This document shows, one piece after another, positions 1 through 59,608 of a DNA stretch of 59,608 nt. A program made the translations under genes and the position numbers. The notes beneath the pieces are model-generated. The model did not search any database and was not told the origin of the DNA. It saw only the letters and a program-made list of their open reading frames with translations. Source of the stretch: Planctomycetota bacterium (GTDB taxonomy: Bacteria; Planctomycetota; UBA1135; GCA-002686595); assembly GCA_039029355.1 (NCBI GenBank), contig JBCCGI010000051.1, forward strand, positions 1-59,608. Reading direction: 5' to 3'. Within the stretch, counting starts at the first letter, position 1. Each line of letters starts with the position of its first letter.

Positions 1-1
1 G

Positions 2-403
2 TGGCGGACACTCACGCCGCTATGGGGCACTGTGGATGGGAGAAATTGCTCCGCCGCGCCGGCTCCGCAGCCCGCCGCGCCCGCGCAGCGACCCGCGGCC
101 CAACCGCAGCCCGCTCCGGCGGTCCCGGCCCGGCCGGTCGCGCCGCAGGACGACGGCCCGATCGAGGTTCGGCTCGACGAGGAGGAAGCCCCGTCGATGC
201 CGGTCTTCGCGAACGATCCCCCGGCGGAGCCCGGTGGCCCCCAGGCGGACGTCTACGCGCCGCGCGCCGCGCTGCCGGGTCAGCCGGCCGACGAACCGGA
301 GCCGGTGGATGCTCCGGCCGCCTACGGCCGCGCGCTCGACAAGCTGCTGCCCGACACGAACGTCCGCGACGCGATCCAGAACACGCGCGACGGGCAGGGC
401 TAG
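2..403 (+). CDS. C-terminal fragment of a Pro/Ala/Gln-rich hypothetical protein. The gene starts upstream of the window; stop TAG at 401-403.
   Basis: The frame of ORF 32..403 has very high GC3 (aag ctg ctg ccc gac acg aac gtc cgc ...) consistent with coding. There is no in-window start with an RBS. Low-complexity PAPAQ-type sequence. Confidence 0.35.
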   Translation, partial: WRTLTPLWGTVDGRNCSAAPAPQPAAPAQRPAAQPQPAPAVPARPVAPQDDGPIEVRLDEEEAPSMPVFANDPPAEPGGPQADVYAPRAALPGQPADEPEPVDAPAAYGRALDKLLPDTNVRDAIQNTRDGQG

Positions 404-499
404 GCAGCCCGACGCGAGCGGGCCCCGCGCCGCCTGGACGGGGGCCTTCCTACGACACGGCCGCCGCGCCCGCCGAAGTCGGGCGCGGCTCGCCAGGCC

Positions 500-3400
500 T
501 CAGGAGTCCTCGCCGGAGGGCTCCTTCTCCTTGGCGTCGTCCTTGTTCGCGTCGAAGAAGTTCGCGAACGGGTTGTAGGAGACCTTCGTCTTGCCGGCGT
601 TGCGCACCGCCTCGGCATCGTAGTCCTCGCCGCGCTGGCCGCGGCGATCTGCGCCCCGCCGGCCGCCAGGACCGCGTCCCGGACCACCGCCCGGACCACC
701 GCCGGGCTTGCCGCCCGGCTTGCGGCGCTTCGAGCCCTCGGAGCGCGACTTGCCCGAGCCTCCGAGCCCATCGCGACGCGACTGCGCGGCGCGCACGACG
801 CGCTGCGGCTCGGGCCAGTCCGAGCGCTCGCGGCCGCCGCCGCCTCCGCCTCCGCGCCCTTCGGGGCGCTCGCGACGACGCCCGGGTCCGCCCCGGCCGC
901 CCTTCTTGCGCTCCGGCGGGGGCACGTTCTTGAGCGACAGCGTGATGCGCTGCCCACCCGTATCGAGCACGCGCGCGCGCACCGGCTGGCCGATCGAGAG
1001 CACCTCGCGCGCATCGCGCACGTAGCGCGGCGACGCCTCGCTGATGTGGATCAGCCCCTCGCGCGACAGGCCGAGGTCGATGAAGGCCCCGAAGCTGGTC
1101 AGATTCGAGACCAGCCCCTCGATGATCTGCCCCTTCTCGATGGTGGCGGCATCGGTGTCGTGCGGGAGGAAGTTCGGCGGGAAGTACCGCAGGCGCGGAT
1201 CGCGCCCGGGGAACGAAATCTCACGGATCAGGTCGCGCCAGACCGTCTCGTCGACGTCGAAGTCCGCGCGGCGCAGCCCCTTGGTCGCGCCACGCTGCCC
1301 CAGCGCGTCCTCGACGGTGTTGCCGGTCGACTCGATCAGCCGCCGCGCGAGCGGGTACTGATCCGGGTGCAGGCCGGTGCGGTCGAGCGGCTCGGGCGAC
1401 CCGCTCACGCGCAGGAACGCGACGCAGCTCACCCACTGGGCCTCGGTCAAGAGGCCCGAGCTGCGGAGCTCTTCGCGCGACTCGATCGACTTGTTGTCGC
1501 GGTACTCGACGATCTTGGTCGCCGTCTCGAAGTCCAGCCCGGGCAGCCGGCGGAGGATCGACACCGGCGCGCGGTTCACGTCGCAGCCGATGTAGGCGAT
1601 GGCCGACTCGACGGTCTCCTGCAGGGTGCGCCGGAGGTTCGCCTTGCTGACGAGCCCGGCCTCCATGCCGAGGCCGAGGTTGCGTGGGTCGACCTTCAAC
1701 ACCTCGAGCAGGAGGTCCTGCATGCGCCGCCCAAGGCTCACCGCCATGCGGGCGGGGACGCTGAGGTCGGCCAGCTCCTTGCGGGCGAGCTCGGAGTTGG
1801 CGTAGTTCGTCAGGCCCGCCTCGTGGACGATGCACACGTCGCCCTCGCCGCCGAGCATCCGGATGCACTCGCGGATCCGCGGCACCTGGGCCAGCGAGCC
1901 CTTGCCGTGGCCGACCGCCACCGTGCGCACGCCGGTCCCGCGCAGCGCGTTGCCCAGCTCTTCGGCCAGGGCCATCGCCTCCTTGTCGCGGGTCTCGATC
2001 TTGATCTCGGCCGAGGCCGGCTCGCCGTCGGCGCCCACGAGAACCAGGATCCAGTCCTGCTTGGCGTTGATCGTGAGCCCCGCCACCGCACGCTGCCCGC
2101 CGACCGGCGAGAGCAGGATCTGGCGTAGGTGCTGCGCGAGGAAGCGCAGGGCCTCCTCGTCGCCGCGCTCCTTCAGCTCGAGGCGCACGTCGCCCTCGAT
2201 CATCGGGAAGAGCCGCCGCAGCAGGGCCTGCTCGGCAACCGCGTGCACGACGCCCTCGAACTCGGGGTCGAGACGGCGGCCGAGCGTCTGCTGCACCCGC
2301 GGCAGGATGACCTTGGGATCGAGCGCGATCGCCGTGGTGATCGCGCGGTCCTTCTGGGCCTGGCGGATCTGCAGCAGCTTGCGCCCCTGCAGTTGGCGGA
2401 TCGGCTCCTTGATCTTCAGCAGCGAGCGGTGCCGCTGAAGGCGCGACTCGTCGCCGGTCGAACGGACGCTGAGCACGCCGTGCTTGCGCATCGCCTTGCG
2501 CACCGCGCGTCGCAGGCCCGGGTCGCGGCCGAGGCGGTCGGAGAGGACGCGCATCGCGCCGGCGAGCGCCTCCTGCTCGGTGTGCACGCCGCGGTCGGGG
2601 CGCACGAACTCACCGCAGAGGAGCGCGAGCTTGGGCGTGATGTCGACCTGATCCTTGAAGACCGGAAGCTCCGCCCCCAGGCCCTCGGCGGAAGCCACGG
2701 CCTCGGCCGGCGCCGCCTCGTCGGAGGTCGCAGCCGGGGCGGCGGCCTCTCCGTCCGGAGCGGGAGCCGCCTCGGACGCGGGCGCTCCCGGCACCGCGGC
2801 TTCGGGATCGGACGCGGGCGCTTCCGGCGCCGCGGCTTCGGGAGCCGTTGCGCCCGGCGTCTCCGCCTCGGGCGCGGGCGCCGCGGTCGGCACCGCTTCG
2901 GCGGCGGGCGCGCCGCCCTCCGTCGCGGAGGCCTCTGCGGCCGGCGCTTGCGCGGGCTCGTCCGTCGCGCTGGGTACTTCCGATGCCTCGGGGGCCTCGG
3001 GGACCTCAGGCGCGTCGGGCGTTTCGGGCGGGGCAGCCGCCGCATCGTCTCCCGCCGGCGGTGTCGCGTCGGCGCTCGCCTCGGCCGGGGCCGGTGCGCC
3101 GTCGGCAGCCGGCGCGGACGCGCCTTCCTCGTCGCCCTTGCCGCGTCCTCTGCGCTCCTTCGGAAGCGGCGCGAGGATCCGGTCGGCGAGCTCGCCGAGA
3201 CCGCGGTCGAGGGCAAGCTGCACCTCGGGCTCCGGCCGGCGGTGCGGCAGGAACAGATCCTCGATCTCGAAGCGGTCCATGCACGCGCGGATCTCGGGGA
3301 ACGCGGTCTCTTCCTCCGCGCTCTGCTCCTTCTCGCCCCGACCGGTCAGCATCCGCAGGATGGTTCCGCGGCGGCGATCGAGCTCGTCCAGCGCCTTGCG

Positions 3401-3574
3401 CTGGCGGTCGATGCGCCGGACCACGTTTTCGGTCAGGCGGGTATCGCCGCGCCGGAAGCGACCGATATAGGTCGACGTCAGGCCGGCGTCGAGCATCTCC
3501 AGGACGCTCCGGATCGCGTCGGCGTCGGTGGCGAATTCCTTCGCAAGCGTCTCGACGATGGCAGCTCGGGTCAC
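500..3574 (-). CDS. tex: Tex-like transcription accessory protein (YqgF/HhH/S1 domains), 1024 aa. It carries an internal ~170-aa Ala/Pro/Glu-rich insertion and a C-terminal Gly/Arg-rich tail.
   Basis: N-terminus MTRAAIVETLAKEF...RFRRGDTRL is typical of Tex. HhH region LRRLPGLDFETATKIVEYR. S1 domain GQIIEGLVSNLTSFGAFIDLG...GLIHISE. GTG start at 3574 is preceded by GGGAGG (revcomp of cctccc at 3578-3583). Confidence 0.85.
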   Translation of the reverse strand: MTRAAIVETLAKEFATDADAIRSVLEMLDAGLTSTYIGRFRRGDTRLTENVVRRIDRQRKALDELDRRRGTILRMLTGRGEKEQSAEEETAFPEIRACMDRFEIEDLFLPHRRPEPEVQLALDRGLGELADRILAPLPKERRGRGKGDEEGASAPAADGAPAPAEASADATPPAGDDAAAAPPETPDAPEVPEAPEASEVPSATDEPAQAPAAEASATEGGAPAAEAVPTAAPAPEAETPGATAPEAAAPEAPASDPEAAVPGAPASEAAPAPDGEAAAPAATSDEAAPAEAVASAEGLGAELPVFKDQVDITPKLALLCGEFVRPDRGVHTEQEALAGAMRVLSDRLGRDPGLRRAVRKAMRKHGVLSVRSTGDESRLQRHRSLLKIKEPIRQLQGRKLLQIRQAQKDRAITTAIALDPKVILPRVQQTLGRRLDPEFEGVVHAVAEQALLRRLFPMIEGDVRLELKERGDEEALRFLAQHLRQILLSPVGGQRAVAGLTINAKQDWILVLVGADGEPASAEIKIETRDKEAMALAEELGNALRGTGVRTVAVGHGKGSLAQVPRIRECIRMLGGEGDVCIVHEAGLTNYANSELARKELADLSVPARMAVSLGRRMQDLLLEVLKVDPRNLGLGMEAGLVSKANLRRTLQETVESAIAYIGCDVNRAPVSILRRLPGLDFETATKIVEYRDNKSIESREELRSSGLLTEAQWVSCVAFLRVSGSPEPLDRTGLHPDQYPLARRLIESTGNTVEDALGQRGATKGLRRADFDVDETVWRDLIREISFPGRDPRLRYFPPNFLPHDTDAATIEKGQIIEGLVSNLTSFGAFIDLGLSREGLIHISEASPRYVRDAREVLSIGQPVRARVLDTGGQRITLSLKNVPPPERKKGGRGGPGRRRERPEGRGGGGGGGRERSDWPEPQRVVRAAQSRRDGLGGSGKSRSEGSKRRKPGGKPGGGPGGGPGRGPGGRRGADRRGQRGEDYDAEAVRNAGKTKVSYNPFANFFDANKDDAKEKEPSGEDS

Positions 3575-3582
3575 GGTCCTCC

Positions 3583-3603
3583 CTCTCTCTCTCTATTGGG
3601 GGG
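3583..3603. repeat. (CT)6 microsatellite followed by a G6 tract, immediately upstream of the tex SD and start.
   Basis: ctctctctctct at 3583-3594, gggggg at 3598-3603. Confidence 0.6.
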
Positions 3604-3720
3604 TAGCGTGCTTTCGGGGGCTCCACATCCTACCCGGGCCCCCGGATTCAGGGGAATCCGCGCGCGAACGGCCGGCTCGCGGTTCAGAGCGGGGCATGGT
3701 GGGAGCGGATGAGGACCGGC

Positions 3721-4302
3721 TCAGATCCCGACGATGCGGATGAGCTCACGCCCAAAGCGGAAGCCCGCAGCGTCGTCGAAGGCGGTCACGATGTGCTTGT
3801 CGCGCTCGACCTGCACGCCGGTGTACTTGGCTCCGGCGTCGCGCAGCGCGCCGGCGATCGACGGGTCGCCGGTAACCTTACGGCCCTTCACCACGCCAGC
3901 CCGCGCCAGCAGCGCGGCGGAATGGCCCCAGGCCCCGATCAGCTTCTCGGCGGCGTCGGCCTCGCGCACCAGGCGCAGGGCGTCGGGGTGGTCGACCAGC
4001 TCGAGCGCACCCTCGCCCCCGCACAGCAGGATCCCGGAGTACGCGTCCATGGTCTCGCCCTCGATGCGGCCGTCGACCTGGAACTCGTCCTGCATCTCGC
4101 CGTGGATGAGGTCCTCGTCTTTGGTCGAGACCGAGCGGGTGCCGACGTGAACGTTGTAAAGGGACGAGCGCGCGTAGCGGAGGGTGGTCTCGGCGTAGCT
4201 GCGCTCGGGAACGACGACCAGGACGGTGCTGACGTACTTCTGGACCTTCAGTCCGTACTCGTCGACGTCGTCGCCGGCCTCGGGTGCTTCCTTCTCGGCC
4301 AT
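3721..4302 (-). CDS. DJ-1/PfpI family protein (class-I glutamine amidotransferase-like fold).
   Basis: ORF 3721..4377 trimmed to the internal ATG (MAEKEAPEAGDD...). The motif GILLCGGEGALEL...AWGHSAALLARAGV is DJ-1/ThiJ-like. Its start sits 2 nt from the stop of the upstream gene. Confidence 0.75.
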   Translation of the reverse strand: MAEKEAPEAGDDVDEYGLKVQKYVSTVLVVVPERSYAETTLRYARSSLYNVHVGTRSVSTKDEDLIHGEMQDEFQVDGRIEGETMDAYSGILLCGGEGALELVDHPDALRLVREADAAEKLIGAWGHSAALLARAGVVKGRKVTGDPSIAGALRDAGAKYTGVQVERDKHIVTAFDDAAGFRFGRELIRIVGI

Positions 4303-4304
4303 GG

Positions 4305-5270
4305 TTAGTCGGGGATCTCGAAGACGGAGACGCGCGTCTCCTCCGCGAGGAGACCTGCGCCCTGGGAAACGTGCCAAGCGATGTGCTCGTCGAGCCCGGG
4401 CACCGTGACCTCGCCGAGCTGCCGCCCGGTGAGCACGTCGCGCACGTCGAGCAGCGAATCGCGCGCCACGTAGAGCTTGCCGTCGTCCAGACGGATGCTG
4501 ACGTCGGGCATGCCGCCAAGGCCCTCCTCGGGGATCGGGTCGCGCCAGAGGACGGTGCCGTCCTCGGTGGTCGAGACGCCGAGCAGGAAGAGGCGCTCCT
4601 GCGCCGCGGCACGCTTGAGGCCTTCACCGACCAGCAGCACCGCGACGCCGCCGCCCACGGCCATGTCATGCACGACCGCGAGCTCGGGCGGAAGCAGCTC
4701 GCTGACGAACTCGCCGCTCTCGACCTCGACGCGCAGCACGCCTTGGCGCTTGGCCTTGTTGTCGGTGTACAGCACAAAGACGTGCGCGCCGTCGCGGCCG
4801 AGCAGGTGGTAGCGCTCGCCTTCGCGGCGGAAGCTCCACACCTCGAGCATCGGCCCCGTCAGCAGGCCGGTGACCCGCCCGGGCGTGAGCGTCATGCACA
4901 GATCGCCGCCGACGACCGCTTGGTCGAAGGGCTCGATCGACTCGGCGCCGAGCAGCTCACCCGAGCTGAGCGACATGCGCGCGATCAGGTGCCCACCGCT
5001 GCCGGGGCCGAGCACGACCACGTCGTCCTCGTCGCCGAGGCCGGCGCCGAAGCCGCGGCCGTAGCCGACCTCGCAGGGAGAGACCCAAAGCTCCTTCCCC
5101 GACTGGCGGTCGTAGGCACCGAGCCGGCCGGGGATCACATCGTCCTTCCATTTCCCGCCCGCGGGCGGGGTGTACCCGTGGAGCAGGAGCGGGCCGGTAT
5201 CGCCGAGGGCGATGCCGTCGATCTCCCCGTCCATCTCGCGGGTCCAGCGGCGTCGCGCGGTCCTGAGCAT
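4305..5270 (-). CDS. PQQ-like / BamB-like beta-propeller repeat protein with no obvious signal peptide.
   Basis: ORF 4305..5522 trimmed to MLRTARRRW (ATG at 5270). Repeated xDxxSGKELW / LDVRDVLTGRQLG blades. Sits 31 nt downstream of the EF-G stop. Confidence 0.55.
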   Translation of the reverse strand: MLRTARRRWTREMDGEIDGIALGDTGPLLLHGYTPPAGGKWKDDVIPGRLGAYDRQSGKELWVSPCEVGYGRGFGAGLGDEDDVVVLGPGSGGHLIARMSLSSGELLGAESIEPFDQAVVGGDLCMTLTPGRVTGLLTGPMLEVWSFRREGERYHLLGRDGAHVFVLYTDNKAKRQGVLRVEVESGEFVSELLPPELAVVHDMAVGGGVAVLLVGEGLKRAAAQERLFLLGVSTTEDGTVLWRDPIPEEGLGGMPDVSIRLDDGKLYVARDSLLDVRDVLTGRQLGEVTVPGLDEHIAWHVSQGAGLLAEETRVSVFEIPD

Positions 5271-5301
5271 GGGCGGGAATCCTAGCGGAAGCGGAGACGG
5301 G

Positions 5302-7410
<2,109 letters not shown>

Positions 7411-7528
7411 CGGAAGGAGGGTGCGCCGAGGCGCGTTTTGCAGGTCTCCGCGGGGGGCGGAGTAGGGGTATGTGGAGAGTTTGAGACGGGACGTCGAGCC
7501 CAACAGCGTAGCGACACCCGCCTAGCCG

Positions 7529-8520
7529 TCAACGGGGCTTTTCGATCCTGACCCGCTCTCCGGTGTGTCGCCCCCCTGCGAGGCCCCCCCGCGGGACGCC
7601 GCGCGCGACGGTCCGGCCGCCCGACGCGTAGCCCCGGAACTCCAGCGGAATGCCCTCGCCACGCCGCAAATCGGGCGTTGCCTGCAGATGGAGGCCCAAA
7701 TGCGGCTCGGGAGTGAGGGGCGAGCGCGCCGAGAACCCGACCCGCGCCAAGACCTGGCCGGGCTCGACCAGATCCCCCACCGCGACCGCCAAGGAGTTTT
7801 GTTGAAGACCGATTAAGAAGAGGTACTCGCCGTCGGCGACCCGCAGGACGACGTGGTTTCCGTAGGGCTCGCCGGTCGCCGCGGCGGCTCCCGCCGCTCG
7901 ATCCGGCTCGCCGTCGTGGACCGCCACGACCTCGCCGGCGGCCGGCGCGAGCACCGCCTCGCCCAGGCAGAGCGAGCCCCCGGCGCCGCCGCTCGCGCCC
8001 TCGTCGTCACAGCGGACGAAGTCGTAGCCGAAGCGGCGGTCGGGGTAGAGCACGAGCGCGTTCTGGGGCCCCTTCTTGCCGCCCCAGCGCACGGTCCACT
8101 CGCCCTCGAACGGCAGCCGGAACGCCACCGCGCTCGGGTGCCCCTCGAACGACGACGGGTAGGCCAGGGGGTAGGCGCAGAACCACACCGAGGCGCCGAG
8201 GCTGAGGAACGCTCCCAGCCGAGCACGCTGCAGCACCGGCCGGCGGAAGAGGCTCCACCCGATCCCGACCAGCAGCGTCACCGCGCCCAGCAGGAAGAGC
8301 ACGAGCCGCCCGACGGTGTAGGCGTCGATCGGGCCGGTGCCGCCGGGGCGCAGCCCCAGGTAAAGGAAGAGCACCGCGGTCGCCGCCGCGATCAGGAAGG
8401 CAAACCAGGCCCAGGGCTCCGGCCCGGCGCGTCCCGGTCCGCTGAGGACCTGCTCCCAGGCCGCGTCGCCCGGGCGGCCCGACCGGCCCGGGCGCGCGCT
8501 GCGACGCGACGCGCTCACGC
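7529..8520 (-). CDS. Membrane-anchored M23 (LytM-type) metallopeptidase.
   Basis: Four predicted N-terminal TM helices, then GNHVVLRVADGEYLFLIGLQQNS...GQVLARVG...HLGLHLQ (M23 H-x-H). GTG start (VSASRRS) overlaps the upstream stop as GTGA. A longer reading up to 8692 is possible. Confidence 0.7.
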
Positions 8521-9717
8521 CTCGCGCTCCGCGTCGGGCCGGTTGCGTCCGAGCGCCTCGTGCGCCGCGACGAACTCGTGCGTGCAGAACGAAGCCATCA
8601 GCGAGAGGTCCCCCGCGAGCACCGTCGCGGCCAGCATCTCGGCGAAGGTGTTCGCGCCACCGTCGCCGCGCACGCCGAGGATGTCGAGGCACTCGGCCGC
8701 GGTGCCCTTGCCCGAGCCGCCGCCGACGGTACCGACGAGCAGCGCCGGCAGCGTCGCCGACGCCTGCAGGTCGCCGCGCTCGTCGACGTCGAAGTCGAGC
8801 AGGCCCACCGCGCTCTCGGCGACGTAGGCCACGTCCTGGCCGCAGGCGAGCAGCACCGCGGCCAGGCCGTTCGCCACCTGCACGAGGTGGTTGTGCGTGC
8901 CGAGGTGCGCGAAGCCCACCGCGTAGGAGCGCTGAATCCGCACCAGGTCCTCGGGCTCGACCCGCAGGATGCGCCGCAGAGCCTCGCGCGGCACGCGCGC
9001 GTCGGCCACCACGGTTCGGCCGCGGCCGTCGAGCAGCGCGCGCGCGTTGGCGCGCTTCTCGACGTCCTCGCCGTGCACGTAGCGCTCGCGCGCGCCGGTG
9101 CGGGCGGCGAGGTCGGCGGCGATCAGATCGGTGGCGCGCGCGGCCATGTTGATGCCGATCGCATCGCCGGTCGTGAACGTGAGAGCGAGCACGAGGCGGC
9201 GCCCCAGCACGTGGGTCCGCACCTCGGCTAGGGCCCCGTGGCGGGTGATTCCGGCGACCGTGGCGCGCCAGGCCTCCAGGCTGCCGTCCGCCTCGCGCGC
9301 CGCCACCTGAGCTGCGGCCACGTCGGCGTAGACCAGGATCGGCGCCTGGGTGAGCCCCTCCTTCAGCACCCGCGCTCGGACCGCGCCGCCGGCCGCGAGG
9401 GCCTTCATGCCGCGGCTGTACGAGGCGACCATGGCCCCCTCGTTGGTGGCCATCGGCACGTAGACCGTCCGCTCCCCGGCGCTCCCGTCGATCGCGAGCG
9501 GGCCGGCTAGGCCGACCGGGACCTGCACGAAGCCGATCGGGTTCTCGATATTGCCGCGCGCCTCGGCGGGCGGGACCGGGGCCCCAGCCAGATGCGGCAG
9601 CGGGCGGCCGGCGAGGCGCTCACACAGCCGCAGACGCTCCGCGACGATCGCGGGCGCGTAGTCGTCTTCGGCCGAGCGCGGGACCTTCGCGGCCGGCGTC
9701 GAAGGATCGCCGTCCAT
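8515..9717 (-). CDS. Class-I hydroxymethylglutaryl-CoA reductase catalytic domain (mevalonate pathway), 400 aa.
   Basis: ENPIGFVQVPVGLAGPLAIDG (ENVIGxxxxPxGxAGPL motif), TGDAIGINM (TGDAMGMNM motif), GTVGGG. No other mevalonate genes lie in the window. Confidence 0.85.
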   Translation of the reverse strand: MDGDPSTPAAKVPRSAEDDYAPAIVAERLRLCERLAGRPLPHLAGAPVPPAEARGNIENPIGFVQVPVGLAGPLAIDGSAGERTVYVPMATNEGAMVASYSRGMKALAAGGAVRARVLKEGLTQAPILVYADVAAAQVAAREADGSLEAWRATVAGITRHGALAEVRTHVLGRRLVLALTFTTGDAIGINMAARATDLIAADLAARTGARERYVHGEDVEKRANARALLDGRGRTVVADARVPREALRRILRVEPEDLVRIQRSYAVGFAHLGTHNHLVQVANGLAAVLLACGQDVAYVAESAVGLLDFDVDERGDLQASATLPALLVGTVGGGSGKGTAAECLDILGVRGDGGANTFAEMLAATVLAGDLSLMASFCTHEFVAAHEALGRNRPDAEREA

Positions 9718-9737
9718 CGCCCGCGGTGCTCGCGTCG

Positions 9738-10811
9738 CTAGGAACCGAGGAGCGAGAAGCCGAGCTCGAAGCGCGCTCCCTCGAGCGCGTCCGCGTCACT
9801 CCCGACGTCCTGATACAGCAGCGACCAGCGGCCGGCCGGGCCGAAGGGCGTGTACCAGACGAGACCGACCGACGAGCGCGACGAGTCGAGCGAGTCGTCG
9901 AACTCCTCCCAGCGCGCGAGAAGCTCCCACTCGTCTTCGCCGAAGAGGTAGCCGACCGTGACGGTCGCCGGCGTGGTGTCGGCCTTGGTGGTGCCGAGGA
10001 TGTTGTCGAAGTCGAGGCCCGACGTCGCGTCGTAGTCCTCGGCGTACTGCACCATGTCGGCACGCACGCTGAGACCGTCGACGACCAGGCCGACGTCGCC
10101 CGCGACCGCGCTGCCGTCCGAGACCGCGCCGTCGTCGAGGAAGCCGACGCCGACGGTGAGCTGGGTGCCCTCGCTGTAGCCGTAGGCGCCGTGGTCGCGG
10201 CCGAAGGCGCCGTCGCCGATCACGTCCCACTCGGCACGGCCGATCAGGCGGAAGTCGTCGCCGGTGCCGTCGGCGCCGTTCTGGGCCGAAAGCAGCCAGC
10301 GGAAGGAGCCGAGGCCGCTCTCGAACATGATGCCCGGAGTCCGGTCATCGGTCTCGTCGCCGGTGATCGGCAGGTCGAGGAAACGGTCGTAGAAGCGGTT
10401 GCTGCGCCCGCTCCAGAGCAGCGGGCCCTTGTACTGGCCGAAGTAGAGCGTCGACGCCTCGGAGACGTTCCACGAGGCGTAGGCGTCGACCAGCTCCATC
10501 GTGCCGTCGGACATCTCGCCCGAGATGAAGTAGTTGGTGTCGCCGACCGAGCCCGAGAACAGGAGCCGCGCCCGGCGGAGGACCGTGCCGCTGAGGTCCT
10601 TGCCACCCGAGCTGAAGACGTCGTCCTCCGAGTACTGCTGGGTGATGACCATCTCCAGCCCGAAGTTCGGCCCGGTCTCGTCCTGCGCCGACAGCGCCGA
10701 CGTCATCCCCTGGAGCTCGCGGTCGAGCTTGAGCCACTCGTTGTTCGAGTCCTCGCTTCCGGTGAGGGCGGCGGTCGGGGCCAGCAGGACGGCAGCGGAG
10801 AGGTGGATCAT
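9738..10811 (-). CDS. Secreted beta-barrel outer-membrane porin-like protein (possibly phosphate-selective porin O/P-like).
   Basis: Signal peptide MIHLSAAVLLAPTAALTG. Alternating hydrophobic/Gly/Asp-rich beta-strand pattern. Ends near ...FELGFSLLGS. Assignment is by pattern only. Confidence 0.4.
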   Translation of the reverse strand: MIHLSAAVLLAPTAALTGSEDSNNEWLKLDRELQGMTSALSAQDETGPNFGLEMVITQQYSEDDVFSSGGKDLSGTVLRRARLLFSGSVGDTNYFISGEMSDGTMELVDAYASWNVSEASTLYFGQYKGPLLWSGRSNRFYDRFLDLPITGDETDDRTPGIMFESGLGSFRWLLSAQNGADGTGDDFRLIGRAEWDVIGDGAFGRDHGAYGYSEGTQLTVGVGFLDDGAVSDGSAVAGDVGLVVDGLSVRADMVQYAEDYDATSGLDFDNILGTTKADTTPATVTVGYLFGEDEWELLARWEEFDDSLDSSRSSVGLVWYTPFGPAGRWSLLYQDVGSDADALEGARFELGFSLLGS

Positions 10812-10931
10812 TAATCGGGGGACGGTCTGGGAGCTGGGCTCAGGGCCGTCCGGCAGGGGGCCGGAGGCGCTGGCTAGGAGCTTTCGGAGGGTGGAGAATC
10901 TAGCGACTGGGCGCCGGAATCCAAGCGATCG

Positions 10932-10967
10932 GGGGCTTCGGGGGCCCCGGGGCGCCCCCGAAGCCCC
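10932..10967. terminator. Perfect 13-bp GC hairpin between the S9 peptidase stop and the porin-like gene start (putative intrinsic terminator or attenuator).
   Basis: GGGGCTTCGGGGG - 10 nt - CCCCCGAAGCCCC. No clean U-tract on either strand. Confidence 0.35.
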
Positions 10968-10982
10968 TCTGGGAGCGGATTT

Positions 10983-13457
10983 TTACCGGTTCGCGGGCGC
11001 CGCAGCCTCGTCGGCGGCGGCCTCCGGCCCGGTGGCGCCGGCCTCGAGCACGCCGCCCGCGGCCATGTGACGGTCCAGCCAGTCGATCATCTCGGCCAGC
11101 ACGTGGAGCACGCTCTCGCGGGCGCGGTACCCGTGGCTCTCGTGCGGCAGCACGACGTGGCGCGCGGTGCCGCCCAGCCCCTTGATGGCCTGGTAGAGCC
11201 GCTCGGACTGCATCGGGAAGGTGCCCGAGTTGTTGTCCACCGCGCCGTGGATCAGGAGCAGCGGCTCGCCCATCCCGTCGGCGTGCAGGAAGGGAGAGAC
11301 CGAGACGTAGGTGTCGGTCGCCTCCCACACCGTCCGGCGCTCGGCCTGGAAGCCGAACGGGGTCAGCGTGCGGTTGTAGGCCCCGCTGCGCGCGATGCCG
11401 GCGCGGAAGAGGTCGGTGTGCGCCAGCAGGTTGGCCGTCATGAAGGCCCCGTAGCTGTGCCCCCCCACCGCCGCGCGCGCGGGGTCGGCGACGCCCATCT
11501 CGTCGGCCACGCGGATGGCCGCCTCGGCGGCCATCGTGATCTGCTCGACGAAGGTGTCGTTCATCGTCTCGGCGTCGCCGATGACCGGCATCGCCGCGTT
11601 GTCGAGCACCGCGTAGCCCTGGGTCAGCAGGAACAGGTGCGAGTAGCTCGCGAAGCGCGTGAAGCGGTACGGCGTGCCGGAAACCTGCCCCGCCGTCGAA
11701 GGATCGTTGAACTCGCGCGGGTAGGCCCAGACGAAGAGCGGGAGCCGCGTGCCCTCCTCGTAGCCCGCCGGCAGGTACAGCGTCGCGGAGAGCGGCACGC
11801 CGTCGGCGCGCTCGTACGTGATCAGCTCCTTCTTCACCCCGCGCAGCGACGGCTGCGGGTCGGGATAGTCGGTGAGCCGCGCCACCTTGGCCGCGTCCTC
11901 GAGGTCGCGCAGACGCCAGTTCGGCGGCTCCGCGGGGCTCTCATAGCGCGTGACGAAGGACGGCTTGCGCTCGGTCCCGCCGCGCACGAGCGCGACGACG
12001 CTCTCGTAGCAGCCCGGCGCGCAGCGCCACAGCCGCTCGACGCCGAGGGTCGCGAGCTCGACCCGATCGAGGAACGGACGCGCCCCCCCGTCGGCGGCGC
12101 CGTAACCGCTGCGGTAGATCCAGCCGCCGTCCTGGCGGACGACGAGCGAGCCGCGTCCGTCGTAGCGCAGCACCGGGTCGCCCGGGTCGCCGTAGCGGTC
12201 GCGCACGCTGCGATCCTCGAGCACGCGCCGCTCGGCCGACGGATCCTTCAGGTCGACGATCGCGCTGTGCGTCCAGCGCCGGTCGCGGTCGTACTCGGAG
12301 AAGACGGCGAGCCCGGGGTCCTCCATCCACGTCAGGCCGGTCGCGCGCTGCGCGACGCGCGCGAGCTCGCGCGGGGCTCCGTCGAAGGGCGCCGGCAGGC
12401 TCAGCCAGCGGTCGCGGTGCTCGACCTCGGCCTTGGGGTCGCCGCCGTCGAGGGCCTCGGCCCAGACCAGCGTCGCCGGCTCGCCGGCCTTCCAGCGCGC
12501 CATGCGGGGCCCGGTGCGCACCCCGCCGATCGGGATGCTCTCGGCCAACGGCACGTCGGCGAGCAGGTGACGCGTGCCGCCGTTCAGGTCGCGCACCTCG
12601 ATCCGCTGGGGGAACGAGTAGTACGGCATGAGGTACGAGAACGGCCGGTGAATCTCGCTGACGAGCAGGTTCTCGCCATCCGGCGACGGCGTCGCGGACA
12701 TCACGATGCCCGGGCGTCCCACCGGCGCGAGCTTGCCGTCGCCCGGCGTCCAGACCGCCAGCTGGGTCACGCCGTAGTGCTCGAACAGCTGCGCGTCATG
12801 CTCGTCGTCGAGCAGGTCCTGGTAGGTCCGCAGCGGCGAGGCGTCCCCGCTGGTCTCCTGCGTGATCGGACCGGCCGGCACCGCCGGGCGCTCGGGCGCC
12901 GCTCCGCGCCCCGAGGGCACGAGGTGCACCAGGAGGCGCGCTCCGTCCGGCATCCAGCGGAAGCCGTTGCCGAAGACCGCGTTCAGCCGGTCGGTCACCT
13001 TCACCGGAGCGTCGGGAGCGTCGACCTGGGCGACCCAGAGCTCGACGCCGTCGTCGGCGCGCAGCGTGTAGGCGAGCGCACGCGACGTGTGCGACCAGCG
13101 CGCGCTCATCAGCCGCGCGCCATCCGCGAGCGGGATGCGGTACTCGGCGCCGCCCTGCACCTCGCGCAGCAGCAGGCCGAGGTCGAAGCCGGTGCGGTAG
13201 CCGGCGTTGGCCGTCGGATCGACGCGCAGCCCGGCCAGCGGGAGCCACGGTCGGGCGACGTCGGCGATCGCCGGCAGGGCGCCGCGCTCGGAGATCAGCA
13301 TCCAACGCGCGTCGGGGCTGACCTGCACGGACGGGGTCGCGGGAGCGTCGACGAGCTCGACGACCTCCGGCGGGGGCAGGCGGTAGGCCTCCTGGGCGCT
13401 GGGGGCGGCGGAGAGGGCGACGAGGAGCGAGAAGACGGCCGGGGCTGCGGTCATGCG
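10983..13457 (-). CDS. S9 family (prolyl oligopeptidase-type) serine peptidase with an N-terminal beta-propeller; secreted.
   Basis: Signal peptide MTAAPAVFSLLVALSAAPSAQE. Catalytic GGHSYGAF. C-terminal alpha/beta hydrolase with D and H (LLIHGAVDNN...HESHGY). Confidence 0.85.
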   Translation of the reverse strand, partial: RMTAAPAVFSLLVALSAAPSAQEAYRLPPPEVVELVDAPATPSVQVSPDARWMLISERGALPAIADVARPWLPLAGLRVDPTANAGYRTGFDLGLLLREVQGGAEYRIPLADGARLMSARWSHTSRALAYTLRADDGVELWVAQVDAPDAPVKVTDRLNAVFGNGFRWMPDGARLLVHLVPSGRGAAPERPAVPAGPITQETSGDASPLRTYQDLLDDEHDAQLFEHYGVTQLAVWTPGDGKLAPVGRPGIVMSATPSPDGENLLVSEIHRPFSYLMPYYSFPQRIEVRDLNGGTRHLLADVPLAESIPIGGVRTGPRMARWKAGEPATLVWAEALDGGDPKAEVEHRDRWLSLPAPFDGAPRELARVAQRATGLTWMEDPGLAVFSEYDRDRRWTHSAIVDLKDPSAERRVLEDRSVRDRYGDPGDPVLRYDGRGSLVVRQDGGWIYRSGYGAADGGARPFLDRVELATLGVERLWRCAPGCYESVVALVRGGTERKPSFVTRYESPAEPPNWRLRDLEDAAKVARLTDYPDPQPSLRGVKKELITYERADGVPLSATLYLPAGYEEGTRLPLFVWAYPREFNDPSTAGQVSGTPYRFTRFASYSHLFLLTQGYAVLDNAAMPVIGDAETMNDTFVEQITMAAEAAIRVADEMGVADPARAAVGGHSYGAFMTANLLAHTDLFRAGIARSGAYNRTLTPFGFQAERRTVWEATDTYVSVSPFLHADGMGEPLLLIHGAVDNNSGTFPMQSERLYQAIKGLGGTARHVVLPHESHGYRARESVLHVLAEMIDWLDRHMAAGGVLEAGATGPEAAADEAAAPANR

Positions 13458-13635
13458 GGTTCCGTTACAGGCGGGAGGAAGGAGCCAAGGGGCGCTCGAT
13501 CCCACGATTCTAGGGAGGGCTCCATTGCGGGCCGTTCAAAAAAGGTACGACGAAGGCGAAAGGTCTGCGGCCTCGCGGCCGATCGCCAACGGGTTCGGGC
13601 CCCTCGCCGGGGCCGCCCTCCGAGCTCCCCTCGCC

Positions 13636-14100
13636 ATGAACGAACCCTTCCTACACCGCGCGATCGAGCTGGCCCGCGCGTCGGTCGCCACCGGCGGCGG
13701 CCCCTTCGGAGCCGTGGTGGTGCGGGGCGGAGAGGTCGTCGCCGAGGGCGCAAACCGCGTCGTGCTCGGCTGCGACCCGACCGCCCACGCCGAGGTCGAG
13801 GCGATCCGCAACGCGTGCCGCGCGCTGGGCACCCACGACCTCGCGGGATGCGAGCTGTACGCGAGCAGCGAGCCCTGCCCGATGTGCGCCGCCGCGATCC
13901 ACTGGGCGCGCGTCGACCGGCTGGTGTACGCAGCGTCGCGCGACGACGCCGCCGCGGCCGGCTTCGACGACGAGCTGCTCTTCCGCGACCTGGGCGCGCC
14001 GCCCGAGGAGCGCCGCGTGCCGGGCCGGCGCGCGCTGGCCGACGAGGGGCGCGCCGTCTTCGACCTGTGGCGCGCTAAGGCCGACCGGGTTCCGTACTAG
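13636..14100 (+). CDS. CMP/dCMP-type zinc-dependent nucleoside deaminase (guanine deaminase / TadA-like).
   Basis: HAEVEAIRNA ... SEPCPMCAAAI zinc-binding motifs. Start taken at MNEPFLHRAIELA, typical of this family; the ORF track offers a longer alternative start at 13453. Confidence 0.8.
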   Translation: MNEPFLHRAIELARASVATGGGPFGAVVVRGGEVVAEGANRVVLGCDPTAHAEVEAIRNACRALGTHDLAGCELYASSEPCPMCAAAIHWARVDRLVYAASRDDAAAAGFDDELLFRDLGAPPEERRVPGRRALADEGRAVFDLWRAKADRVPY

Positions 14101-14737
14101 CGGGCTCCTCGGCCGGCGGCTCGGAGTCCTTCTCGAAGAGCTTGCCGGTCTCGTCCCACAGCTTCCAGCGGCCGACCCGCCGGCCCGCGTCGTAGACGCC
14201 CTCGGCCCGCTTGCGCCCCTCGCGGTCGTAGATCGTCCACCAGCCATGGCGGCGGCTGTGCTCGAACGGGCCGACCTCAGCGACGGCGCCGTTCGAGTGC
14301 CAGTAGGTCCACTCGCCTTCGCGCACGCCGCCGATGCCCATCCCCTGGCCGCGCGGAGAGCCGTCGGGGTACCACCACTTCATGGGCAGCAGCGCGGCGC
14401 CGTCGCCGATCTCGACCACCGACTCGCGCGAGCCATCCTCGTAGAACGTGCGCCAGGTGCCGGTCGGGTCGCCTTGGCGGAAGTCGCGCTCGGCCTTCGT
14501 GGCTCCGTCCTCGTACCACTCCAGCTCCTCGCCGTGCTTGACGGTGCGGCCGTCGGGGTGGACCAGCACCACGTAGCTCTTCTTGAGCTGCTCGCGGCCG
14601 GGGAACCACACGCGGCGCATCTCGGAGGTCGGAGGATCGTCGGCGCCGGGGACCGGCGGCGGATCGACGGAGACGCGGCAGCTCCCCGCGAGAACGGGGA
14701 GCGTGGCGAGGACGAGGACTGCTGCCGTGGACCTCAT
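14075..14737 (-). CDS. MORN-repeat lipoprotein (YwqK-like repeat family).
   Basis: ATG at 14737 (MRSTAAVLVLATLPVLAGSC, lipobox). Repeated WYEDG / WYPDGS / YWHSNG / WTIYDREG / WKLWDETG MORN-like units. Follows the M14 peptidase stop immediately. Confidence 0.6.
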   Translation of the reverse strand: MRSTAAVLVLATLPVLAGSCRVSVDPPPVPGADDPPTSEMRRVWFPGREQLKKSYVVLVHPDGRTVKHGEELEWYEDGATKAERDFRQGDPTGTWRTFYEDGSRESVVEIGDGAALLPMKWWYPDGSPRGQGMGIGGVREGEWTYWHSNGAVAEVGPFEHSRRHGWWTIYDREGRKRAEGVYDAGRRVGRWKLWDETGKLFEKDSEPPAEEPASTEPGRP

Positions 14738-14738
14738 C

Positions 14739-17159
14739 TCATTCGGCATCGAGGAAGAGCGCGCGCAGCACGAGCTGGAAGGCCTGCTGCGACCAACCGC
14801 GGTACTGCGGGCGGAACCCGAAGAGGTGCACCGCTCCGTCCCCGACCTCGGCCCGCGCCCAGGCGACGCGCTCGGCGATCCGCTCCGGCTCGCGGATCCA
14901 GCCGGAGAGCAGCACGCGCGTCGGCGCGTAGCGCAGCAGCACTTCGACCGGCGGTGCCGCAGGGGGCTCCGGCTCGCCCTTGGGGGCCTTGCGCTCGACC
15001 GTCTTCCAGGCCGCCGAGCGCGAGAAGAACAGCGCGATCGAGTCCGGCAGCCCCTCGGTGAGCGCCGCGTCCTCCGGGACGGCACGCAGCACGCTGCCGG
15101 GACACGAGAAGTCGCCGGAGTCCTCGCCGCGGGTCACGTCGGCCAGCGGCAGCCCGAACAGCTCGATCGCCCAGGCGGCCGAGCTCGCGATCGCGATCAG
15201 CTTCCCGCCGTGCTGCACGAAGCTCTCCACCGCCACCGCGCCCTCGGGGTCGAGGCCGCCGGTGTAGCGCTCCGGAACGCTGCCCGCGGGCCGCCCGCGG
15301 TCGAGCTGGCCGGAGGTGAGGCTCGGCAGGATCAGCATGTCGAGGAAGTCGCCAAGCTCGCCGGCGCGCAGCATCTCGTTGCGCACCAGCACGTACGGGA
15401 CGCCGAACGAGTCCAGGTTGTAGCGCAGCCACCCCTCGTTCATGCTGCCCTGCCACGGCGAGTACACACCGATGCGCGGCATCCCTTCGAACGGCGAACC
15501 GCCGGCCCGGTTGCCGAAGCGCACCTTGCCCTCGGCGATGTCGAAGCGCCCGCCGCCCGCGAGCTCCTTAGCCACGCGGCGCCAGGTGTCGCTGTCGACC
15601 AGGTCGCCCGAACCCAGCTCGAAGCCCACGACGGCTTCGTCCGGAGTCTCCGCCTCGCGCAGCTCGACGTCGAGCTCCCCCATCACCTCGACGCGGCGCA
15701 CGCCGAGCAGGAAGGGCAGCGTCCAGCCCGCGACGTCGTACGGCGGGTCGCCTTCTGGGTAGTCCTGCACCTCGAACAGGTCGCGCACGTGGTTGCCGTA
15801 GGGCTGGTCGGCGCGCAGCACGATCGAGCCCGCCGGCCAGCGGCGCCCGTCGGCCGCGAACGCGCGGTCGACGACGTGCGCCTCGACGCCGGCGAGCAGC
15901 AGCGCGTCCATCAGCCGACGCACCGCGCCGACGTCGCGGTTGTCGCTGGGCACGATCCAGGCCCGCGGCGAGCCCTCGGCCCCCCGCTGAATCGAGCGCT
16001 CCGCGGCGGCGAGCGCATTCTCGAGCCACAGCCGCGGCTCGCGCGCGAGGCTGCCGAGGAGCGACTCGGCGAAGACGTGCTCGTAGTCGATGATGTCGCG
16101 GATGCGCCACCACCCGCCGGGCCACGGCGCGGGGAAGCGGTTGGACGGCCCGTAGCCGCCCTGGATTCCGCGCGGCGCGCCCAGCTCGGACAGCGGGCGG
16201 AACACCGGCGAGGCCAGGTTCACCGAGGCCGCCTCGGTCAGGAGCCCGACGATGTTGTGGCGCACCGGCACGTTGCGGTTGCCGCCGTTCCACCACATGT
16301 CGTACGTGACGCCGGTCGAAACGCCGGTGAGTCCCGCGCGCGTCATGTCGAAGAGCGCGCGCGTGCCGATCTGGTCGATGCCGGTGATGATGCCCGGGTC
16401 GAGGTTCGGGTTGAGCGGGTCGCGGAAGGGCGGCACGAACATGCGCTCGCGCGTGCTGCCCTGCTGGTGCACGTCCCAGTAGACCTGCGGGAACCACTCG
16501 CCATACAGCAGCCGCGTGACGATGCGCGTCTCGTTCTGCGTCAGCATGAACCAGTCGCGGTTGTTGTCGTGGCCCGAGTAGTACTGGTAGAGCTTCAGCA
16601 GCCCCGACGCCTCGTACGGCGTGCCGACGGTCTCGCGGTACCACGAGACGACGTGGTCCTGCCCGTCGGGGTTGAGGCAGGGCGCGATCAGGATCAGGAG
16701 CTCCTCGCGCGCGCTCTTGTACGGCTCCTCCTCGGAGGTCGCGAGGTTGTAAGCGAGCTCGAGCCCGAACTGCGGCGCCGCGGTCTCGGTCGAGTGCATC
16801 CCCAGCGAGATGAAGAGGATCGGCTTGGCCGCGTCGAGCAGCGCTTCCTTCTCCTCGTCGCTGAGCCCGCGCGGGTCGGCGATCTGCCGCGTGAGGCCAC
16901 GCAGCTCGTCGCGGCGCGCGAGGTTCGCCGGGGTCGAGATCATCGAGAGCAGGAACTCGCGCCCCTCGGTCGTCTCTCCGACGACGTCGACGAGGACGCG
17001 CTCGCTCTCCTCGGCCAGGCGCTTGTGGTAGCTGGACACCTCGTCCCAGTCCGCCAGCTCGAAGTCGCGCCCGACCGGACGGCCGAGGTGCTCTTCGGGG
17101 GTGGTGACACCCTGGGCGGGCAGGAGGAGGGCGAGGTGGGCGAGGGCGGTCGGGATCAT
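14739..17159 (-). CDS. Secreted M14 family zinc carboxypeptidase-like protein with large C-terminal extra domains.
   Basis: Signal peptide MIPTALAHLALLLPAQG. HSTE zinc-ligand motif, NPDG, HDNNRD. ATG at 17159 with GGAG 6 nt upstream. Confidence 0.8.
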   Translation of the reverse strand: MIPTALAHLALLLPAQGVTTPEEHLGRPVGRDFELADWDEVSSYHKRLAEESERVLVDVVGETTEGREFLLSMISTPANLARRDELRGLTRQIADPRGLSDEEKEALLDAAKPILFISLGMHSTETAAPQFGLELAYNLATSEEEPYKSAREELLILIAPCLNPDGQDHVVSWYRETVGTPYEASGLLKLYQYYSGHDNNRDWFMLTQNETRIVTRLLYGEWFPQVYWDVHQQGSTRERMFVPPFRDPLNPNLDPGIITGIDQIGTRALFDMTRAGLTGVSTGVTYDMWWNGGNRNVPVRHNIVGLLTEAASVNLASPVFRPLSELGAPRGIQGGYGPSNRFPAPWPGGWWRIRDIIDYEHVFAESLLGSLAREPRLWLENALAAAERSIQRGAEGSPRAWIVPSDNRDVGAVRRLMDALLLAGVEAHVVDRAFAADGRRWPAGSIVLRADQPYGNHVRDLFEVQDYPEGDPPYDVAGWTLPFLLGVRRVEVMGELDVELREAETPDEAVVGFELGSGDLVDSDTWRRVAKELAGGGRFDIAEGKVRFGNRAGGSPFEGMPRIGVYSPWQGSMNEGWLRYNLDSFGVPYVLVRNEMLRAGELGDFLDMLILPSLTSGQLDRGRPAGSVPERYTGGLDPEGAVAVESFVQHGGKLIAIASSAAWAIELFGLPLADVTRGEDSGDFSCPGSVLRAVPEDAALTEGLPDSIALFFSRSAAWKTVERKAPKGEPEPPAAPPVEVLLRYAPTRVLLSGWIREPERIAERVAWARAEVGDGAVHLFGFRPQYRGWSQQAFQLVLRALFLDAE

Positions 17160-17184
17160 GGATGCGCTCCTGGGGGTGAGGCGC

Positions 17185-17808
17185 TCAGGATAGCGGCCCG
17201 CCGTCCGCGCGGAACGCCGCGCCGGTAAGCGGCACAAATCGAACGGGGAAGAGCTCCTGGACGCGGACGCCCTCGCCCTCGCGCCGCACGGCGATCAGGC
17301 GCTGGTCGGCCTCCCCTACCGGGAGCACCAGGCGGCCGCCCGGCGCGAGCTGATCGACCAGCGCGGCGGGGACGCTCGGCGGCGCTGCGGCCACCACGAC
17401 CGCGTCCCACGGCGCGCCGGCGGCGTGGCCGGCCCCGCCGTCGGCGCAGAGCACGCGCGCCGGGCAGCCCAGAGCGGCGAGCCGCTGCGCGCAGTCCTCG
17501 GCCAGCTCGGGCACGATCTCGAGCGCGACGACCTCGGCCGCCAGCTCGGCCAGGACCGCGGTCTGATAGCCGCATCCGGCCCCGACCTCGAGCACCCGAC
17601 CGCCGGGTCGCGGCAGCGCCGCCTGGACCATGCGCGCGACCACGTAGGGCTGGGAGATGGTCTGGCCGTGCCCGATCGGCAGGGGGCCGTCCTCGTAGGC
17701 GTGGCGCGCGAGCTCGGGCGGGACGAAGGCGTGCCGCGGCACCCGCCGCATCGCGGCGAGGACGCGCTGGTCGCTCACGTCCCGCGCTGCGAGCTGCGTC
17801 GCGACCAT
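17185..17808 (-). CDS. pcm: Protein-L-isoaspartate O-methyltransferase.
   Basis: GQTISQPYVVARM, VLEVGAGCGYQTAVLA (SAM motif I). Typical length of 207 aa. Confidence 0.9.
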   Translation of the reverse strand: MVATQLAARDVSDQRVLAAMRRVPRHAFVPPELARHAYEDGPLPIGHGQTISQPYVVARMVQAALPRPGGRVLEVGAGCGYQTAVLAELAAEVVALEIVPELAEDCAQRLAALGCPARVLCADGGAGHAAGAPWDAVVVAAAPPSVPAALVDQLAPGGRLVLPVGEADQRLIAVRREGEGVRVQELFPVRFVPLTGAAFRADGGPLS

Positions 17809-17951
17809 GGCCGCGCGCTCTTCGGCGCGCTCTGCCCAGGGATCTTGCGTGGCGGCGGCTCCTTCGGTGATTCAGGATAACAGCGCGCGAGGACCGCCGT
17901 CCTGCGGCTCGAACGCCCTCCCCGCGCACCCACGACAAGGACCAGAACGCC

Positions 17952-18500
17952 ATGTGGAAGCCGCTCAGCGCCACCCTCGCCCTCGCCGCCGCCCTCTCCT
18001 TTCTCCTGCTGCCGACGCCCGCGCCCGCGGCCGCCCGTGCGCCGCTGGGACCGGGCGGGGTGCTCGACGCCCACCGCAAGCTGTTCGCCGCGATGGACGC
18101 GCGCGACGTCGAAGGCGTGCGCGCGCTGCTGGCGCCCCAGGTCGGAGGCGCCACGGTGAACGCCGAGGGCGATTGGGGCGACCCGATCGGGTTCCGCGCG
18201 TACGTGCTCGACGACAAGGGGCTGCCGCGCTCGGTCGACAAGGAGCTGGCCGCGGTCAAGTGGCTGCTGGCGATGGATGCGACCGCGCTCCCGGACGGCT
18301 CCTCGGGATGGAGCACGCGCATCGTCGACGCGTGGCTCGACTGCCCTAGCGGCGACGCGTCCTACGCAACGCTCGAGCTGGAGCGCACCGCGCGCGGCGG
18401 CGACGAGGTGGTCACGCGCCGCTACCGCAGCACGTCGCTGGTCGCACACCGCGACGGGGATTGGTCGATCTGGCACCTGCACGTGTCGCCGTCGAAGTAG
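17952..18500 (+). CDS. Secreted NTF2-like/SnoaL-like fold protein of unknown function.
   Basis: Signal peptide MWKPLSATLALAAALSFLLLPTPAPAAA. Size and the W/D pattern (DGDWSIWHLHVS) resemble DUF4440/SnoaL. Weak assignment. Confidence 0.45.
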   Translation: MWKPLSATLALAAALSFLLLPTPAPAAARAPLGPGGVLDAHRKLFAAMDARDVEGVRALLAPQVGGATVNAEGDWGDPIGFRAYVLDDKGLPRSVDKELAAVKWLLAMDATALPDGSSGWSTRIVDAWLDCPSGDASYATLELERTARGGDEVVTRRYRSTSLVAHRDGDWSIWHLHVSPSK

Positions 18501-18569
18501 CCAAAAGGCGGCCGCCGGGCAGGAATCGGTGGCTCCTCGCGGCGGGGTCCGGCAGACTCGGAGACCGCG

Positions 18570-20048
18570 ATGGTCGACGACCCGAGAGAGCCGGGCTCCG
18601 CCCCCGCAGGCGGCATTCCCGACGAGCCCGAGGGCACACCCCAGCTCGGCGACCGCACGCGCGAGTTCGACGAGGGCCAGCCGGTCCTCGAGCTGCCGCC
18701 GACCGACTTCTGGGAGGCCCTCTACGGCCGCCGCTCGATCCGCAAGTTCCGCGACGACCCGGTCCCGCGCGAGCTCGTTGACCAGGTGATGCACGCGGGT
18801 ATCTGGGCGCCCTCGTCCTGCAACTACCAGATGTGGGATCTGGTCGCGGTCGACGACACCGAGGTCAACGCGCAGCTGGGAGCGCTCTCGCTGCAGATGG
18901 CGAACGCGCCGGTGAACATCATCGTGTCCTACGGACGCGACTTCTCGGAGGAGGCCTGGGCGAACATCCAGTCGGCGAGCGCGCTGATCCAGAACATGAG
19001 CCTGGCCGCGCATGCGCTCGGGCTCGGAACCTTCTGGATCACGCAGATGGGCGGAGCCGAGAAGGTGCGCGAGACCGTCGGGCTGCCCTACGACCGGCTG
19101 GTGATCGCGGTGCTCGCGCTCGGCTACCCGAAGTTCGCGCCGAAGAAGGGCCCCAAGCGCCGCCCGCTGGGGCAGGTCACGCACTGGAACCACTACGCGG
19201 GCGAGCCGATCCCGTCGTCGCCGAACCCCGCCGACTGGTCGCCTGAGCTCCTGACCATCTACCAGCGCGCGCGGGTGCTGAACGGCCTGCGGCACAACAA
19301 GCCGCGCGCCTGGGAGACGCGCGCGCTGCTCGCGGTGCTCGAGCGCTTCGTACCCGCGGCGGCGGACGGCACCGAGCCGCGCTGGCTCGACGTGCTGCCG
19401 TGTACCGGGCTCCTGACCGAGCGCATGGGCCGCGAGCGCAAGGGCTACCGCTTCGACGTGGCCGAACGCTCTCCCGAGGTGGCCGAGTTCGTCGCGCGCC
19501 GCACCCGTCCGCCGGCGGGCGCCCGGGCGTGGCCGCCGCCCGCCGCGGCCGAGGGCTTCCCGCTGCCCGACGACGGCGCTTACGACGTCGTGACGTGCCT
19601 CTTCCGACTCGAGGACCTCGCTCCCGCCGACCGGCCCGAGCTCGTCGCGGCGATCGCGCGCTGGTTGAAGCCCGGCGGTGTCGCGGTGCTGGGCTTCGTT
19701 TCGCGGCGCTCGTTCCACCTCTGGACCGAGCGGCTGCGCGCGCGCCGCGGCGGGCCGAGGGGCGTTGAGTACGTGCTGTCGCCCGACCCGAACATCGGCC
19801 CGTTCGAGCCCCTGGATCCGGCCGAGGTCGAGCGCCTGGCGGCCGAGGCCGGGCTCGCGGTCGACGAGCGCATGACGCTCCAGGCGGTACCGCAGCCCGA
19901 GGAGCTCGCCTTCCGCACGCGCAACTTCTCGCCGCGGGGCAAGAAGGTCGCCGGAGCGGTGGGGAGCGCGCTCGGGTGGCTCGAGCGCGTGCCCGGCGTC
20001 GAGCACGCCCGCGGGCGCTTCCGCTTCCTGCGGCTGCGACGCGACTAG
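18570..20048 (+). CDS. Fusion protein: an N-terminal nitroreductase-family domain and a C-terminal SAM-dependent methyltransferase-like domain.
   Basis: RRSIRKFRDDPVPRELVDQVMHAGIWAPSSCNYQMWDLVAV is a nitroreductase signature. The C-terminal YDVVTCLFRLEDLAPADRPELVAAIARWLKPGGVAVL is methyltransferase post-I/II-like. The ORF is a single unbroken frame. Confidence 0.7.
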   Translation: MVDDPREPGSAPAGGIPDEPEGTPQLGDRTREFDEGQPVLELPPTDFWEALYGRRSIRKFRDDPVPRELVDQVMHAGIWAPSSCNYQMWDLVAVDDTEVNAQLGALSLQMANAPVNIIVSYGRDFSEEAWANIQSASALIQNMSLAAHALGLGTFWITQMGGAEKVRETVGLPYDRLVIAVLALGYPKFAPKKGPKRRPLGQVTHWNHYAGEPIPSSPNPADWSPELLTIYQRARVLNGLRHNKPRAWETRALLAVLERFVPAAADGTEPRWLDVLPCTGLLTERMGRERKGYRFDVAERSPEVAEFVARRTRPPAGARAWPPPAAAEGFPLPDDGAYDVVTCLFRLEDLAPADRPELVAAIARWLKPGGVAVLGFVSRRSFHLWTERLRARRGGPRGVEYVLSPDPNIGPFEPLDPAEVERLAAEAGLAVDERMTLQAVPQPEELAFRTRNFSPRGKKVAGAVGSALGWLERVPGVEHARGRFRFLRLRRD

Positions 20049-21925
20049 TCCTCGTCCTCCTCCGCGCAGTCCCACACCAGCGCCGTGCCGTCCATGCTCG
20101 CGCCGGCGAGGCGTCGGCCGTCGGGCGAGTAGGCGAGCGCAAGGACCTCGCGCGCGTAGCCGCCCTCGAACACGCGGGCCTGGCGCGCGGCGGCGGGATC
20201 CCACAGGCGGATCGCCGACTCGTTGGAAGAGGAGCTCGCGAGGCGCTTCCCGTCCGGCGAGAAGGCGAGCGCCTTCACGCGTCCGAGGTGGCCCTGCAGC
20301 CCGCGGTCGGCGCCGGAGGCGAGCTCGATCAGATGGATCGAGCGGTCGGCCCGGCCGAGCGCCAGGGTCGCTCCGTCGGGCGACCAGGCCAAGGCGGTCA
20401 GCGGCGCGCGCCCGCGCGGGATCGTCTGCAGAAGCTCGCCGTTCTGCGCGTCGTAGATCGACACGTCGGCCGCGCCGACCGCCACGCGGTCGCCCGAGGG
20501 CGACCAGGCGAGAACGAACTGCAGGCCCTTCAGCCCGGGGATCGTGTGGCGCGCCTCGCCGGTGAGCGGGTTGACGAGCTGCAGCACGCCGTCGGCGCCG
20601 GCCGAGGCGAGCGTGCCGCCGTCGGGCGACAGCGCGAGCGCCGTGGCCGCGGCCTTGTGGTTCAGCAGCTCGAACAGCTGCACGCCGGCGTCGTCCCAGA
20701 CGCGGACGCGGCCGTCCTGCCCCCCCGCGGCCAGCAGATCGCGACCGTAGGCCACCCCGAAAACGAAGCCGGCGTTCGCGCTCAGCTCGCGCAGCTGCTC
20801 GCCGGTCGCCGCGTCCCAGACGCGCGCGGTGCGGTCGTAGCCGCCGGTCAACACGCGCTCGCCGTCGGGCGACCACGCGATGGACGAGACCGGGCCGCTA
20901 TGGCGCGGGAGCGTATGGAGCGCCTCGAGCTCGGGATAGCTCCAGATCTCGACCTCGGCCGCGCGCGCGGCCGCGAGGTGCTCGCCGTCGGGCGAGAAGG
21001 CCACGCGCCCCACCAGGCCGTCGGTCGCGACGATCCGCGCCTCGCCCTCGTCGGCGAGCGGCACCAGCTGCAGCCGGCCGTCCCGGCACGGGATCGCGGC
21101 GGTCGAGCCGTCGGGTGAGAGCGCGATCGACACGGCCTCGGCCGGCGCCTCGGGCAGGTAGTCGCGGCGCTGCACGCCGCCGTCGGCGCTCCACGTGCGC
21201 AGGCCGCCCTTGTCGTCGGTGGCGACCACCTCGGATCCATCCGGCGTCCAGGCCAGGTCGTGGACGTACAGCGAGGCCGAGCCGATGCGCTGCAGCTCCT
21301 CGCCGGTGGCGGCGGACAGGATCCGGATCTCGCTGCTGATCTCGGTCTCGGTCCCGCCGCGGTTCAGCAGCTTGGAGCGGTTGAGCGAGGCCAGCGCGAG
21401 CCGCTCGCCGCCCGGCGAGTAGGCCGCCGCGCTCGCGTAGAGCTCCCCCATCGGGTGCTCGCGCACGACCTGGCCGGCCTCGAGGTCGACCACGCGGGCC
21501 AGCTCGTCGCGCGCGACGACGCACGCCAGACGGCCGTCGGGCGACAGGTCGAAGCGCGTCCCGACCTCGTCGAGCAGCTTCTTCGCCGCGCCCGCGCCGG
21601 GCGTCCAAACGTGCAGGCTGGAGTCGCCACGCAGCAGCACGACCCGCCCGTCGGGCGCGATGCGGCCGTCGACGAAGGAGCCCTCGGTCTGGGCGTACTC
21701 GTCCGCGAGCTCGCCGGACTCGACGTCCCACGCCCGCACGCTGCCATCCATCGCGCCCGACACCAGCCGCTCGCCGGCGAAGGCCACGAAGTGCACCGGG
21801 TCGCGGTGGCGCAGGTTCCAGGAGCCGAAACGAACGAGCGCGCCCTCCGGCAACGAATCGTCGCCGGAGGGCGCCATGCCGAGGCCCAGGGCCGCGAGCG
21901 TGAGGGTGATCCACGGAGAAACCAT
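20045..21925 (-). CDS. Secreted WD40-repeat beta-propeller protein (about 12 or more blades).
   Basis: Signal peptide MVSPWITLTLAALGLGMAPSG. Many ...VRVWD / IRLWD / ALVWD WD motifs. Confidence 0.8.
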   Translation of the reverse strand: MVSPWITLTLAALGLGMAPSGDDSLPEGALVRFGSWNLRHRDPVHFVAFAGERLVSGAMDGSVRAWDVESGELADEYAQTEGSFVDGRIAPDGRVVLLRGDSSLHVWTPGAGAAKKLLDEVGTRFDLSPDGRLACVVARDELARVVDLEAGQVVREHPMGELYASAAAYSPGGERLALASLNRSKLLNRGGTETEISSEIRILSAATGEELQRIGSASLYVHDLAWTPDGSEVVATDDKGGLRTWSADGGVQRRDYLPEAPAEAVSIALSPDGSTAAIPCRDGRLQLVPLADEGEARIVATDGLVGRVAFSPDGEHLAAARAAEVEIWSYPELEALHTLPRHSGPVSSIAWSPDGERVLTGGYDRTARVWDAATGEQLRELSANAGFVFGVAYGRDLLAAGGQDGRVRVWDDAGVQLFELLNHKAAATALALSPDGGTLASAGADGVLQLVNPLTGEARHTIPGLKGLQFVLAWSPSGDRVAVGAADVSIYDAQNGELLQTIPRGRAPLTALAWSPDGATLALGRADRSIHLIELASGADRGLQGHLGRVKALAFSPDGKRLASSSSNESAIRLWDPAAARQARVFEGGYAREVLALAYSPDGRRLAGASMDGTALVWDCAEEDED

Positions 21926-21946
21926 GGCACCCAGGCTAGTGTCGAA

Positions 21947-23353
21947 CTACTGGCCCGTGAAGGCCCGCTGCATCACCAGGAAGTCGACCATGTCGAAGTC
22001 GGCGTCCTGATCGACGTCGGCGACCGCCCCGTGGTCGTCGGGGAGGATCGGCGTCGTCGGCGTCGGGCCGGTGAAGTCGCTGGACAGGAAGAACCAGTCG
22101 AACACGTCGACCGTGTTGTTGTTGTCCTCGTCGAACTCCGCCCGGCCGAGCGAGGCCAGGAAGTCGTGGAGCTGCCCCTTCTCGGTCGGGGTCAGCGCGT
22201 TGTACGCCGTCCGCGAGAAGGCCGCCTCGCCGCCGTGGTCCTGGACCGCCGCGTCGATGTTGTCCGCGAAGGTCCCACCGGTGGCGCGGCCGTCGTGGAG
22301 GAAGCCGCCGCGCTGGCCGAGGCCCCAGAGGGCGCGGGTCAGCATTTCCTGCTCGGTCGCCATGCCCTCGACGATGCCGTCGCCGCAGCCGTCGCCGCCG
22401 GAGAGCGCGTCCAGCCCCATGTCGTGGAGCAGGAAGTCGCTGTAGGGCCGGATGACGTGGCCGTTCAGGACCCCCTCGGAGTGCCCGGCCGTCGTGAAGC
22501 TCTCGACGTGGCAGGCGTTGCAGCCGACCGCGTTGAAGAGGCTCTCGCCCAGCATGCCCGACTTGGGCGTCTGCGGCGGCGGCGCCAGGAACAGCTGGAA
22601 GTCGGTCTGCCGGTTGATCCGGTCGAGGGTCGGGTCCTCGGGATCGGCGACGGTGTCGCAGTTGCTCGGCGGCCCGAGCAACGAGGCGTCGCCGTTCGGC
22701 GCGTTCTCGTTCGGGAAGAAGGGCGAGGTCAGGCCCATCTCGTTCAGCGACGCGTCGGCCGAGAAGGTGAAGAGCGTCGCGACGCCTCCCTTCCAGCCCA
22801 TGCGTCCCGGACGCATGGGGCCGCCCTCGATGGGCGCCACCATGTGGGCGAAGCCGCTGACCGAGCCGTGCGGCGGGGTGTTCTCGAGGTCGATGATGTC
22901 CTGGTCGACGATCGCCTCCAGGAGACCCGAGCCGAAGATGTGCGGCGTGGTACGCGACACGACGACGTCCGCCTCCGCCGGGACGATCTCGATGCAGGGG
23001 CCGCCGATGCCGTCCTCCTGGAGCAGCGAGCCGCCCTGGCTGTCGAGCGGATCAAACGGCGAGCCGCCCACGGCGGCCTTGCCGAAGCGGGTCACGAAGG
23101 TCGTGCTGAAGCCGCCGATGTCCGGCGACGAGTGGCACTGGCTGCAGCTCGAGTCGTTGAAGATCGGGCCGAGGCCGTCGGCGATGGTGAGCACCGTGTC
23201 GAACTCGGTGCGCCCGTTCAGGAAGGCCGTGGTCTGCGCGGGCGACAGGCCGCGCAGGGGCTCTCCCATCCGCAGCTGGAAGTCGATCTGCTGGGCGAAG
23301 GCCGCTCCCCCGAAGGCGAAGCCGGCGGCGATGAGGATCGCTTGACGTTGCAT
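21947..23353 (-). CDS. Di-haem c-type cytochrome enzyme of the DUF1111 / putative thiol oxidoreductase-peroxidase family, with a C-terminal EF-hand/dockerin-like tail.
   Basis: Signal peptide. Two CxxCH haem-binding motifs (CSQCH, CNACH). C-terminal DVDQDADFDMVDF acidic Ca-binding-like loop. Confidence 0.7.
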   Translation of the reverse strand: MQRQAILIAAGFAFGGAAFAQQIDFQLRMGEPLRGLSPAQTTAFLNGRTEFDTVLTIADGLGPIFNDSSCSQCHSSPDIGGFSTTFVTRFGKAAVGGSPFDPLDSQGGSLLQEDGIGGPCIEIVPAEADVVVSRTTPHIFGSGLLEAIVDQDIIDLENTPPHGSVSGFAHMVAPIEGGPMRPGRMGWKGGVATLFTFSADASLNEMGLTSPFFPNENAPNGDASLLGPPSNCDTVADPEDPTLDRINRQTDFQLFLAPPPQTPKSGMLGESLFNAVGCNACHVESFTTAGHSEGVLNGHVIRPYSDFLLHDMGLDALSGGDGCGDGIVEGMATEQEMLTRALWGLGQRGGFLHDGRATGGTFADNIDAAVQDHGGEAAFSRTAYNALTPTEKGQLHDFLASLGRAEFDEDNNNTVDVFDWFFLSSDFTGPTPTTPILPDDHGAVADVDQDADFDMVDFLVMQRAFTGQ

Positions 23354-23364
23354 GGCTTAGCTCC

Positions 23365-24348
23365 TTACGGAAGGAAGGTGAGGGAGACCGCGTTCGACGC
23401 GAAGTCGAGCGCCGGGCCGAGGAGGTACGCGTGGTGCACCGTCTGACCGACGAGCACCGGGTTCGTGCCGGGCGGGATCGAGAAGGCCGCCGCGGCCTGC
23501 TGACCCGAGCCGTCGAGCACGCCGAGCGAGTTGACGAGCGGCAGCGTGTTCGGGTTGTTGACCGTGAAGTTGAAGTACGGGTCGACCACGAAGAGCGGGA
23601 GGCACACCGAGCCGATCGGCAGCGCCGGGCTCGTGCCCGACAGCGAGCCGAAGACCCAGTAGTTGCGGCCGGCGTTGGCGGCGCCCGCGTCGAGCAGCCA
23701 GCTCTGCGTACCGCCGGAGCCGACCGAGACGGTCGGCACGTCGGCGCTGAAGACCTCGAGCACGGTCACCGTGAGGTCGTCGATGGTCCCGGCCGGGGCC
23801 TCGTCGACGGCCCAGAACGACGGGCTCGGTTCCCCCTGGCGGATCTGGTTCGCCAGCAGGTTGGTCAAGGACAGCGTGTAGGTGCCCGGCACCAGCGGCG
23901 CCTTGAAGCTGCCGGTGGCGAGTACCTCGGGCGAGCCGAGCCACGCGACGCCGGGAGCGACGGCGCCGCTGAGCTCCGCCGTGAAGCCGTTGTTGAAGGT
24001 GTTTTGGGCCCCGCCGACCTGGATCAGGTTGCCCCCGACCACGGTGCCTCCGAACCCGGCGGGGTTCGACAGCCCCATCGGGTCGGTGAAGTGGAGCATG
24101 TTGCCCGCGATGGGCGCGTCCGCCTGGGTGAGCGGACCGCCGTCGAACGACAGGTCGAACAAGACCGCGCCGAGGCCTTCGTTGAGAAGGTCGGTCAGCT
24201 CGCCGACGACCTGGTAGTTGACGGTGGCGCCTGGGTTGACGGAGATCGAGTTACTGCCGCCGCTCTCCACGCTCACGTTAAGATCGCCGGCCGCGAGGAC
24301 CGGTGCCGTGAACACGAGAGCGAGTGCGGTCTGAGGGATCGATCGCAT
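23365..24348 (-). CDS. Secreted hypothetical protein (327 aa), first gene of the DUF1111/WD40 operon.
   Basis: ATG at 24348. Signal peptide MRSIPQTALALVFTAPVLAAG. Gly/Thr/Val-rich beta-type sequence. No recognizable catalytic motif. Confidence 0.55.
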   Translation of the reverse strand: MRSIPQTALALVFTAPVLAAGDLNVSVESGGSNSISVNPGATVNYQVVGELTDLLNEGLGAVLFDLSFDGGPLTQADAPIAGNMLHFTDPMGLSNPAGFGGTVVGGNLIQVGGAQNTFNNGFTAELSGAVAPGVAWLGSPEVLATGSFKAPLVPGTYTLSLTNLLANQIRQGEPSPSFWAVDEAPAGTIDDLTVTVLEVFSADVPTVSVGSGGTQSWLLDAGAANAGRNYWVFGSLSGTSPALPIGSVCLPLFVVDPYFNFTVNNPNTLPLVNSLGVLDGSGQQAAAAFSIPPGTNPVLVGQTVHHAYLLGPALDFASNAVSLTFLP

Positions 24349-24512
24349 GATTCTCGCCGTTGGAAAGGATTGTGGGGATTCGGCACGACGAGGGGCCGTT
24401 CGGAGGCCTCGTCGCGCGCCGTTGCAGACTAACAGTCTATCAAGCTCCGCGCGGACGGGAGCCCCAGCCCGCATCCCCACGCGAAAAGTCTTCCGTCCCG
24501 CCGGAGCTCGGA

Positions 24513-26021
24513 CTACTCGGGCAGCGCGTTGTCCAAGAAAGTCGTGACCTCCGCGCGGAACTGCGCCAGCGAGGGCAGGTGGATGTACATCATGTGTCCG
24601 GACTCGTAGTGCCCCATCGTGACGTTCGCGCGCAGCGACGGATCGAGCCCGAGGTGGTCGAACGTGTAGTGGGTCGCGAAGTACGGCGTAGCCAGGTCGT
24701 AGTAGCCGTTGGCGACGTAGACCTTGAGGCTCGGGTTGCGCGTCATCGCCTGGCGCAGGTCCTCGGCCACATTCACGTAACGGTTCTCCGCCTCCGCGAA
24801 GCTCCATGGGTGTACGCGTCCCGTCAGGATCTCGTAGGGAAGATCGCTCTCGAAGCCCAGCTCCGCCCGCAGGTAGTGGTTCAGCGTTGCCGTGTAGGGG
24901 CCCTGGATCGCCGCGTAGCTGGGGTCGAACTCGTAGCCCTCACCGACCGCGTCGTAGTCCGTCCCCTGGAAGCGGCTGTCCAGGCGGCCGACGGTTCGGT
25001 CCTCGTCGCGCATCAGCTCCTTGCAGAAGCGGTGGATGTTGAGCCGGAGGTTGGAGCCGAGCACGTATTCCTTGGACAAACCGGTGTAGCGCGCCAGGCG
25101 CTCCGCGATGGCGTCGCGCTCGGCGGCGGGGAGCTTGTCCCCGCGCATCAGCGCCAGCGTGTAGTCCCCTAGCGCGAAGCGCTCGACCTCGGCCAGCGTG
25201 TCGGTGAGGCTCTCCTGCAGCTCCGGCGCGAGCCGGCCGTGGTACCAGGCGGTCGCGGTGTAGGTCGGGAGGAACAGCGCGAACGGCAGGTCGTTGCCGC
25301 GGTCGAAGCGCGCGGTCTGGAAGTTGAGGATCGCCGACACCAGGACGATTCCATTCAAGTAGAGCCCGTGCCGGCCGTGCAGCAGCGACGCCAGGCGCGC
25401 CGAGCGGGTCGTCCCGTAGCTCTCGCCGGACAGGAACTTGGGCGACTCCCAGCGCTCGTTGCGCGTCGTGTAGAGGCGGATGAACTCCGCCACCCATTCG
25501 GCGTCCTCGCGCAGCCCATGGAACTGGCTCGGAGCCTCCCCCTCGGCCGGACGGCTGTAGCCGGTCGTCACCGGGTCGATGAAGACCAGGTCGATCACGT
25601 CCAGCAGGCTCTGGTCGTTGTCGACCAGCTCGTAGGGCGGCGGCGGAGCGAAGCCGTCGTCGGTCATCCGTACGCGCCGCGGGCCGTAGACGCCCATGTG
25701 CAGCCACACCGAGGAAGAGCCGGGTCCGCCGTTGAAGCAGAACATCAGCGGCCGCTTCGAGCGGTCCTCGACGTCGGAGCGCACGTACGCGACGAAGAAC
25801 AGCTCGGCCTTGGGGTCGCCCGTTTCGGTGCGCATGACCAGCGTGCCGGCGGTGGCCTCGTACGGCACCTCGGCCCCGGCGATCTCGATCTTGTGCTCGG
25901 TCACCGAAAGCCGGTCCTCGAGCGCCCCTTCGACGCCCGCATCGGGCGCTTCCGCAGGGGCCTGGGGGGCCGCGAGGGGGGCGAGCAGGGCGAGGGACAG
26001 CGCGGCGAAGGAAGTGGACAT
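24513..26021 (-). CDS. Secreted S10 family serine carboxypeptidase.
   Basis: ATG at 26021 (MSTSFAALSLALLAPLAAPQAPA). NGGPGSSS and GESYG catalytic-Ser motif. C-terminal HMMYIHLPS (His). Confidence 0.75.
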   Translation of the reverse strand: MSTSFAALSLALLAPLAAPQAPAEAPDAGVEGALEDRLSVTEHKIEIAGAEVPYEATAGTLVMRTETGDPKAELFFVAYVRSDVEDRSKRPLMFCFNGGPGSSSVWLHMGVYGPRRVRMTDDGFAPPPPYELVDNDQSLLDVIDLVFIDPVTTGYSRPAEGEAPSQFHGLREDAEWVAEFIRLYTTRNERWESPKFLSGESYGTTRSARLASLLHGRHGLYLNGIVLVSAILNFQTARFDRGNDLPFALFLPTYTATAWYHGRLAPELQESLTDTLAEVERFALGDYTLALMRGDKLPAAERDAIAERLARYTGLSKEYVLGSNLRLNIHRFCKELMRDEDRTVGRLDSRFQGTDYDAVGEGYEFDPSYAAIQGPYTATLNHYLRAELGFESDLPYEILTGRVHPWSFAEAENRYVNVAEDLRQAMTRNPSLKVYVANGYYDLATPYFATHYTFDHLGLDPSLRANVTMGHYESGHMMYIHLPSLAQFRAEVTTFLDNALPE

Positions 26022-26169
26022 GCGCGCATGGTAGCCGCTGGCGCCGCGCCCCACAGGCGGCCCGGCGGAGGTCGGGCTCAAGGAATCCTCCCGCGACGCC
26101 GATCGAGGCCAACTCGCCCCCTTTTTCATCCCCTCGGCCCGCCCGCCCGGGCCAGCCCCTGAGGACTCC

Positions 26170-27054
26170 ATGAACGCTCGAATCCTTGCGTGGATCGGCA
26201 CCCTAGTCATCTTGGCCGGTGCCGGCGTTGTCGTGTTCCGCGGTGAGGAACAGCCGGCCCAACGACGCCCGTTCCCGCGCCCCACGCAGAAGCGCGCCGT
26301 GCACGGCGCCTCGGAAAGCCCGGCCGTCGTGAAGCCGGTCGGCCTGATGATCAACGCGCCGGTGCACACCGGCGAGGATCCGGCACTCGAGGACAACTTC
26401 GGCGTCGAGCTGGCCTTCTTCGGCACGTTCGAGCGCACCCGGATGGCGCTGGAGCTCTTCTACCCCAAGGGCGGCATCATCGACCTGGACAACGAGGCCA
26501 GCACGCTCTCGCTGTTCGAGGACGACCGCGCGACCGACCTTCGCAAGGAGGACGAGCACTTCGGTCCGTTTGAGATGATGCCGCGCATGTCGGAGGACGG
26601 CCGCTACCTCGCCTTCGTCGTGCCGTCGGACAAGCTGCCCGACAAGAACGCTTCGAAGCTCTACGCCAAGGGCGTGGTCGCGGTCCGCGTCGCCACGCGC
26701 GCGGCGGAGTTCGACGCCGAGGGCGTGCTGTTCGACGAGGGCACCGAGCTGTCGCTCGGCGACTTCGACTTCGAGATCACCGAGGCCGGCCCGTCCTCGT
26801 GGGGCGACGGCCACTCGATCACGCTGCAGACCGACCGCGACACCGTCCGCATCGTCCGCTACGCGTTCGTCGACGCCGACGGGAACGAGCACGAGCTCTC
26901 GCCCTCGATGAGCATGAGCGGCATGGGCACGTGGCAGCAAACGCTGGAGTCGGACGAGGAGCTCGGCCGCGGAACGCTGCGCATCGAGTGCTGGCAGGAC
27001 ATGCACACGGTCGAGGTCCCCTTCGAGGCCGAGGCGGGGCTGGGCCTGCGCTAG
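26170..27054 (+). CDS. Membrane-anchored hypothetical protein.
   Basis: N-terminal TM/signal anchor ILAWIGTLVILAGAGVVVF. No recognizable domain. Confidence 0.45.
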   Translation: MNARILAWIGTLVILAGAGVVVFRGEEQPAQRRPFPRPTQKRAVHGASESPAVVKPVGLMINAPVHTGEDPALEDNFGVELAFFGTFERTRMALELFYPKGGIIDLDNEASTLSLFEDDRATDLRKEDEHFGPFEMMPRMSEDGRYLAFVVPSDKLPDKNASKLYAKGVVAVRVATRAAEFDAEGVLFDEGTELSLGDFDFEITEAGPSSWGDGHSITLQTDRDTVRIVRYAFVDADGNEHELSPSMSMSGMGTWQQTLESDEELGRGTLRIECWQDMHTVEVPFEAEAGLGLR

Positions 27055-27110
27055 CGGACACTCCGGGGTAGGATCGACCTTCGAGGCGGCCCGCCCACGG
27101 CCGCCGCGGG

Positions 27111-29732
27111 ATGCGGTCGACCCAACCAAGCCTGCCACGTCTGGGCGCCGCCCTCCTCGCGGCGGCGCCGCTGCTCGCCGCCGGCGCCTGCGGGTCGGCG
27201 GCGCGCGACGAGCCACTCGCCGGAGCGCCCGAGCTCGACGCTCGCGTGCAGGCACAGCTCGTCGCCGACGGCTTCCGCCGCGGCGGAGCCGGTGTCGTCG
27301 AGGCGAGCGACCGCGCGCCCGAGCTGTGCGCGCTGCAGCTCGAGCTCCTCGCCGTCGAGGACCCGCGCACGCGCCGCGCCCTGTCGCCGCCGCCGGCCGC
27401 GGCCGCGCTCGACGCGGGCTCGCTGCTCCCGCAACTCCAAGCCGCGCGCCGACACGACCGCGACGGTCGCGTAGACGAGGCGGCGACGGCTTACGCCGAA
27501 CTCTCCGAGGCCTGCGCCGCAAGCGACCTGGAGCGCCTCGGCGCCTGGTTCGGGGCACGCGCCGCCGACCGGCTCGCGACGCTGCACCGCCCGCACGACA
27601 TGCTCGCCGCCGCCGAGGCCCTCGTCGCGCGCGCCGGAGACGCGCCATTGGCGCGGGCCTTCGCGCTCTCCAGACGCGGCGTGGCGCGCCACTCCCTACG
27701 GCTGCCCGGCGCGCACGAGGACCTGCGCGCGGCGCTCGCGCTGGCGCGCCGCTGGCCGGACTCCGAGCTCCGCGTGTACACCGCCGAACACCTGGGCTGG
27801 GCGGAGTTCTGTGCCTACGAGCACGCGCAGGCGGAGCGCTTCTTCGAGGAGGCCGAAGACGCCGCCCGGCGCCGCGACGACTGGGCGCGGGTCGCGCGCA
27901 TGCTCGGGTGCCGCGCCGCGAACCGCACGAGCCTCGGCGACTACGCCGCCGCGGACCGCTTGGCCGAGCGTGCCGTCGAGCTCGCCGCGCGCCACGGCTC
28001 GGCCGAACAGGTGGCCTTCCTCCAGCTCAACCGGGTGCACTCGCTCGAGTCGCGCGGTGCGCTCGGAGCGGCGCGCGACGCGCTGGCGGCAGCCGAGGCC
28101 GCCGCGGGCGCAAAGCTCACGAGCGACGCCAACCTGCGCGTGCGCTGGCTGTCGGCGCGGGCCCACGTGGAACGGGACTCGACGGGTCGCCTCCCCGAGG
28201 CACTGGCGGCGGAGGCATCCGCGGCGTTCGACGAGCTAGGGCCGATCCTCGGCAAGCGCCTCTCGCCGCTGCTGCTCGAGCACGAGCTCGCCCTCGGGCG
28301 CCACGACGAAGCGCTTGCGCGGACGAGCCCGGCGCTGGAGCCCAGCGGCGACGGCGCGCCCGGCCTCGCGCACCAGCGCCTCGTCGCGGCACGCGCCCTG
28401 ACGCTGCTCGGCCGTCCGCACGCGGCGCTCGACGCGTTCCTCGGAGCCCTGCGCCTGACCGACTCGCAGCGCGCTCCGCTGGCCGACGTCGACGCCTGGC
28501 TGCGCTTCAAGCAGTCCTCCAAGGCGTGGAACGTCGCGACCCACGCGCTGGCGCCGCTCGCCGAGCTGTACGAGCGCGAGCCGTCCGCCGAGCTCGCGCT
28601 GCAGGCCCTCGCGCTGATCGAGCACGAGCGCGCGCGGACGCTGCGCGAGGTATCGCTGGGCGCGGAGGGGCACGGCGGTATCGACCCGGCCGCCCTCGGC
28701 GAGCGCGCGCGCACCGCCCTGCGGCCGGACGAGGTCTTCGTCGCCCTGAACGTCGAGGCGGCCATCGCCGTCGCGCTGCGCGGCGGCGAGGCGCGTCTGT
28801 GGCGGCTCCCGCCGCGCGCGGAGCTCGAGCGCGACTTCGACTTCGCCGCCGCGCACTTCGCCGGGGCTCCGCTCGAGGACGCGCGGCGCTTCGCCGAGCA
28901 CGGCGCGCGCCTCTACTCCGCGCTGCTGGGGCCGCTCGAGGACGGCTGGCTCGCGGACGCGCGGCGCCTGGTGGTGGTCGACGACGGGCCGCTGTGCGCC
29001 TTCCCGCTGGACCTGCTGCCGCGCCGCGCCGCGCCGGCCGCTGGCTTCGGAGCCCTGCCGCTCGTCTTCCGCTCGCTCGAGGTGGAGCACGTGCCCTGCC
29101 TCGAGGCGCTGCTGCGACGCGGAGCGGCGCCGCCCGTCGACCGCCCGCGCCGGGTGCTCGCGCTCTCCTTCGAGTCCCAGGCGCTGCCGGCGCTGCCGCA
29201 CGCCGGCGCGGAGCTCAGCGCGGTCCGCGGCGCGTTCGCGGCCCCGCACGCGGCGACGGTGCGGAGCGGCGGCGAGAGCGCCGCCTGGATCGGGCGCGAG
29301 CTCCCGGACTACGACGCGCTGCACCTGATCGGCCACCTGCGCCCCGACCGGACGGCGGGCGAGCGGTCGGGCATGCGGCTCGCTCACGCGGCCTGGACCG
29401 CCGCCGACGTGCTGGCGCTGAACGCGCCGCTCGAGCTCGTGGTGGTGTCCGCCTGCGCCGGCGGCGGCGGCGAGGCGGTCGACGCCGAGGGCGTCGTCGG
29501 CTTCGGCTGGGGCTGGCTCGGCGCGGGCTCGCGACACCTGCTCGCCTCGCCGCTCCCGGTGGAGGACGGTGCGGCGTCGAAGCTGTTCGGCCCGTTCTAC
29601 CGCGCCTGGCTGTCGGGCCAGGACCCGCCCGCTGCGCTCCGCAGCGCGCGGCTCGGGCTAGCCGCGGACGGCTCGCACGAGGGAGAGCGCGCGATGCTGC
29701 AGCCCTTCATCGCGGTGCGCGGTCTGCGCTGA
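27111..29732 (+). CDS. CHAT-domain (caspase-like) protein with an N-terminal lipoprotein signal and a TPR-like helical-repeat region.
   Basis: LLAAGACGS lipobox. Long Ala/Leu/Arg-rich helical repeats. C-terminal CHAT core with His...Cys dyad (HLIGHLRPD ... ELVVVSACAGGGG). Confidence 0.75.
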   Translation: MRSTQPSLPRLGAALLAAAPLLAAGACGSAARDEPLAGAPELDARVQAQLVADGFRRGGAGVVEASDRAPELCALQLELLAVEDPRTRRALSPPPAAAALDAGSLLPQLQAARRHDRDGRVDEAATAYAELSEACAASDLERLGAWFGARAADRLATLHRPHDMLAAAEALVARAGDAPLARAFALSRRGVARHSLRLPGAHEDLRAALALARRWPDSELRVYTAEHLGWAEFCAYEHAQAERFFEEAEDAARRRDDWARVARMLGCRAANRTSLGDYAAADRLAERAVELAARHGSAEQVAFLQLNRVHSLESRGALGAARDALAAAEAAAGAKLTSDANLRVRWLSARAHVERDSTGRLPEALAAEASAAFDELGPILGKRLSPLLLEHELALGRHDEALARTSPALEPSGDGAPGLAHQRLVAARALTLLGRPHAALDAFLGALRLTDSQRAPLADVDAWLRFKQSSKAWNVATHALAPLAELYEREPSAELALQALALIEHERARTLREVSLGAEGHGGIDPAALGERARTALRPDEVFVALNVEAAIAVALRGGEARLWRLPPRAELERDFDFAAAHFAGAPLEDARRFAEHGARLYSALLGPLEDGWLADARRLVVVDDGPLCAFPLDLLPRRAAPAAGFGALPLVFRSLEVEHVPCLEALLRRGAAPPVDRPRRVLALSFESQALPALPHAGAELSAVRGAFAAPHAATVRSGGESAAWIGRELPDYDALHLIGHLRPDRTAGERSGMRLAHAAWTAADVLALNAPLELVVVSACAGGGGEAVDAEGVVGFGWGWLGAGSRHLLASPLPVEDGAASKLFGPFYRAWLSGQDPPAALRSARLGLAADGSHEGERAMLQPFIAVRGLR

Positions 29733-30567
29733 GCACCGCCGGCGCGCCGCGCACGTCGAGAAAGCGCTCGAGCGCGCGCACCGCGCCGGGCGGGAGCTCC
29801 GCGGCCAGGCGCTCGAGCGCGCTGGCCGCATCCCCCACCGCGCCTGCGCCGAGCAGCACGCGCGCCCGCGCGAAGAGCTCGCCCTCGCGCCCGAGGTCGC
29901 CCGGGAGCGCGTCGAGCTCGCGCTGCACCGCCGCGCGCTCCTCGGCGGTCGCGACGCGGAAGACCGCCGACGCGGTCCCGCCATCCGCGAGGTCGCGCAG
30001 GACGACCCGGTAGCCCGCCTCGGAGGCGCCGTCGAGCCCGTCCGGCCACGGAGCGGGCGACGCCTCCGCGCGCCAGGTCGTCCGCCGCCCATCCGGCGCT
30101 TCGGCGCTCAGCTCGAAGGGGCCGACCCCGCCGCGCCAGCGCACCTCGTCCGGAGCCGCGAGCGCGAGGCCGAACGGCGCGAGCAGCGCGAGCTCGGGCG
30201 CGGCTCCGCGCCGCAGGATGCCGCCGCCGGGGCGCCAGTTGCCCGGGCCGAGGAGCCGGTCCGCCTCGGCCGCGTCCCCGCGCGCGAGGGCGCTCCCCAC
30301 GGGCCCGGGCGACCCAGGCGCAACGCGTCGGTCGCCGGCCGCGAGCAACGCGGCGGCGCCGAGCAAGAGCACGAGCGCGGCGGCGGCGATCGCGAGCCCC
30401 CAGCGCCGTACCCCGGCCGGGCGCAGCAGCGCCGCGAGGTCCGGACGCTGCGCGAGAGCGCGCGCGGCGCGCCGACGCTCCGCGGCCGTCGCGGTTCCGT
30501 CGCGCGCGGCGAGGAGCAGCTCCGAGGGCACCTCGCGTTCGTCGGGGAACGGATCGGGGCGCGTCAT
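29707..30567 (-). CDS. Anti-sigma factor (single TM, C-terminal periplasmic domain) partnered with the ECF sigma factor.
   Basis: ATG at 30567 overlaps the sigma-gene stop as ATGA and is preceded by GGAGG. TM WGLAIAAAALVLLLGAAALLAA. N-terminal cytoplasmic ~55 aa. Confidence 0.6.
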   Translation of the reverse strand: MTRPDPFPDEREVPSELLLAARDGTATAAERRRAARALAQRPDLAALLRPAGVRRWGLAIAAAALVLLLGAAALLAAGDRRVAPGSPGPVGSALARGDAAEADRLLGPGNWRPGGGILRRGAAPELALLAPFGLALAAPDEVRWRGGVGPFELSAEAPDGRRTTWRAEASPAPWPDGLDGASEAGYRVVLRDLADGGTASAVFRVATAEERAAVQRELDALPGDLGREGELFARARVLLGAGAVGDAASALERLAAELPPGAVRALERFLDVRGAPAVLSADRAPR

Positions 30568-31379
30568 CGGTAGTCCTCCGGGCCGAGGCCGTGGTGCGAC
30601 AACAGGCCCGCGAGCCGCAGCCGCAGGACCGACGTCAGCTCGCGGTAGCGCTGCGACACGTACGACGGCGACACGCCGATGCGGCGCGCGGTGTCCTTGC
30701 CTCGCTCGTCGAAGAGAGCGCGCGACTCGACGATGTCGCGGTCGCGCGGCGAGAGAGTCGCGAGCGCGCTGGTGAGCACCGCCGCGAACACGCGGCGGCT
30801 CTCCTCGTACTCGGCCTCCTGCCCGGCGCCGAACGCGCTCGGGTCGTCGTCGCTCCAGCCGCGCGCGGGTAGCGGGAGGCGGCGCCGCTCGGCGGCGAGC
30901 CTGCGGCGCAGCACCAGCGCCAGCCAGCGTTCCAGCGGAGCGAGGCCGGCGTAGGACGCGAGGAGGCTGCTGCGCCCGCCCCGCGCCATCCAGAGGTCCG
31001 CGAGGAAGCCGGCCACCGCATCCTCGGCGGGGCGCGCCCCGTGGGAGCGCGCCACCAGCACCAGCCGCGCGCAATGCTGCGCCGCGAACGCGCGCCACGC
31101 GCGGTCGTCGCGCCGGCGCCGGGCGCAGGCGCGCGCGAGGTACAGGTCGCCCAGGAACGGAGGCGCGAACGCGAGCAGGCCCACCCCACGCTCGCCGCGG
31201 TCCGCCTCGCCCCTGCGGCGGCTCGCGATCACGAGGACCTGGTCGCGGAAGGCGTCCAAGGAGAGCTCGAACGGGCCCTCGCGCCCGATCGCGCGGCGCA
31301 GGCCTAGGTCGAGCTCCGCGGCCTCGCGCGGGGCGAGCTCCGGGTGAGCCGGTCCGGGGTGCGGATCGCGAAGGTCCAT
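30564..31379 (-). CDS. ECF-type sigma-70 family RNA polymerase sigma factor.
   Basis: Region 2-like FLADLWMARG. Region 4 HTH LSPRDRDIVESRALFDERGKDTARRIGVSPSYVSQRYRELTSVL. ATG at 31379 is preceded by an 8-nt poly-C tract (poly-G at 31381-31388) one base upstream. Confidence 0.65.
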   Translation of the reverse strand: MDLRDPHPGPAHPELAPREAAELDLGLRRAIGREGPFELSLDAFRDQVLVIASRRRGEADRGERGVGLLAFAPPFLGDLYLARACARRRRDDRAWRAFAAQHCARLVLVARSHGARPAEDAVAGFLADLWMARGGRSSLLASYAGLAPLERWLALVLRRRLAAERRRLPLPARGWSDDDPSAFGAGQEAEYEESRRVFAAVLTSALATLSPRDRDIVESRALFDERGKDTARRIGVSPSYVSQRYRELTSVLRLRLAGLLSHHGLGPEDYR

Positions 31380-31393
31380 AGGGGGGGGCGGAG

Positions 31394-31428
31394 GGCGCAC
31401 GCCTCTCCAGGGGCTAGAGGCGTGCGCC
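31394..31428. promoter_or_regulatory. Perfect 13-bp inverted repeat (GGCGCACGCCTCT-9nt-AGAGGCGTGCGCC) in the leader of the ECF sigma gene, 15 nt from its start codon.
   Basis: Seen directly in the sequence. Lies between the divergent sigma gene (-) and the BNR-like gene (+). Confidence 0.5.
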
Positions 31429-31574
31429 GCACCCAAATGAACCACGAAGTCGCGAAAAGTGCCCGCCGAGCGCGCGGCGTCGCCGCCCGCGCCGGTTTCG
31501 ACGAGAAGTACTTCATCGGGGCGCGGAGCGCGGCTCTTGGGGAGCGGACCCACCGACCCTCAACGAGACCCGAC

Positions 31575-33455
31575 ATGAGACTCCCCTGCACACCGCTTGC
31601 CGCCGCCGCTCTCCTCGCCCTCTGCCCGCTCTCCGCGGCCCTCCCCGGAGACGGGGTGGCCTCCGCCTGGGGCGCCACGACCGAGGTCACCGACCTGTTC
31701 CCCGGCGACAACGCCGACATGGTGGGTGGACGCACCATCGCGATGGGGCCGGACGGGACGCTGCACTGCGTCTTCGCGGTCGACTTCCCCGGAGCCGGAG
31801 GCATCCCCGGCAGCCGATACATCGGCTACTCGCGCTCGACGGACGACGGAGCGACCTTCGGGTCCGGGATCGACAACTACTCGCTGCTCGGCGGCGGCGC
31901 CGACACCGAGCCGGCGCTCTCGCCCTGCCTGGCCGTCGACCCCGAGGGCCGCGTCCACGTCGCGTGGATCGAGCCCGACGGCGGCGCCTACCAGATCTTC
32001 TACCGTCGCTCTCTCGACGGCGGCCTGTCCTGGGAGGCCGAGCAGCGCATCACGCAGGGCTCGTCGAGCGTCAACGTCTCCGCGCCCGCGATCGACATCT
32101 TCGTCGACCAGGACCACTGGGTGGTCGTGTGCTGGAACGGCACCGACGCCTCGGGGCTCGAGGGCACGCTCTTCGAGTTCTCCGGCGTGGACGGGGCGCC
32201 GGGGACGTGGTCGCACCTGCCGCTGGAGTACTTCGCGGAGCCCAGCGACAACGCGCGCTTCGTCCAGTTCCGCGCGGCCGACGCGCTCGATCCGTTCTGG
32301 GTCTTCCGCGTGACGCACTTCGTCTCGGTCGACGCGCTGGTCTTCAGCGGCCGCGGCATCGCGCCGGCGTCGTTCGTGGACGTCGTCGTCGCCGACCAGA
32401 TCCTGGACTACGACGTCGCGACGCATCCCGACTTCCCGGGCGACACCTACCTCGTGTGCACCTACGTGAACGCCGGCGAGCAGCGGACGACGCTGTACCT
32501 GAAGAAGTCGGGCTCGAGCTCGAACGACTGGGACGAGATCGCCGACCTCGAGTTGCCCGACGGAGCGCCGGTCGCCGACGCGGCGCTGGTGTTCGACAAC
32601 CTGGCGCAGGTGCAGCTCCTCGCGACGGACGGCGGCGCCGGGGCGGGCGCCTACTGGTTCTACACCTACGGGGACGTGAACGAGACGCTCGCGCTGTCGC
32701 CGCCGGTCTCGCTCGGTACGCTCGGGGACGACGCGGGCGGCCTCGCGCTGACGCAGCACGAGAACTGGCCGGACAGCCGCGTGTACGCCGTGTGGGCCGA
32801 GCGGGACGCCGCCGGGTTCGGGCAGGTCCGGGCGCGGCGCTACTCCGTGCCCGGCGGCACGCCGCCGGCGACGCCGCTTGATGTACGCGCCGACATCGGG
32901 GCCCCGCAGATGGAGGTCAGCTGGGTGCCGGCGCCGGTCGCCCAGCGCGCGTACGAGTACGAGATCTTCATCACCGGCTCAGCCACGTACGACGGCTTCA
33001 CCGCGGGCAACGACCAGGTCTGGTTCGGCGACCCGGCGTACCTGCTCCAGCAGCCCTACTTCCAGCGCGAGTTCCACCGCATCCCCGGCGACTGGCCGAT
33101 GAGGGACTCCAAGACCGGGGAGCTCCTGCACTACTGGGCCGAGGTCATCCCGCTCGACGACGAAGGAGCGCCTGGGGCGGCCGCCGAGGAGGTCCTTGCG
33201 GTGCCCCTGGCGGAGGTCAACAACACGGACGGCCAATGCACCGTCGGCCTGCCCGACTTCGTCGACTTCCAGAGCCGCTTCCTGCAGGAAGTGTTCACCG
33301 GCTCCGGCGCGCTCAACCCCGACTACCTCCTGCGCCACGACATGAACCGCAACGGCCAGATCGACCTGCCGGACTTCTCGGGCGGGCTGGAGGCCCAGTT
33401 CCTCTGGACGGTGCCCATCGACGAGCCGTGCCTCTCGTATCCGTACGACTCGTAG
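31575..33455 (+). CDS. Secreted BNR/sialidase-like beta-propeller protein with a C-terminal dockerin/EF-hand-type Ca-binding loop.
   Basis: Signal peptide MRLPCTPLAAAALLALCPLSAA. Repeated S-x-D-x-G-x-T/S-W Asp-box-like units (SRSTDDGATFG, RSLDGGLSWE). C-terminal DMNRNGQIDLPDF. Confidence 0.6.
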   Translation: MRLPCTPLAAAALLALCPLSAALPGDGVASAWGATTEVTDLFPGDNADMVGGRTIAMGPDGTLHCVFAVDFPGAGGIPGSRYIGYSRSTDDGATFGSGIDNYSLLGGGADTEPALSPCLAVDPEGRVHVAWIEPDGGAYQIFYRRSLDGGLSWEAEQRITQGSSSVNVSAPAIDIFVDQDHWVVVCWNGTDASGLEGTLFEFSGVDGAPGTWSHLPLEYFAEPSDNARFVQFRAADALDPFWVFRVTHFVSVDALVFSGRGIAPASFVDVVVADQILDYDVATHPDFPGDTYLVCTYVNAGEQRTTLYLKKSGSSSNDWDEIADLELPDGAPVADAALVFDNLAQVQLLATDGGAGAGAYWFYTYGDVNETLALSPPVSLGTLGDDAGGLALTQHENWPDSRVYAVWAERDAAGFGQVRARRYSVPGGTPPATPLDVRADIGAPQMEVSWVPAPVAQRAYEYEIFITGSATYDGFTAGNDQVWFGDPAYLLQQPYFQREFHRIPGDWPMRDSKTGELLHYWAEVIPLDDEGAPGAAAEEVLAVPLAEVNNTDGQCTVGLPDFVDFQSRFLQEVFTGSGALNPDYLLRHDMNRNGQIDLPDFSGGLEAQFLWTVPIDEPCLSYPYDS

Positions 33456-33629
33456 CCGGCAGCCGGTAGCCCGAGGAGAGAGCTCCGGCGCCCGTCACGC
33501 GGTGTGGCGGGCGCCGGCCCGCCGAATGGGGCGGATCGGCGAAATGGGGATCGCCGCCGGGGACATGGGTGCCAGGCCGGGCCGCGGAGCTTAAGGTAGC
33601 CCGGCCTTCCGACCGGCGACCAGATCCCC

Positions 33630-34589
33630 ATGACCGACGACACGAACCCCAAGGGGCGCGGCACGGCGCTCGCCGCGCTCGCGGTGCGCCTCGCCGCCGC
33701 CTGGATCCTGGCCGGCGGCCTCTTCAAGCTCTTCCTCGGCACCCCCGCCGACCTGCCCGAGGTGGTGCGCGGCCTGCTCGACGACCTGGTGCTGACCTAC
33801 CAGCTCGCGATCGCGATCGAGTTCGCCGCGGCGGCCCTGGCGATCCTGCGGCCGGGCTGGGGCTGGCCGCCGATCGTCGCGGCCTACCTGATCTTCGAGT
33901 ACGTGCTCATCACGCAGATGGCCGCCGGAGCGGAGTCCTGCGGTTGCTTCGGTTCCAAGGTGCCGATGCCGCCCTGGGGCATGATGGCGATCGACTCGGC
34001 GCTGCTGCTCTTCATGCTCGTCACGCGGCCGTGGCGCCTGCCGCGCACGGGCGCGCCGTGGATCGTGGTGGTGCTGGTGGCCGCCGCGGGGGTTGCCGCC
34101 CCGTTCGTGGTCGACCGCGAGGCCGAGGCCCCGCCCCCGGCTTCCGAGCCCGGCGAGGCGGGCTCGGGCGAGCCCGGCGAGGACACCGAGGCGGGCGGCG
34201 GCCTGCGGGGCTTCGTCGAGCTCGACGTCGAGGACTGGGTCGGCCAGTCGATCTACGACACGAAGCTCGCCCAGTGGATGGAGGGCGACGTGTACTCGCT
34301 GCCCGGCGACGGCATGTGGGTGCTCTGGCGCTGGACCTGTGATCACTGCGCGGACCACCTACAGCAGCTGGCCGACGCGCCGCCCGACGTGCCCTTCCTG
34401 GTGCTCGTCCGGCTCAAGGAGCCGGGCGACACCGACGCGAACCAGTCGGTGTTCGTCAAACCCGCCGGCGACAACGTGCTCGAGGCCTCGTGCCCCGACA
34501 CCGTCGACTACCTCATCACGACGCCGGGCGAGCTCATGGTCGAGGCCGGCACCGTGGTCTCCGGCGAGCAGGGCGTCGGATCGGAGTAG
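33630..34589 (+). CDS. MauE/DoxX-like integral membrane protein fused to a C-terminal thioredoxin-like CxxC domain (MauE-MauD-type thiol-disulfide module).
   Basis: Four TM helices with a CGCFG motif (MauE family). C-terminal WRWTCDHCADHL (W-C-x-x-C). Confidence 0.6.
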   Translation: MTDDTNPKGRGTALAALAVRLAAAWILAGGLFKLFLGTPADLPEVVRGLLDDLVLTYQLAIAIEFAAAALAILRPGWGWPPIVAAYLIFEYVLITQMAAGAESCGCFGSKVPMPPWGMMAIDSALLLFMLVTRPWRLPRTGAPWIVVVLVAAAGVAAPFVVDREAEAPPPASEPGEAGSGEPGEDTEAGGGLRGFVELDVEDWVGQSIYDTKLAQWMEGDVYSLPGDGMWVLWRWTCDHCADHLQQLADAPPDVPFLVLVRLKEPGDTDANQSVFVKPAGDNVLEASCPDTVDYLITTPGELMVEAGTVVSGEQGVGSE

Positions 34590-34606
34590 GCCGCGCCGGA
34601 CCGCGC

Positions 34607-35410
34607 ATGCTGCTGCTCCTGCACGCTCTCTGGACGCCGATCACGCTGCTCCTGTTCGTGCTCGTGGTGCGCCCGAGCTCGAACCCGCTCGCGCTGGTGG
34701 CCGAGGCGCTCCACGTGGCCACGTCGACGCGCGGGGGCAAGCTCGTCCTGTGGATCGCCGCGGCGACGATCGGGGCGAACTTCCTCGAGTGCCTGATCGA
34801 ACCCTGGCTCGCCGGGGCGCTCGGCTACGACCTGACCGCCTGGGTGCGCTCGGTCGAAGGCGCGACGGTGGAGCGCGTGCAGGGCACGCTGCCCGCCGCC
34901 TTGGTGCCCGTGGCGGTGTGGTTCTACCTCGCCGGCTACGTGGCCGGCCTGCTGACGCCGGCGACCGTGTGGACGGTGGAGACGCGCTTCGCCGCGGCGG
35001 CGGCGCTCGTCGCGGGCTACGTCGCGAACTACGCGATCGGGCTGCCGTTCTACTTCTTCGCGCCGGTGCAGGAGGTCGCCTGGAGCGGCCTGTCCGACGC
35101 CAAGCCGCTGCTGGACGCCGCCTTCCCCGGGCTGTCGGGCGAGACGCGGGTGGGCAGCGGGCTCGACAACTGCCTGCCCAGCCTGCACGTGTCGCTCACG
35201 TGGACCGCCTTCTTCATCGCCCTCGCCCGCGGCGAGAGCGCGATGCGCTGGTTCACCGGCGTCGTCGCGGTGCTCACCGCCTACGCCGTGATGGCGCTCG
35301 GCATCCACTGGGCGCTCGACGTGGGCACCGGCGTCGTGCTCGGCGCCGCCTGCGCGGGGATCGGGCTGTTGTGGGCGCGGAGGCGCGAGCGCGTCAGCGC
35401 GTCGTCGTAA
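34607..35410 (+). CDS. PAP2-superfamily (phosphatidic-acid-phosphatase-like) integral membrane protein.
   Basis: Six TM helices. PSLH (PSGH-like) and HWALDVGTG (SRx5Hx3D-like) motifs. ATG at 34607, 15 nt after the upstream stop. Confidence 0.55.
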   Translation: MLLLLHALWTPITLLLFVLVVRPSSNPLALVAEALHVATSTRGGKLVLWIAAATIGANFLECLIEPWLAGALGYDLTAWVRSVEGATVERVQGTLPAALVPVAVWFYLAGYVAGLLTPATVWTVETRFAAAAALVAGYVANYAIGLPFYFFAPVQEVAWSGLSDAKPLLDAAFPGLSGETRVGSGLDNCLPSLHVSLTWTAFFIALARGESAMRWFTGVVAVLTAYAVMALGIHWALDVGTGVVLGAACAGIGLLWARRRERVSASS

Positions 35411-37052
35411 CCTCGCTCACGACCTGGCTCTGGTCGATCTTCTTCGCGGCGACGTTCTCGCCGGTGCCGGTCTTGTGGCCGGGGTCGACCCACGAGCGCG
35501 AGATCTCCTCCGGCTTGGTGAAGCGCCGCGAAAGGCGGTTCCAGACGGTGAAGGCCTTGGTCTCGAGGCTCCCGAGCGAGTAGTTGCCGCTGCTGAGACG
35601 CCACTTGGCGAGCTTCTCCCACACCCCGATCTTCGAGCGCACGAGGCCGCGCGCGAGGGTCTGGTAGTGGCAGTAGAGCTTGCGCACCTTCGCGACCTCC
35701 GCCGGGATGCGGCCGGGCCAGGTCTCGTGCAGGTGGTACTCACCCAACGAACCCCAGTCCTCGAGCTGTTTCGGCGGCTGGAAGCCGAGCTTGATGGCTT
35801 CGTCCCACATCTCGGTGCCGGGGATCGGCCGGTACGGCCAGACCGTCGGCGACGAGCGCGGCGAGGCCACCTGGCACTGCCGCGCCTGGTCGAGCGTGGC
35901 GAGCATGTTGTCGGGCTTCTCGTGCGGGTACCCGATGATGTACGTCACCGAGCACTCGATGCCGCGCCGGTCCATCTCGGCCGTCGCGCGCACGTTGTCA
36001 TCGCCCTTGATCGGCTTGCCGACCCACTCCTTCATGAAGTCGTCGGTGCCGGTCTCGGCGCCGATCTCGGCCAGGTGCATGCCGCTCTGCGCCATCGCGT
36101 CGAGCACCTCGGGCTTGTACGAGAGGATCGAGTTGGTCTCGATGAAGCAGTTCCAGCCGAACTTGAGCTGGCGCTCGAGGATGCCCTCGGCGAACTCCTT
36201 CACGCGCTTCTGATGGACGCCGAAGTTCGCGTCGTGGAAGCGGATCACGTCGAAGTCCCAGCGGTCCTTCAGCTCCTCCAGGTCGTCGAGCATCCGCTCG
36301 GCGGGCATCGCCTTCCAGCGGCGGTTGGTGACGAACGGCGAGCAGCAGAACTTGCAGGGCTCCGGGCAGCCGAAGGAGGAGAAGTACGTGATGCCGAAGT
36401 ACGGACGGCGCTTGCCGATCCAGCTCGGCGAGGGCATCCGGAGGATGTCCTTGTGCGAGTCGGGGCGCATCTGGTGCGCGCGGTAGGGCTCGATGTCGAG
36501 CATGCCCCACGGCATGTTGCGCAGGCGGTCCCAGCCGACGACCGGTTGGCGCGGGTTCTTCTGCACCTCGCCGCCGCGCCACAGCGCGAGGCTCTGGAGC
36601 TCATCCAGCGGCTCGCCGCACGACACCGCCTCGACCACGTCCATGAAGGCCAGCTCGCCCTGGCCACAAACGACCGCGTCGTAGACGCCGGTCTCGAGCT
36701 GGAGCTCGGGGCGCACGCTCGCGAACCAGCCGCCGATCACCTTGGTGAGGGCGGGGAAGCGCTCGTGGACCCTCTGTGAGCACTGGTAGGCGTCCTTGAC
36801 CATGAATCCGAGGATTCCGGTCGTGCCGTACAGCATCGCGTCCTCGCAGGCCTCGACGACCATGCGGTGCGCGGTTTCCTGGTCGTACAGGCTGCCATCG
36901 ATGATCACGACCTCGTAGCCCTGAGCGACGGGCTCGGCCGCGATGGCGAGGCATTCCAGGGGGAGCATGTCCTTGCTGGACTCGGCTCCGAGCGAGGCGT
37001 CGACCTGCTGTGGCTGGTACAGGACGATCTTGCCCTTGTGGCGCTGGATCAT
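35394..37052 (-). CDS. B12-binding-domain radical SAM enzyme (class B-like).
   Basis: N-terminal Rossmann-like B12-binding region (VVIIDGSLYD...). Radical-SAM cluster motif CPEPCKFCC (Cx3Cx2C). ATG immediately preceded by C8 (G8 at 37052-37059 on the + strand). Confidence 0.8.
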   Translation of the reverse strand: MIQRHKGKIVLYQPQQVDASLGAESSKDMLPLECLAIAAEPVAQGYEVVIIDGSLYDQETAHRMVVEACEDAMLYGTTGILGFMVKDAYQCSQRVHERFPALTKVIGGWFASVRPELQLETGVYDAVVCGQGELAFMDVVEAVSCGEPLDELQSLALWRGGEVQKNPRQPVVGWDRLRNMPWGMLDIEPYRAHQMRPDSHKDILRMPSPSWIGKRRPYFGITYFSSFGCPEPCKFCCSPFVTNRRWKAMPAERMLDDLEELKDRWDFDVIRFHDANFGVHQKRVKEFAEGILERQLKFGWNCFIETNSILSYKPEVLDAMAQSGMHLAEIGAETGTDDFMKEWVGKPIKGDDNVRATAEMDRRGIECSVTYIIGYPHEKPDNMLATLDQARQCQVASPRSSPTVWPYRPIPGTEMWDEAIKLGFQPPKQLEDWGSLGEYHLHETWPGRIPAEVAKVRKLYCHYQTLARGLVRSKIGVWEKLAKWRLSSGNYSLGSLETKAFTVWNRLSRRFTKPEEISRSWVDPGHKTGTGENVAAKKIDQSQVVSEVTTTR

Positions 37053-37207
37053 GGGGGGGGAAGTAACGAGCTCGAGCCGGCGGGAAGCTGGAGAAGCGGG
37101 AAGCTAGACAAGCTGTTGAGAGCTTTAGCGGGAAGTTGCTTAGACCGAAGCATAATCCCGATCGGCAGGATGTGGCCGGGACTTGCGGTCAATCCTCCCG
37201 AAAACGT
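37053..37207 (-). promoter_or_regulatory. Lower-GC, ~150-nt leader upstream of the B12-radical-SAM gene. It carries three direct repeats GCGGGAAG(C/T)T (37079, 37095, 37127) and ends in C8-ATG; a candidate cis-regulatory region or RNA.
   Basis: Composition shift and repeats are seen directly. No SD sequence. Confidence 0.3.
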
Positions 37208-37258
37208 TAGCTTTAAAGAATCGATAGGGAGGGCCAGCCTTGCCAGGCCAGCCCCCCC
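37208..37258 (-). terminator. Terminator-like hairpin plus U-rich tail downstream of the flotillin gene.
   Basis: On minus-strand RNA: AGGGGGGGC...GCCCUCCCU, a 9-bp stem (one G-U pair) with a 16-nt loop, followed by AUCGAUUCUUUAAAG. Confidence 0.4.
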
Positions 37259-37279
37259 TGCATCCACAGAAGCCTAGGG

Positions 37280-38917
37280 CTACCCCTTATCGTCCGCGTC
37301 GCCCCCGGAAGGAACTTCCGGGTCCGAGGCAGGCTCCGCGGCCCCGCCGGAGTCGTCGCCAGCGGCCTTGTCGATCAAGCGCCCGAAGTACTCGGGCATC
37401 TCCACGCCGCCGACGTCCTTCATGATCTGCATCATCGGGGGCAGCGCCCCGCCCAGGCTCCGGAGGAAGCCGGCGGTGCCGTTCTGGCCCTCGCCCTGGC
37501 CGCCGTCCCAGACGATGACCTTGTCGAACTTGATGTTCGCGATGGCCTTCGCGGCGGTCTCCGACAGGTGGTCGATGTGCTCCAGCATGAGCATCTGGAA
37601 GGCCTCCTGGGCCCCGCCGCAGTTCGCGACGATCTCTTTGAGGCCCTGACCCTTCTTGGCGAGGATCTCGTACTGACCGCGGGCCTCGGCTTCGAGCCGG
37701 GCGTAGATCGCCGCAGCCTCGCCCTCGGCCTCGATCCGGCGCTGGGCGGCCTCGGCCTCGGCGTCGACGATGGTCTTGGCCTTCTCGGCCCTTGCGGCGG
37801 CCTCGAGTTGCGCGCGGCGTTCGGCCTCAACCTTGGTGGCCTCGGCCTCTGCGGCCTTGGCCTGGGCGAGGTACTGGGCCTCGAGCACCGAGGCCTCGGC
37901 CTCGCGCCGACGCGTCTCGCCCAGCTGGTAGGCATCGGCCTCGCGCACCTTGAGGTCGGCGTTGGCCTGGGCGATGACCGCCTTGGCCTCGTTCTCGCCC
38001 GCGACGGCCTTCGCGTTGGCGTCGGCGACGGAGACACGCATCTCGCGCTCCTTGTCGCGGACCTGGGCCTCCTGCTCGAACTGAGCCCCCTGCTCGCCGA
38101 CGGTCTTCTGCTTGTCGAGGTCCGCCAGGCGCACGGCCCGCTCGCGCTCGGCCTCCTTGGTGCCGATGTCCCGCACCTTGGTGGCCTGGGCGACCTGGAT
38201 CTGCTGCTCGCGGTCGGCCTCGGCGACACCGATGGCGCCCTTCTTCTGCTGCTCGGCGACGTCGATCTCGGCCTGGTTGACGGCCGTCGCGGCCGCCTTG
38301 CGGCCGATGGCCTCGATGTAGCCGGACTCGTCGGTGATGTCCTTGATGTTCACGTTGATCAGCACGAGGCCGATCTTCTTGAGCTCCGGCTCCAGCGACG
38401 ACTGCACCTTGTCCAGGAACTGGTCGCGGTCGCGGTTGATCTCCTCGATCATCAGCGAGGCGATCACCTGGCGCAGCTGGCCGAAGATGATGTCCTCCGC
38501 CTGCTTGATGACCTCGGTCGTGCCCAGGCCCAGCAGGCGGATGGCCGCGTTGTTCATCACGTCCTCGTCGGTGCCGACGGCAACCGTGAAGACGCTGGGA
38601 ACGGCGACCCGGATGTTCTCGATCGAGAGCGCTCCCTCGAGCGGGATCTCGATCTGCATCGGGTCGAGGTCCAGGTAGTCGTAGGCCTGGACCAGCGGGA
38701 TCACGAAGGCTCCGCCACCGTGGAGACACTTGGCGGAACGCCCGGCTCCGGTCTTTCCGTAGATCACCAGGATGCGGTTGGAGGGACAGCGCTTGTAGCG
38801 CGTCGCCAGCACCATGATGAAGCCGATGACCATGACGACGAGCGCCAGGATCCCCAGCATGGGTAGGTAGCCGTCGATCCCGCCGTCCTGGACGACGAGA
38901 GCAAGAGGCAGAAGCAT
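37280..38917 (-). CDS. Flotillin (SPFH/band-7) family protein, YqiK/FloT-like.
   Basis: N-terminal TM, SPFH domain, long EA-rich coiled coil (AEAEATKVEAERRAQLEAAARAEKA). GAGGAG SD 6 nt before the ATG at 38917. Confidence 0.85.
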   Translation of the reverse strand: MLLPLALVVQDGGIDGYLPMLGILALVVMVIGFIMVLATRYKRCPSNRILVIYGKTGAGRSAKCLHGGGAFVIPLVQAYDYLDLDPMQIEIPLEGALSIENIRVAVPSVFTVAVGTDEDVMNNAAIRLLGLGTTEVIKQAEDIIFGQLRQVIASLMIEEINRDRDQFLDKVQSSLEPELKKIGLVLINVNIKDITDESGYIEAIGRKAAATAVNQAEIDVAEQQKKGAIGVAEADREQQIQVAQATKVRDIGTKEAERERAVRLADLDKQKTVGEQGAQFEQEAQVRDKEREMRVSVADANAKAVAGENEAKAVIAQANADLKVREADAYQLGETRRREAEASVLEAQYLAQAKAAEAEATKVEAERRAQLEAAARAEKAKTIVDAEAEAAQRRIEAEGEAAAIYARLEAEARGQYEILAKKGQGLKEIVANCGGAQEAFQMLMLEHIDHLSETAAKAIANIKFDKVIVWDGGQGEGQNGTAGFLRSLGGALPPMMQIMKDVGGVEMPEYFGRLIDKAAGDDSGGAAEPASDPEVPSGGDADDKG

Positions 38918-38920
38918 GGA

Positions 38921-39529
38921 TTACTCCTCGGTCAGCGGGACGACGTCGAAGGTGCCGACGGTGGGCATCGAGACGACCCGCACCGACGCTCCGGTGGGGA
39001 TCTCCTCGCCGCTCGTCACCGCCGTGAACTCCGCCGAACGGCCCTGGATGGACACGGTGATCTTCCCCTGGCCCTTCCGGCCGGCGGGGATGCGCAGGTA
39101 GACCGTCGCGGCCTTCCCGATCGCGTTTTTGGGGTCGATGTTCCCCTGCGACTGCAGCTTCATCTGCAGCCGCATGACCCAGGCGACGAAGATCATCGTC
39201 GAAAAGCCCGCCGCCGCGGCAACGCCCACCGAGGCCAGCCGTCCCCAACCGGCCGCGATGGCCGACCAGCCCGCGAGCCCGAAGAAGGTCACGAACGAGA
39301 TCAGCGCGCGCACGGACAGGACGCCGAACGAGCCGTCGCCGATGTCGGCGTCGGCCTCGAAGTCGAAGTCGGCGTCCCCCCCGTCGAAGCCCAGGAAGAG
39401 GAGCAGCGTCTGGATCAGCAGCACCGATCCGCCGATCACGAAACAGGCCACGTAGACGCTGCGCATCGACCAGTCGAGAGCGAAGACGCTCCAGTCGATC
39501 GCGGCTTGGGTGGCTAGCAGGTCGGACAT
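38921..39529 (-). CDS. NfeD-like (YqiJ-type) membrane protein, partner of flotillin.
   Basis: ATG at 39529 with GAGGGAA SD. Two or three TM helices plus a C-terminal OB-fold-like beta region. Stop lies 3 nt before the flotillin start. Confidence 0.65.
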   Translation of the reverse strand: MSDLLATQAAIDWSVFALDWSMRSVYVACFVIGGSVLLIQTLLLFLGFDGGDADFDFEADADIGDGSFGVLSVRALISFVTFFGLAGWSAIAAGWGRLASVGVAAAAGFSTMIFVAWVMRLQMKLQSQGNIDPKNAIGKAATVYLRIPAGRKGQGKITVSIQGRSAEFTAVTSGEEIPTGASVRVVSMPTVGTFDVVPLTEE

Positions 39530-39862
39530 AGGGTTCCCTCGGCGGCAGCGGCCTTGTCTCCGCGTACTCCCGGAGGGGAGTCTCATCCCGCGTCGGGGCT
39601 CAGGGTACTCGGGGTCGAGGCGGGCATTCAATCGGGTCTGCGGCCGCCCTCTGCTGGAAAGGCGCTCCGCGGCCCGCTACCCGAGCTTTCGCGAAGAAAG
39701 CGTGCGACCGATGCCCGCCCGGCCGCGGTCCAACCGTAGCGCAGATCCCGGCGCGAGCGCTGCGGTCCGGAGGCGCTCGCGGACGGAATCTGCCGCGGAG
39801 CTCTCGATCCCGGGCACTAGGGGGCGGTCTGACGCCCCGCCGCTCCTATACTCGCTCGGACC

Positions 39863-40504
39863 ATGCTCCTTCTCGAGGACCCGGAGTTCCTGAGCCGCTT
39901 CTTCGGCGAGTTCGGCTACCTGGCGCCCTTCGTGGTCCTGCTGCTCTGCGGCGTGGGGCTGCCGCTCCCCGAGGAGGTGTCGCTGATCGGGTCCGGCGTG
40001 CTGGTCCACCAGGGGCGGGTCGAGTACATCCCCGTCACGATCGTCTGCAGCATCGCGATCCTGCTGGGCGACTCGGCGCCCTTCTGGGCGGGGCGCCGCT
40101 ACGGGCTCGCGGCCCTCAAGGTCAACTGGGTCAAGCGGGTGGTCCACCCGGAACGGTTTGCCCGCATCCAGGAGCGCTTCGAGGAGCACGGCAACTGGGC
40201 CACCTTCGCCTTCCGGTTCTTCGCCGGGGTGCGGATCCCGGGCTACTTCGTGGCCGGGATGATGGGCATGAGCTACCCCCGCTTCGTGGCGCTGGACGCC
40301 GCCGGGGTGCTGATCTCGGTCCCGATCTCGATCTGGCTCGGGATGCTCTTCGCGGACCAGATCGACACGCTCCACGCGAAGATGGAGGACTTCCACCTCC
40401 TGCTGGCCTTCCTGGCGATCTCCTTCGCCCTGATCCTGCTCCTGCGGGGGCGGGCGAAGCGGGCCTCGGCCAAGAGCCGCGAGGCCCGGCCGCCGGACGC
40501 CTGA
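39863..40504 (+). CDS. DedA/VTT-domain family membrane protein.
   Basis: FVVLLLCGVGLPLPEEVSLIGSG ... RFFAGVRIPGYFVAGMM are DedA signature regions. Confidence 0.8.
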   Translation: MLLLEDPEFLSRFFGEFGYLAPFVVLLLCGVGLPLPEEVSLIGSGVLVHQGRVEYIPVTIVCSIAILLGDSAPFWAGRRYGLAALKVNWVKRVVHPERFARIQERFEEHGNWATFAFRFFAGVRIPGYFVAGMMGMSYPRFVALDAAGVLISVPISIWLGMLFADQIDTLHAKMEDFHLLLAFLAISFALILLLRGRAKRASAKSREARPPDA

Positions 40505-40646
40505 GGGGCCCCGCTCCGCCCCCCTTCCCGCTTGCGCCACGCCCCGGGGCGGCTAGACTGTTCGCCCAAATTCCCTGGAAGCAGGGTGTTAGGTCGTTCC
40601 TCTGCGGACCCAATCCGGCCCGCGCCCCACCCCCCGACAAAGCCCT

Positions 40647-42680
<2,034 letters not shown>

Positions 42681-42703
42681 GCCACCGACCTCCATCACAG
42701 CCG

Positions 42704-42744
42704 GGGCGGGCCTCCCTCGCGGGGGCCCGCCCCGCTTTCGTCCC
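42704..42744 (+). terminator. Rho-independent terminator-like hairpin after the pyrophosphatase gene.
   Basis: 10-bp perfect stem GGGGCGGGCC / GGCCCGCCCC, followed by GCTTTCGTCC. Confidence 0.5.
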
Positions 42745-42779
42745 GCCTTCCAGAATCCCCAGCCACCCGCTACGATCCC

Positions 42780-43214
42780 ATGCAACCTGCCGGGCAAGTC
42801 GCGCACGCACCCGATGCCCAAGGAGAACGTCCGATCGACGCCAAGCAACTCGCCGCCACCGTCGCGCACCTTCTCGACGAGAAGAAGGCGCTCGACATCC
42901 AGGTCATCGACGTCGGGGAACGGCTGAAGGTCGCAGACTACTTCGTCGTCTGCACGGGGCAGAACCGCACCCACGTACGGGCGCTGTACAACGAGCTGCA
43001 CGTGCGGCTGAAGGCCGCGGGCGAGCAGCACCTCCCGGTGCAGGGCAACGACCTCGGCTGGTGGGTCGTCGTCGACTACACCGACGTCGTGGTGCACATC
43101 CTCCAGCCGGACGCGCGCGAGTTCTACGACATCGAGCGGCTGTACGACGAGTGCGATCGGCTCGACTGGGCTTCGCTGGAGCCGCCGGCGATCCAGGGCG
43201 GGGCGGCAGGCTAG
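42780..43214 (+). CDS. rsfS: Ribosomal silencing factor RsfS (Iojap family).
   Basis: DIQVIDVGERLKVADYFVVCTGQNRTHVRALYNELHVRLK...WVVVDYTDVVVHI is canonical RsfS. Confidence 0.85.
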   Translation: MQPAGQVAHAPDAQGERPIDAKQLAATVAHLLDEKKALDIQVIDVGERLKVADYFVVCTGQNRTHVRALYNELHVRLKAAGEQHLPVQGNDLGWWVVVDYTDVVVHILQPDAREFYDIERLYDECDRLDWASLEPPAIQGGAAG

Positions 43215-43286
43215 AGCCCGAGCCCGCGTGTAAGGAAGGGCGCGAGCCCGAGCCCGCCCGAAGGAAGGGCGCGAGCCCGAGCCCGC
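43214..43286. repeat. Intergenic tandem direct repeat: 26-nt unit AAGGAAGGGCGCGAGCCCGAGCCCGC in 2 full copies plus a leading partial copy (period ~29).
   Basis: Seen directly: copies at 43232-43257 and 43261-43286, partial GAGCCCGAGCCCGC at 43214-43227. Confidence 0.8.
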
Positions 43287-43553
43287 GCCCGGCGACAAAG
43301 CCTCCGGTGGTTGCCCACCCTTGGCACCTCCCGAGTTGCCGGTCTAGGAGGTCGCCGGGCGCGGACCCGAGCTCGGCCCCCGGGCCAAGCCCCCCCGGAG
43401 GAGCCTGCGCTCCCCCCGGACTTTGGCCGCGGAGGACGTTTCGTCCGGGCCGTGGTCTGCCGCGCGCTCCGGATAGTTCTGCGGCGGGCGCTTTTTTCCG
43501 CTCCCGAAAGCAGTGACGATCGGGTTTCGGGTCTTCCGGACGGCCGGGATAGG

Positions 43554-45836
43554 ATGTCGCCGTCCATGATGCCGCTCCTCCGCGGGCTCCGCCCCTCGCT
43601 CCTTGTCCCCCTCCTCGCTCTGGCCGCGTGCGGAGGCGGTGCCGAGCCGGCCGGCGGGCTCGTGCACCTCGAGCTTCGACGCGAAGACGGAAGCTCGCAC
43701 ACGCGCGCGCTCGACGAGGCCGTCGCGCGCATCTCGACCCGGCTCGACGGCTCCGAGGACGGCCCCTGGCGGCTCGTCGAAACACCCCAGGGCCCGGCCC
43801 TGACGCTGGCCGGCCCCATCGATGCCGAGCTGCTGCGGCGGATCGAGCTCGAAGCCTCCTTCCCCTCCCCCACCCAGGTCGACGTGAAGTGGCCGCTGCC
43901 CGACGGTGGCGAGGGCTTCCTCGTCACCTCGTTGATGAACGCCGAGCTGACGACGCGGCACCGCCTGCAGCTCGGCGGGCGCAAGGGCTGGAACGGGACG
44001 ATCGAGCGCCTCTCGCTGCGCCTGACCGAGCCCGGCGAGGGCTACAAGCTCGACCACATCCGCCTGGCGGCGGACTCCCCCGACCCCGGCTGGGAGCCGC
44101 TCGACGGCGACCGCGGCGACTGGGGGCTCGTGGCCCTCGGCCAGGAAGCCCACCGCGCCTGGCCGGCTTCGCTGGGCGTACCGCTGGTCGCGCGCGCCCC
44201 GGCGCCGGCCGGCGCGCGGCTGCGCGTGCTGGCCGCACCCGCACGCCGTCCGCGCGCGCCGTGGACCTTCCGCGTGCTGGCGCGCGAAGCGGGCGGCGGC
44301 GACTGGACCGAGGCGGCCGCGCGCGAGGTCGACGGCACCGGGCAGCGGTGGGTCGAGCTCGAAGCCGACCTGGCCGCCTTCGCGGGCGACGAGGTCGAGC
44401 TCCGCTTCCTCGTCGAGGGCGAGGCGCCGGGCGTCGACGCGCCGCGGCTCGACGCCTACTGGGCGTCGCCGGCGCTCTCCGGCGAGCGACCCGCCGACCG
44501 GCGCCCCAACGTCGTGCTGGTGACCCTCGACACGACCCGCGGCGACGTCCTCGGCAAGGGCTGGACGCCCAACCTGGATCGCCTGGCCCAGCGCGGCACG
44601 CTCTTCAGCAGCGCCTACGCAACGACCAACTCGACCATCCCCTCGCACGCGTCGATCTTCACCGGGCTGCCCCTGGAAGAGCACGGCGCCGTCGGCAACC
44701 GCCACGCCTTCCAGCCGCAGAACCGCACGCTGGCCGAGCGCCTCCGCGGCGCGGGCTACCACACGGCCGCGGCGGTCAGCGTCAGCCTCCTGCGCCCCGG
44801 CTTCGGCTTCGGCCAGGGCTTCGAGCGCTTCGAGCTGCCCCACGAGGACGCCTTCCGCGACGGCGCACCGGCGACCGACGCGGCCTGCGGCTGGATCGAC
44901 GAGTGGAGCGCGCAGGACACGCCGTTCTTCCTGTGGCTGCACCTCTTCGACCCGCACACGCCCTACGGCCCGCCGGACGACTTCGTTCGCGACCTCTTGG
45001 CCGAGCGCAGCCTGATCCCGCCGCCCAGACGCGTGGATCCGGCGACGAGCCCCGAGTGGGACGTGCCTCCGACGCAGCTCGACTTCGTCCTGGGCACGAC
45101 CAACCGCGATCGGGTGATCTTCGAGTACTACCTCGGCATCGCCTACGCCGACCACCTGGTCGGGCGGCTGCTCGAAGCACTAGAGCGCGGCGGCGTGGCG
45201 GAGGACACCGTCGTCGCCGTCACGTCGGACCACGGCGAGTCGCTCGGCGAGCGCGAGTACTGGTACGAGCACGCCAACCTCTACCCCGAGGTCGTCCACG
45301 TCCCGCTGATCCTCGCCGGACGCGGCGTGCCGGCCGGCAGGTCGGTCGACGCCCCCGTGAGCCTGATCGACCTCTTCCCCACGCTGCTCGGGCACCTGGC
45401 GCTCGCGCCCGAGCCCGAGCTCGCCGGCGCCGACCTGCTCGCCCTTGCGCGCGGCGAGGCAGCGCCCGAGCGACGCATCTGGTTCCAGCTCTCCGGCCGC
45501 AAGCAGGCCGGCTTCCGCGACGACGACCAGCACTTCATCGCGACGCTCGAGGACGGGCTGTTCTGGATCTCCGGCGCCGAGCCCGACGAGGCCGGACAGC
45601 GCGTCCCGAGCTACACGACCGAGCCGGGGGGCACGAACCACCTCTACGAGCTGTCCGATGACCCCGAGCTGCAGCGCGACCTGGGCGCGGAGCAGGAGAA
45701 GCGCGCGGCCGACCTCGCCGACGAGGTGCGACGCTGGCTGTCGACGCGCAAGGCCGCGCTGCAGACGCGGCGCGAGCTGACCGCCGAGGAAGAGGCCGAG
45801 CTCCGGAACCTGGGCTACGCCGGGGACGGCAAATGA
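43554..45836 (+). CDS. Lipoprotein with an N-terminal ~300-aa unknown domain and a C-terminal sulfatase-fold (alkaline-phosphatase superfamily) domain with a non-canonical T-x-P-S-H active-site signature; paralog 1.
   Basis: Chosen over the overlapping frame 43628..45661, which is Arg-rich junk. LLALAACGGG lipobox. VVLVTLDTTRGD, YATTNSTIPSHASIFTGL (in place of C-T-P-S-R), SDHGESLGE, and HVPL sulfatase-fold landmarks. Confidence 0.75.
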   Translation: MSPSMMPLLRGLRPSLLVPLLALAACGGGAEPAGGLVHLELRREDGSSHTRALDEAVARISTRLDGSEDGPWRLVETPQGPALTLAGPIDAELLRRIELEASFPSPTQVDVKWPLPDGGEGFLVTSLMNAELTTRHRLQLGGRKGWNGTIERLSLRLTEPGEGYKLDHIRLAADSPDPGWEPLDGDRGDWGLVALGQEAHRAWPASLGVPLVARAPAPAGARLRVLAAPARRPRAPWTFRVLAREAGGGDWTEAAAREVDGTGQRWVELEADLAAFAGDEVELRFLVEGEAPGVDAPRLDAYWASPALSGERPADRRPNVVLVTLDTTRGDVLGKGWTPNLDRLAQRGTLFSSAYATTNSTIPSHASIFTGLPLEEHGAVGNRHAFQPQNRTLAERLRGAGYHTAAAVSVSLLRPGFGFGQGFERFELPHEDAFRDGAPATDAACGWIDEWSAQDTPFFLWLHLFDPHTPYGPPDDFVRDLLAERSLIPPPRRVDPATSPEWDVPPTQLDFVLGTTNRDRVIFEYYLGIAYADHLVGRLLEALERGGVAEDTVVAVTSDHGESLGEREYWYEHANLYPEVVHVPLILAGRGVPAGRSVDAPVSLIDLFPTLLGHLALAPEPELAGADLLALARGEAAPERRIWFQLSGRKQAGFRDDDQHFIATLEDGLFWISGAEPDEAGQRVPSYTTEPGGTNHLYELSDDPELQRDLGAEQEKRAADLADEVRRWLSTRKAALQTRRELTAEEEAELRNLGYAGDGK

Positions 45837-48232
45837 GTCGGCTGCGGCGCCTCGCTCCTACGCTGCTGCTGCTCGCGGCGGCCGCCTGCGGCGGAGCCGC
45901 GGGCGATCCCGCCGCGGGTGTGGTGCACCTCGACCTGCGGCTGGCCGACGGCTCGTCGCCAAGCCACGCGCTCGCCTCGGCCCTCCCCGTGCGCGAGGTG
46001 CGCCCGCGGCCGGGCGACCCCGCGTCGCTCGGTCCGTGGAAGGTCGAAGGCGGCCGCCTGGCGGGCGGCGCCGAGGGCGCGCGGCTGATCGCCGACGGCG
46101 AGGAGCCCCCGCGCTTCGTGCTGCGCGGCAAGATCGACGCGGCGGACTTCCCGCTGCTCGAGCTGATCGCCGAGACGCGCAAGCCCACCGACGCCCGCGT
46201 GCGCTGGTCGGGCGCGGCCGGCTCCGGCGAGCTGGCGATCGAGGCACAGCCCGACGACCGCCCGCGCCGCGTGGCCTTCGCCGTGGGCGCCGACCCGACC
46301 TGGAGCGGCACGATCGACGAGCTGTCGGTCACGCCGTCGAGCGACGGCACGGCGGTGCTCGTGCACGTCCTGCGGCTGGTCCCGATGGGCTTCCAGTGGG
46401 GCAGCGAGCCGCTGGCCGAAGAGGATCGCGCCGCCGCTGGCCAGCCGGGCGACGCGGGGCTCCGCCGGCGCGGCTACGAGTCGCGGCGCGCGTGGCCGTC
46501 GGACCTCGGGGTGCCGCTCTTCGCAACCGTCGAGCGCGTGCCCCGCGGCGGCGTGCTCGCGACCGCCGTCGCGCCGGGCAACAACGCGCTCGGCAAGCAC
46601 CAGCAGTCGCTCTTCGCCGCGGTCGACGGCCGCGAGCCGGGCGGGTCATGGCGGCGGCTCGCCACCCTCGAGCTGCCCCCCGCGCGCACGGTGATGACGG
46701 CGAGCTGGGAGCCGCTCACCTGCGACCTGAGCGACTACGCCGGCGGGCCCGTCGAGCTGCGCTTCGTCGCCGACTTCGGCGCCGCGCCGGCCCCCGATGC
46801 CGTGGCGGAGGGCGGCAAGCCCGCGCTAGAGCGCGTGCTTTGGGGCGCTCCCGAGATCGTCGGCGAGCCGCCCGCGAGCCGCCGACCGAACGTGGTCCTC
46901 GTCACGCTCGACACCACGCGCGCCGATGCACTGGGCGGCGAGTTCACGCCGTTCTTCGACCGCTTCGGCGACGACGCGGTCGTGTTCACGAACGCGTGGG
47001 CGTCGTGCAACTCGACCACGCCCTCGCACGCTTCGATCCTGACCGGGCTCCACGTCGAGGAGCACGGCGCGATCACCAACCGCCACCTGCTGGGCCCCGA
47101 GGTGCGCACGCTGGCGGAGGAGCTGCGCGGCGCCGGCTACCACACCGCCGCCGCCGTGAGCGTGCCGCACATCCAGGCCGGCGTCGGCTTCGGCCAGGGC
47201 TTCGACGCCTTCGCGCTGGCGCAGCCGGGCGCGGAGGTGAACGGCGCGTACGCCCTGCGGTGGGTCGAGCGTTGGACCGACGAGTGGAGCGAGCTGCCGC
47301 CACGCCCGTACTTCCTTTGGGTGCACCTCTTCGATCCGCACACGCCCTACTCCCCGCCCTCGGAGTGGGTCAAGGAGTTCCTCGCCGAGAGCGGGCTGTC
47401 GCTGCCGTCGAAGGAAGCCGATCCCGCGACCATTCCGGTCTACGTCGGCCCGCGCCGGCCGGAGAACGTGCCGCTCGAGAAGCGCTGGCTCGCGGGCGTC
47501 AGCTCGCTCGAGTACTCGCGCTTCGTGTACGCGCTCGGCGTCGCCTATGCCGACCACCTGTGCGAGCAGCTGTTCGACGGCCTCGAGCGTGCCGGCCAGC
47601 TCGACGGCGCCGCGGTGTTCCTCTCCGCCGACCACGGCGAGTCGCTCGGCGAGCACAACGTCTGGTTCAACCACGCCGGGCTCTTCCGCGAGACGCTGAA
47701 CGTCCCGCTCCTGGTGCGCTTCCCGAACGGCCCGCGCGGGGTGCGCATCGAAGAGCCGGTGAGCAACATCGACATCGCGCCGACCATCCTGCGGCTCGCC
47801 GCGGTGGCGGGCGCGCCCGAGCTACCGGGCCTCGATCTGGAGCGCATCGCGCAGGGCGAGTCGCCCCCCGAGCGCGAGGTGTGGTTCGCCTTCAACGGCC
47901 TCCACCAGGCGGGCTTCCGCGATCGCGACACGCACTTCTTCACGACGCTCACCGGGGATCTCACCTACGGGGTAGCGCTCGTGGAGGAGGACGGAAAGGC
48001 CGTCCCGCGACGGCTGCCCGAGATCCCGGTCGGAACGAGCTTCCTGTACGACCCGCACGCGGACCCAGCGCTGGTGAACGACGTCGCCGCGGGGGAAGAG
48101 GGGCGGGTTGATCAGGCGCTCTCGCGCCTCGGACGCTGGCGCGAGAGCCTGCAAGCGGCCAAGGTCCAGCGGCGCAATCTGACCGCTTCGGAGGAGGCGG
48201 GCTTGGCCGGGCTGGGTTACGCGGGCGATTGA
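45833..48232 (+). CDS. Lipoprotein, sulfatase-fold paralog 2, with the same T-T-P-S-H variant signature. Translationally coupled to paralog 1 by an ATGA overlap.
   Basis: LLLLAAAACGG lipobox. VVLVTLDTTRAD, CNSTTPSHASILTGL, ADHGESLGE. Colinear with paralog 1, including the N-domain VHL(E/D)LR..DGSS and the C-terminal ...LGYAGD tail. Confidence 0.75.
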   Translation: MSRLRRLAPTLLLLAAAACGGAAGDPAAGVVHLDLRLADGSSPSHALASALPVREVRPRPGDPASLGPWKVEGGRLAGGAEGARLIADGEEPPRFVLRGKIDAADFPLLELIAETRKPTDARVRWSGAAGSGELAIEAQPDDRPRRVAFAVGADPTWSGTIDELSVTPSSDGTAVLVHVLRLVPMGFQWGSEPLAEEDRAAAGQPGDAGLRRRGYESRRAWPSDLGVPLFATVERVPRGGVLATAVAPGNNALGKHQQSLFAAVDGREPGGSWRRLATLELPPARTVMTASWEPLTCDLSDYAGGPVELRFVADFGAAPAPDAVAEGGKPALERVLWGAPEIVGEPPASRRPNVVLVTLDTTRADALGGEFTPFFDRFGDDAVVFTNAWASCNSTTPSHASILTGLHVEEHGAITNRHLLGPEVRTLAEELRGAGYHTAAAVSVPHIQAGVGFGQGFDAFALAQPGAEVNGAYALRWVERWTDEWSELPPRPYFLWVHLFDPHTPYSPPSEWVKEFLAESGLSLPSKEADPATIPVYVGPRRPENVPLEKRWLAGVSSLEYSRFVYALGVAYADHLCEQLFDGLERAGQLDGAAVFLSADHGESLGEHNVWFNHAGLFRETLNVPLLVRFPNGPRGVRIEEPVSNIDIAPTILRLAAVAGAPELPGLDLERIAQGESPPEREVWFAFNGLHQAGFRDRDTHFFTTLTGDLTYGVALVEEDGKAVPRRLPEIPVGTSFLYDPHADPALVNDVAAGEEGRVDQALSRLGRWRESLQAAKVQRRNLTASEEAGLAGLGYAGD

Positions 48233-48489
48233 CGTCGCCTTAAGTCGTTTGCCAACGACCACAAGACCGCGGCCGGCAACAAGATCGCCGCGGCCCCCTG
48301 GACACGCGGTTCGGGTCGGCTTAGCGTGGGCCTTCAGCCAATCAGAGGGGGAAGCGGACTGCTTGCACCCTGGCTCGCGAATCTGTTTCGGCTGAACTTC
48401 CCTGTCTGCACAGCCGATTCCGAAGCGCGGCCTTCTTCGGGTTCCAGCATCAGGCTTTCCGGGGATCGTTCCGATAAAAAAAGAACAAC

Positions 48490-50844
48490 GTGGCGAGTTC
48501 CAAGCTCGTCACCGTTCTGAACAACAGCCGCCGCGAAGTTCGCATCCGGCGCTGTCCAGAAAACAACCAGCCGTGGAGGGCCGCCTTGCTGTTTGGCCTT
48601 GAGAGCCGGGCAAACGCACGGAGTCGCCGCCGCTCGAGAAGCGGGCGCAGGCGACGCGGAAGAGCGCTGGTAGTGGTTGTGGTCGTCGTTGGTTGGATCG
48701 CGCTCGGGGCGTGGATGCTCTCGGCTCTCGGTGAGCGCGACAGCACGTCCGCGACACGAGCGCTCGCAACAACGGCGAAGGAATCGCTGGCCACGGCGAG
48801 GCTGTCGGACCCCGGCATGCACTCCCGGGCCGCGGTGTGCGGCACGGTGCTCGACGAAACCGGTCCGAGGTCGCGCCGCGCCGCCGACGCCCGCCCGCCC
48901 TCCACCGGACGCTCGCGCCTGCATGTCGCCGTGCGCCAGGAGAGCGGCGCGCCGGTGCTCGAAGGCCGCATCGAATGCCATTGGGCCGAAAGCCCACACG
49001 TCGAAGGCGACCCCTTCTACCGCACGCAGGAGGTGAAGATCGACGGACCGACCACGACGATCGAGCTGCCGTCGTGGGCGCTCGGGGCGCTGGTCGTGGC
49101 GTCCCCCAAGAGCGGGCTGCCCGGCAAGGCGCGCCTCGACAACCTGCGCAATCAGAACGACCGCTGGCACGCCGAGGGCGAGACCGTCGACTGGGACGTC
49201 GAGGTCATCGTCGATTCGGGCCTGACGTCGGTGCTCGAAGGCAGCGTCACGGTCGACGGCGAGGAGCGCATCCCCGACGGGCTCACCGTCTTCCTGATCC
49301 AGGACCCGCTCGACCAACCGCGCGAAGCGACGTCGATGGAGGAGTTCTACGCGACCAGCCCGCAGATCGGTTGGGTCGACCACGAGCGCGCGACCTACCG
49401 CGTCTGGCCGGTCGCGCCCAAGGCGCGCAAGCTGCGGGTCGGAAGCCGCGAGACCAAGCCGCGGACGATCGAGCTCTCGACGTTCGAGCCGAGCGGCGGC
49501 GTGCGGCGCCTCGACCTGCACCTGGAGACCGGGGGTCGACTCGAGCTGACCGTCGTCGACCGCGAAGGGTCTCCTGTCGCGGGGCTGCCGATCGAGTTCA
49601 CGCACGAGTACCTGCTCCGCAGCACGTTCACGCGTCAACACTACGACCGGCACCGCGTGACGACGCAGACCGACTCCGACGGCCGGGCGATCCTCTCCGG
49701 CCTGACGCCGAAGGGCTTCGTGCGGGCGTACGCACCCAGCCGCCAGTTGGGGCGGGAGCTCTGGAGCGGACGCGTCCCCTCGGACCTCGACGGCACGCTC
49801 CACGCCCAGGCCGAGTATCGGACCGACGACGTGCCGTCGCTCGTCTGGGGCCGGCTGTCCGATCTGCGCGCGGTGGCGGAGTCGCTGTCGCCCGAGGTCC
49901 ACGTCGTCGCGCTCGGCGCGCCCGGCGTAGCCGCTCCGTTCCCGGTCGCGCGCGACGAGGAGCAGGGCACGTGGAGCTGCGCGGTCCCCGCCGGCGACTA
50001 CGCGGTCTGGCTGCAGAGCGACGAGGGACGCGCGTCCGGCACCGAGTTCGCGTCGGTCGAGGCGGGCGGCGAGGCCGCGCTCGAGCTCCTGGCGCTGCCG
50101 CGGCGGCTGCTCGCGCTGCGTTGGCTCAACGCCCCCGAGGGCGCCACGCTGGAGTGGCGCGGGCGCGCAGAACACGGCCCGCTCGAAGCGAGCCGGCAGA
50201 TCGCGCTCGACGAGCCGCACGGGGAGACCTTGGTCAACGTCGCGGCTCTCCAGGCGCTCGACGTCGAGGCGCACGTCGGCGAGCGCTTGCTCGTGCGCCG
50301 ACGCCTGACGGGCTCCTTCGACGACCCCATCGAGGTCGACTTCGCCGCGCTCGCGGATGTCGACTTCCACCTATTCCTCAACGGCAAGTCCCCCGGCGGC
50401 GCGGGGTCGCTGACGGTGGTACCGCTGGGCACGGCCCGCTCCTCTTCGGTCGCGACGTACCACGAGACCGCCCAGGCCGGGCGCGCTCGCATCGCGATCC
50501 CGGCCGACGCGAAGGAGCTCCTCTATCTGTACTCCGACGCGCAGGAAACCGCGTTCATCTGCGGCGTGACGACTCTCGTCGCTCCGCTCTCGGATGAAGC
50601 GGCCCGCGCGTCGGTTCGACACTGCATCGGCTGGCAAGGCGGCCTCTACTCCGCGAAGCAGCTGCTTCCGTCGGAGGACGACTGGATGGAGCTCGTCGCG
50701 ATCGGGGACACCGACGTGACGTCGCTCTTCGGCAAGAAGATGCGGACGATTCGAGCACAGGACCTCACGGCGCCTCCGGGAGAAGGCGCCGAGATCCTGG
50801 TCGATCTGAAGAACTGCTCGTGGGTTCTTTCAAAGAACTTCTAG
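48490..50844 (+). CDS. Large (~784 aa) membrane-anchored extracytoplasmic protein of unknown function. Its 5' part has atypically low GC and low-GC3 codons; the start is uncertain.
   Basis: Arg-rich N-terminus then TM (ALVVVVVVVGWIALGAWMLSAL) then ~700 aa of beta-rich sequence. GC3 becomes genome-typical only after ~48870. Alternative starts at 48713 or 48819. Confidence 0.5.
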   Translation: MASSKLVTVLNNSRREVRIRRCPENNQPWRAALLFGLESRANARSRRRSRSGRRRRGRALVVVVVVVGWIALGAWMLSALGERDSTSATRALATTAKESLATARLSDPGMHSRAAVCGTVLDETGPRSRRAADARPPSTGRSRLHVAVRQESGAPVLEGRIECHWAESPHVEGDPFYRTQEVKIDGPTTTIELPSWALGALVVASPKSGLPGKARLDNLRNQNDRWHAEGETVDWDVEVIVDSGLTSVLEGSVTVDGEERIPDGLTVFLIQDPLDQPREATSMEEFYATSPQIGWVDHERATYRVWPVAPKARKLRVGSRETKPRTIELSTFEPSGGVRRLDLHLETGGRLELTVVDREGSPVAGLPIEFTHEYLLRSTFTRQHYDRHRVTTQTDSDGRAILSGLTPKGFVRAYAPSRQLGRELWSGRVPSDLDGTLHAQAEYRTDDVPSLVWGRLSDLRAVAESLSPEVHVVALGAPGVAAPFPVARDEEQGTWSCAVPAGDYAVWLQSDEGRASGTEFASVEAGGEAALELLALPRRLLALRWLNAPEGATLEWRGRAEHGPLEASRQIALDEPHGETLVNVAALQALDVEAHVGERLLVRRRLTGSFDDPIEVDFAALADVDFHLFLNGKSPGGAGSLTVVPLGTARSSSVATYHETAQAGRARIAIPADAKELLYLYSDAQETAFICGVTTLVAPLSDEAARASVRHCIGWQGGLYSAKQLLPSEDDWMELVAIGDTDVTSLFGKKMRTIRAQDLTAPPGEGAEILVDLKNCSWVLSKNF

Positions 50845-50858
50845 AGAGGGAGGTATCG

Positions 50859-51254
50859 ATGAGCAAGGCGACCTTTTCCATCCGTAGGACCGTTCTGGCC
50901 GGACTGATGCTGCTGGGCGGCGTCGCGTCGCTAGGGGCGGCGCTCCAGGAGCCGGTCGGCAGCCGCGGCGATGAATGCACGCCCGCGAGCCAGACCGCGG
51001 ACCCGCCCGCCTGCGACACGCCGGCGCTGGGCTGCAACCTGCTTTACCCGATCTGCCCCGACGGCTGCAGCGATGCGGACTGGGTCAGCGGCAAGTGCAC
51101 CGGCCCGGCCGGCGACTGCAAGAGCATGGCGACCCAGAAGGACTCCGAGATCTGCAACGACTGCCGCTGCTCGGACCTCTTGGGCGGCGGCATCTGCGTC
51201 AGCACCGGGAACTACACCTCCGGTCCGGACGAGACCGTGATGGACTGCCAGTAG
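50859..51254 (+). CDS. Small secreted cysteine-rich protein (131 aa, 12 Cys in the ~100-aa mature part).
   Basis: GGGAGG SD 5 nt before the ATG. Signal peptide MSKATFSIRRTVLAGLMLLGGVASLGAA. Cys spacing ECTP..ACDTPALGCNLLYPICPDGCSDADWVSGKCTGPAGDCKS..ICNDCRCSD..ICVST..DCQ. Confidence 0.65.
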   Translation: MSKATFSIRRTVLAGLMLLGGVASLGAALQEPVGSRGDECTPASQTADPPACDTPALGCNLLYPICPDGCSDADWVSGKCTGPAGDCKSMATQKDSEICNDCRCSDLLGGGICVSTGNYTSGPDETVMDCQ

Positions 51255-51341
51255 GGCGACCGACTCGACGTGCGCCGGGCCGGTGGCGTATCGCCAGCGG
51301 CCCGGCCGTCCCCCACGCCCCCACGGGCAGGAGGTATTGCG

Positions 51342-52388
51342 ATGCGGGCGGCCGCCCCCAGGCTCCCCCGCGGCCCGGCGGCCGTGGGGATCGTCGCCCT
51401 AGCGCTCGCGCTCCCCGTTTGGCCGCAGCAGGCGGTTGACGGAGAGGACGACGCGCTCTGGACGACCCACTACGAAGACACCGAGCCGCTCTGGCAGCTG
51501 GTGGCTTCGCACCGCGGCGAGAGCTTCGCCTTCCGCTACCGGCGCGTCGTACGCGACTGCGGCAAGCCCGACGAGGGGCCGGAGCTGGTCCACGACGGCC
51601 TGGTCCGGTTCCGCTTCGAAGGGGACGGGATCTGGCTGCACGAAGCCTATGTCGACCTCCAGTCGCAGAAGAACCGCCAGCCGGTGGCGCGGGACCGCCA
51701 GCACTTCTACTCGCTGCTGACGGGCGAGCACACGATGCACATGCGCCGCTCCGGCGACTTCAGCAGCGAGATCCGCCTGCGGTACTGGAGCACGCTCCCC
51801 GATGTGCTCTTCCTGGCCGCCGGAGCGCTGGGCTCGCGCGCGCTCTCCGATCGCATCGCCGCGGGGCGCGACGGGAGACGCTTCGAGCGGCACGACAATC
51901 CCCGGACGGGCTCGACCTCGATCGTGGTGCGCAACGACGCCGGGCAGCCCGTGGAATACGCGGAGGTGATCCCCGGAGCCAGCGGCGACCCCGCTCTGAT
52001 CCTGCAAGGCGTCTACGGCGACCGCGACTGCGTCGAGGAGGCGCTGGTGTTCGCCGCCGTGGAGAGCGACTGGACCGAGGCCGACTTCGACCGCGTCCCC
52101 GCCCACGCGCGCCTGCTCGACTTCCGCGGCTCGCGCCACGCGGTCGCAGCGGTGCACACCGACCGACCGCTGAAGCTCTACGAGGCCGGCTCGTGGGCCT
52201 CGCGCGTCCGGGCCGAGGGGTTGGCCGAGATCGGCGTGCTGCGCAGCGAGCCTACCACGGCCCCGGCTCCGGCCGAGCCCACGCCGGCCCGGCCCGAGCC
52301 ACGGCGCCTGTTCGCCACGTTGGTCGGCGCGGCCCTGCTCTTCGGGCTCCTCGTCCTCGTCACCCAAGCCAAGAGGACCGCGTCTTGA
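51342..52388 (+). CDS. Secreted hypothetical protein with a C-terminal PEP-like/TM/basic tail.
   Basis: GGAGG SD 7 nt before the ATG at 51342. Signal peptide MRAAAPRLPRGPAAVGIVALALALPVWPQQ. C-terminus ...ARPEPRRLFATLVGAALLFGLLVLVTQAKRTAS. Confidence 0.6.
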   Translation: MRAAAPRLPRGPAAVGIVALALALPVWPQQAVDGEDDALWTTHYEDTEPLWQLVASHRGESFAFRYRRVVRDCGKPDEGPELVHDGLVRFRFEGDGIWLHEAYVDLQSQKNRQPVARDRQHFYSLLTGEHTMHMRRSGDFSSEIRLRYWSTLPDVLFLAAGALGSRALSDRIAAGRDGRRFERHDNPRTGSTSIVVRNDAGQPVEYAEVIPGASGDPALILQGVYGDRDCVEEALVFAAVESDWTEADFDRVPAHARLLDFRGSRHAVAAVHTDRPLKLYEAGSWASRVRAEGLAEIGVLRSEPTTAPAPAEPTPARPEPRRLFATLVGAALLFGLLVLVTQAKRTAS

Positions 52389-53539
52389 TCGGCATACTCC
52401 TGTTGCTCGCCGCGGCGCCGCAGGCCGCTTCCCCGCGCGACGCGATCCTCGCCGCCGCCGGCGTCGAGCTGGTCCCCCACCCGCCCCTGGAGACCCCGAG
52501 GGTGCGCTTCCGGCCGCCGCTGGGCGAGCCGATATCGGGCGTCATGGGCCCCCTGCGCGACGGGTCGCACGCGGTCTTCGCGACGCTCCCGGCGGCGGAC
52601 TGCTACCTGGACAATCCACGCCCCGCGGTCGCCACCGAGGGGCCCGAGTGGGTCGCCGCCTACCCCGCCGCGCTCGCGCGGCCGGAGCGGCTGGTGCTGC
52701 GCCAGAGCGGGCGGAGCCCGGTCGCGGAAGGCGCGCTCGCGGTCGGCGCGGCGCGAGGGGCCCGAGCGATCACGCTGCGCGAGGCCCGCACCGGCTGCGC
52801 GATGGAGCACCCCTTCAATCTGCCGCTCGCCCTGGGCCGCGACCCGGCGACGCTGCCCTTCCGCTGGAACCTGCGGAGCGCCCTGGACCCCACCGGCGCC
52901 TACGTCCTGCTGTACGCCGACGACGGCGTCGAGGTCGCGGTGCCGATCCAGCTGGAGCCGCCCGCGTGGGGCCCCGCCGCCCCGGACGCGCTGTCGCTGG
53001 GCGAGCCGGAGGGAACGCCCCTCGCCGTGGAAGGGCGCGGCGGCTTCGCGGTGCGCGCGGCGAGCGTGGTGCGGGCGCCGCTATGCGTCGCGCTCGAGCC
53101 GCTCGACGGCCTCCGCTGGCGCGTCGTCGAGACCGCGGCGGCGCGCCTGCCGCACGCCTGCGCCCACGTCGAGATCCACGCCTGGGGCGACGAGGCGGAG
53201 CCGTACCGGCTCGATGTCCGCCTCGAGCATCCGCCGCTGGCCGGCGCGGAGGGAGAGGCGCTCCTCTCCGGCGAGCTGGTGGCCGGGGAGCGCGTCCTGC
53301 TCGGCCGCCTCGACGGCGCCTGGCGGGTGGTGCACGCCGACCGCGTGACCGGCGCCGAGGACGTGTTCCGCGCCGCGGGCGGGCGCATCGTCCAGGAGCT
53401 GACGGTCCCGCCCGTCGGCGCGGGGCCGCCGGAGCTGGATTGGCTCGCGGCCGACGGAGAGGAGACGGCGCTGCTGCGGGCGACGGTCCAGCCCGACTGG
53501 CCGAAGGCCGCCGAGGCCTGGCGCCGGGCCGGGCGCTGA
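52386..53539 (+). CDS. Secreted hypothetical protein (TTG start overlapping the upstream stop).
   Basis: TTG/stop overlap (cgtcTTGAtc). Signal peptide (M)IGILLLLAAAPQAASP. No known motif. Confidence 0.5.
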
Positions 53540-53578
53540 TTGGCTTCGCCGCGCGGCGGGCCTATCCTCGTCCGCCGC

Positions 53579-55264
53579 ATGGCTGCTCCCCCCTCCGCCC
53601 GCTCGCTGGTCACGCCCGCTTCGCTGCGGGTGATGGAGCGCGTCGCGGTCGCGCTGCTGCTCCTGGCGGCCTTCGTGCCGCGCGTGCGCGACTTCCGGGG
53701 CACCTTCGACCGCGAGTTCGAAGGCTTCCAGGGCACGTTCTTCGCGAGCTGTGCGCTCAACTACGAGCGCCTCGGGCTCGGGCACCTGGGCGGGTACCCG
53801 TCGCTCAACATCGACCTGCCCGAGGGCGACTACAAGGACGGCGCCTACATCTACGGCAACCACCCGCCGACGGTGCCGCTCCTGACGTGGGCCTCGCTGA
53901 AGCTCCTGGCGCCGGAAGGTTGGGGCGAGGCGTGGCGTGAGTTCGAGCCGCCGGAGGGGATCGAGCCCTACGTGCGCTTCCCCTTCCTGGCGCTGCACAT
54001 GCTGGGGCTCTTCGCCTTCTGGTGGGCGCTGCGCCAGGCGTCGGGGCCACGCGTGGCGCTGCTCGGGTTGGCGGTGCTGGCGATGACGCCGGTGTCGGTG
54101 CTGTACGCGCAGCTCGTCAACTACGAGAACCCGTCGCTGCCGTTCATCTGCCTCGGCTGCGGCTTCCACGCGCGCTACCTGCGCGGGATGTCGGGGCCGA
54201 ACCTGCTCGGCATGGGGCTATCGTTCGCCGCGGCCGCCGCGGTGACCTTCGCGCCGCTCTTCTTCGTGCCTCCGCTCGTGCTGCAGGCGCTGCTGCGCCG
54301 CGGCTGGCGCGGCGCGCTGCGACCCGCGCTGGCCGTGGGGCTCTGCGCAGCGCTGCCGATCGCGGTCCACGGGCTGTGGGTGCGCGCGGCGCTGCCGAGC
54401 GAGGCCTCGGAGTCGGTGCTGGCGCGCGCCGCTCACCTGATCGAGCCGATGTTCACCGGCGCGGAGCCGTTCGGCGAGTGGGTGCGGCGGCAGGCGGTGC
54501 GCGCCTCGTTCTTCCTCTCCCCCCCCATCGTCGCCGCCGCTCTGGGCGGGCTCGGCGTGATCGCGTGGCGGCGCCTGCGCGGAGCCAAGGCCCCCAACGC
54601 GGCGGCCGACGGCCGCGTGGAGCTGGCTCCGCCGCTCCTGCTCGGCGGCGTGACGCTACAGCTGCTCTTCTACACGCACACCTTCGACGGCGAGGGGGTG
54701 TGGGACGGCCAGACCGTGTTCCTGCTCAACCTCGCGCCGGGAGCGGCGGCGGCGGCGGCGGTGCTGCTCGACGCGCTCGCCACTCCGTTGGCGCGGCTGC
54801 GGGGCGGCGTTGCGCCGCTGGTCGTCGCGACCAGCCTGGTCGGCCTGCCCGGCATCGCGCGCGCGAACCAGGTGCGTTACCGCTGGCGCGAGCCCGGACC
54901 GCGCGACGACCCGGCGCGCACGTTCGGACCCGATGCGCCGCTGCCCGCCACGGTCGGGCGCGAGATCTCCGAGCTGCTGCCGCCGGTCTCGGTCGGCTTC
55001 TATCCGGAGGCGCTCGGCTTCAACCAAGCCGCGTCGTGGTACGCCTGGCGGACGCTGATCGACGTCGAGAAGGAGACCTTCGGCGCCGGCGTCGGGATCG
55101 CCACGCTGCTGGGACTGGGCGAGCGGCCGCGCTTCCTGCTCATCCCCAAGGACCCGGCCCCCGAGGTCGAGGCCCAGGTGGGCGACGTGCACGAGCAGCT
55201 GAAGGCCGCCGGCGAGCCGTTCCGGACCTCGGAGCACTGGGAGGTCTGGTCGCTCGACGGGTAG
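53579..55264 (+). CDS. GT-C fold polytopic membrane glycosyltransferase (PMT/ArnT family 39/83-like).
   Basis: About 11 predicted TM helices. A first-loop acidic motif (DREFEGFQ...DLPEGDYKD) as in GT-C enzymes. Large C-terminal periplasmic domain. Alternative TTG start at 53540 abuts the upstream TGA. Confidence 0.6.
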   Translation: MAAPPSARSLVTPASLRVMERVAVALLLLAAFVPRVRDFRGTFDREFEGFQGTFFASCALNYERLGLGHLGGYPSLNIDLPEGDYKDGAYIYGNHPPTVPLLTWASLKLLAPEGWGEAWREFEPPEGIEPYVRFPFLALHMLGLFAFWWALRQASGPRVALLGLAVLAMTPVSVLYAQLVNYENPSLPFICLGCGFHARYLRGMSGPNLLGMGLSFAAAAAVTFAPLFFVPPLVLQALLRRGWRGALRPALAVGLCAALPIAVHGLWVRAALPSEASESVLARAAHLIEPMFTGAEPFGEWVRRQAVRASFFLSPPIVAAALGGLGVIAWRRLRGAKAPNAAADGRVELAPPLLLGGVTLQLLFYTHTFDGEGVWDGQTVFLLNLAPGAAAAAAVLLDALATPLARLRGGVAPLVVATSLVGLPGIARANQVRYRWREPGPRDDPARTFGPDAPLPATVGREISELLPPVSVGFYPEALGFNQAASWYAWRTLIDVEKETFGAGVGIATLLGLGERPRFLLIPKDPAPEVEAQVGDVHEQLKAAGEPFRTSEHWEVWSLDG

Positions 55265-55276
55265 CGCGGGCCGTGC

Positions 55277-55966
55277 TCAGCCGCCGCGGAAGAGCGGCAG
55301 CATCGTGTCCTTGAGCTTCATGTACAGCTGCGCGGTAGCGCGCACGTCGCGCAGGCAGTACTCGCCGATCTCCTCGATCCCGCCGCTGCGGTACACGCGG
55401 CTGACCTGGCTCCCGTCGATCGAGCCCTTGGGGCTCTCGACGTCGAAGCGGCGGCACCAGTAGTCGAGGCTGTAATTCTCGCGCCGCGTGCCGTGGAAGC
55501 TCAGCACGTCCTGCAGGTCGCAGTGTGTGGCGAGGTCGTAGCGGTAGGGAATCAGGTGCACCGACGGCGCGATGCCGAGCTGCGCCGAGCGGATCATCAG
55601 CATCGGGCCGTCGTAGCCGCGCCCGTTGTAGGAGACGAGCTGGGGCTTCTTGCGCCCGACGATCTCCCAGAACTTCTCGAGCAGGTCGCTCTCCGAGCCG
55701 CGGAAGACGTCGGAGTTCGGGACCTTCTCCCACTCGCGCTGTGGCTCGACGTCGCCCTCGAGCAGCATCAGGCCGCGGCCGACCTCGATGTTCCACATGC
55801 CGATCGCGATCACCTTGCCGAGCCCGGGCAAGAGCGAGGTGCGCTCGGGCATGGCGTCGCGCTCCTCCTCGGTGCGGGCGCGGTTCAGGAGGTAGCCGCG
55901 GGTGATCTCGTCGACTTCCTCCCAGGCGAAGCCGGCGACCTCGATGTCGAAGGCGATGGTGGTCAT
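55277..55966 (-). CDS. Predicted RNase-H-like 3'-5' exonuclease (COG3298 / PolB-exonuclease-related family).
   Basis: MTTIAFDIEVAGFAWE (Exo I D-x-E), YNGRGYDGPML (Exo II), YCLRDVRATAQLY (Exo III Y-x3-D). Confidence 0.65.
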   Translation of the reverse strand: MTTIAFDIEVAGFAWEEVDEITRGYLLNRARTEEERDAMPERTSLLPGLGKVIAIGMWNIEVGRGLMLLEGDVEPQREWEKVPNSDVFRGSESDLLEKFWEIVGRKKPQLVSYNGRGYDGPMLMIRSAQLGIAPSVHLIPYRYDLATHCDLQDVLSFHGTRRENYSLDYWCRRFDVESPKGSIDGSQVSRVYRSGGIEEIGEYCLRDVRATAQLYMKLKDTMLPLFRGG

Positions 55967-56041
55967 AGTTGGGCGGTTCCCGCCGGTCCGCGCGGGACCG
56001 ACGGGCTCAGGATACCGCCGAACGACCGGTTGGCGAGCCGT

Positions 56042-56506
56042 CTACTCGCCGACGCCCACCGAGATGTCGGCGTCGAAGAACTCGCCGCCCGGGCAGCCGT
56101 CCTGACCCAGCGTGTAGACGACCGGGTAGGGCGCGAGCTCGCCGGCGTCGGCGAGCAGATACGGCCGCCCCCAGGGGTCGACCGGGGCCTCGGGGCGGTT
56201 GAGGTACTTGACGCCGTTCTCGTCCGGCCGGACGAGCAGCGCCAGGTTCGGCGGGCAGCCGCCGTGGATCGCGGCGTAGGCCTCTACCGCCTCGGCGATC
56301 TCGAGCACGTCGCGCTCGGCCGCCTTGCGGTTGGCCTCGATCCGTGCCGCCATCAGGTTGGGGATCGCGACCGCCGCGACGATCGACAGCCCCATCAGCC
56401 CCACCGGGATGCCCACGGCGCAGATGATCAGCGCCCAGGCCCAGCCCGGCAGGCCCGACTTGGGTTTGCGCTCCGGCCGCGCCGGAGCCTCGTATTGGAA
56501 GCTCAT
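56042..56506 (-). CDS. GspG-like type II secretion pseudopilin homolog with a non-canonical (non-prepilin) N-terminus.
   Basis: AIPNLMAARIEANRKAAERDVLEIAEAVEAY and PVDPWGRPY...YTLGQDGCPGGEFFDADI match GspG conserved blocks (VPNLM..., DPWGNPY, GxDGxxGGE). The N-terminus has a TM helix (WAWALIICAVGIPVGLMGLSIVAAVA) but no G/FTLxE motif. AAGGAGAAGGA SD. ATGA overlap with the upstream gene. Confidence 0.7.
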   Translation of the reverse strand: MSFQYEAPARPERKPKSGLPGWAWALIICAVGIPVGLMGLSIVAAVAIPNLMAARIEANRKAAERDVLEIAEAVEAYAAIHGGCPPNLALLVRPDENGVKYLNRPEAPVDPWGRPYLLADAGELAPYPVVYTLGQDGCPGGEFFDADISVGVGE

Positions 56507-58713
56507 GCCTCTTGTCCTTCTCCTTGCTCGCTCGTCCGGCGCCGCATCCAGAGCGTCGCGCCGAAGAGCAACGCCATCCAAAGCCCGCCGAGGGCGGAGC
56601 CGGAACCACCGCTCCGGTCGCGCAGCGGGCGCACCGAGCAGCCGCCGCCTCCGCCGCCGCCGGAGTTGAACGCGAACGCGTTCACGAGCACCGAGGCCTG
56701 CCCGCTGCTCGCATCGCGCACCAGGACCGAGACCTTGCCCTTGGGATGCGTCGGGGTCTCGACTTCGAGCGTGGTCGAGTCGACGACCGTGACGCTGGCG
56801 GCAGCGGTGCCGCCAAGCCCGGTGTCCGGATCGATGCCGAAGACCACCTCGGCGTCGGCCGGGAAGTCGACGCCGGTCAGCGTCACCACCGTGCCGCCCG
56901 CGGGCTTGCCCTTGCCGGGCGAGATGTCGGCGGCCTGCGGGTCGTCCTGGGCCACGTAGACGAACGCTCCGGACGCGATGCCGCTGCCGGGGTTCTCGAC
57001 CTCGAGCAGGTACGGACCGCCGGCGACGCCGCCTTCGGTCACGATGCGGACGCGCGTGGCGTCGTCGACGGTCACGTTGGTCTGGGTCACGCCGTTGATG
57101 CGGACCGACAGCGCGGGCGTGAAGTCGTTGCCGCGCAGGATCACCTCGGTGCCGCCGTCGGCGTCGCCGGACGGCGGGAACACCGACGTCAGGACGGGGA
57201 GCGCGGCCACGTCGAAGCCGTCGACCAGGCGCCCCTCGACACCGGTGGAGTCGATGACCACGACGTCGTGCGTCCCCTCGACGGTCGCGAGCGTGGTGAG
57301 CGTGATGGTGTTCTCGTCGACCACCGTGCAGCCTCCGGGGACGCCGTCACGGTAGATCTGGTCGCCGAGCACGACCCGCGCGCCGGACTGGAAGTCGGCG
57401 CCCGAGACGGTGACGAACGTGCTGCCCGCGGCGGCGCCGATGGTCGGGGCGATGGTGCTGACCGTCGGGCTCGCCGGCGTGACCTCGCAAGCCGACGAGA
57501 GCACCGCGTAGTCTCCCGAAGGGTTCGTAACCGCCAGGTCGACGTGGCCGGGGATCTCTCCCGCGGGCACCGTGATCTGGAACGAGACGCTGCCGCCGAA
57601 CCAGGACACGCTGCTGAGGGTGATGTCGGGGTCGCTCACCGAGAGCGTCGACCCCACGACCAGCCCCGAGCCGCGCACCAGGTGCCCGACCGTCTCGCCC
57701 GACACGATCCGCAGCGGATAGACGTCGAAGCCCGAGCCGATGCCCAGCGCGACGTCGGCGCCCACCGAGAGCGTGCCGAGGTTGTCCACGCCGCCCGCGG
57801 GGACGGTCGCGTTCGAGCCGTAGAACGTCGCCTCGAAGTCGGTCTCGATCACGTGACCGTCGCTCAGGTTGGCCGAGCTGACCGGAGTATCGAGCGGATC
57901 GGCGTAGACCGAATAGCTGCCCGCCTCGAGGCCGAAGATCGTGAACGCGCCCGCCACGTCGGTGAGCCCGGCCCCCGCCGTGCGCCCCGAAGCGTCCAGC
58001 GCGACCACGTGCGCGCCGGCAACCGGCGTGCTGCCCGACTGGCGCACGACCGTGCCGGTGATGCGGCCCCAGGTCGTGGACGGCGCGATCTCGCGCGCAC
58101 CCGCGATCTCGTCGAGCGACATGCTGCGGTGCAGGATGCTCGTCGGATCCACGTACGGGTACATCGTCGCGCCGGCGCAGCCCGAGTGGTCGAGGCCGAG
58201 CAGGTGCCCCAGCTCGTGCGCTCCGACGTCGCCGACGTCGAAGTGGCCCGGCTGCTGGCTGGTGGTGAAGCTGAACTCCTGCCCGTTGAACAGGATGTCC
58301 GCGTCGGTGATCTGGCCGTTCAGGAAGAACCACAGCGGCGTGACGGCGACGATCCCGCTGCCGCCGCCGAAGAAGCCCGAGCTGTTGGTCTCGTCGAACC
58401 AGATCAGGTGGATGTTGTCGGCCGCCCAGTCGGTCCGCGCCTGCTGGACGGGATCGGTGTTCTCGACCAGCGTCAGGTCCGAGCCGGGGATGTCGTTCCA
58501 GTCCTGGATCGCCATGCGCAGCGCGGTCTCGGCGCTGCCGTCGGCGATGTTGTCCGAGCCGTCGGAGTTGACGACGATGCCGACGTTGCTGGGATTCGGC
58601 CAGAAGAGCGCCGCGCCGTCGCCGTTGACGCGCAGCCGCTCGTGGGCCAGCGCCCCGGCCGCGACGGCCAGGAGAGCTCCGCCGTACGGAAGGAGAGAGC
58701 GTAGGCGGAGCAT
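56503..58713 (-). CDS. Secreted M10-type metzincin metalloprotease with a CarbopepD_reg-like domain, three IPT/TIG domains and a C-terminal Gly-rich/Cys/TM/RRR sorting-signal-like tail.
   Basis: HELGHLLGLDHS...ATMYPY (HExxHxxGxxH plus Met-turn). Repeated ...PTIGAAAGSTFVTVSGADF... IPT units. Tail NSGGGGGGGCSVRPLRDRSGGSGSALGGLWMALLFGATLWMRRR. Confidence 0.8.
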   Translation of the reverse strand: MLRLRSLLPYGGALLAVAAGALAHERLRVNGDGAALFWPNPSNVGIVVNSDGSDNIADGSAETALRMAIQDWNDIPGSDLTLVENTDPVQQARTDWAADNIHLIWFDETNSSGFFGGGSGIVAVTPLWFFLNGQITDADILFNGQEFSFTTSQQPGHFDVGDVGAHELGHLLGLDHSGCAGATMYPYVDPTSILHRSMSLDEIAGAREIAPSTTWGRITGTVVRQSGSTPVAGAHVVALDASGRTAGAGLTDVAGAFTIFGLEAGSYSVYADPLDTPVSSANLSDGHVIETDFEATFYGSNATVPAGGVDNLGTLSVGADVALGIGSGFDVYPLRIVSGETVGHLVRGSGLVVGSTLSVSDPDITLSSVSWFGGSVSFQITVPAGEIPGHVDLAVTNPSGDYAVLSSACEVTPASPTVSTIAPTIGAAAGSTFVTVSGADFQSGARVVLGDQIYRDGVPGGCTVVDENTITLTTLATVEGTHDVVVIDSTGVEGRLVDGFDVAALPVLTSVFPPSGDADGGTEVILRGNDFTPALSVRINGVTQTNVTVDDATRVRIVTEGGVAGGPYLLEVENPGSGIASGAFVYVAQDDPQAADISPGKGKPAGGTVVTLTGVDFPADAEVVFGIDPDTGLGGTAAASVTVVDSTTLEVETPTHPKGKVSVLVRDASSGQASVLVNAFAFNSGGGGGGGCSVRPLRDRSGGSGSALGGLWMALLFGATLWMRRRTSEQGEGQEA

Positions 58714-59297
58714 CAGCGGGACTCCCCCTGCGCGCGCGTCGCCTCGATCTGCGCCAGCACCTCGGCATAGGGCAGGATCGCCACGCCGTCGGCTTCGCGG
58801 ACCTCGGTCGTGCCGGGACGCACGAGGCTCAGGCCCGCCTGCTCGCGCACCAGCACCTTCTCGCCGGTCGCCGACTGCACGACGCGGAACTTGCCCTGCG
58901 CCAGGCCGATCGGCATCCGCACGCCCGAGTCGCCCGCGTCGGTCAGGAACAGCAGCAGGTCCTCGCCCGGCTTCACGCCGGGCATCCCGGCCAGGAGCAT
59001 GCCACGCCCGTCGGGCAGGATGCCGCCGGGCAGACGGATGGCCCGCACCGGAAGGTCCACGCCCTTGAAGGTGCGCTTCACGTCGAGCACGAACTCGGTC
59101 TCGATGCGGCCGTCGGGCAACTCGAGCGCCTGCGCCGACAGGACGCGCGCCTCCACGATCAGCTCGGCGCGCGCGGCGAGCTCGGGGATGTCCATTCGGA
59201 TGGCGGTCCCAGCCTCGACCCCGCTGGAGCGGTGTCCGAAGACGGCAAGGGCACAGGAGACGATGAAGAGGCCTAGGAAGGCGGCTAGGAGGCGCAT
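58713..59297 (-). CDS. Hypothetical lipoprotein, first gene of the metzincin/pseudopilin operon.
   Basis: ATG at 59297. MRLLAAFLGLFIVSCA lipobox. Stop overlaps the metzincin start as ATGA. Confidence 0.5.
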   Translation of the reverse strand: MRLLAAFLGLFIVSCALAVFGHRSSGVEAGTAIRMDIPELAARAELIVEARVLSAQALELPDGRIETEFVLDVKRTFKGVDLPVRAIRLPGGILPDGRGMLLAGMPGVKPGEDLLLFLTDAGDSGVRMPIGLAQGKFRVVQSATGEKVLVREQAGLSLVRPGTTEVREADGVAILPYAEVLAQIEATRAQGESR

Positions 59298-59487
59298 GAA
59301 GGGGAGCGAGGTGTGGGGAGCGGCGCGGGGGGGCGCCGGCCTGGGGGCCTTTGGGTTGCGGACCACCGCCGGGGAGCGGCGGCCGCGGACCTGGGCCTCA
59401 TCGACTCCACGAAACCGTCTTCTTGAGAGGGCCCCCGCGCCGCCCACAAGGTGCGGAAGGAAGTTCCGCCCCGCGCCGCCGGGCACG

Positions 59488-59529
59488 AAAAAAGGGGCGC
59501 GCCGCCGGGGCGGCGCGCCCCGCGAAAAA
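59488..59529 (-). terminator. Strong rho-independent terminator for a minus-strand gene ending at the window edge.
   Basis: 11-bp perfect GC stem GGGGCGCGCCG / CGGCGCGCCCC with a 6-nt loop. On the minus strand it is followed by UUUUUU (the A6 at 59488-59493). A frame-3 stop lies at ~59595. Confidence 0.6.
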
Positions 59530-59608
59530 TCGCGGGACGAAGCGTCGTCGGACGCGACATCTCGAACAGCACGGTGCCGAGGTCGGACCGCGCGAACTCA
59601 ACCACCAC

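Follow-up and report, generated by a model that had tools for sequence, protein, structure and literature searches.

Beta-sandwich domains of the CnaB/transthyretin-like type are shared by Gram-positive pilins and adhesins such as SpaA, BcpA, PitA, the Cna B-repeats and the B. anthracis TIE protein, which are anchored by a C-terminal LPXTG sorting signal. Membrane-tethered sandwich arrays are also present in NOMO, of the BOS complex, and in proteins of the alpha-2-macroglobulin type. GT39/PMT_2 enzymes (protein O-mannosyltransferase and ArnT-like enzymes) are polytopic and carry an acidic D/E motif past the first TM helix; bacterial PMTs modify linker-type sequences rich in Ser, Thr, Pro and Ala. 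The YTV proteins, which are exported, Cys-rich and restricted to Planctomycetes, are present in planctomycetal cell-wall preparations (PMC8567305).

In a 59,608-nt stretch of DNA from a Planctomycetota bacterium (contig JBCCGI010000051.1; hereafter, the window), five co-directional, tightly packed + strand genes in the ORF list (g1 to g5, in this order) span positions 48490-55264. These genes probably represent two things side by side: g1-g4, a self-contained accessory cassette, and g5, a GT-C glycosyltransferase gene of the chromosomal backbone, with no functional tie between them.

The packing, junctions and SD sequences described in the initial annotation were borne out by reading of the DNA, although one coordinate was about 1 nt off: the g2 ATG is at 50859. 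The g1 stop at 50844 is followed by 14 nt, with GAGAGGGAGGT, and then by this ATG; GGCAGGAGGT is placed 7 nt 5' of the g3 ATG at 51342, such that g2 and g3 are both preceded by a strong SD. The g3 and g4 genes overlap by TTGA (52385-52388) with AAGAGGA 5' of the overlap, and the g4 TGA (53537-53539) abuts a TTG at 53540. In a frame-wise GC profile, GC3 is 0.89-0.95 in the proposed frames (0.92, 0.92 and 0.95 for g2, g3 and g4, respectively) as against 0.51-0.77 in competing long ORFs, and thus g1-g5 are genuine coding frames rather than high-GC artefacts. Upstream of g1 is a 257-nt intergenic gap (48233-48489) with a G+C content near 0.6, compared with about 0.72 for the window; the cassette promoter or 5' region likely lies here, a promoter role that we infer, and sigma-70 consensus, terminator and Rfam searches of the gap were all negative.

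The founding member of the cassette, g1 (48490-50844, +), encodes a protein of 784 aa, which is not giant as had been claimed. A short cytoplasmic basic N-terminus is followed by a 23-residue hydrophobic helix; in the AF2 model (pLDDT 75.5), a TM helix at residues 56-80, a disordered linker at 82-137 and an all-beta region at 141-784 can be distinguished. The all-beta region is modeled as about seven tandem transthyretin/CnaB-like beta-sandwich domains, predicting a membrane-anchored rod. The family is rare and fast-diverging, with 44 cluster representatives among 1.84 billion proteins, all of which are about 650-770 aa long and have an N-terminal basic segment and then a TM helix. The Logan gene caller sets the g1 start at 48817, inside the longer form; the start at 48490 is favored because the TM helix is conserved across the family. 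In Pfam and NCBIfam, g1 has just a sub-threshold match to CarboxypepD_reg (17 bits, cut-off 32). Foldseek and AF2 analyses, which the initial annotation had proposed, yielded this sandwich rod and a weak Ig-like model for g4, but an enzyme fold or glycosylation-related feature was found in neither protein.

Unlike the Gram-positive pilins and adhesins, to which its identity is 8-20%, g1 is anchored by an N-terminal TM helix, is encoded in a diderm phylum and has no pilin motif, sortase gene or thioester CxEQ motif. The likeness of g1 to NOMO and alpha-2-macroglobulin is at the domain level only, with whole-chain TM-scores of about 0.1 and without sequence homology; g1 lacks both a thioester and a bait region, its domains are far less numerous and its partners are unrelated. 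Members of the g1 family also occur without g2-g4, as tandem paralogs (locus L012 and the contig of P0017) or as a solitary gene adjoining IS elements (L008), and therefore g1 is evidently able to work without these partners.

The g2 gene (50859-51254, +) encodes, as the initial annotation described, a 131-aa protein with a signal peptide and 12 Cys residues, the mature domain being about 95 aa. In an alignment of six sequences, 10 of the 12 Cys residues are invariant (C40, C52, C59, C66, C80, C87, C102, C104, C113 and C130, including a CxC), and these and the initiator Met are the only invariant positions. Positional homologs in L007 and L013 are related at E-values of 1e-5 to 1e-8, whereas a search of 5.8 billion proteins returned only g2 itself. 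The protein would be a small secreted one with a fixed five-disulfide scaffold and otherwise free-running sequence. It resembles the YTV proteins in being exported, Cys-rich and Planctomycetes-restricted, but is much smaller, has a distinct 10-Cys pattern with the CxC and, together with its homologs, has no match to any Pfam family, YTV included.

In the g3 protein (51342-52388, +; 348 aa), the signal peptide precedes a domain of about 270 aa; a linker rich in Pro and Thr then leads to a C-terminal TM helix, which is followed by a basic tail. Residues R65, R67, D85, G86, R89, W149 and D274 are invariant in the alignment, and homologs in L005, L007, L013, L014 and L009 are detected at E-values of 1e-5 to 1e-18, with no match in Pfam, NCBIfam or PDB. 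The end of g3 in the window (RPEPRR, a hydrophobic helix and KR) resembles a PEP-CTERM/exosortase signal, as had been pointed out. However, no PEP-CTERM model matches it at E <= 0.1 and the PEP tripeptide is missing from all five homologs compared, while the four unfused homologs keep the TM helix and basic residues; the tail is best read as an ordinary membrane anchor at the C-terminus.

The g4 gene (52385-53539, +; 384 aa) starts at the TTG overlapping the g3 stop. At the N-terminus of its product is a short hydrophobic stretch; about 100 aa of variable sequence follow, and then an all-beta region (103-370), which probably consists of three Ig-like sandwiches, according to a weak AF2 model (pLDDT 53) for which Foldseek returns generic Ig/ASH arrays. 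Export features are present in g1 (TM helix), g2 and g3 (signal peptides, and a C-terminal TM helix in g3), but the signal peptide ascribed to g4 is weak, comprising 10 hydrophobic residues without a basic n-region. Homologs of g4 are present in five loci (E-values of 1e-8 to 1e-21); among 5.8 billion proteins g4 matches only itself. Profiles of Pfam, NCBIfam, PADLOC, PHROGs and PDB sequences are all blank for g2, g3, g4 and their homologs, in agreement with the view that the first four products belong to no recognized family. Residues P232, C234, H257, C259, H282, E302 and R320 of g4 are invariant. The His/His/Glu/Cys set among these is a candidate catalytic or metal site, and g3 or g4 could include an enzyme. 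The overlap of g3 stop and g4 start recurs in all five split cassettes, and in L009 the two homologs are fused into a 780-aa protein; as the junction has no TM segment, both domains must lie in one compartment.

The order g1-g2-g3-g4 was verified by sequence at five further loci (L005/6, L007, L013, L014 and L009), where the g1 homolog is trailed by proteins of about 125 aa (with the 10 invariant Cys), 350 aa and 400 aa. Two more cassettes on JGI contigs are judged from gene sizes and order only. The four proteins diverge in parallel (21-39% identity), and the host is a member of the Planctomycetota in every source naming an organism. These comparisons indicate that g1-g4 is a conserved and co-conserved, uncharacterized Planctomycetota cassette of extracytoplasmic proteins, as the initial annotation had supposed for these four genes. 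The GT-C gene does not share this co-conservation, an outcome which that annotation had itself taken to speak against its reading: a GT-C homolog is absent within 8-10 kb on either side of all five other verified cassettes and is near neither of the two size-inferred ones.

The last gene, g5 (53579-55264, +; 561 aa), is a PMT/ArnT-like GT-C gene as proposed: it matches PMT_2 at 33.6 bits (cut-off 26.1), is named 'glycosyltransferase family 39 protein' at NCBI and has about nine hydrophobic segments. Like GT39/PMT_2 enzymes, it carries an acidic motif past TM1 (the invariant RxRD-x4-FDREFEGFQG), although no sequence match to solved PMT/ArnT chains is detectable. The start had been placed at TTG 53540 (574 aa), whereas the Logan gene table and the NCBI protein give ATG 53579; both are possible.

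Two g5 orthologs from other Planctomycetota MAGs were compared (L002, 42% identity; L003, 27%). Both lie on the same backbone, downstream of hppA (40647-42680, +; 71% and 61% identity to L002 and L003, respectively) and rsfS (42780-43214, +; 58% and 39%), and neither has g1-g4 or the upstream sulfatase-fold pair; the slot between rsfS and GT-C holds a DUF255 thioredoxin-like gene instead. On the right, where genes were identified by Pfam/NCBIfam, a PolB-like 3'-5' exonuclease (55277-55966, -; 58% identity to L002), an M10+TIG metalloprotease (56503-58713, -; 48%) and a 257-aa protein (58713-59486, -; 45%) follow GT-C in the same order in L002, in which the GspG-like pseudopilin (56042-56581, -) has no match. 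The conserved neighbors of g5 are hppA, rsfS and the DUF255 gene, not the cassette. In this sample of two GT-C orthologs and five other verified cassettes, GT-C occurs without the cassette and the cassette without GT-C, and therefore the window appears to juxtapose an accessory cassette and a backbone gene; gene order points to g5 lying outside the cassette and adjoining g1-g4 by chance.

All four cassette products would lie on the extracytoplasmic side, either exported or tethered to the membrane. The N-terminal helix would hold g1 in the cytoplasmic membrane with the beta-sandwich rod projecting past the flexible linker, and g3, anchored by its C-terminal helix, and g4, with its Ig-like sandwiches, would be made in 1:1 coupling as a single unit, which in some genomes is one polypeptide. 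We infer that g1-g4 assemble into a membrane-tethered complex that has no enzymatic activity and serves in binding or as a scaffold; within it, g1 and g3/g4 may hold or present g2 as a soluble ligand or cap. The conserved backbone order is DedA-hppA-rsfS, then GT-C-exonuclease-M10/TIG protease, and in this genome the variable slot between rsfS and GT-C is filled by the cassette and two sulfatase-fold genes. GT-C begins 0-39 nt past g4 with no terminator-like site found between them. As the cassette fills the slot before it, GT-C is probably read through from the cassette while functionally unlinked; in this organism, the two may be co-transcribed, and the g1 and g3 linkers, which are rich in Ser, Thr and Pro, may be glycosylated opportunistically.

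An unlikely alternative would make g2 a toxin, bacteriocin or signal that is secreted and rich in disulfides, with g1, g3 and g4 as maturation, immunity or receptor partners; the cassette would then be a polymorphic competition or recognition module. The fixed 10-Cys scaffold in unconstrained sequence is consistent with this, as are the rarity, patchiness, fast divergence and multiple copies in some contigs of the family, its IS-element neighbors in L008 and its variable slot in the window. However, transporters, peptidases and known immunity families are absent from the cassettes and from the genes next to them, nothing is matched in PADLOC, PHROGs, Pfam or PDB, a bacteriocin match is not significant (E 3.6), and g2 is not singled out, because the other three proteins diverge about as fast as it does.

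Quite improbable is a glycan-capture function, in which the g1/g4 beta-sandwich arrays bind sulfated polysaccharide at the envelope as an accessory to sulfatases. Directly 5' of the cassette are tandem sulfatase-fold paralogs, sulf1 (43311-45836, +) and sulf2 (45833-48232, +), matching PF00884 at E-values of 4e-43 and 3e-36; a sulfatase also directly precedes the L005 cassette, and JGI contig 3300047160 carries one about 5 kb downstream of its cassette. Planctomycetota genomes encode very many sulfatases, and therefore chance adjacency is expected. L007, L009, L013, L014 and the contig of P0012 have no adjoining sulfatase or glycoside hydrolase, CBM families give zero matches, and the window pair has Thr/His where sulfatases have Cys/Arg (S-T-x-P-S-H in place of the nucleophile motif C/S-x-P-x-R). 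The sole sulfatase-fold match in L002 is a distant one (about 28%), encoded on the other strand some 6 kb downstream of GT-C, and L003 has none. The pair occupies the same variable slot as the cassette but is not co-conserved with it.

The initial annotation had joined all five genes and the sulfatase pair in one possible system for decorating proteins or glycans, in which GT-C would move sugar from a polyprenyl-phosphate carrier onto the Cys-rich protein or other exported products. Gene packing without a terminator-like site before GT-C, the bona fide PMT_2/GT39 character of g5 with its acidic motif and the Ser/Thr/Pro/Ala-rich linkers of g1 and g3 are in its favor. This system is nevertheless very unlikely, being already contradicted by the missing co-conservation seen in gene-order comparisons: GT-C accompanies none of the other cassettes, its two orthologs keep the same backbone neighbors without cassette or sulfatase pair, and a sulfatase adjoins only one other verified cassette (L005).

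The reading of g1-g4 as ORFs that arose by chance in a genome of 72% G+C, GT-C alone being real, is refuted despite the overlapping long ORFs crowding all six frames and the self-only matches of g2 and g4, as high GC3 is confined to the proposed frames, same-order homologs with significant pairwise E-values are present in five other loci and the structure model of g1 is confident.

Four genes of the window, g1 (48490-50844), g2 (50859-51254), g3 (51342-52388) and g4 (52385-53539), all on the forward strand, very probably form a unit which is independent of the adjacent GT-C glycosyltransferase gene g5 (53579-55264, forward strand). Other cassettes were located by examining contigs encoding representatives of the g1 family. 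The four families occur in the same order and on the same strand in five unrelated contigs (tblastn/blastp, E 1e-5 to 1e-56), with E-values of 1e-5 to 1e-8 for g2, 1e-5 to 1e-18 for g3 and 1e-8 to 1e-21 for g4. As identified by sequence, the products in the order g1 to g4 are 643, 136, 376 and 429 aa at locus L005/6, 709, 124, 351 and 394 aa at L007, 727, 128, 350 and 404 aa at L013, and 644, 127, 348 and 395 aa at L014; at L009 they are 715, 136 and 780 aa, g3 and g4 being fused. Two further arrangements, on the JGI contigs of the g1 homologs P0012 (731, 123, 343 and 404 aa) and P0032 (759, 128 and 787 aa), are assigned by gene sizes and order only. A GT-C homolog was found within 8-10 kb on either side of none of the other five verified cassettes, and the gene after g4 differs at each (TPR, MacB, a CarboxypepD_reg giant, a TIR/pterin gene and others). 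The recurrence of g1-g4 without the GT-C, and with an adjacent sulfatase only at L005, indicates that the evolutionarily retained unit is g1-g2-g3-g4; the GT-C and sulfatase genes are neighbours of the cassette by position only.

The source of the window is named as a Planctomycetota MAG (locus tags AAF682_205xx). The window is a chromosomal stretch with a G+C content of 72%, which results in long ORFs in every frame, and coding frames were therefore tested by codon-position G+C. Values for g1-g5 are 0.89-0.95 at the third and 0.51-0.58 at the second position, resembling those of flanking housekeeping genes, whereas rival long ORFs have third-position values of 0.51-0.77; this difference excludes g1-g4 as chance ORFs. 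The DNA places the g1 stop at 50844, GAGAGGGAGGT upstream of the g2 start ATG at 50859, GGCAGGAGGT upstream of the g3 start ATG at 51342, and AAGAGGA before the g4 start TTG at 52385, where TTGA forms the overlap with the g3 stop. The g4 stop TGA (53537-53539) abuts TTG 53540, an alternative start of the GT-C gene, for which public gene calls use ATG 53579. One gene caller starts g1 at 48817, 3' of its TM helix; as this helix is kept across the family and is modelled at pLDDT 83-90, the long form including the helix is the correct one. The initial annotation, which had read g1-g5 as five tightly packed co-directional genes, agrees with codon-position G+C and with these junctions, and its description of the products agrees with their hydrophobicity and Cys counts. 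Also, Pfam and NCBIfam are empty for g2-g4 and give only a sub-threshold CarboxypepD_reg match for g1, bearing out the claim that g2-g4 belong to no recognized family. Between 42 and 56 kb, scans for Rfam families, promoters/terminators and repeats revealed no riboswitch and no intergenic terminator.

The GT-C gene itself has a conserved location elsewhere. A scan of one genome per species recovered two relatives, both in Planctomycetota MAGs, at loci L002 (42% identity) and L003 (27% identity). In L002, DedA-like, hppA and rsfS come first, followed by an opposite-strand 271-aa gene, a DUF255 thioredoxin-like gene, GT-C, a 549-aa gene, a PolB-like exonuclease, an M10+TIG protease and a 213-aa gene orthologous to the 257-aa gene of the window. 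Identities between L002 and the window are 52% for DedA-like, 71% for hppA, 58% for rsfS, 42% for GT-C, 58% for the exonuclease, 48% for the protease and 45% for the 257-aa ortholog. In L003, hppA, rsfS and DUF255 are followed by about 5 kb of other genes and then by GT-C. Between rsfS and GT-C, both loci lack g1-g4 and the sulfatase pair. The presence of GT-C orthologs in this backbone without the cassette shows that the GT-C belongs to the backbone and that the 10 kb separating rsfS from GT-C in the window is a variable slot. The backbone can be written as DedA-like, hppA, rsfS, variable slot, GT-C, a variable part, exonuclease, M10+TIG protease and 257-aa protein, and spans 39863-43214 and 53579-59486 in the window, 3656-17096 in L002 and 7-11308 in L003. 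The DUF255 thioredoxin-like gene lies within the slot, 13 nt upstream of GT-C in L002 and just after rsfS in L003, and is absent from the window. Repeat scanning over 42-56 kb found no insertion scars flanking the slot.

By sequence, g5 is classed as an ordinary PMT_2/GT39-like GT-C member: it scores 33.6 bits against PF13231 PMT_2 (cut-off 26.1, E 5.6e-8), its L002 ortholog scores 35.2 bits, and NCBI names it a glycosyltransferase family 39 protein, all in accordance with the PMT-type class originally proposed. The product is polytopic, with about nine hydrophobic segments, and none of the solved PMT or ArnT chains matched it in sequence. Right after TM1, in the first extracytoplasmic loop, RxRD-x4-FDREFEGFQG is invariant across three orthologs of 27-42% identity; the catalytic role of this acidic motif is putative.

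An exhaustive HMMER search with g1 yielded 44 cluster representatives of about 650-770 aa and 20-31% identity, in all of which a basic segment and then a hydrophobic helix form the N-terminus. The AF2 model of g1 from a 25-sequence family alignment (mean pLDDT 75.5) places the TM helix at 56-80 and a disordered linker rich in Ser, Thr and Ala at 82-137; from there to the C-terminus it has beta-strands alone, which group into about seven sandwich domains. The model thus shows g1 as a membrane-tethered rod. The top Foldseek matches are multi-sandwich rods, including the B. anthracis TIE protein, pilins, Cna B-repeats and alpha-2-macroglobulins, and profile or domain-fold matches place g1 among CarboxypepD_reg, transthyretin-like and CnaB beta-sandwich proteins. 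Unlike sortase-assembled pilins or LPXTG adhesins, g1 ends in DLKNCSWVLSKNF and has neither LPXTG nor a C-terminal TM; no sortase was found among its Pfam-scanned neighbours. Unlike alpha-2-macroglobulin and other thioester proteins, none of its seven Cys residues is in a CxEQ context, and the match is to a generic sandwich array only. No enzyme domain was found in g1, and profile searches of the PDB with alignments of each of g1-g4 yielded no significant match.

The g1 family also exists without its partners. Two or three tandem paralogs without g2-g4 are present in L012 (8205-12874), in L015 (6886-9532) and on JGI 3300047160 contigs (P0017, P0018 and P0032), and the subfamily of P0015, P0017, P0038 and P0040 seems to be of the tandem-paralog type only. 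In L008 (2649-10094), on a 954-kb Planctomycetes contig, a lone g1 homolog lies directly 3' of IS21-type (IstB) and Mu-transposase/rve genes, suggesting that the family resides in mobile or rearranging regions. At L007, opposite-strand genes of about 1130 aa flank the cassette on both sides (4354-7767 and 13002-16379), and their products consist of CarboxypepD_reg repeats, the same domain type as in g1. A metagenome scan with the three closest g1 members recovered no relative; with a five-member g1 subfamily it gave three loci, one of which was informative and bore tandem g1 paralogs.

The small protein g2 retains little besides its cysteines. Six homologs share 10 invariant Cys residues, including a CxC, and otherwise only the initiator Met is invariant; g2 is a small secreted protein with a predicted five-disulfide scaffold and a freely varying surface. 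Pfam contains no family at E <= 0.1 for g2 and three homologs, YTV included; g2 thus differs from the YTV cysteine-rich planctomycetal wall proteins, whose repeat domain is not matched. No significant PDB relative of g2 was found, and a word-indexed search of 5.8 billion clustered proteins with g2 and g4 returned only the queries themselves.

The g3 product comprises a signal peptide, a domain of some 270 aa in which R65, R67, D85, G86, R89, W149 and D274 are invariant, a Pro/Thr-rich linker, a C-terminal TM helix and a basic tail. The tail had been described as PEP-like, a reading which is rejected for PEP-CTERM (TIGR02595): there is no NCBIfam match at E <= 0.1, and the PEP tripeptide occurs only in the window copy. 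In g4, about 100 aa of variable sequence precede an all-beta region with invariant P232, C234, H257, C259, H282, E302 and R320. The signal peptide assigned to g4 is a weak one, as its N-terminus has 10 hydrophobic residues but lacks any basic residue. The g4 AF2 model, built from four sequences, is weak (pLDDT 53 overall, 70-88 over most of 300-370) and matches generic Ig/ASH arrays in Foldseek; it suggests three Ig-like sandwiches, and g4 is probably a beta-sandwich. The invariant His/His/Glu/Cys set could be a catalytic or metal site. In profile-profile comparison, g3 and g4 are unrelated to g1 (probability <= 0.5%).

The start of g4 overlaps the stop of g3 by 1-10 nt in five of five split cassettes. 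In the 780-aa protein of L009, the N-terminal part aligns to g3 and the C-terminal part to g4, with no TM between them; the g3 TM/basic tail, kept in all split forms, is lost in the fusion. The single N-terminal signal and lack of an internal TM in the fusion indicate that both domains are on the same extracytoplasmic side, and obligate coupling or fusion argues for a 1:1 unit of g3 and g4. This fusion is a Rosetta stone predicting a physical complex. A profile of concatenated g3 and g4 recovered no relative amid 8000 low-value candidates.

All four cassette products carry export or anchoring signals. On the outer side of the cytoplasmic membrane they might constitute a non-enzymatic complex, with the disulfide-knotted g2 as a soluble partner which the sandwich arrays would hold or present; this binding or scaffold function is proposed tentatively. 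The cassette is rare and patchily distributed, occurs in multiple copies, lies in a variable slot and diverges at a uniformly fast rate, all of which would suit an accessory role in the envelope (recognition, adhesion, protection or spacing) rather than one in core metabolism. The periplasm of Planctomycetota is unusually large and invaginated, and their envelopes are poorly understood and contain many lineage-specific exported proteins. A bolder proposal, of fairly low probability, is an undescribed Planctomycetota-specific envelope system whose function has no described counterpart, consisting of a tethered transthyretin-like rod (g1), an obligately paired or fused g3-g4 in which a His/His/Glu/Cys site is conserved, and g2 as a hypervariable mini-protein with five disulfides; examples would be a periplasm-spanning spacer or recognition device, or a polymorphic surface recognition or defence module.

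Among other explanations, the GT-C next to the cassette might opportunistically O-glycosylate the linkers. A link to the use of sulfated glycans is suggested by two or three sulfatase adjacencies, but these occur in a phylum full of sulfatases; a sulfatase adjoins just one other verified cassette, that of L005. A toxin or bacteriocin role for g2 would agree with its variability, but any transporter, peptidase or immunity signature is lacking. The five-gene glycosylation model in the initial annotation fails the co-conservation test, the transferase not being co-conserved with its putative substrate genes: five other verified cassettes lack the GT-C within 8-10 kb on each side and two GT-C orthologs lack the cassette. 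Separating the cassette from this misleading neighbour spares glycoproteomics effort on a wrong hypothesis.

The cassette is an exported operon of tethered beta-sandwich proteins with high family-level novelty. Its domains belong to known folds; in sequence searches neither the four families nor their combination found a counterpart in Pfam, NCBIfam, PADLOC, PHROGs or PDB sequences. PADLOC and PHROGs gave no family at E <= 0.01 for g1-g5 and the fused homolog, and a literature search found no description of the cassette, with the YTV Cys-rich wall proteins as the only comparator. The cassette defines four families without a sequence relative of known structure, in an architecture of anchor rod, coupled or fused pair and ten-Cys mini-protein. 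At present it is one more conserved hypothetical operon, which would not surprise a specialist; as a conserved and testable module, it is a reasonable entry point to the Planctomycetota envelope.

The tandem sulfatase-fold genes sulf1 and sulf2 (43311-48232, forward strand) are 71-76% identical in nucleotide sequence over three blocks, and their ends overlap by 4 nt. Both contain PF00884 with S-T-I-P-S-H or S-T-T-P-S-H at the nucleophile, in keeping with the Thr-nucleophile pair noted initially; in the motif S-T-[IT]-P-S-H-A-S, Thr and His replace the Cys/Ser and Arg of C/S-x-P-x-R, whose absence sets the pair apart from the formylglycine-dependent sulfatases. These proteins may instead act through a Thr nucleophile, as phospho- or sulfo-ester hydrolases or transferases. 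Each has an N-terminal extension of about 350-400 aa without a Pfam match. Just after rsfS, the 29-nt unit AAGGAAGGGCGCGAGCCCGAGCCCGC is present in two to three tandem copies (43209-43296); an inverted partner of 30 nt with 83% complementarity (43351-43380) follows 54 nt downstream and is situated upstream of, or within, the start region annotated for sulf1.

On the reverse strand, the M10 metalloprotease (56503-58713) has three IPT/TIG domains and a C-terminus in which a GGGGGGGC motif is followed by a hydrophobic helix and an RRR tail, and matches the NCBIfam model for myxosortase-dependent metalloproteases. Its L002 ortholog (14269-16455) has a similar tail of GGGGGC, a hydrophobic stretch and MRR; this tail may be a MYXO-CTERM-like sorting signal in Planctomycetota. 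The annotated 5' end of a GspG-like pseudopilin gene (56042-56581, reverse strand; T2SSG E 4e-12), which has no counterpart at the same position in L002, overlaps the 3' end of the metalloprotease gene by 79 nt. Elsewhere, genes for an 873-aa CHAT-domain protein (27111-29732), a large WD40 propeller protein (20045-21925) and a B12-binding radical SAM enzyme (35394-37052) are surrounded by the housekeeping genes for Tex, EF-G and HMG-CoA reductase, which is consistent with an ordinary chromosomal context.
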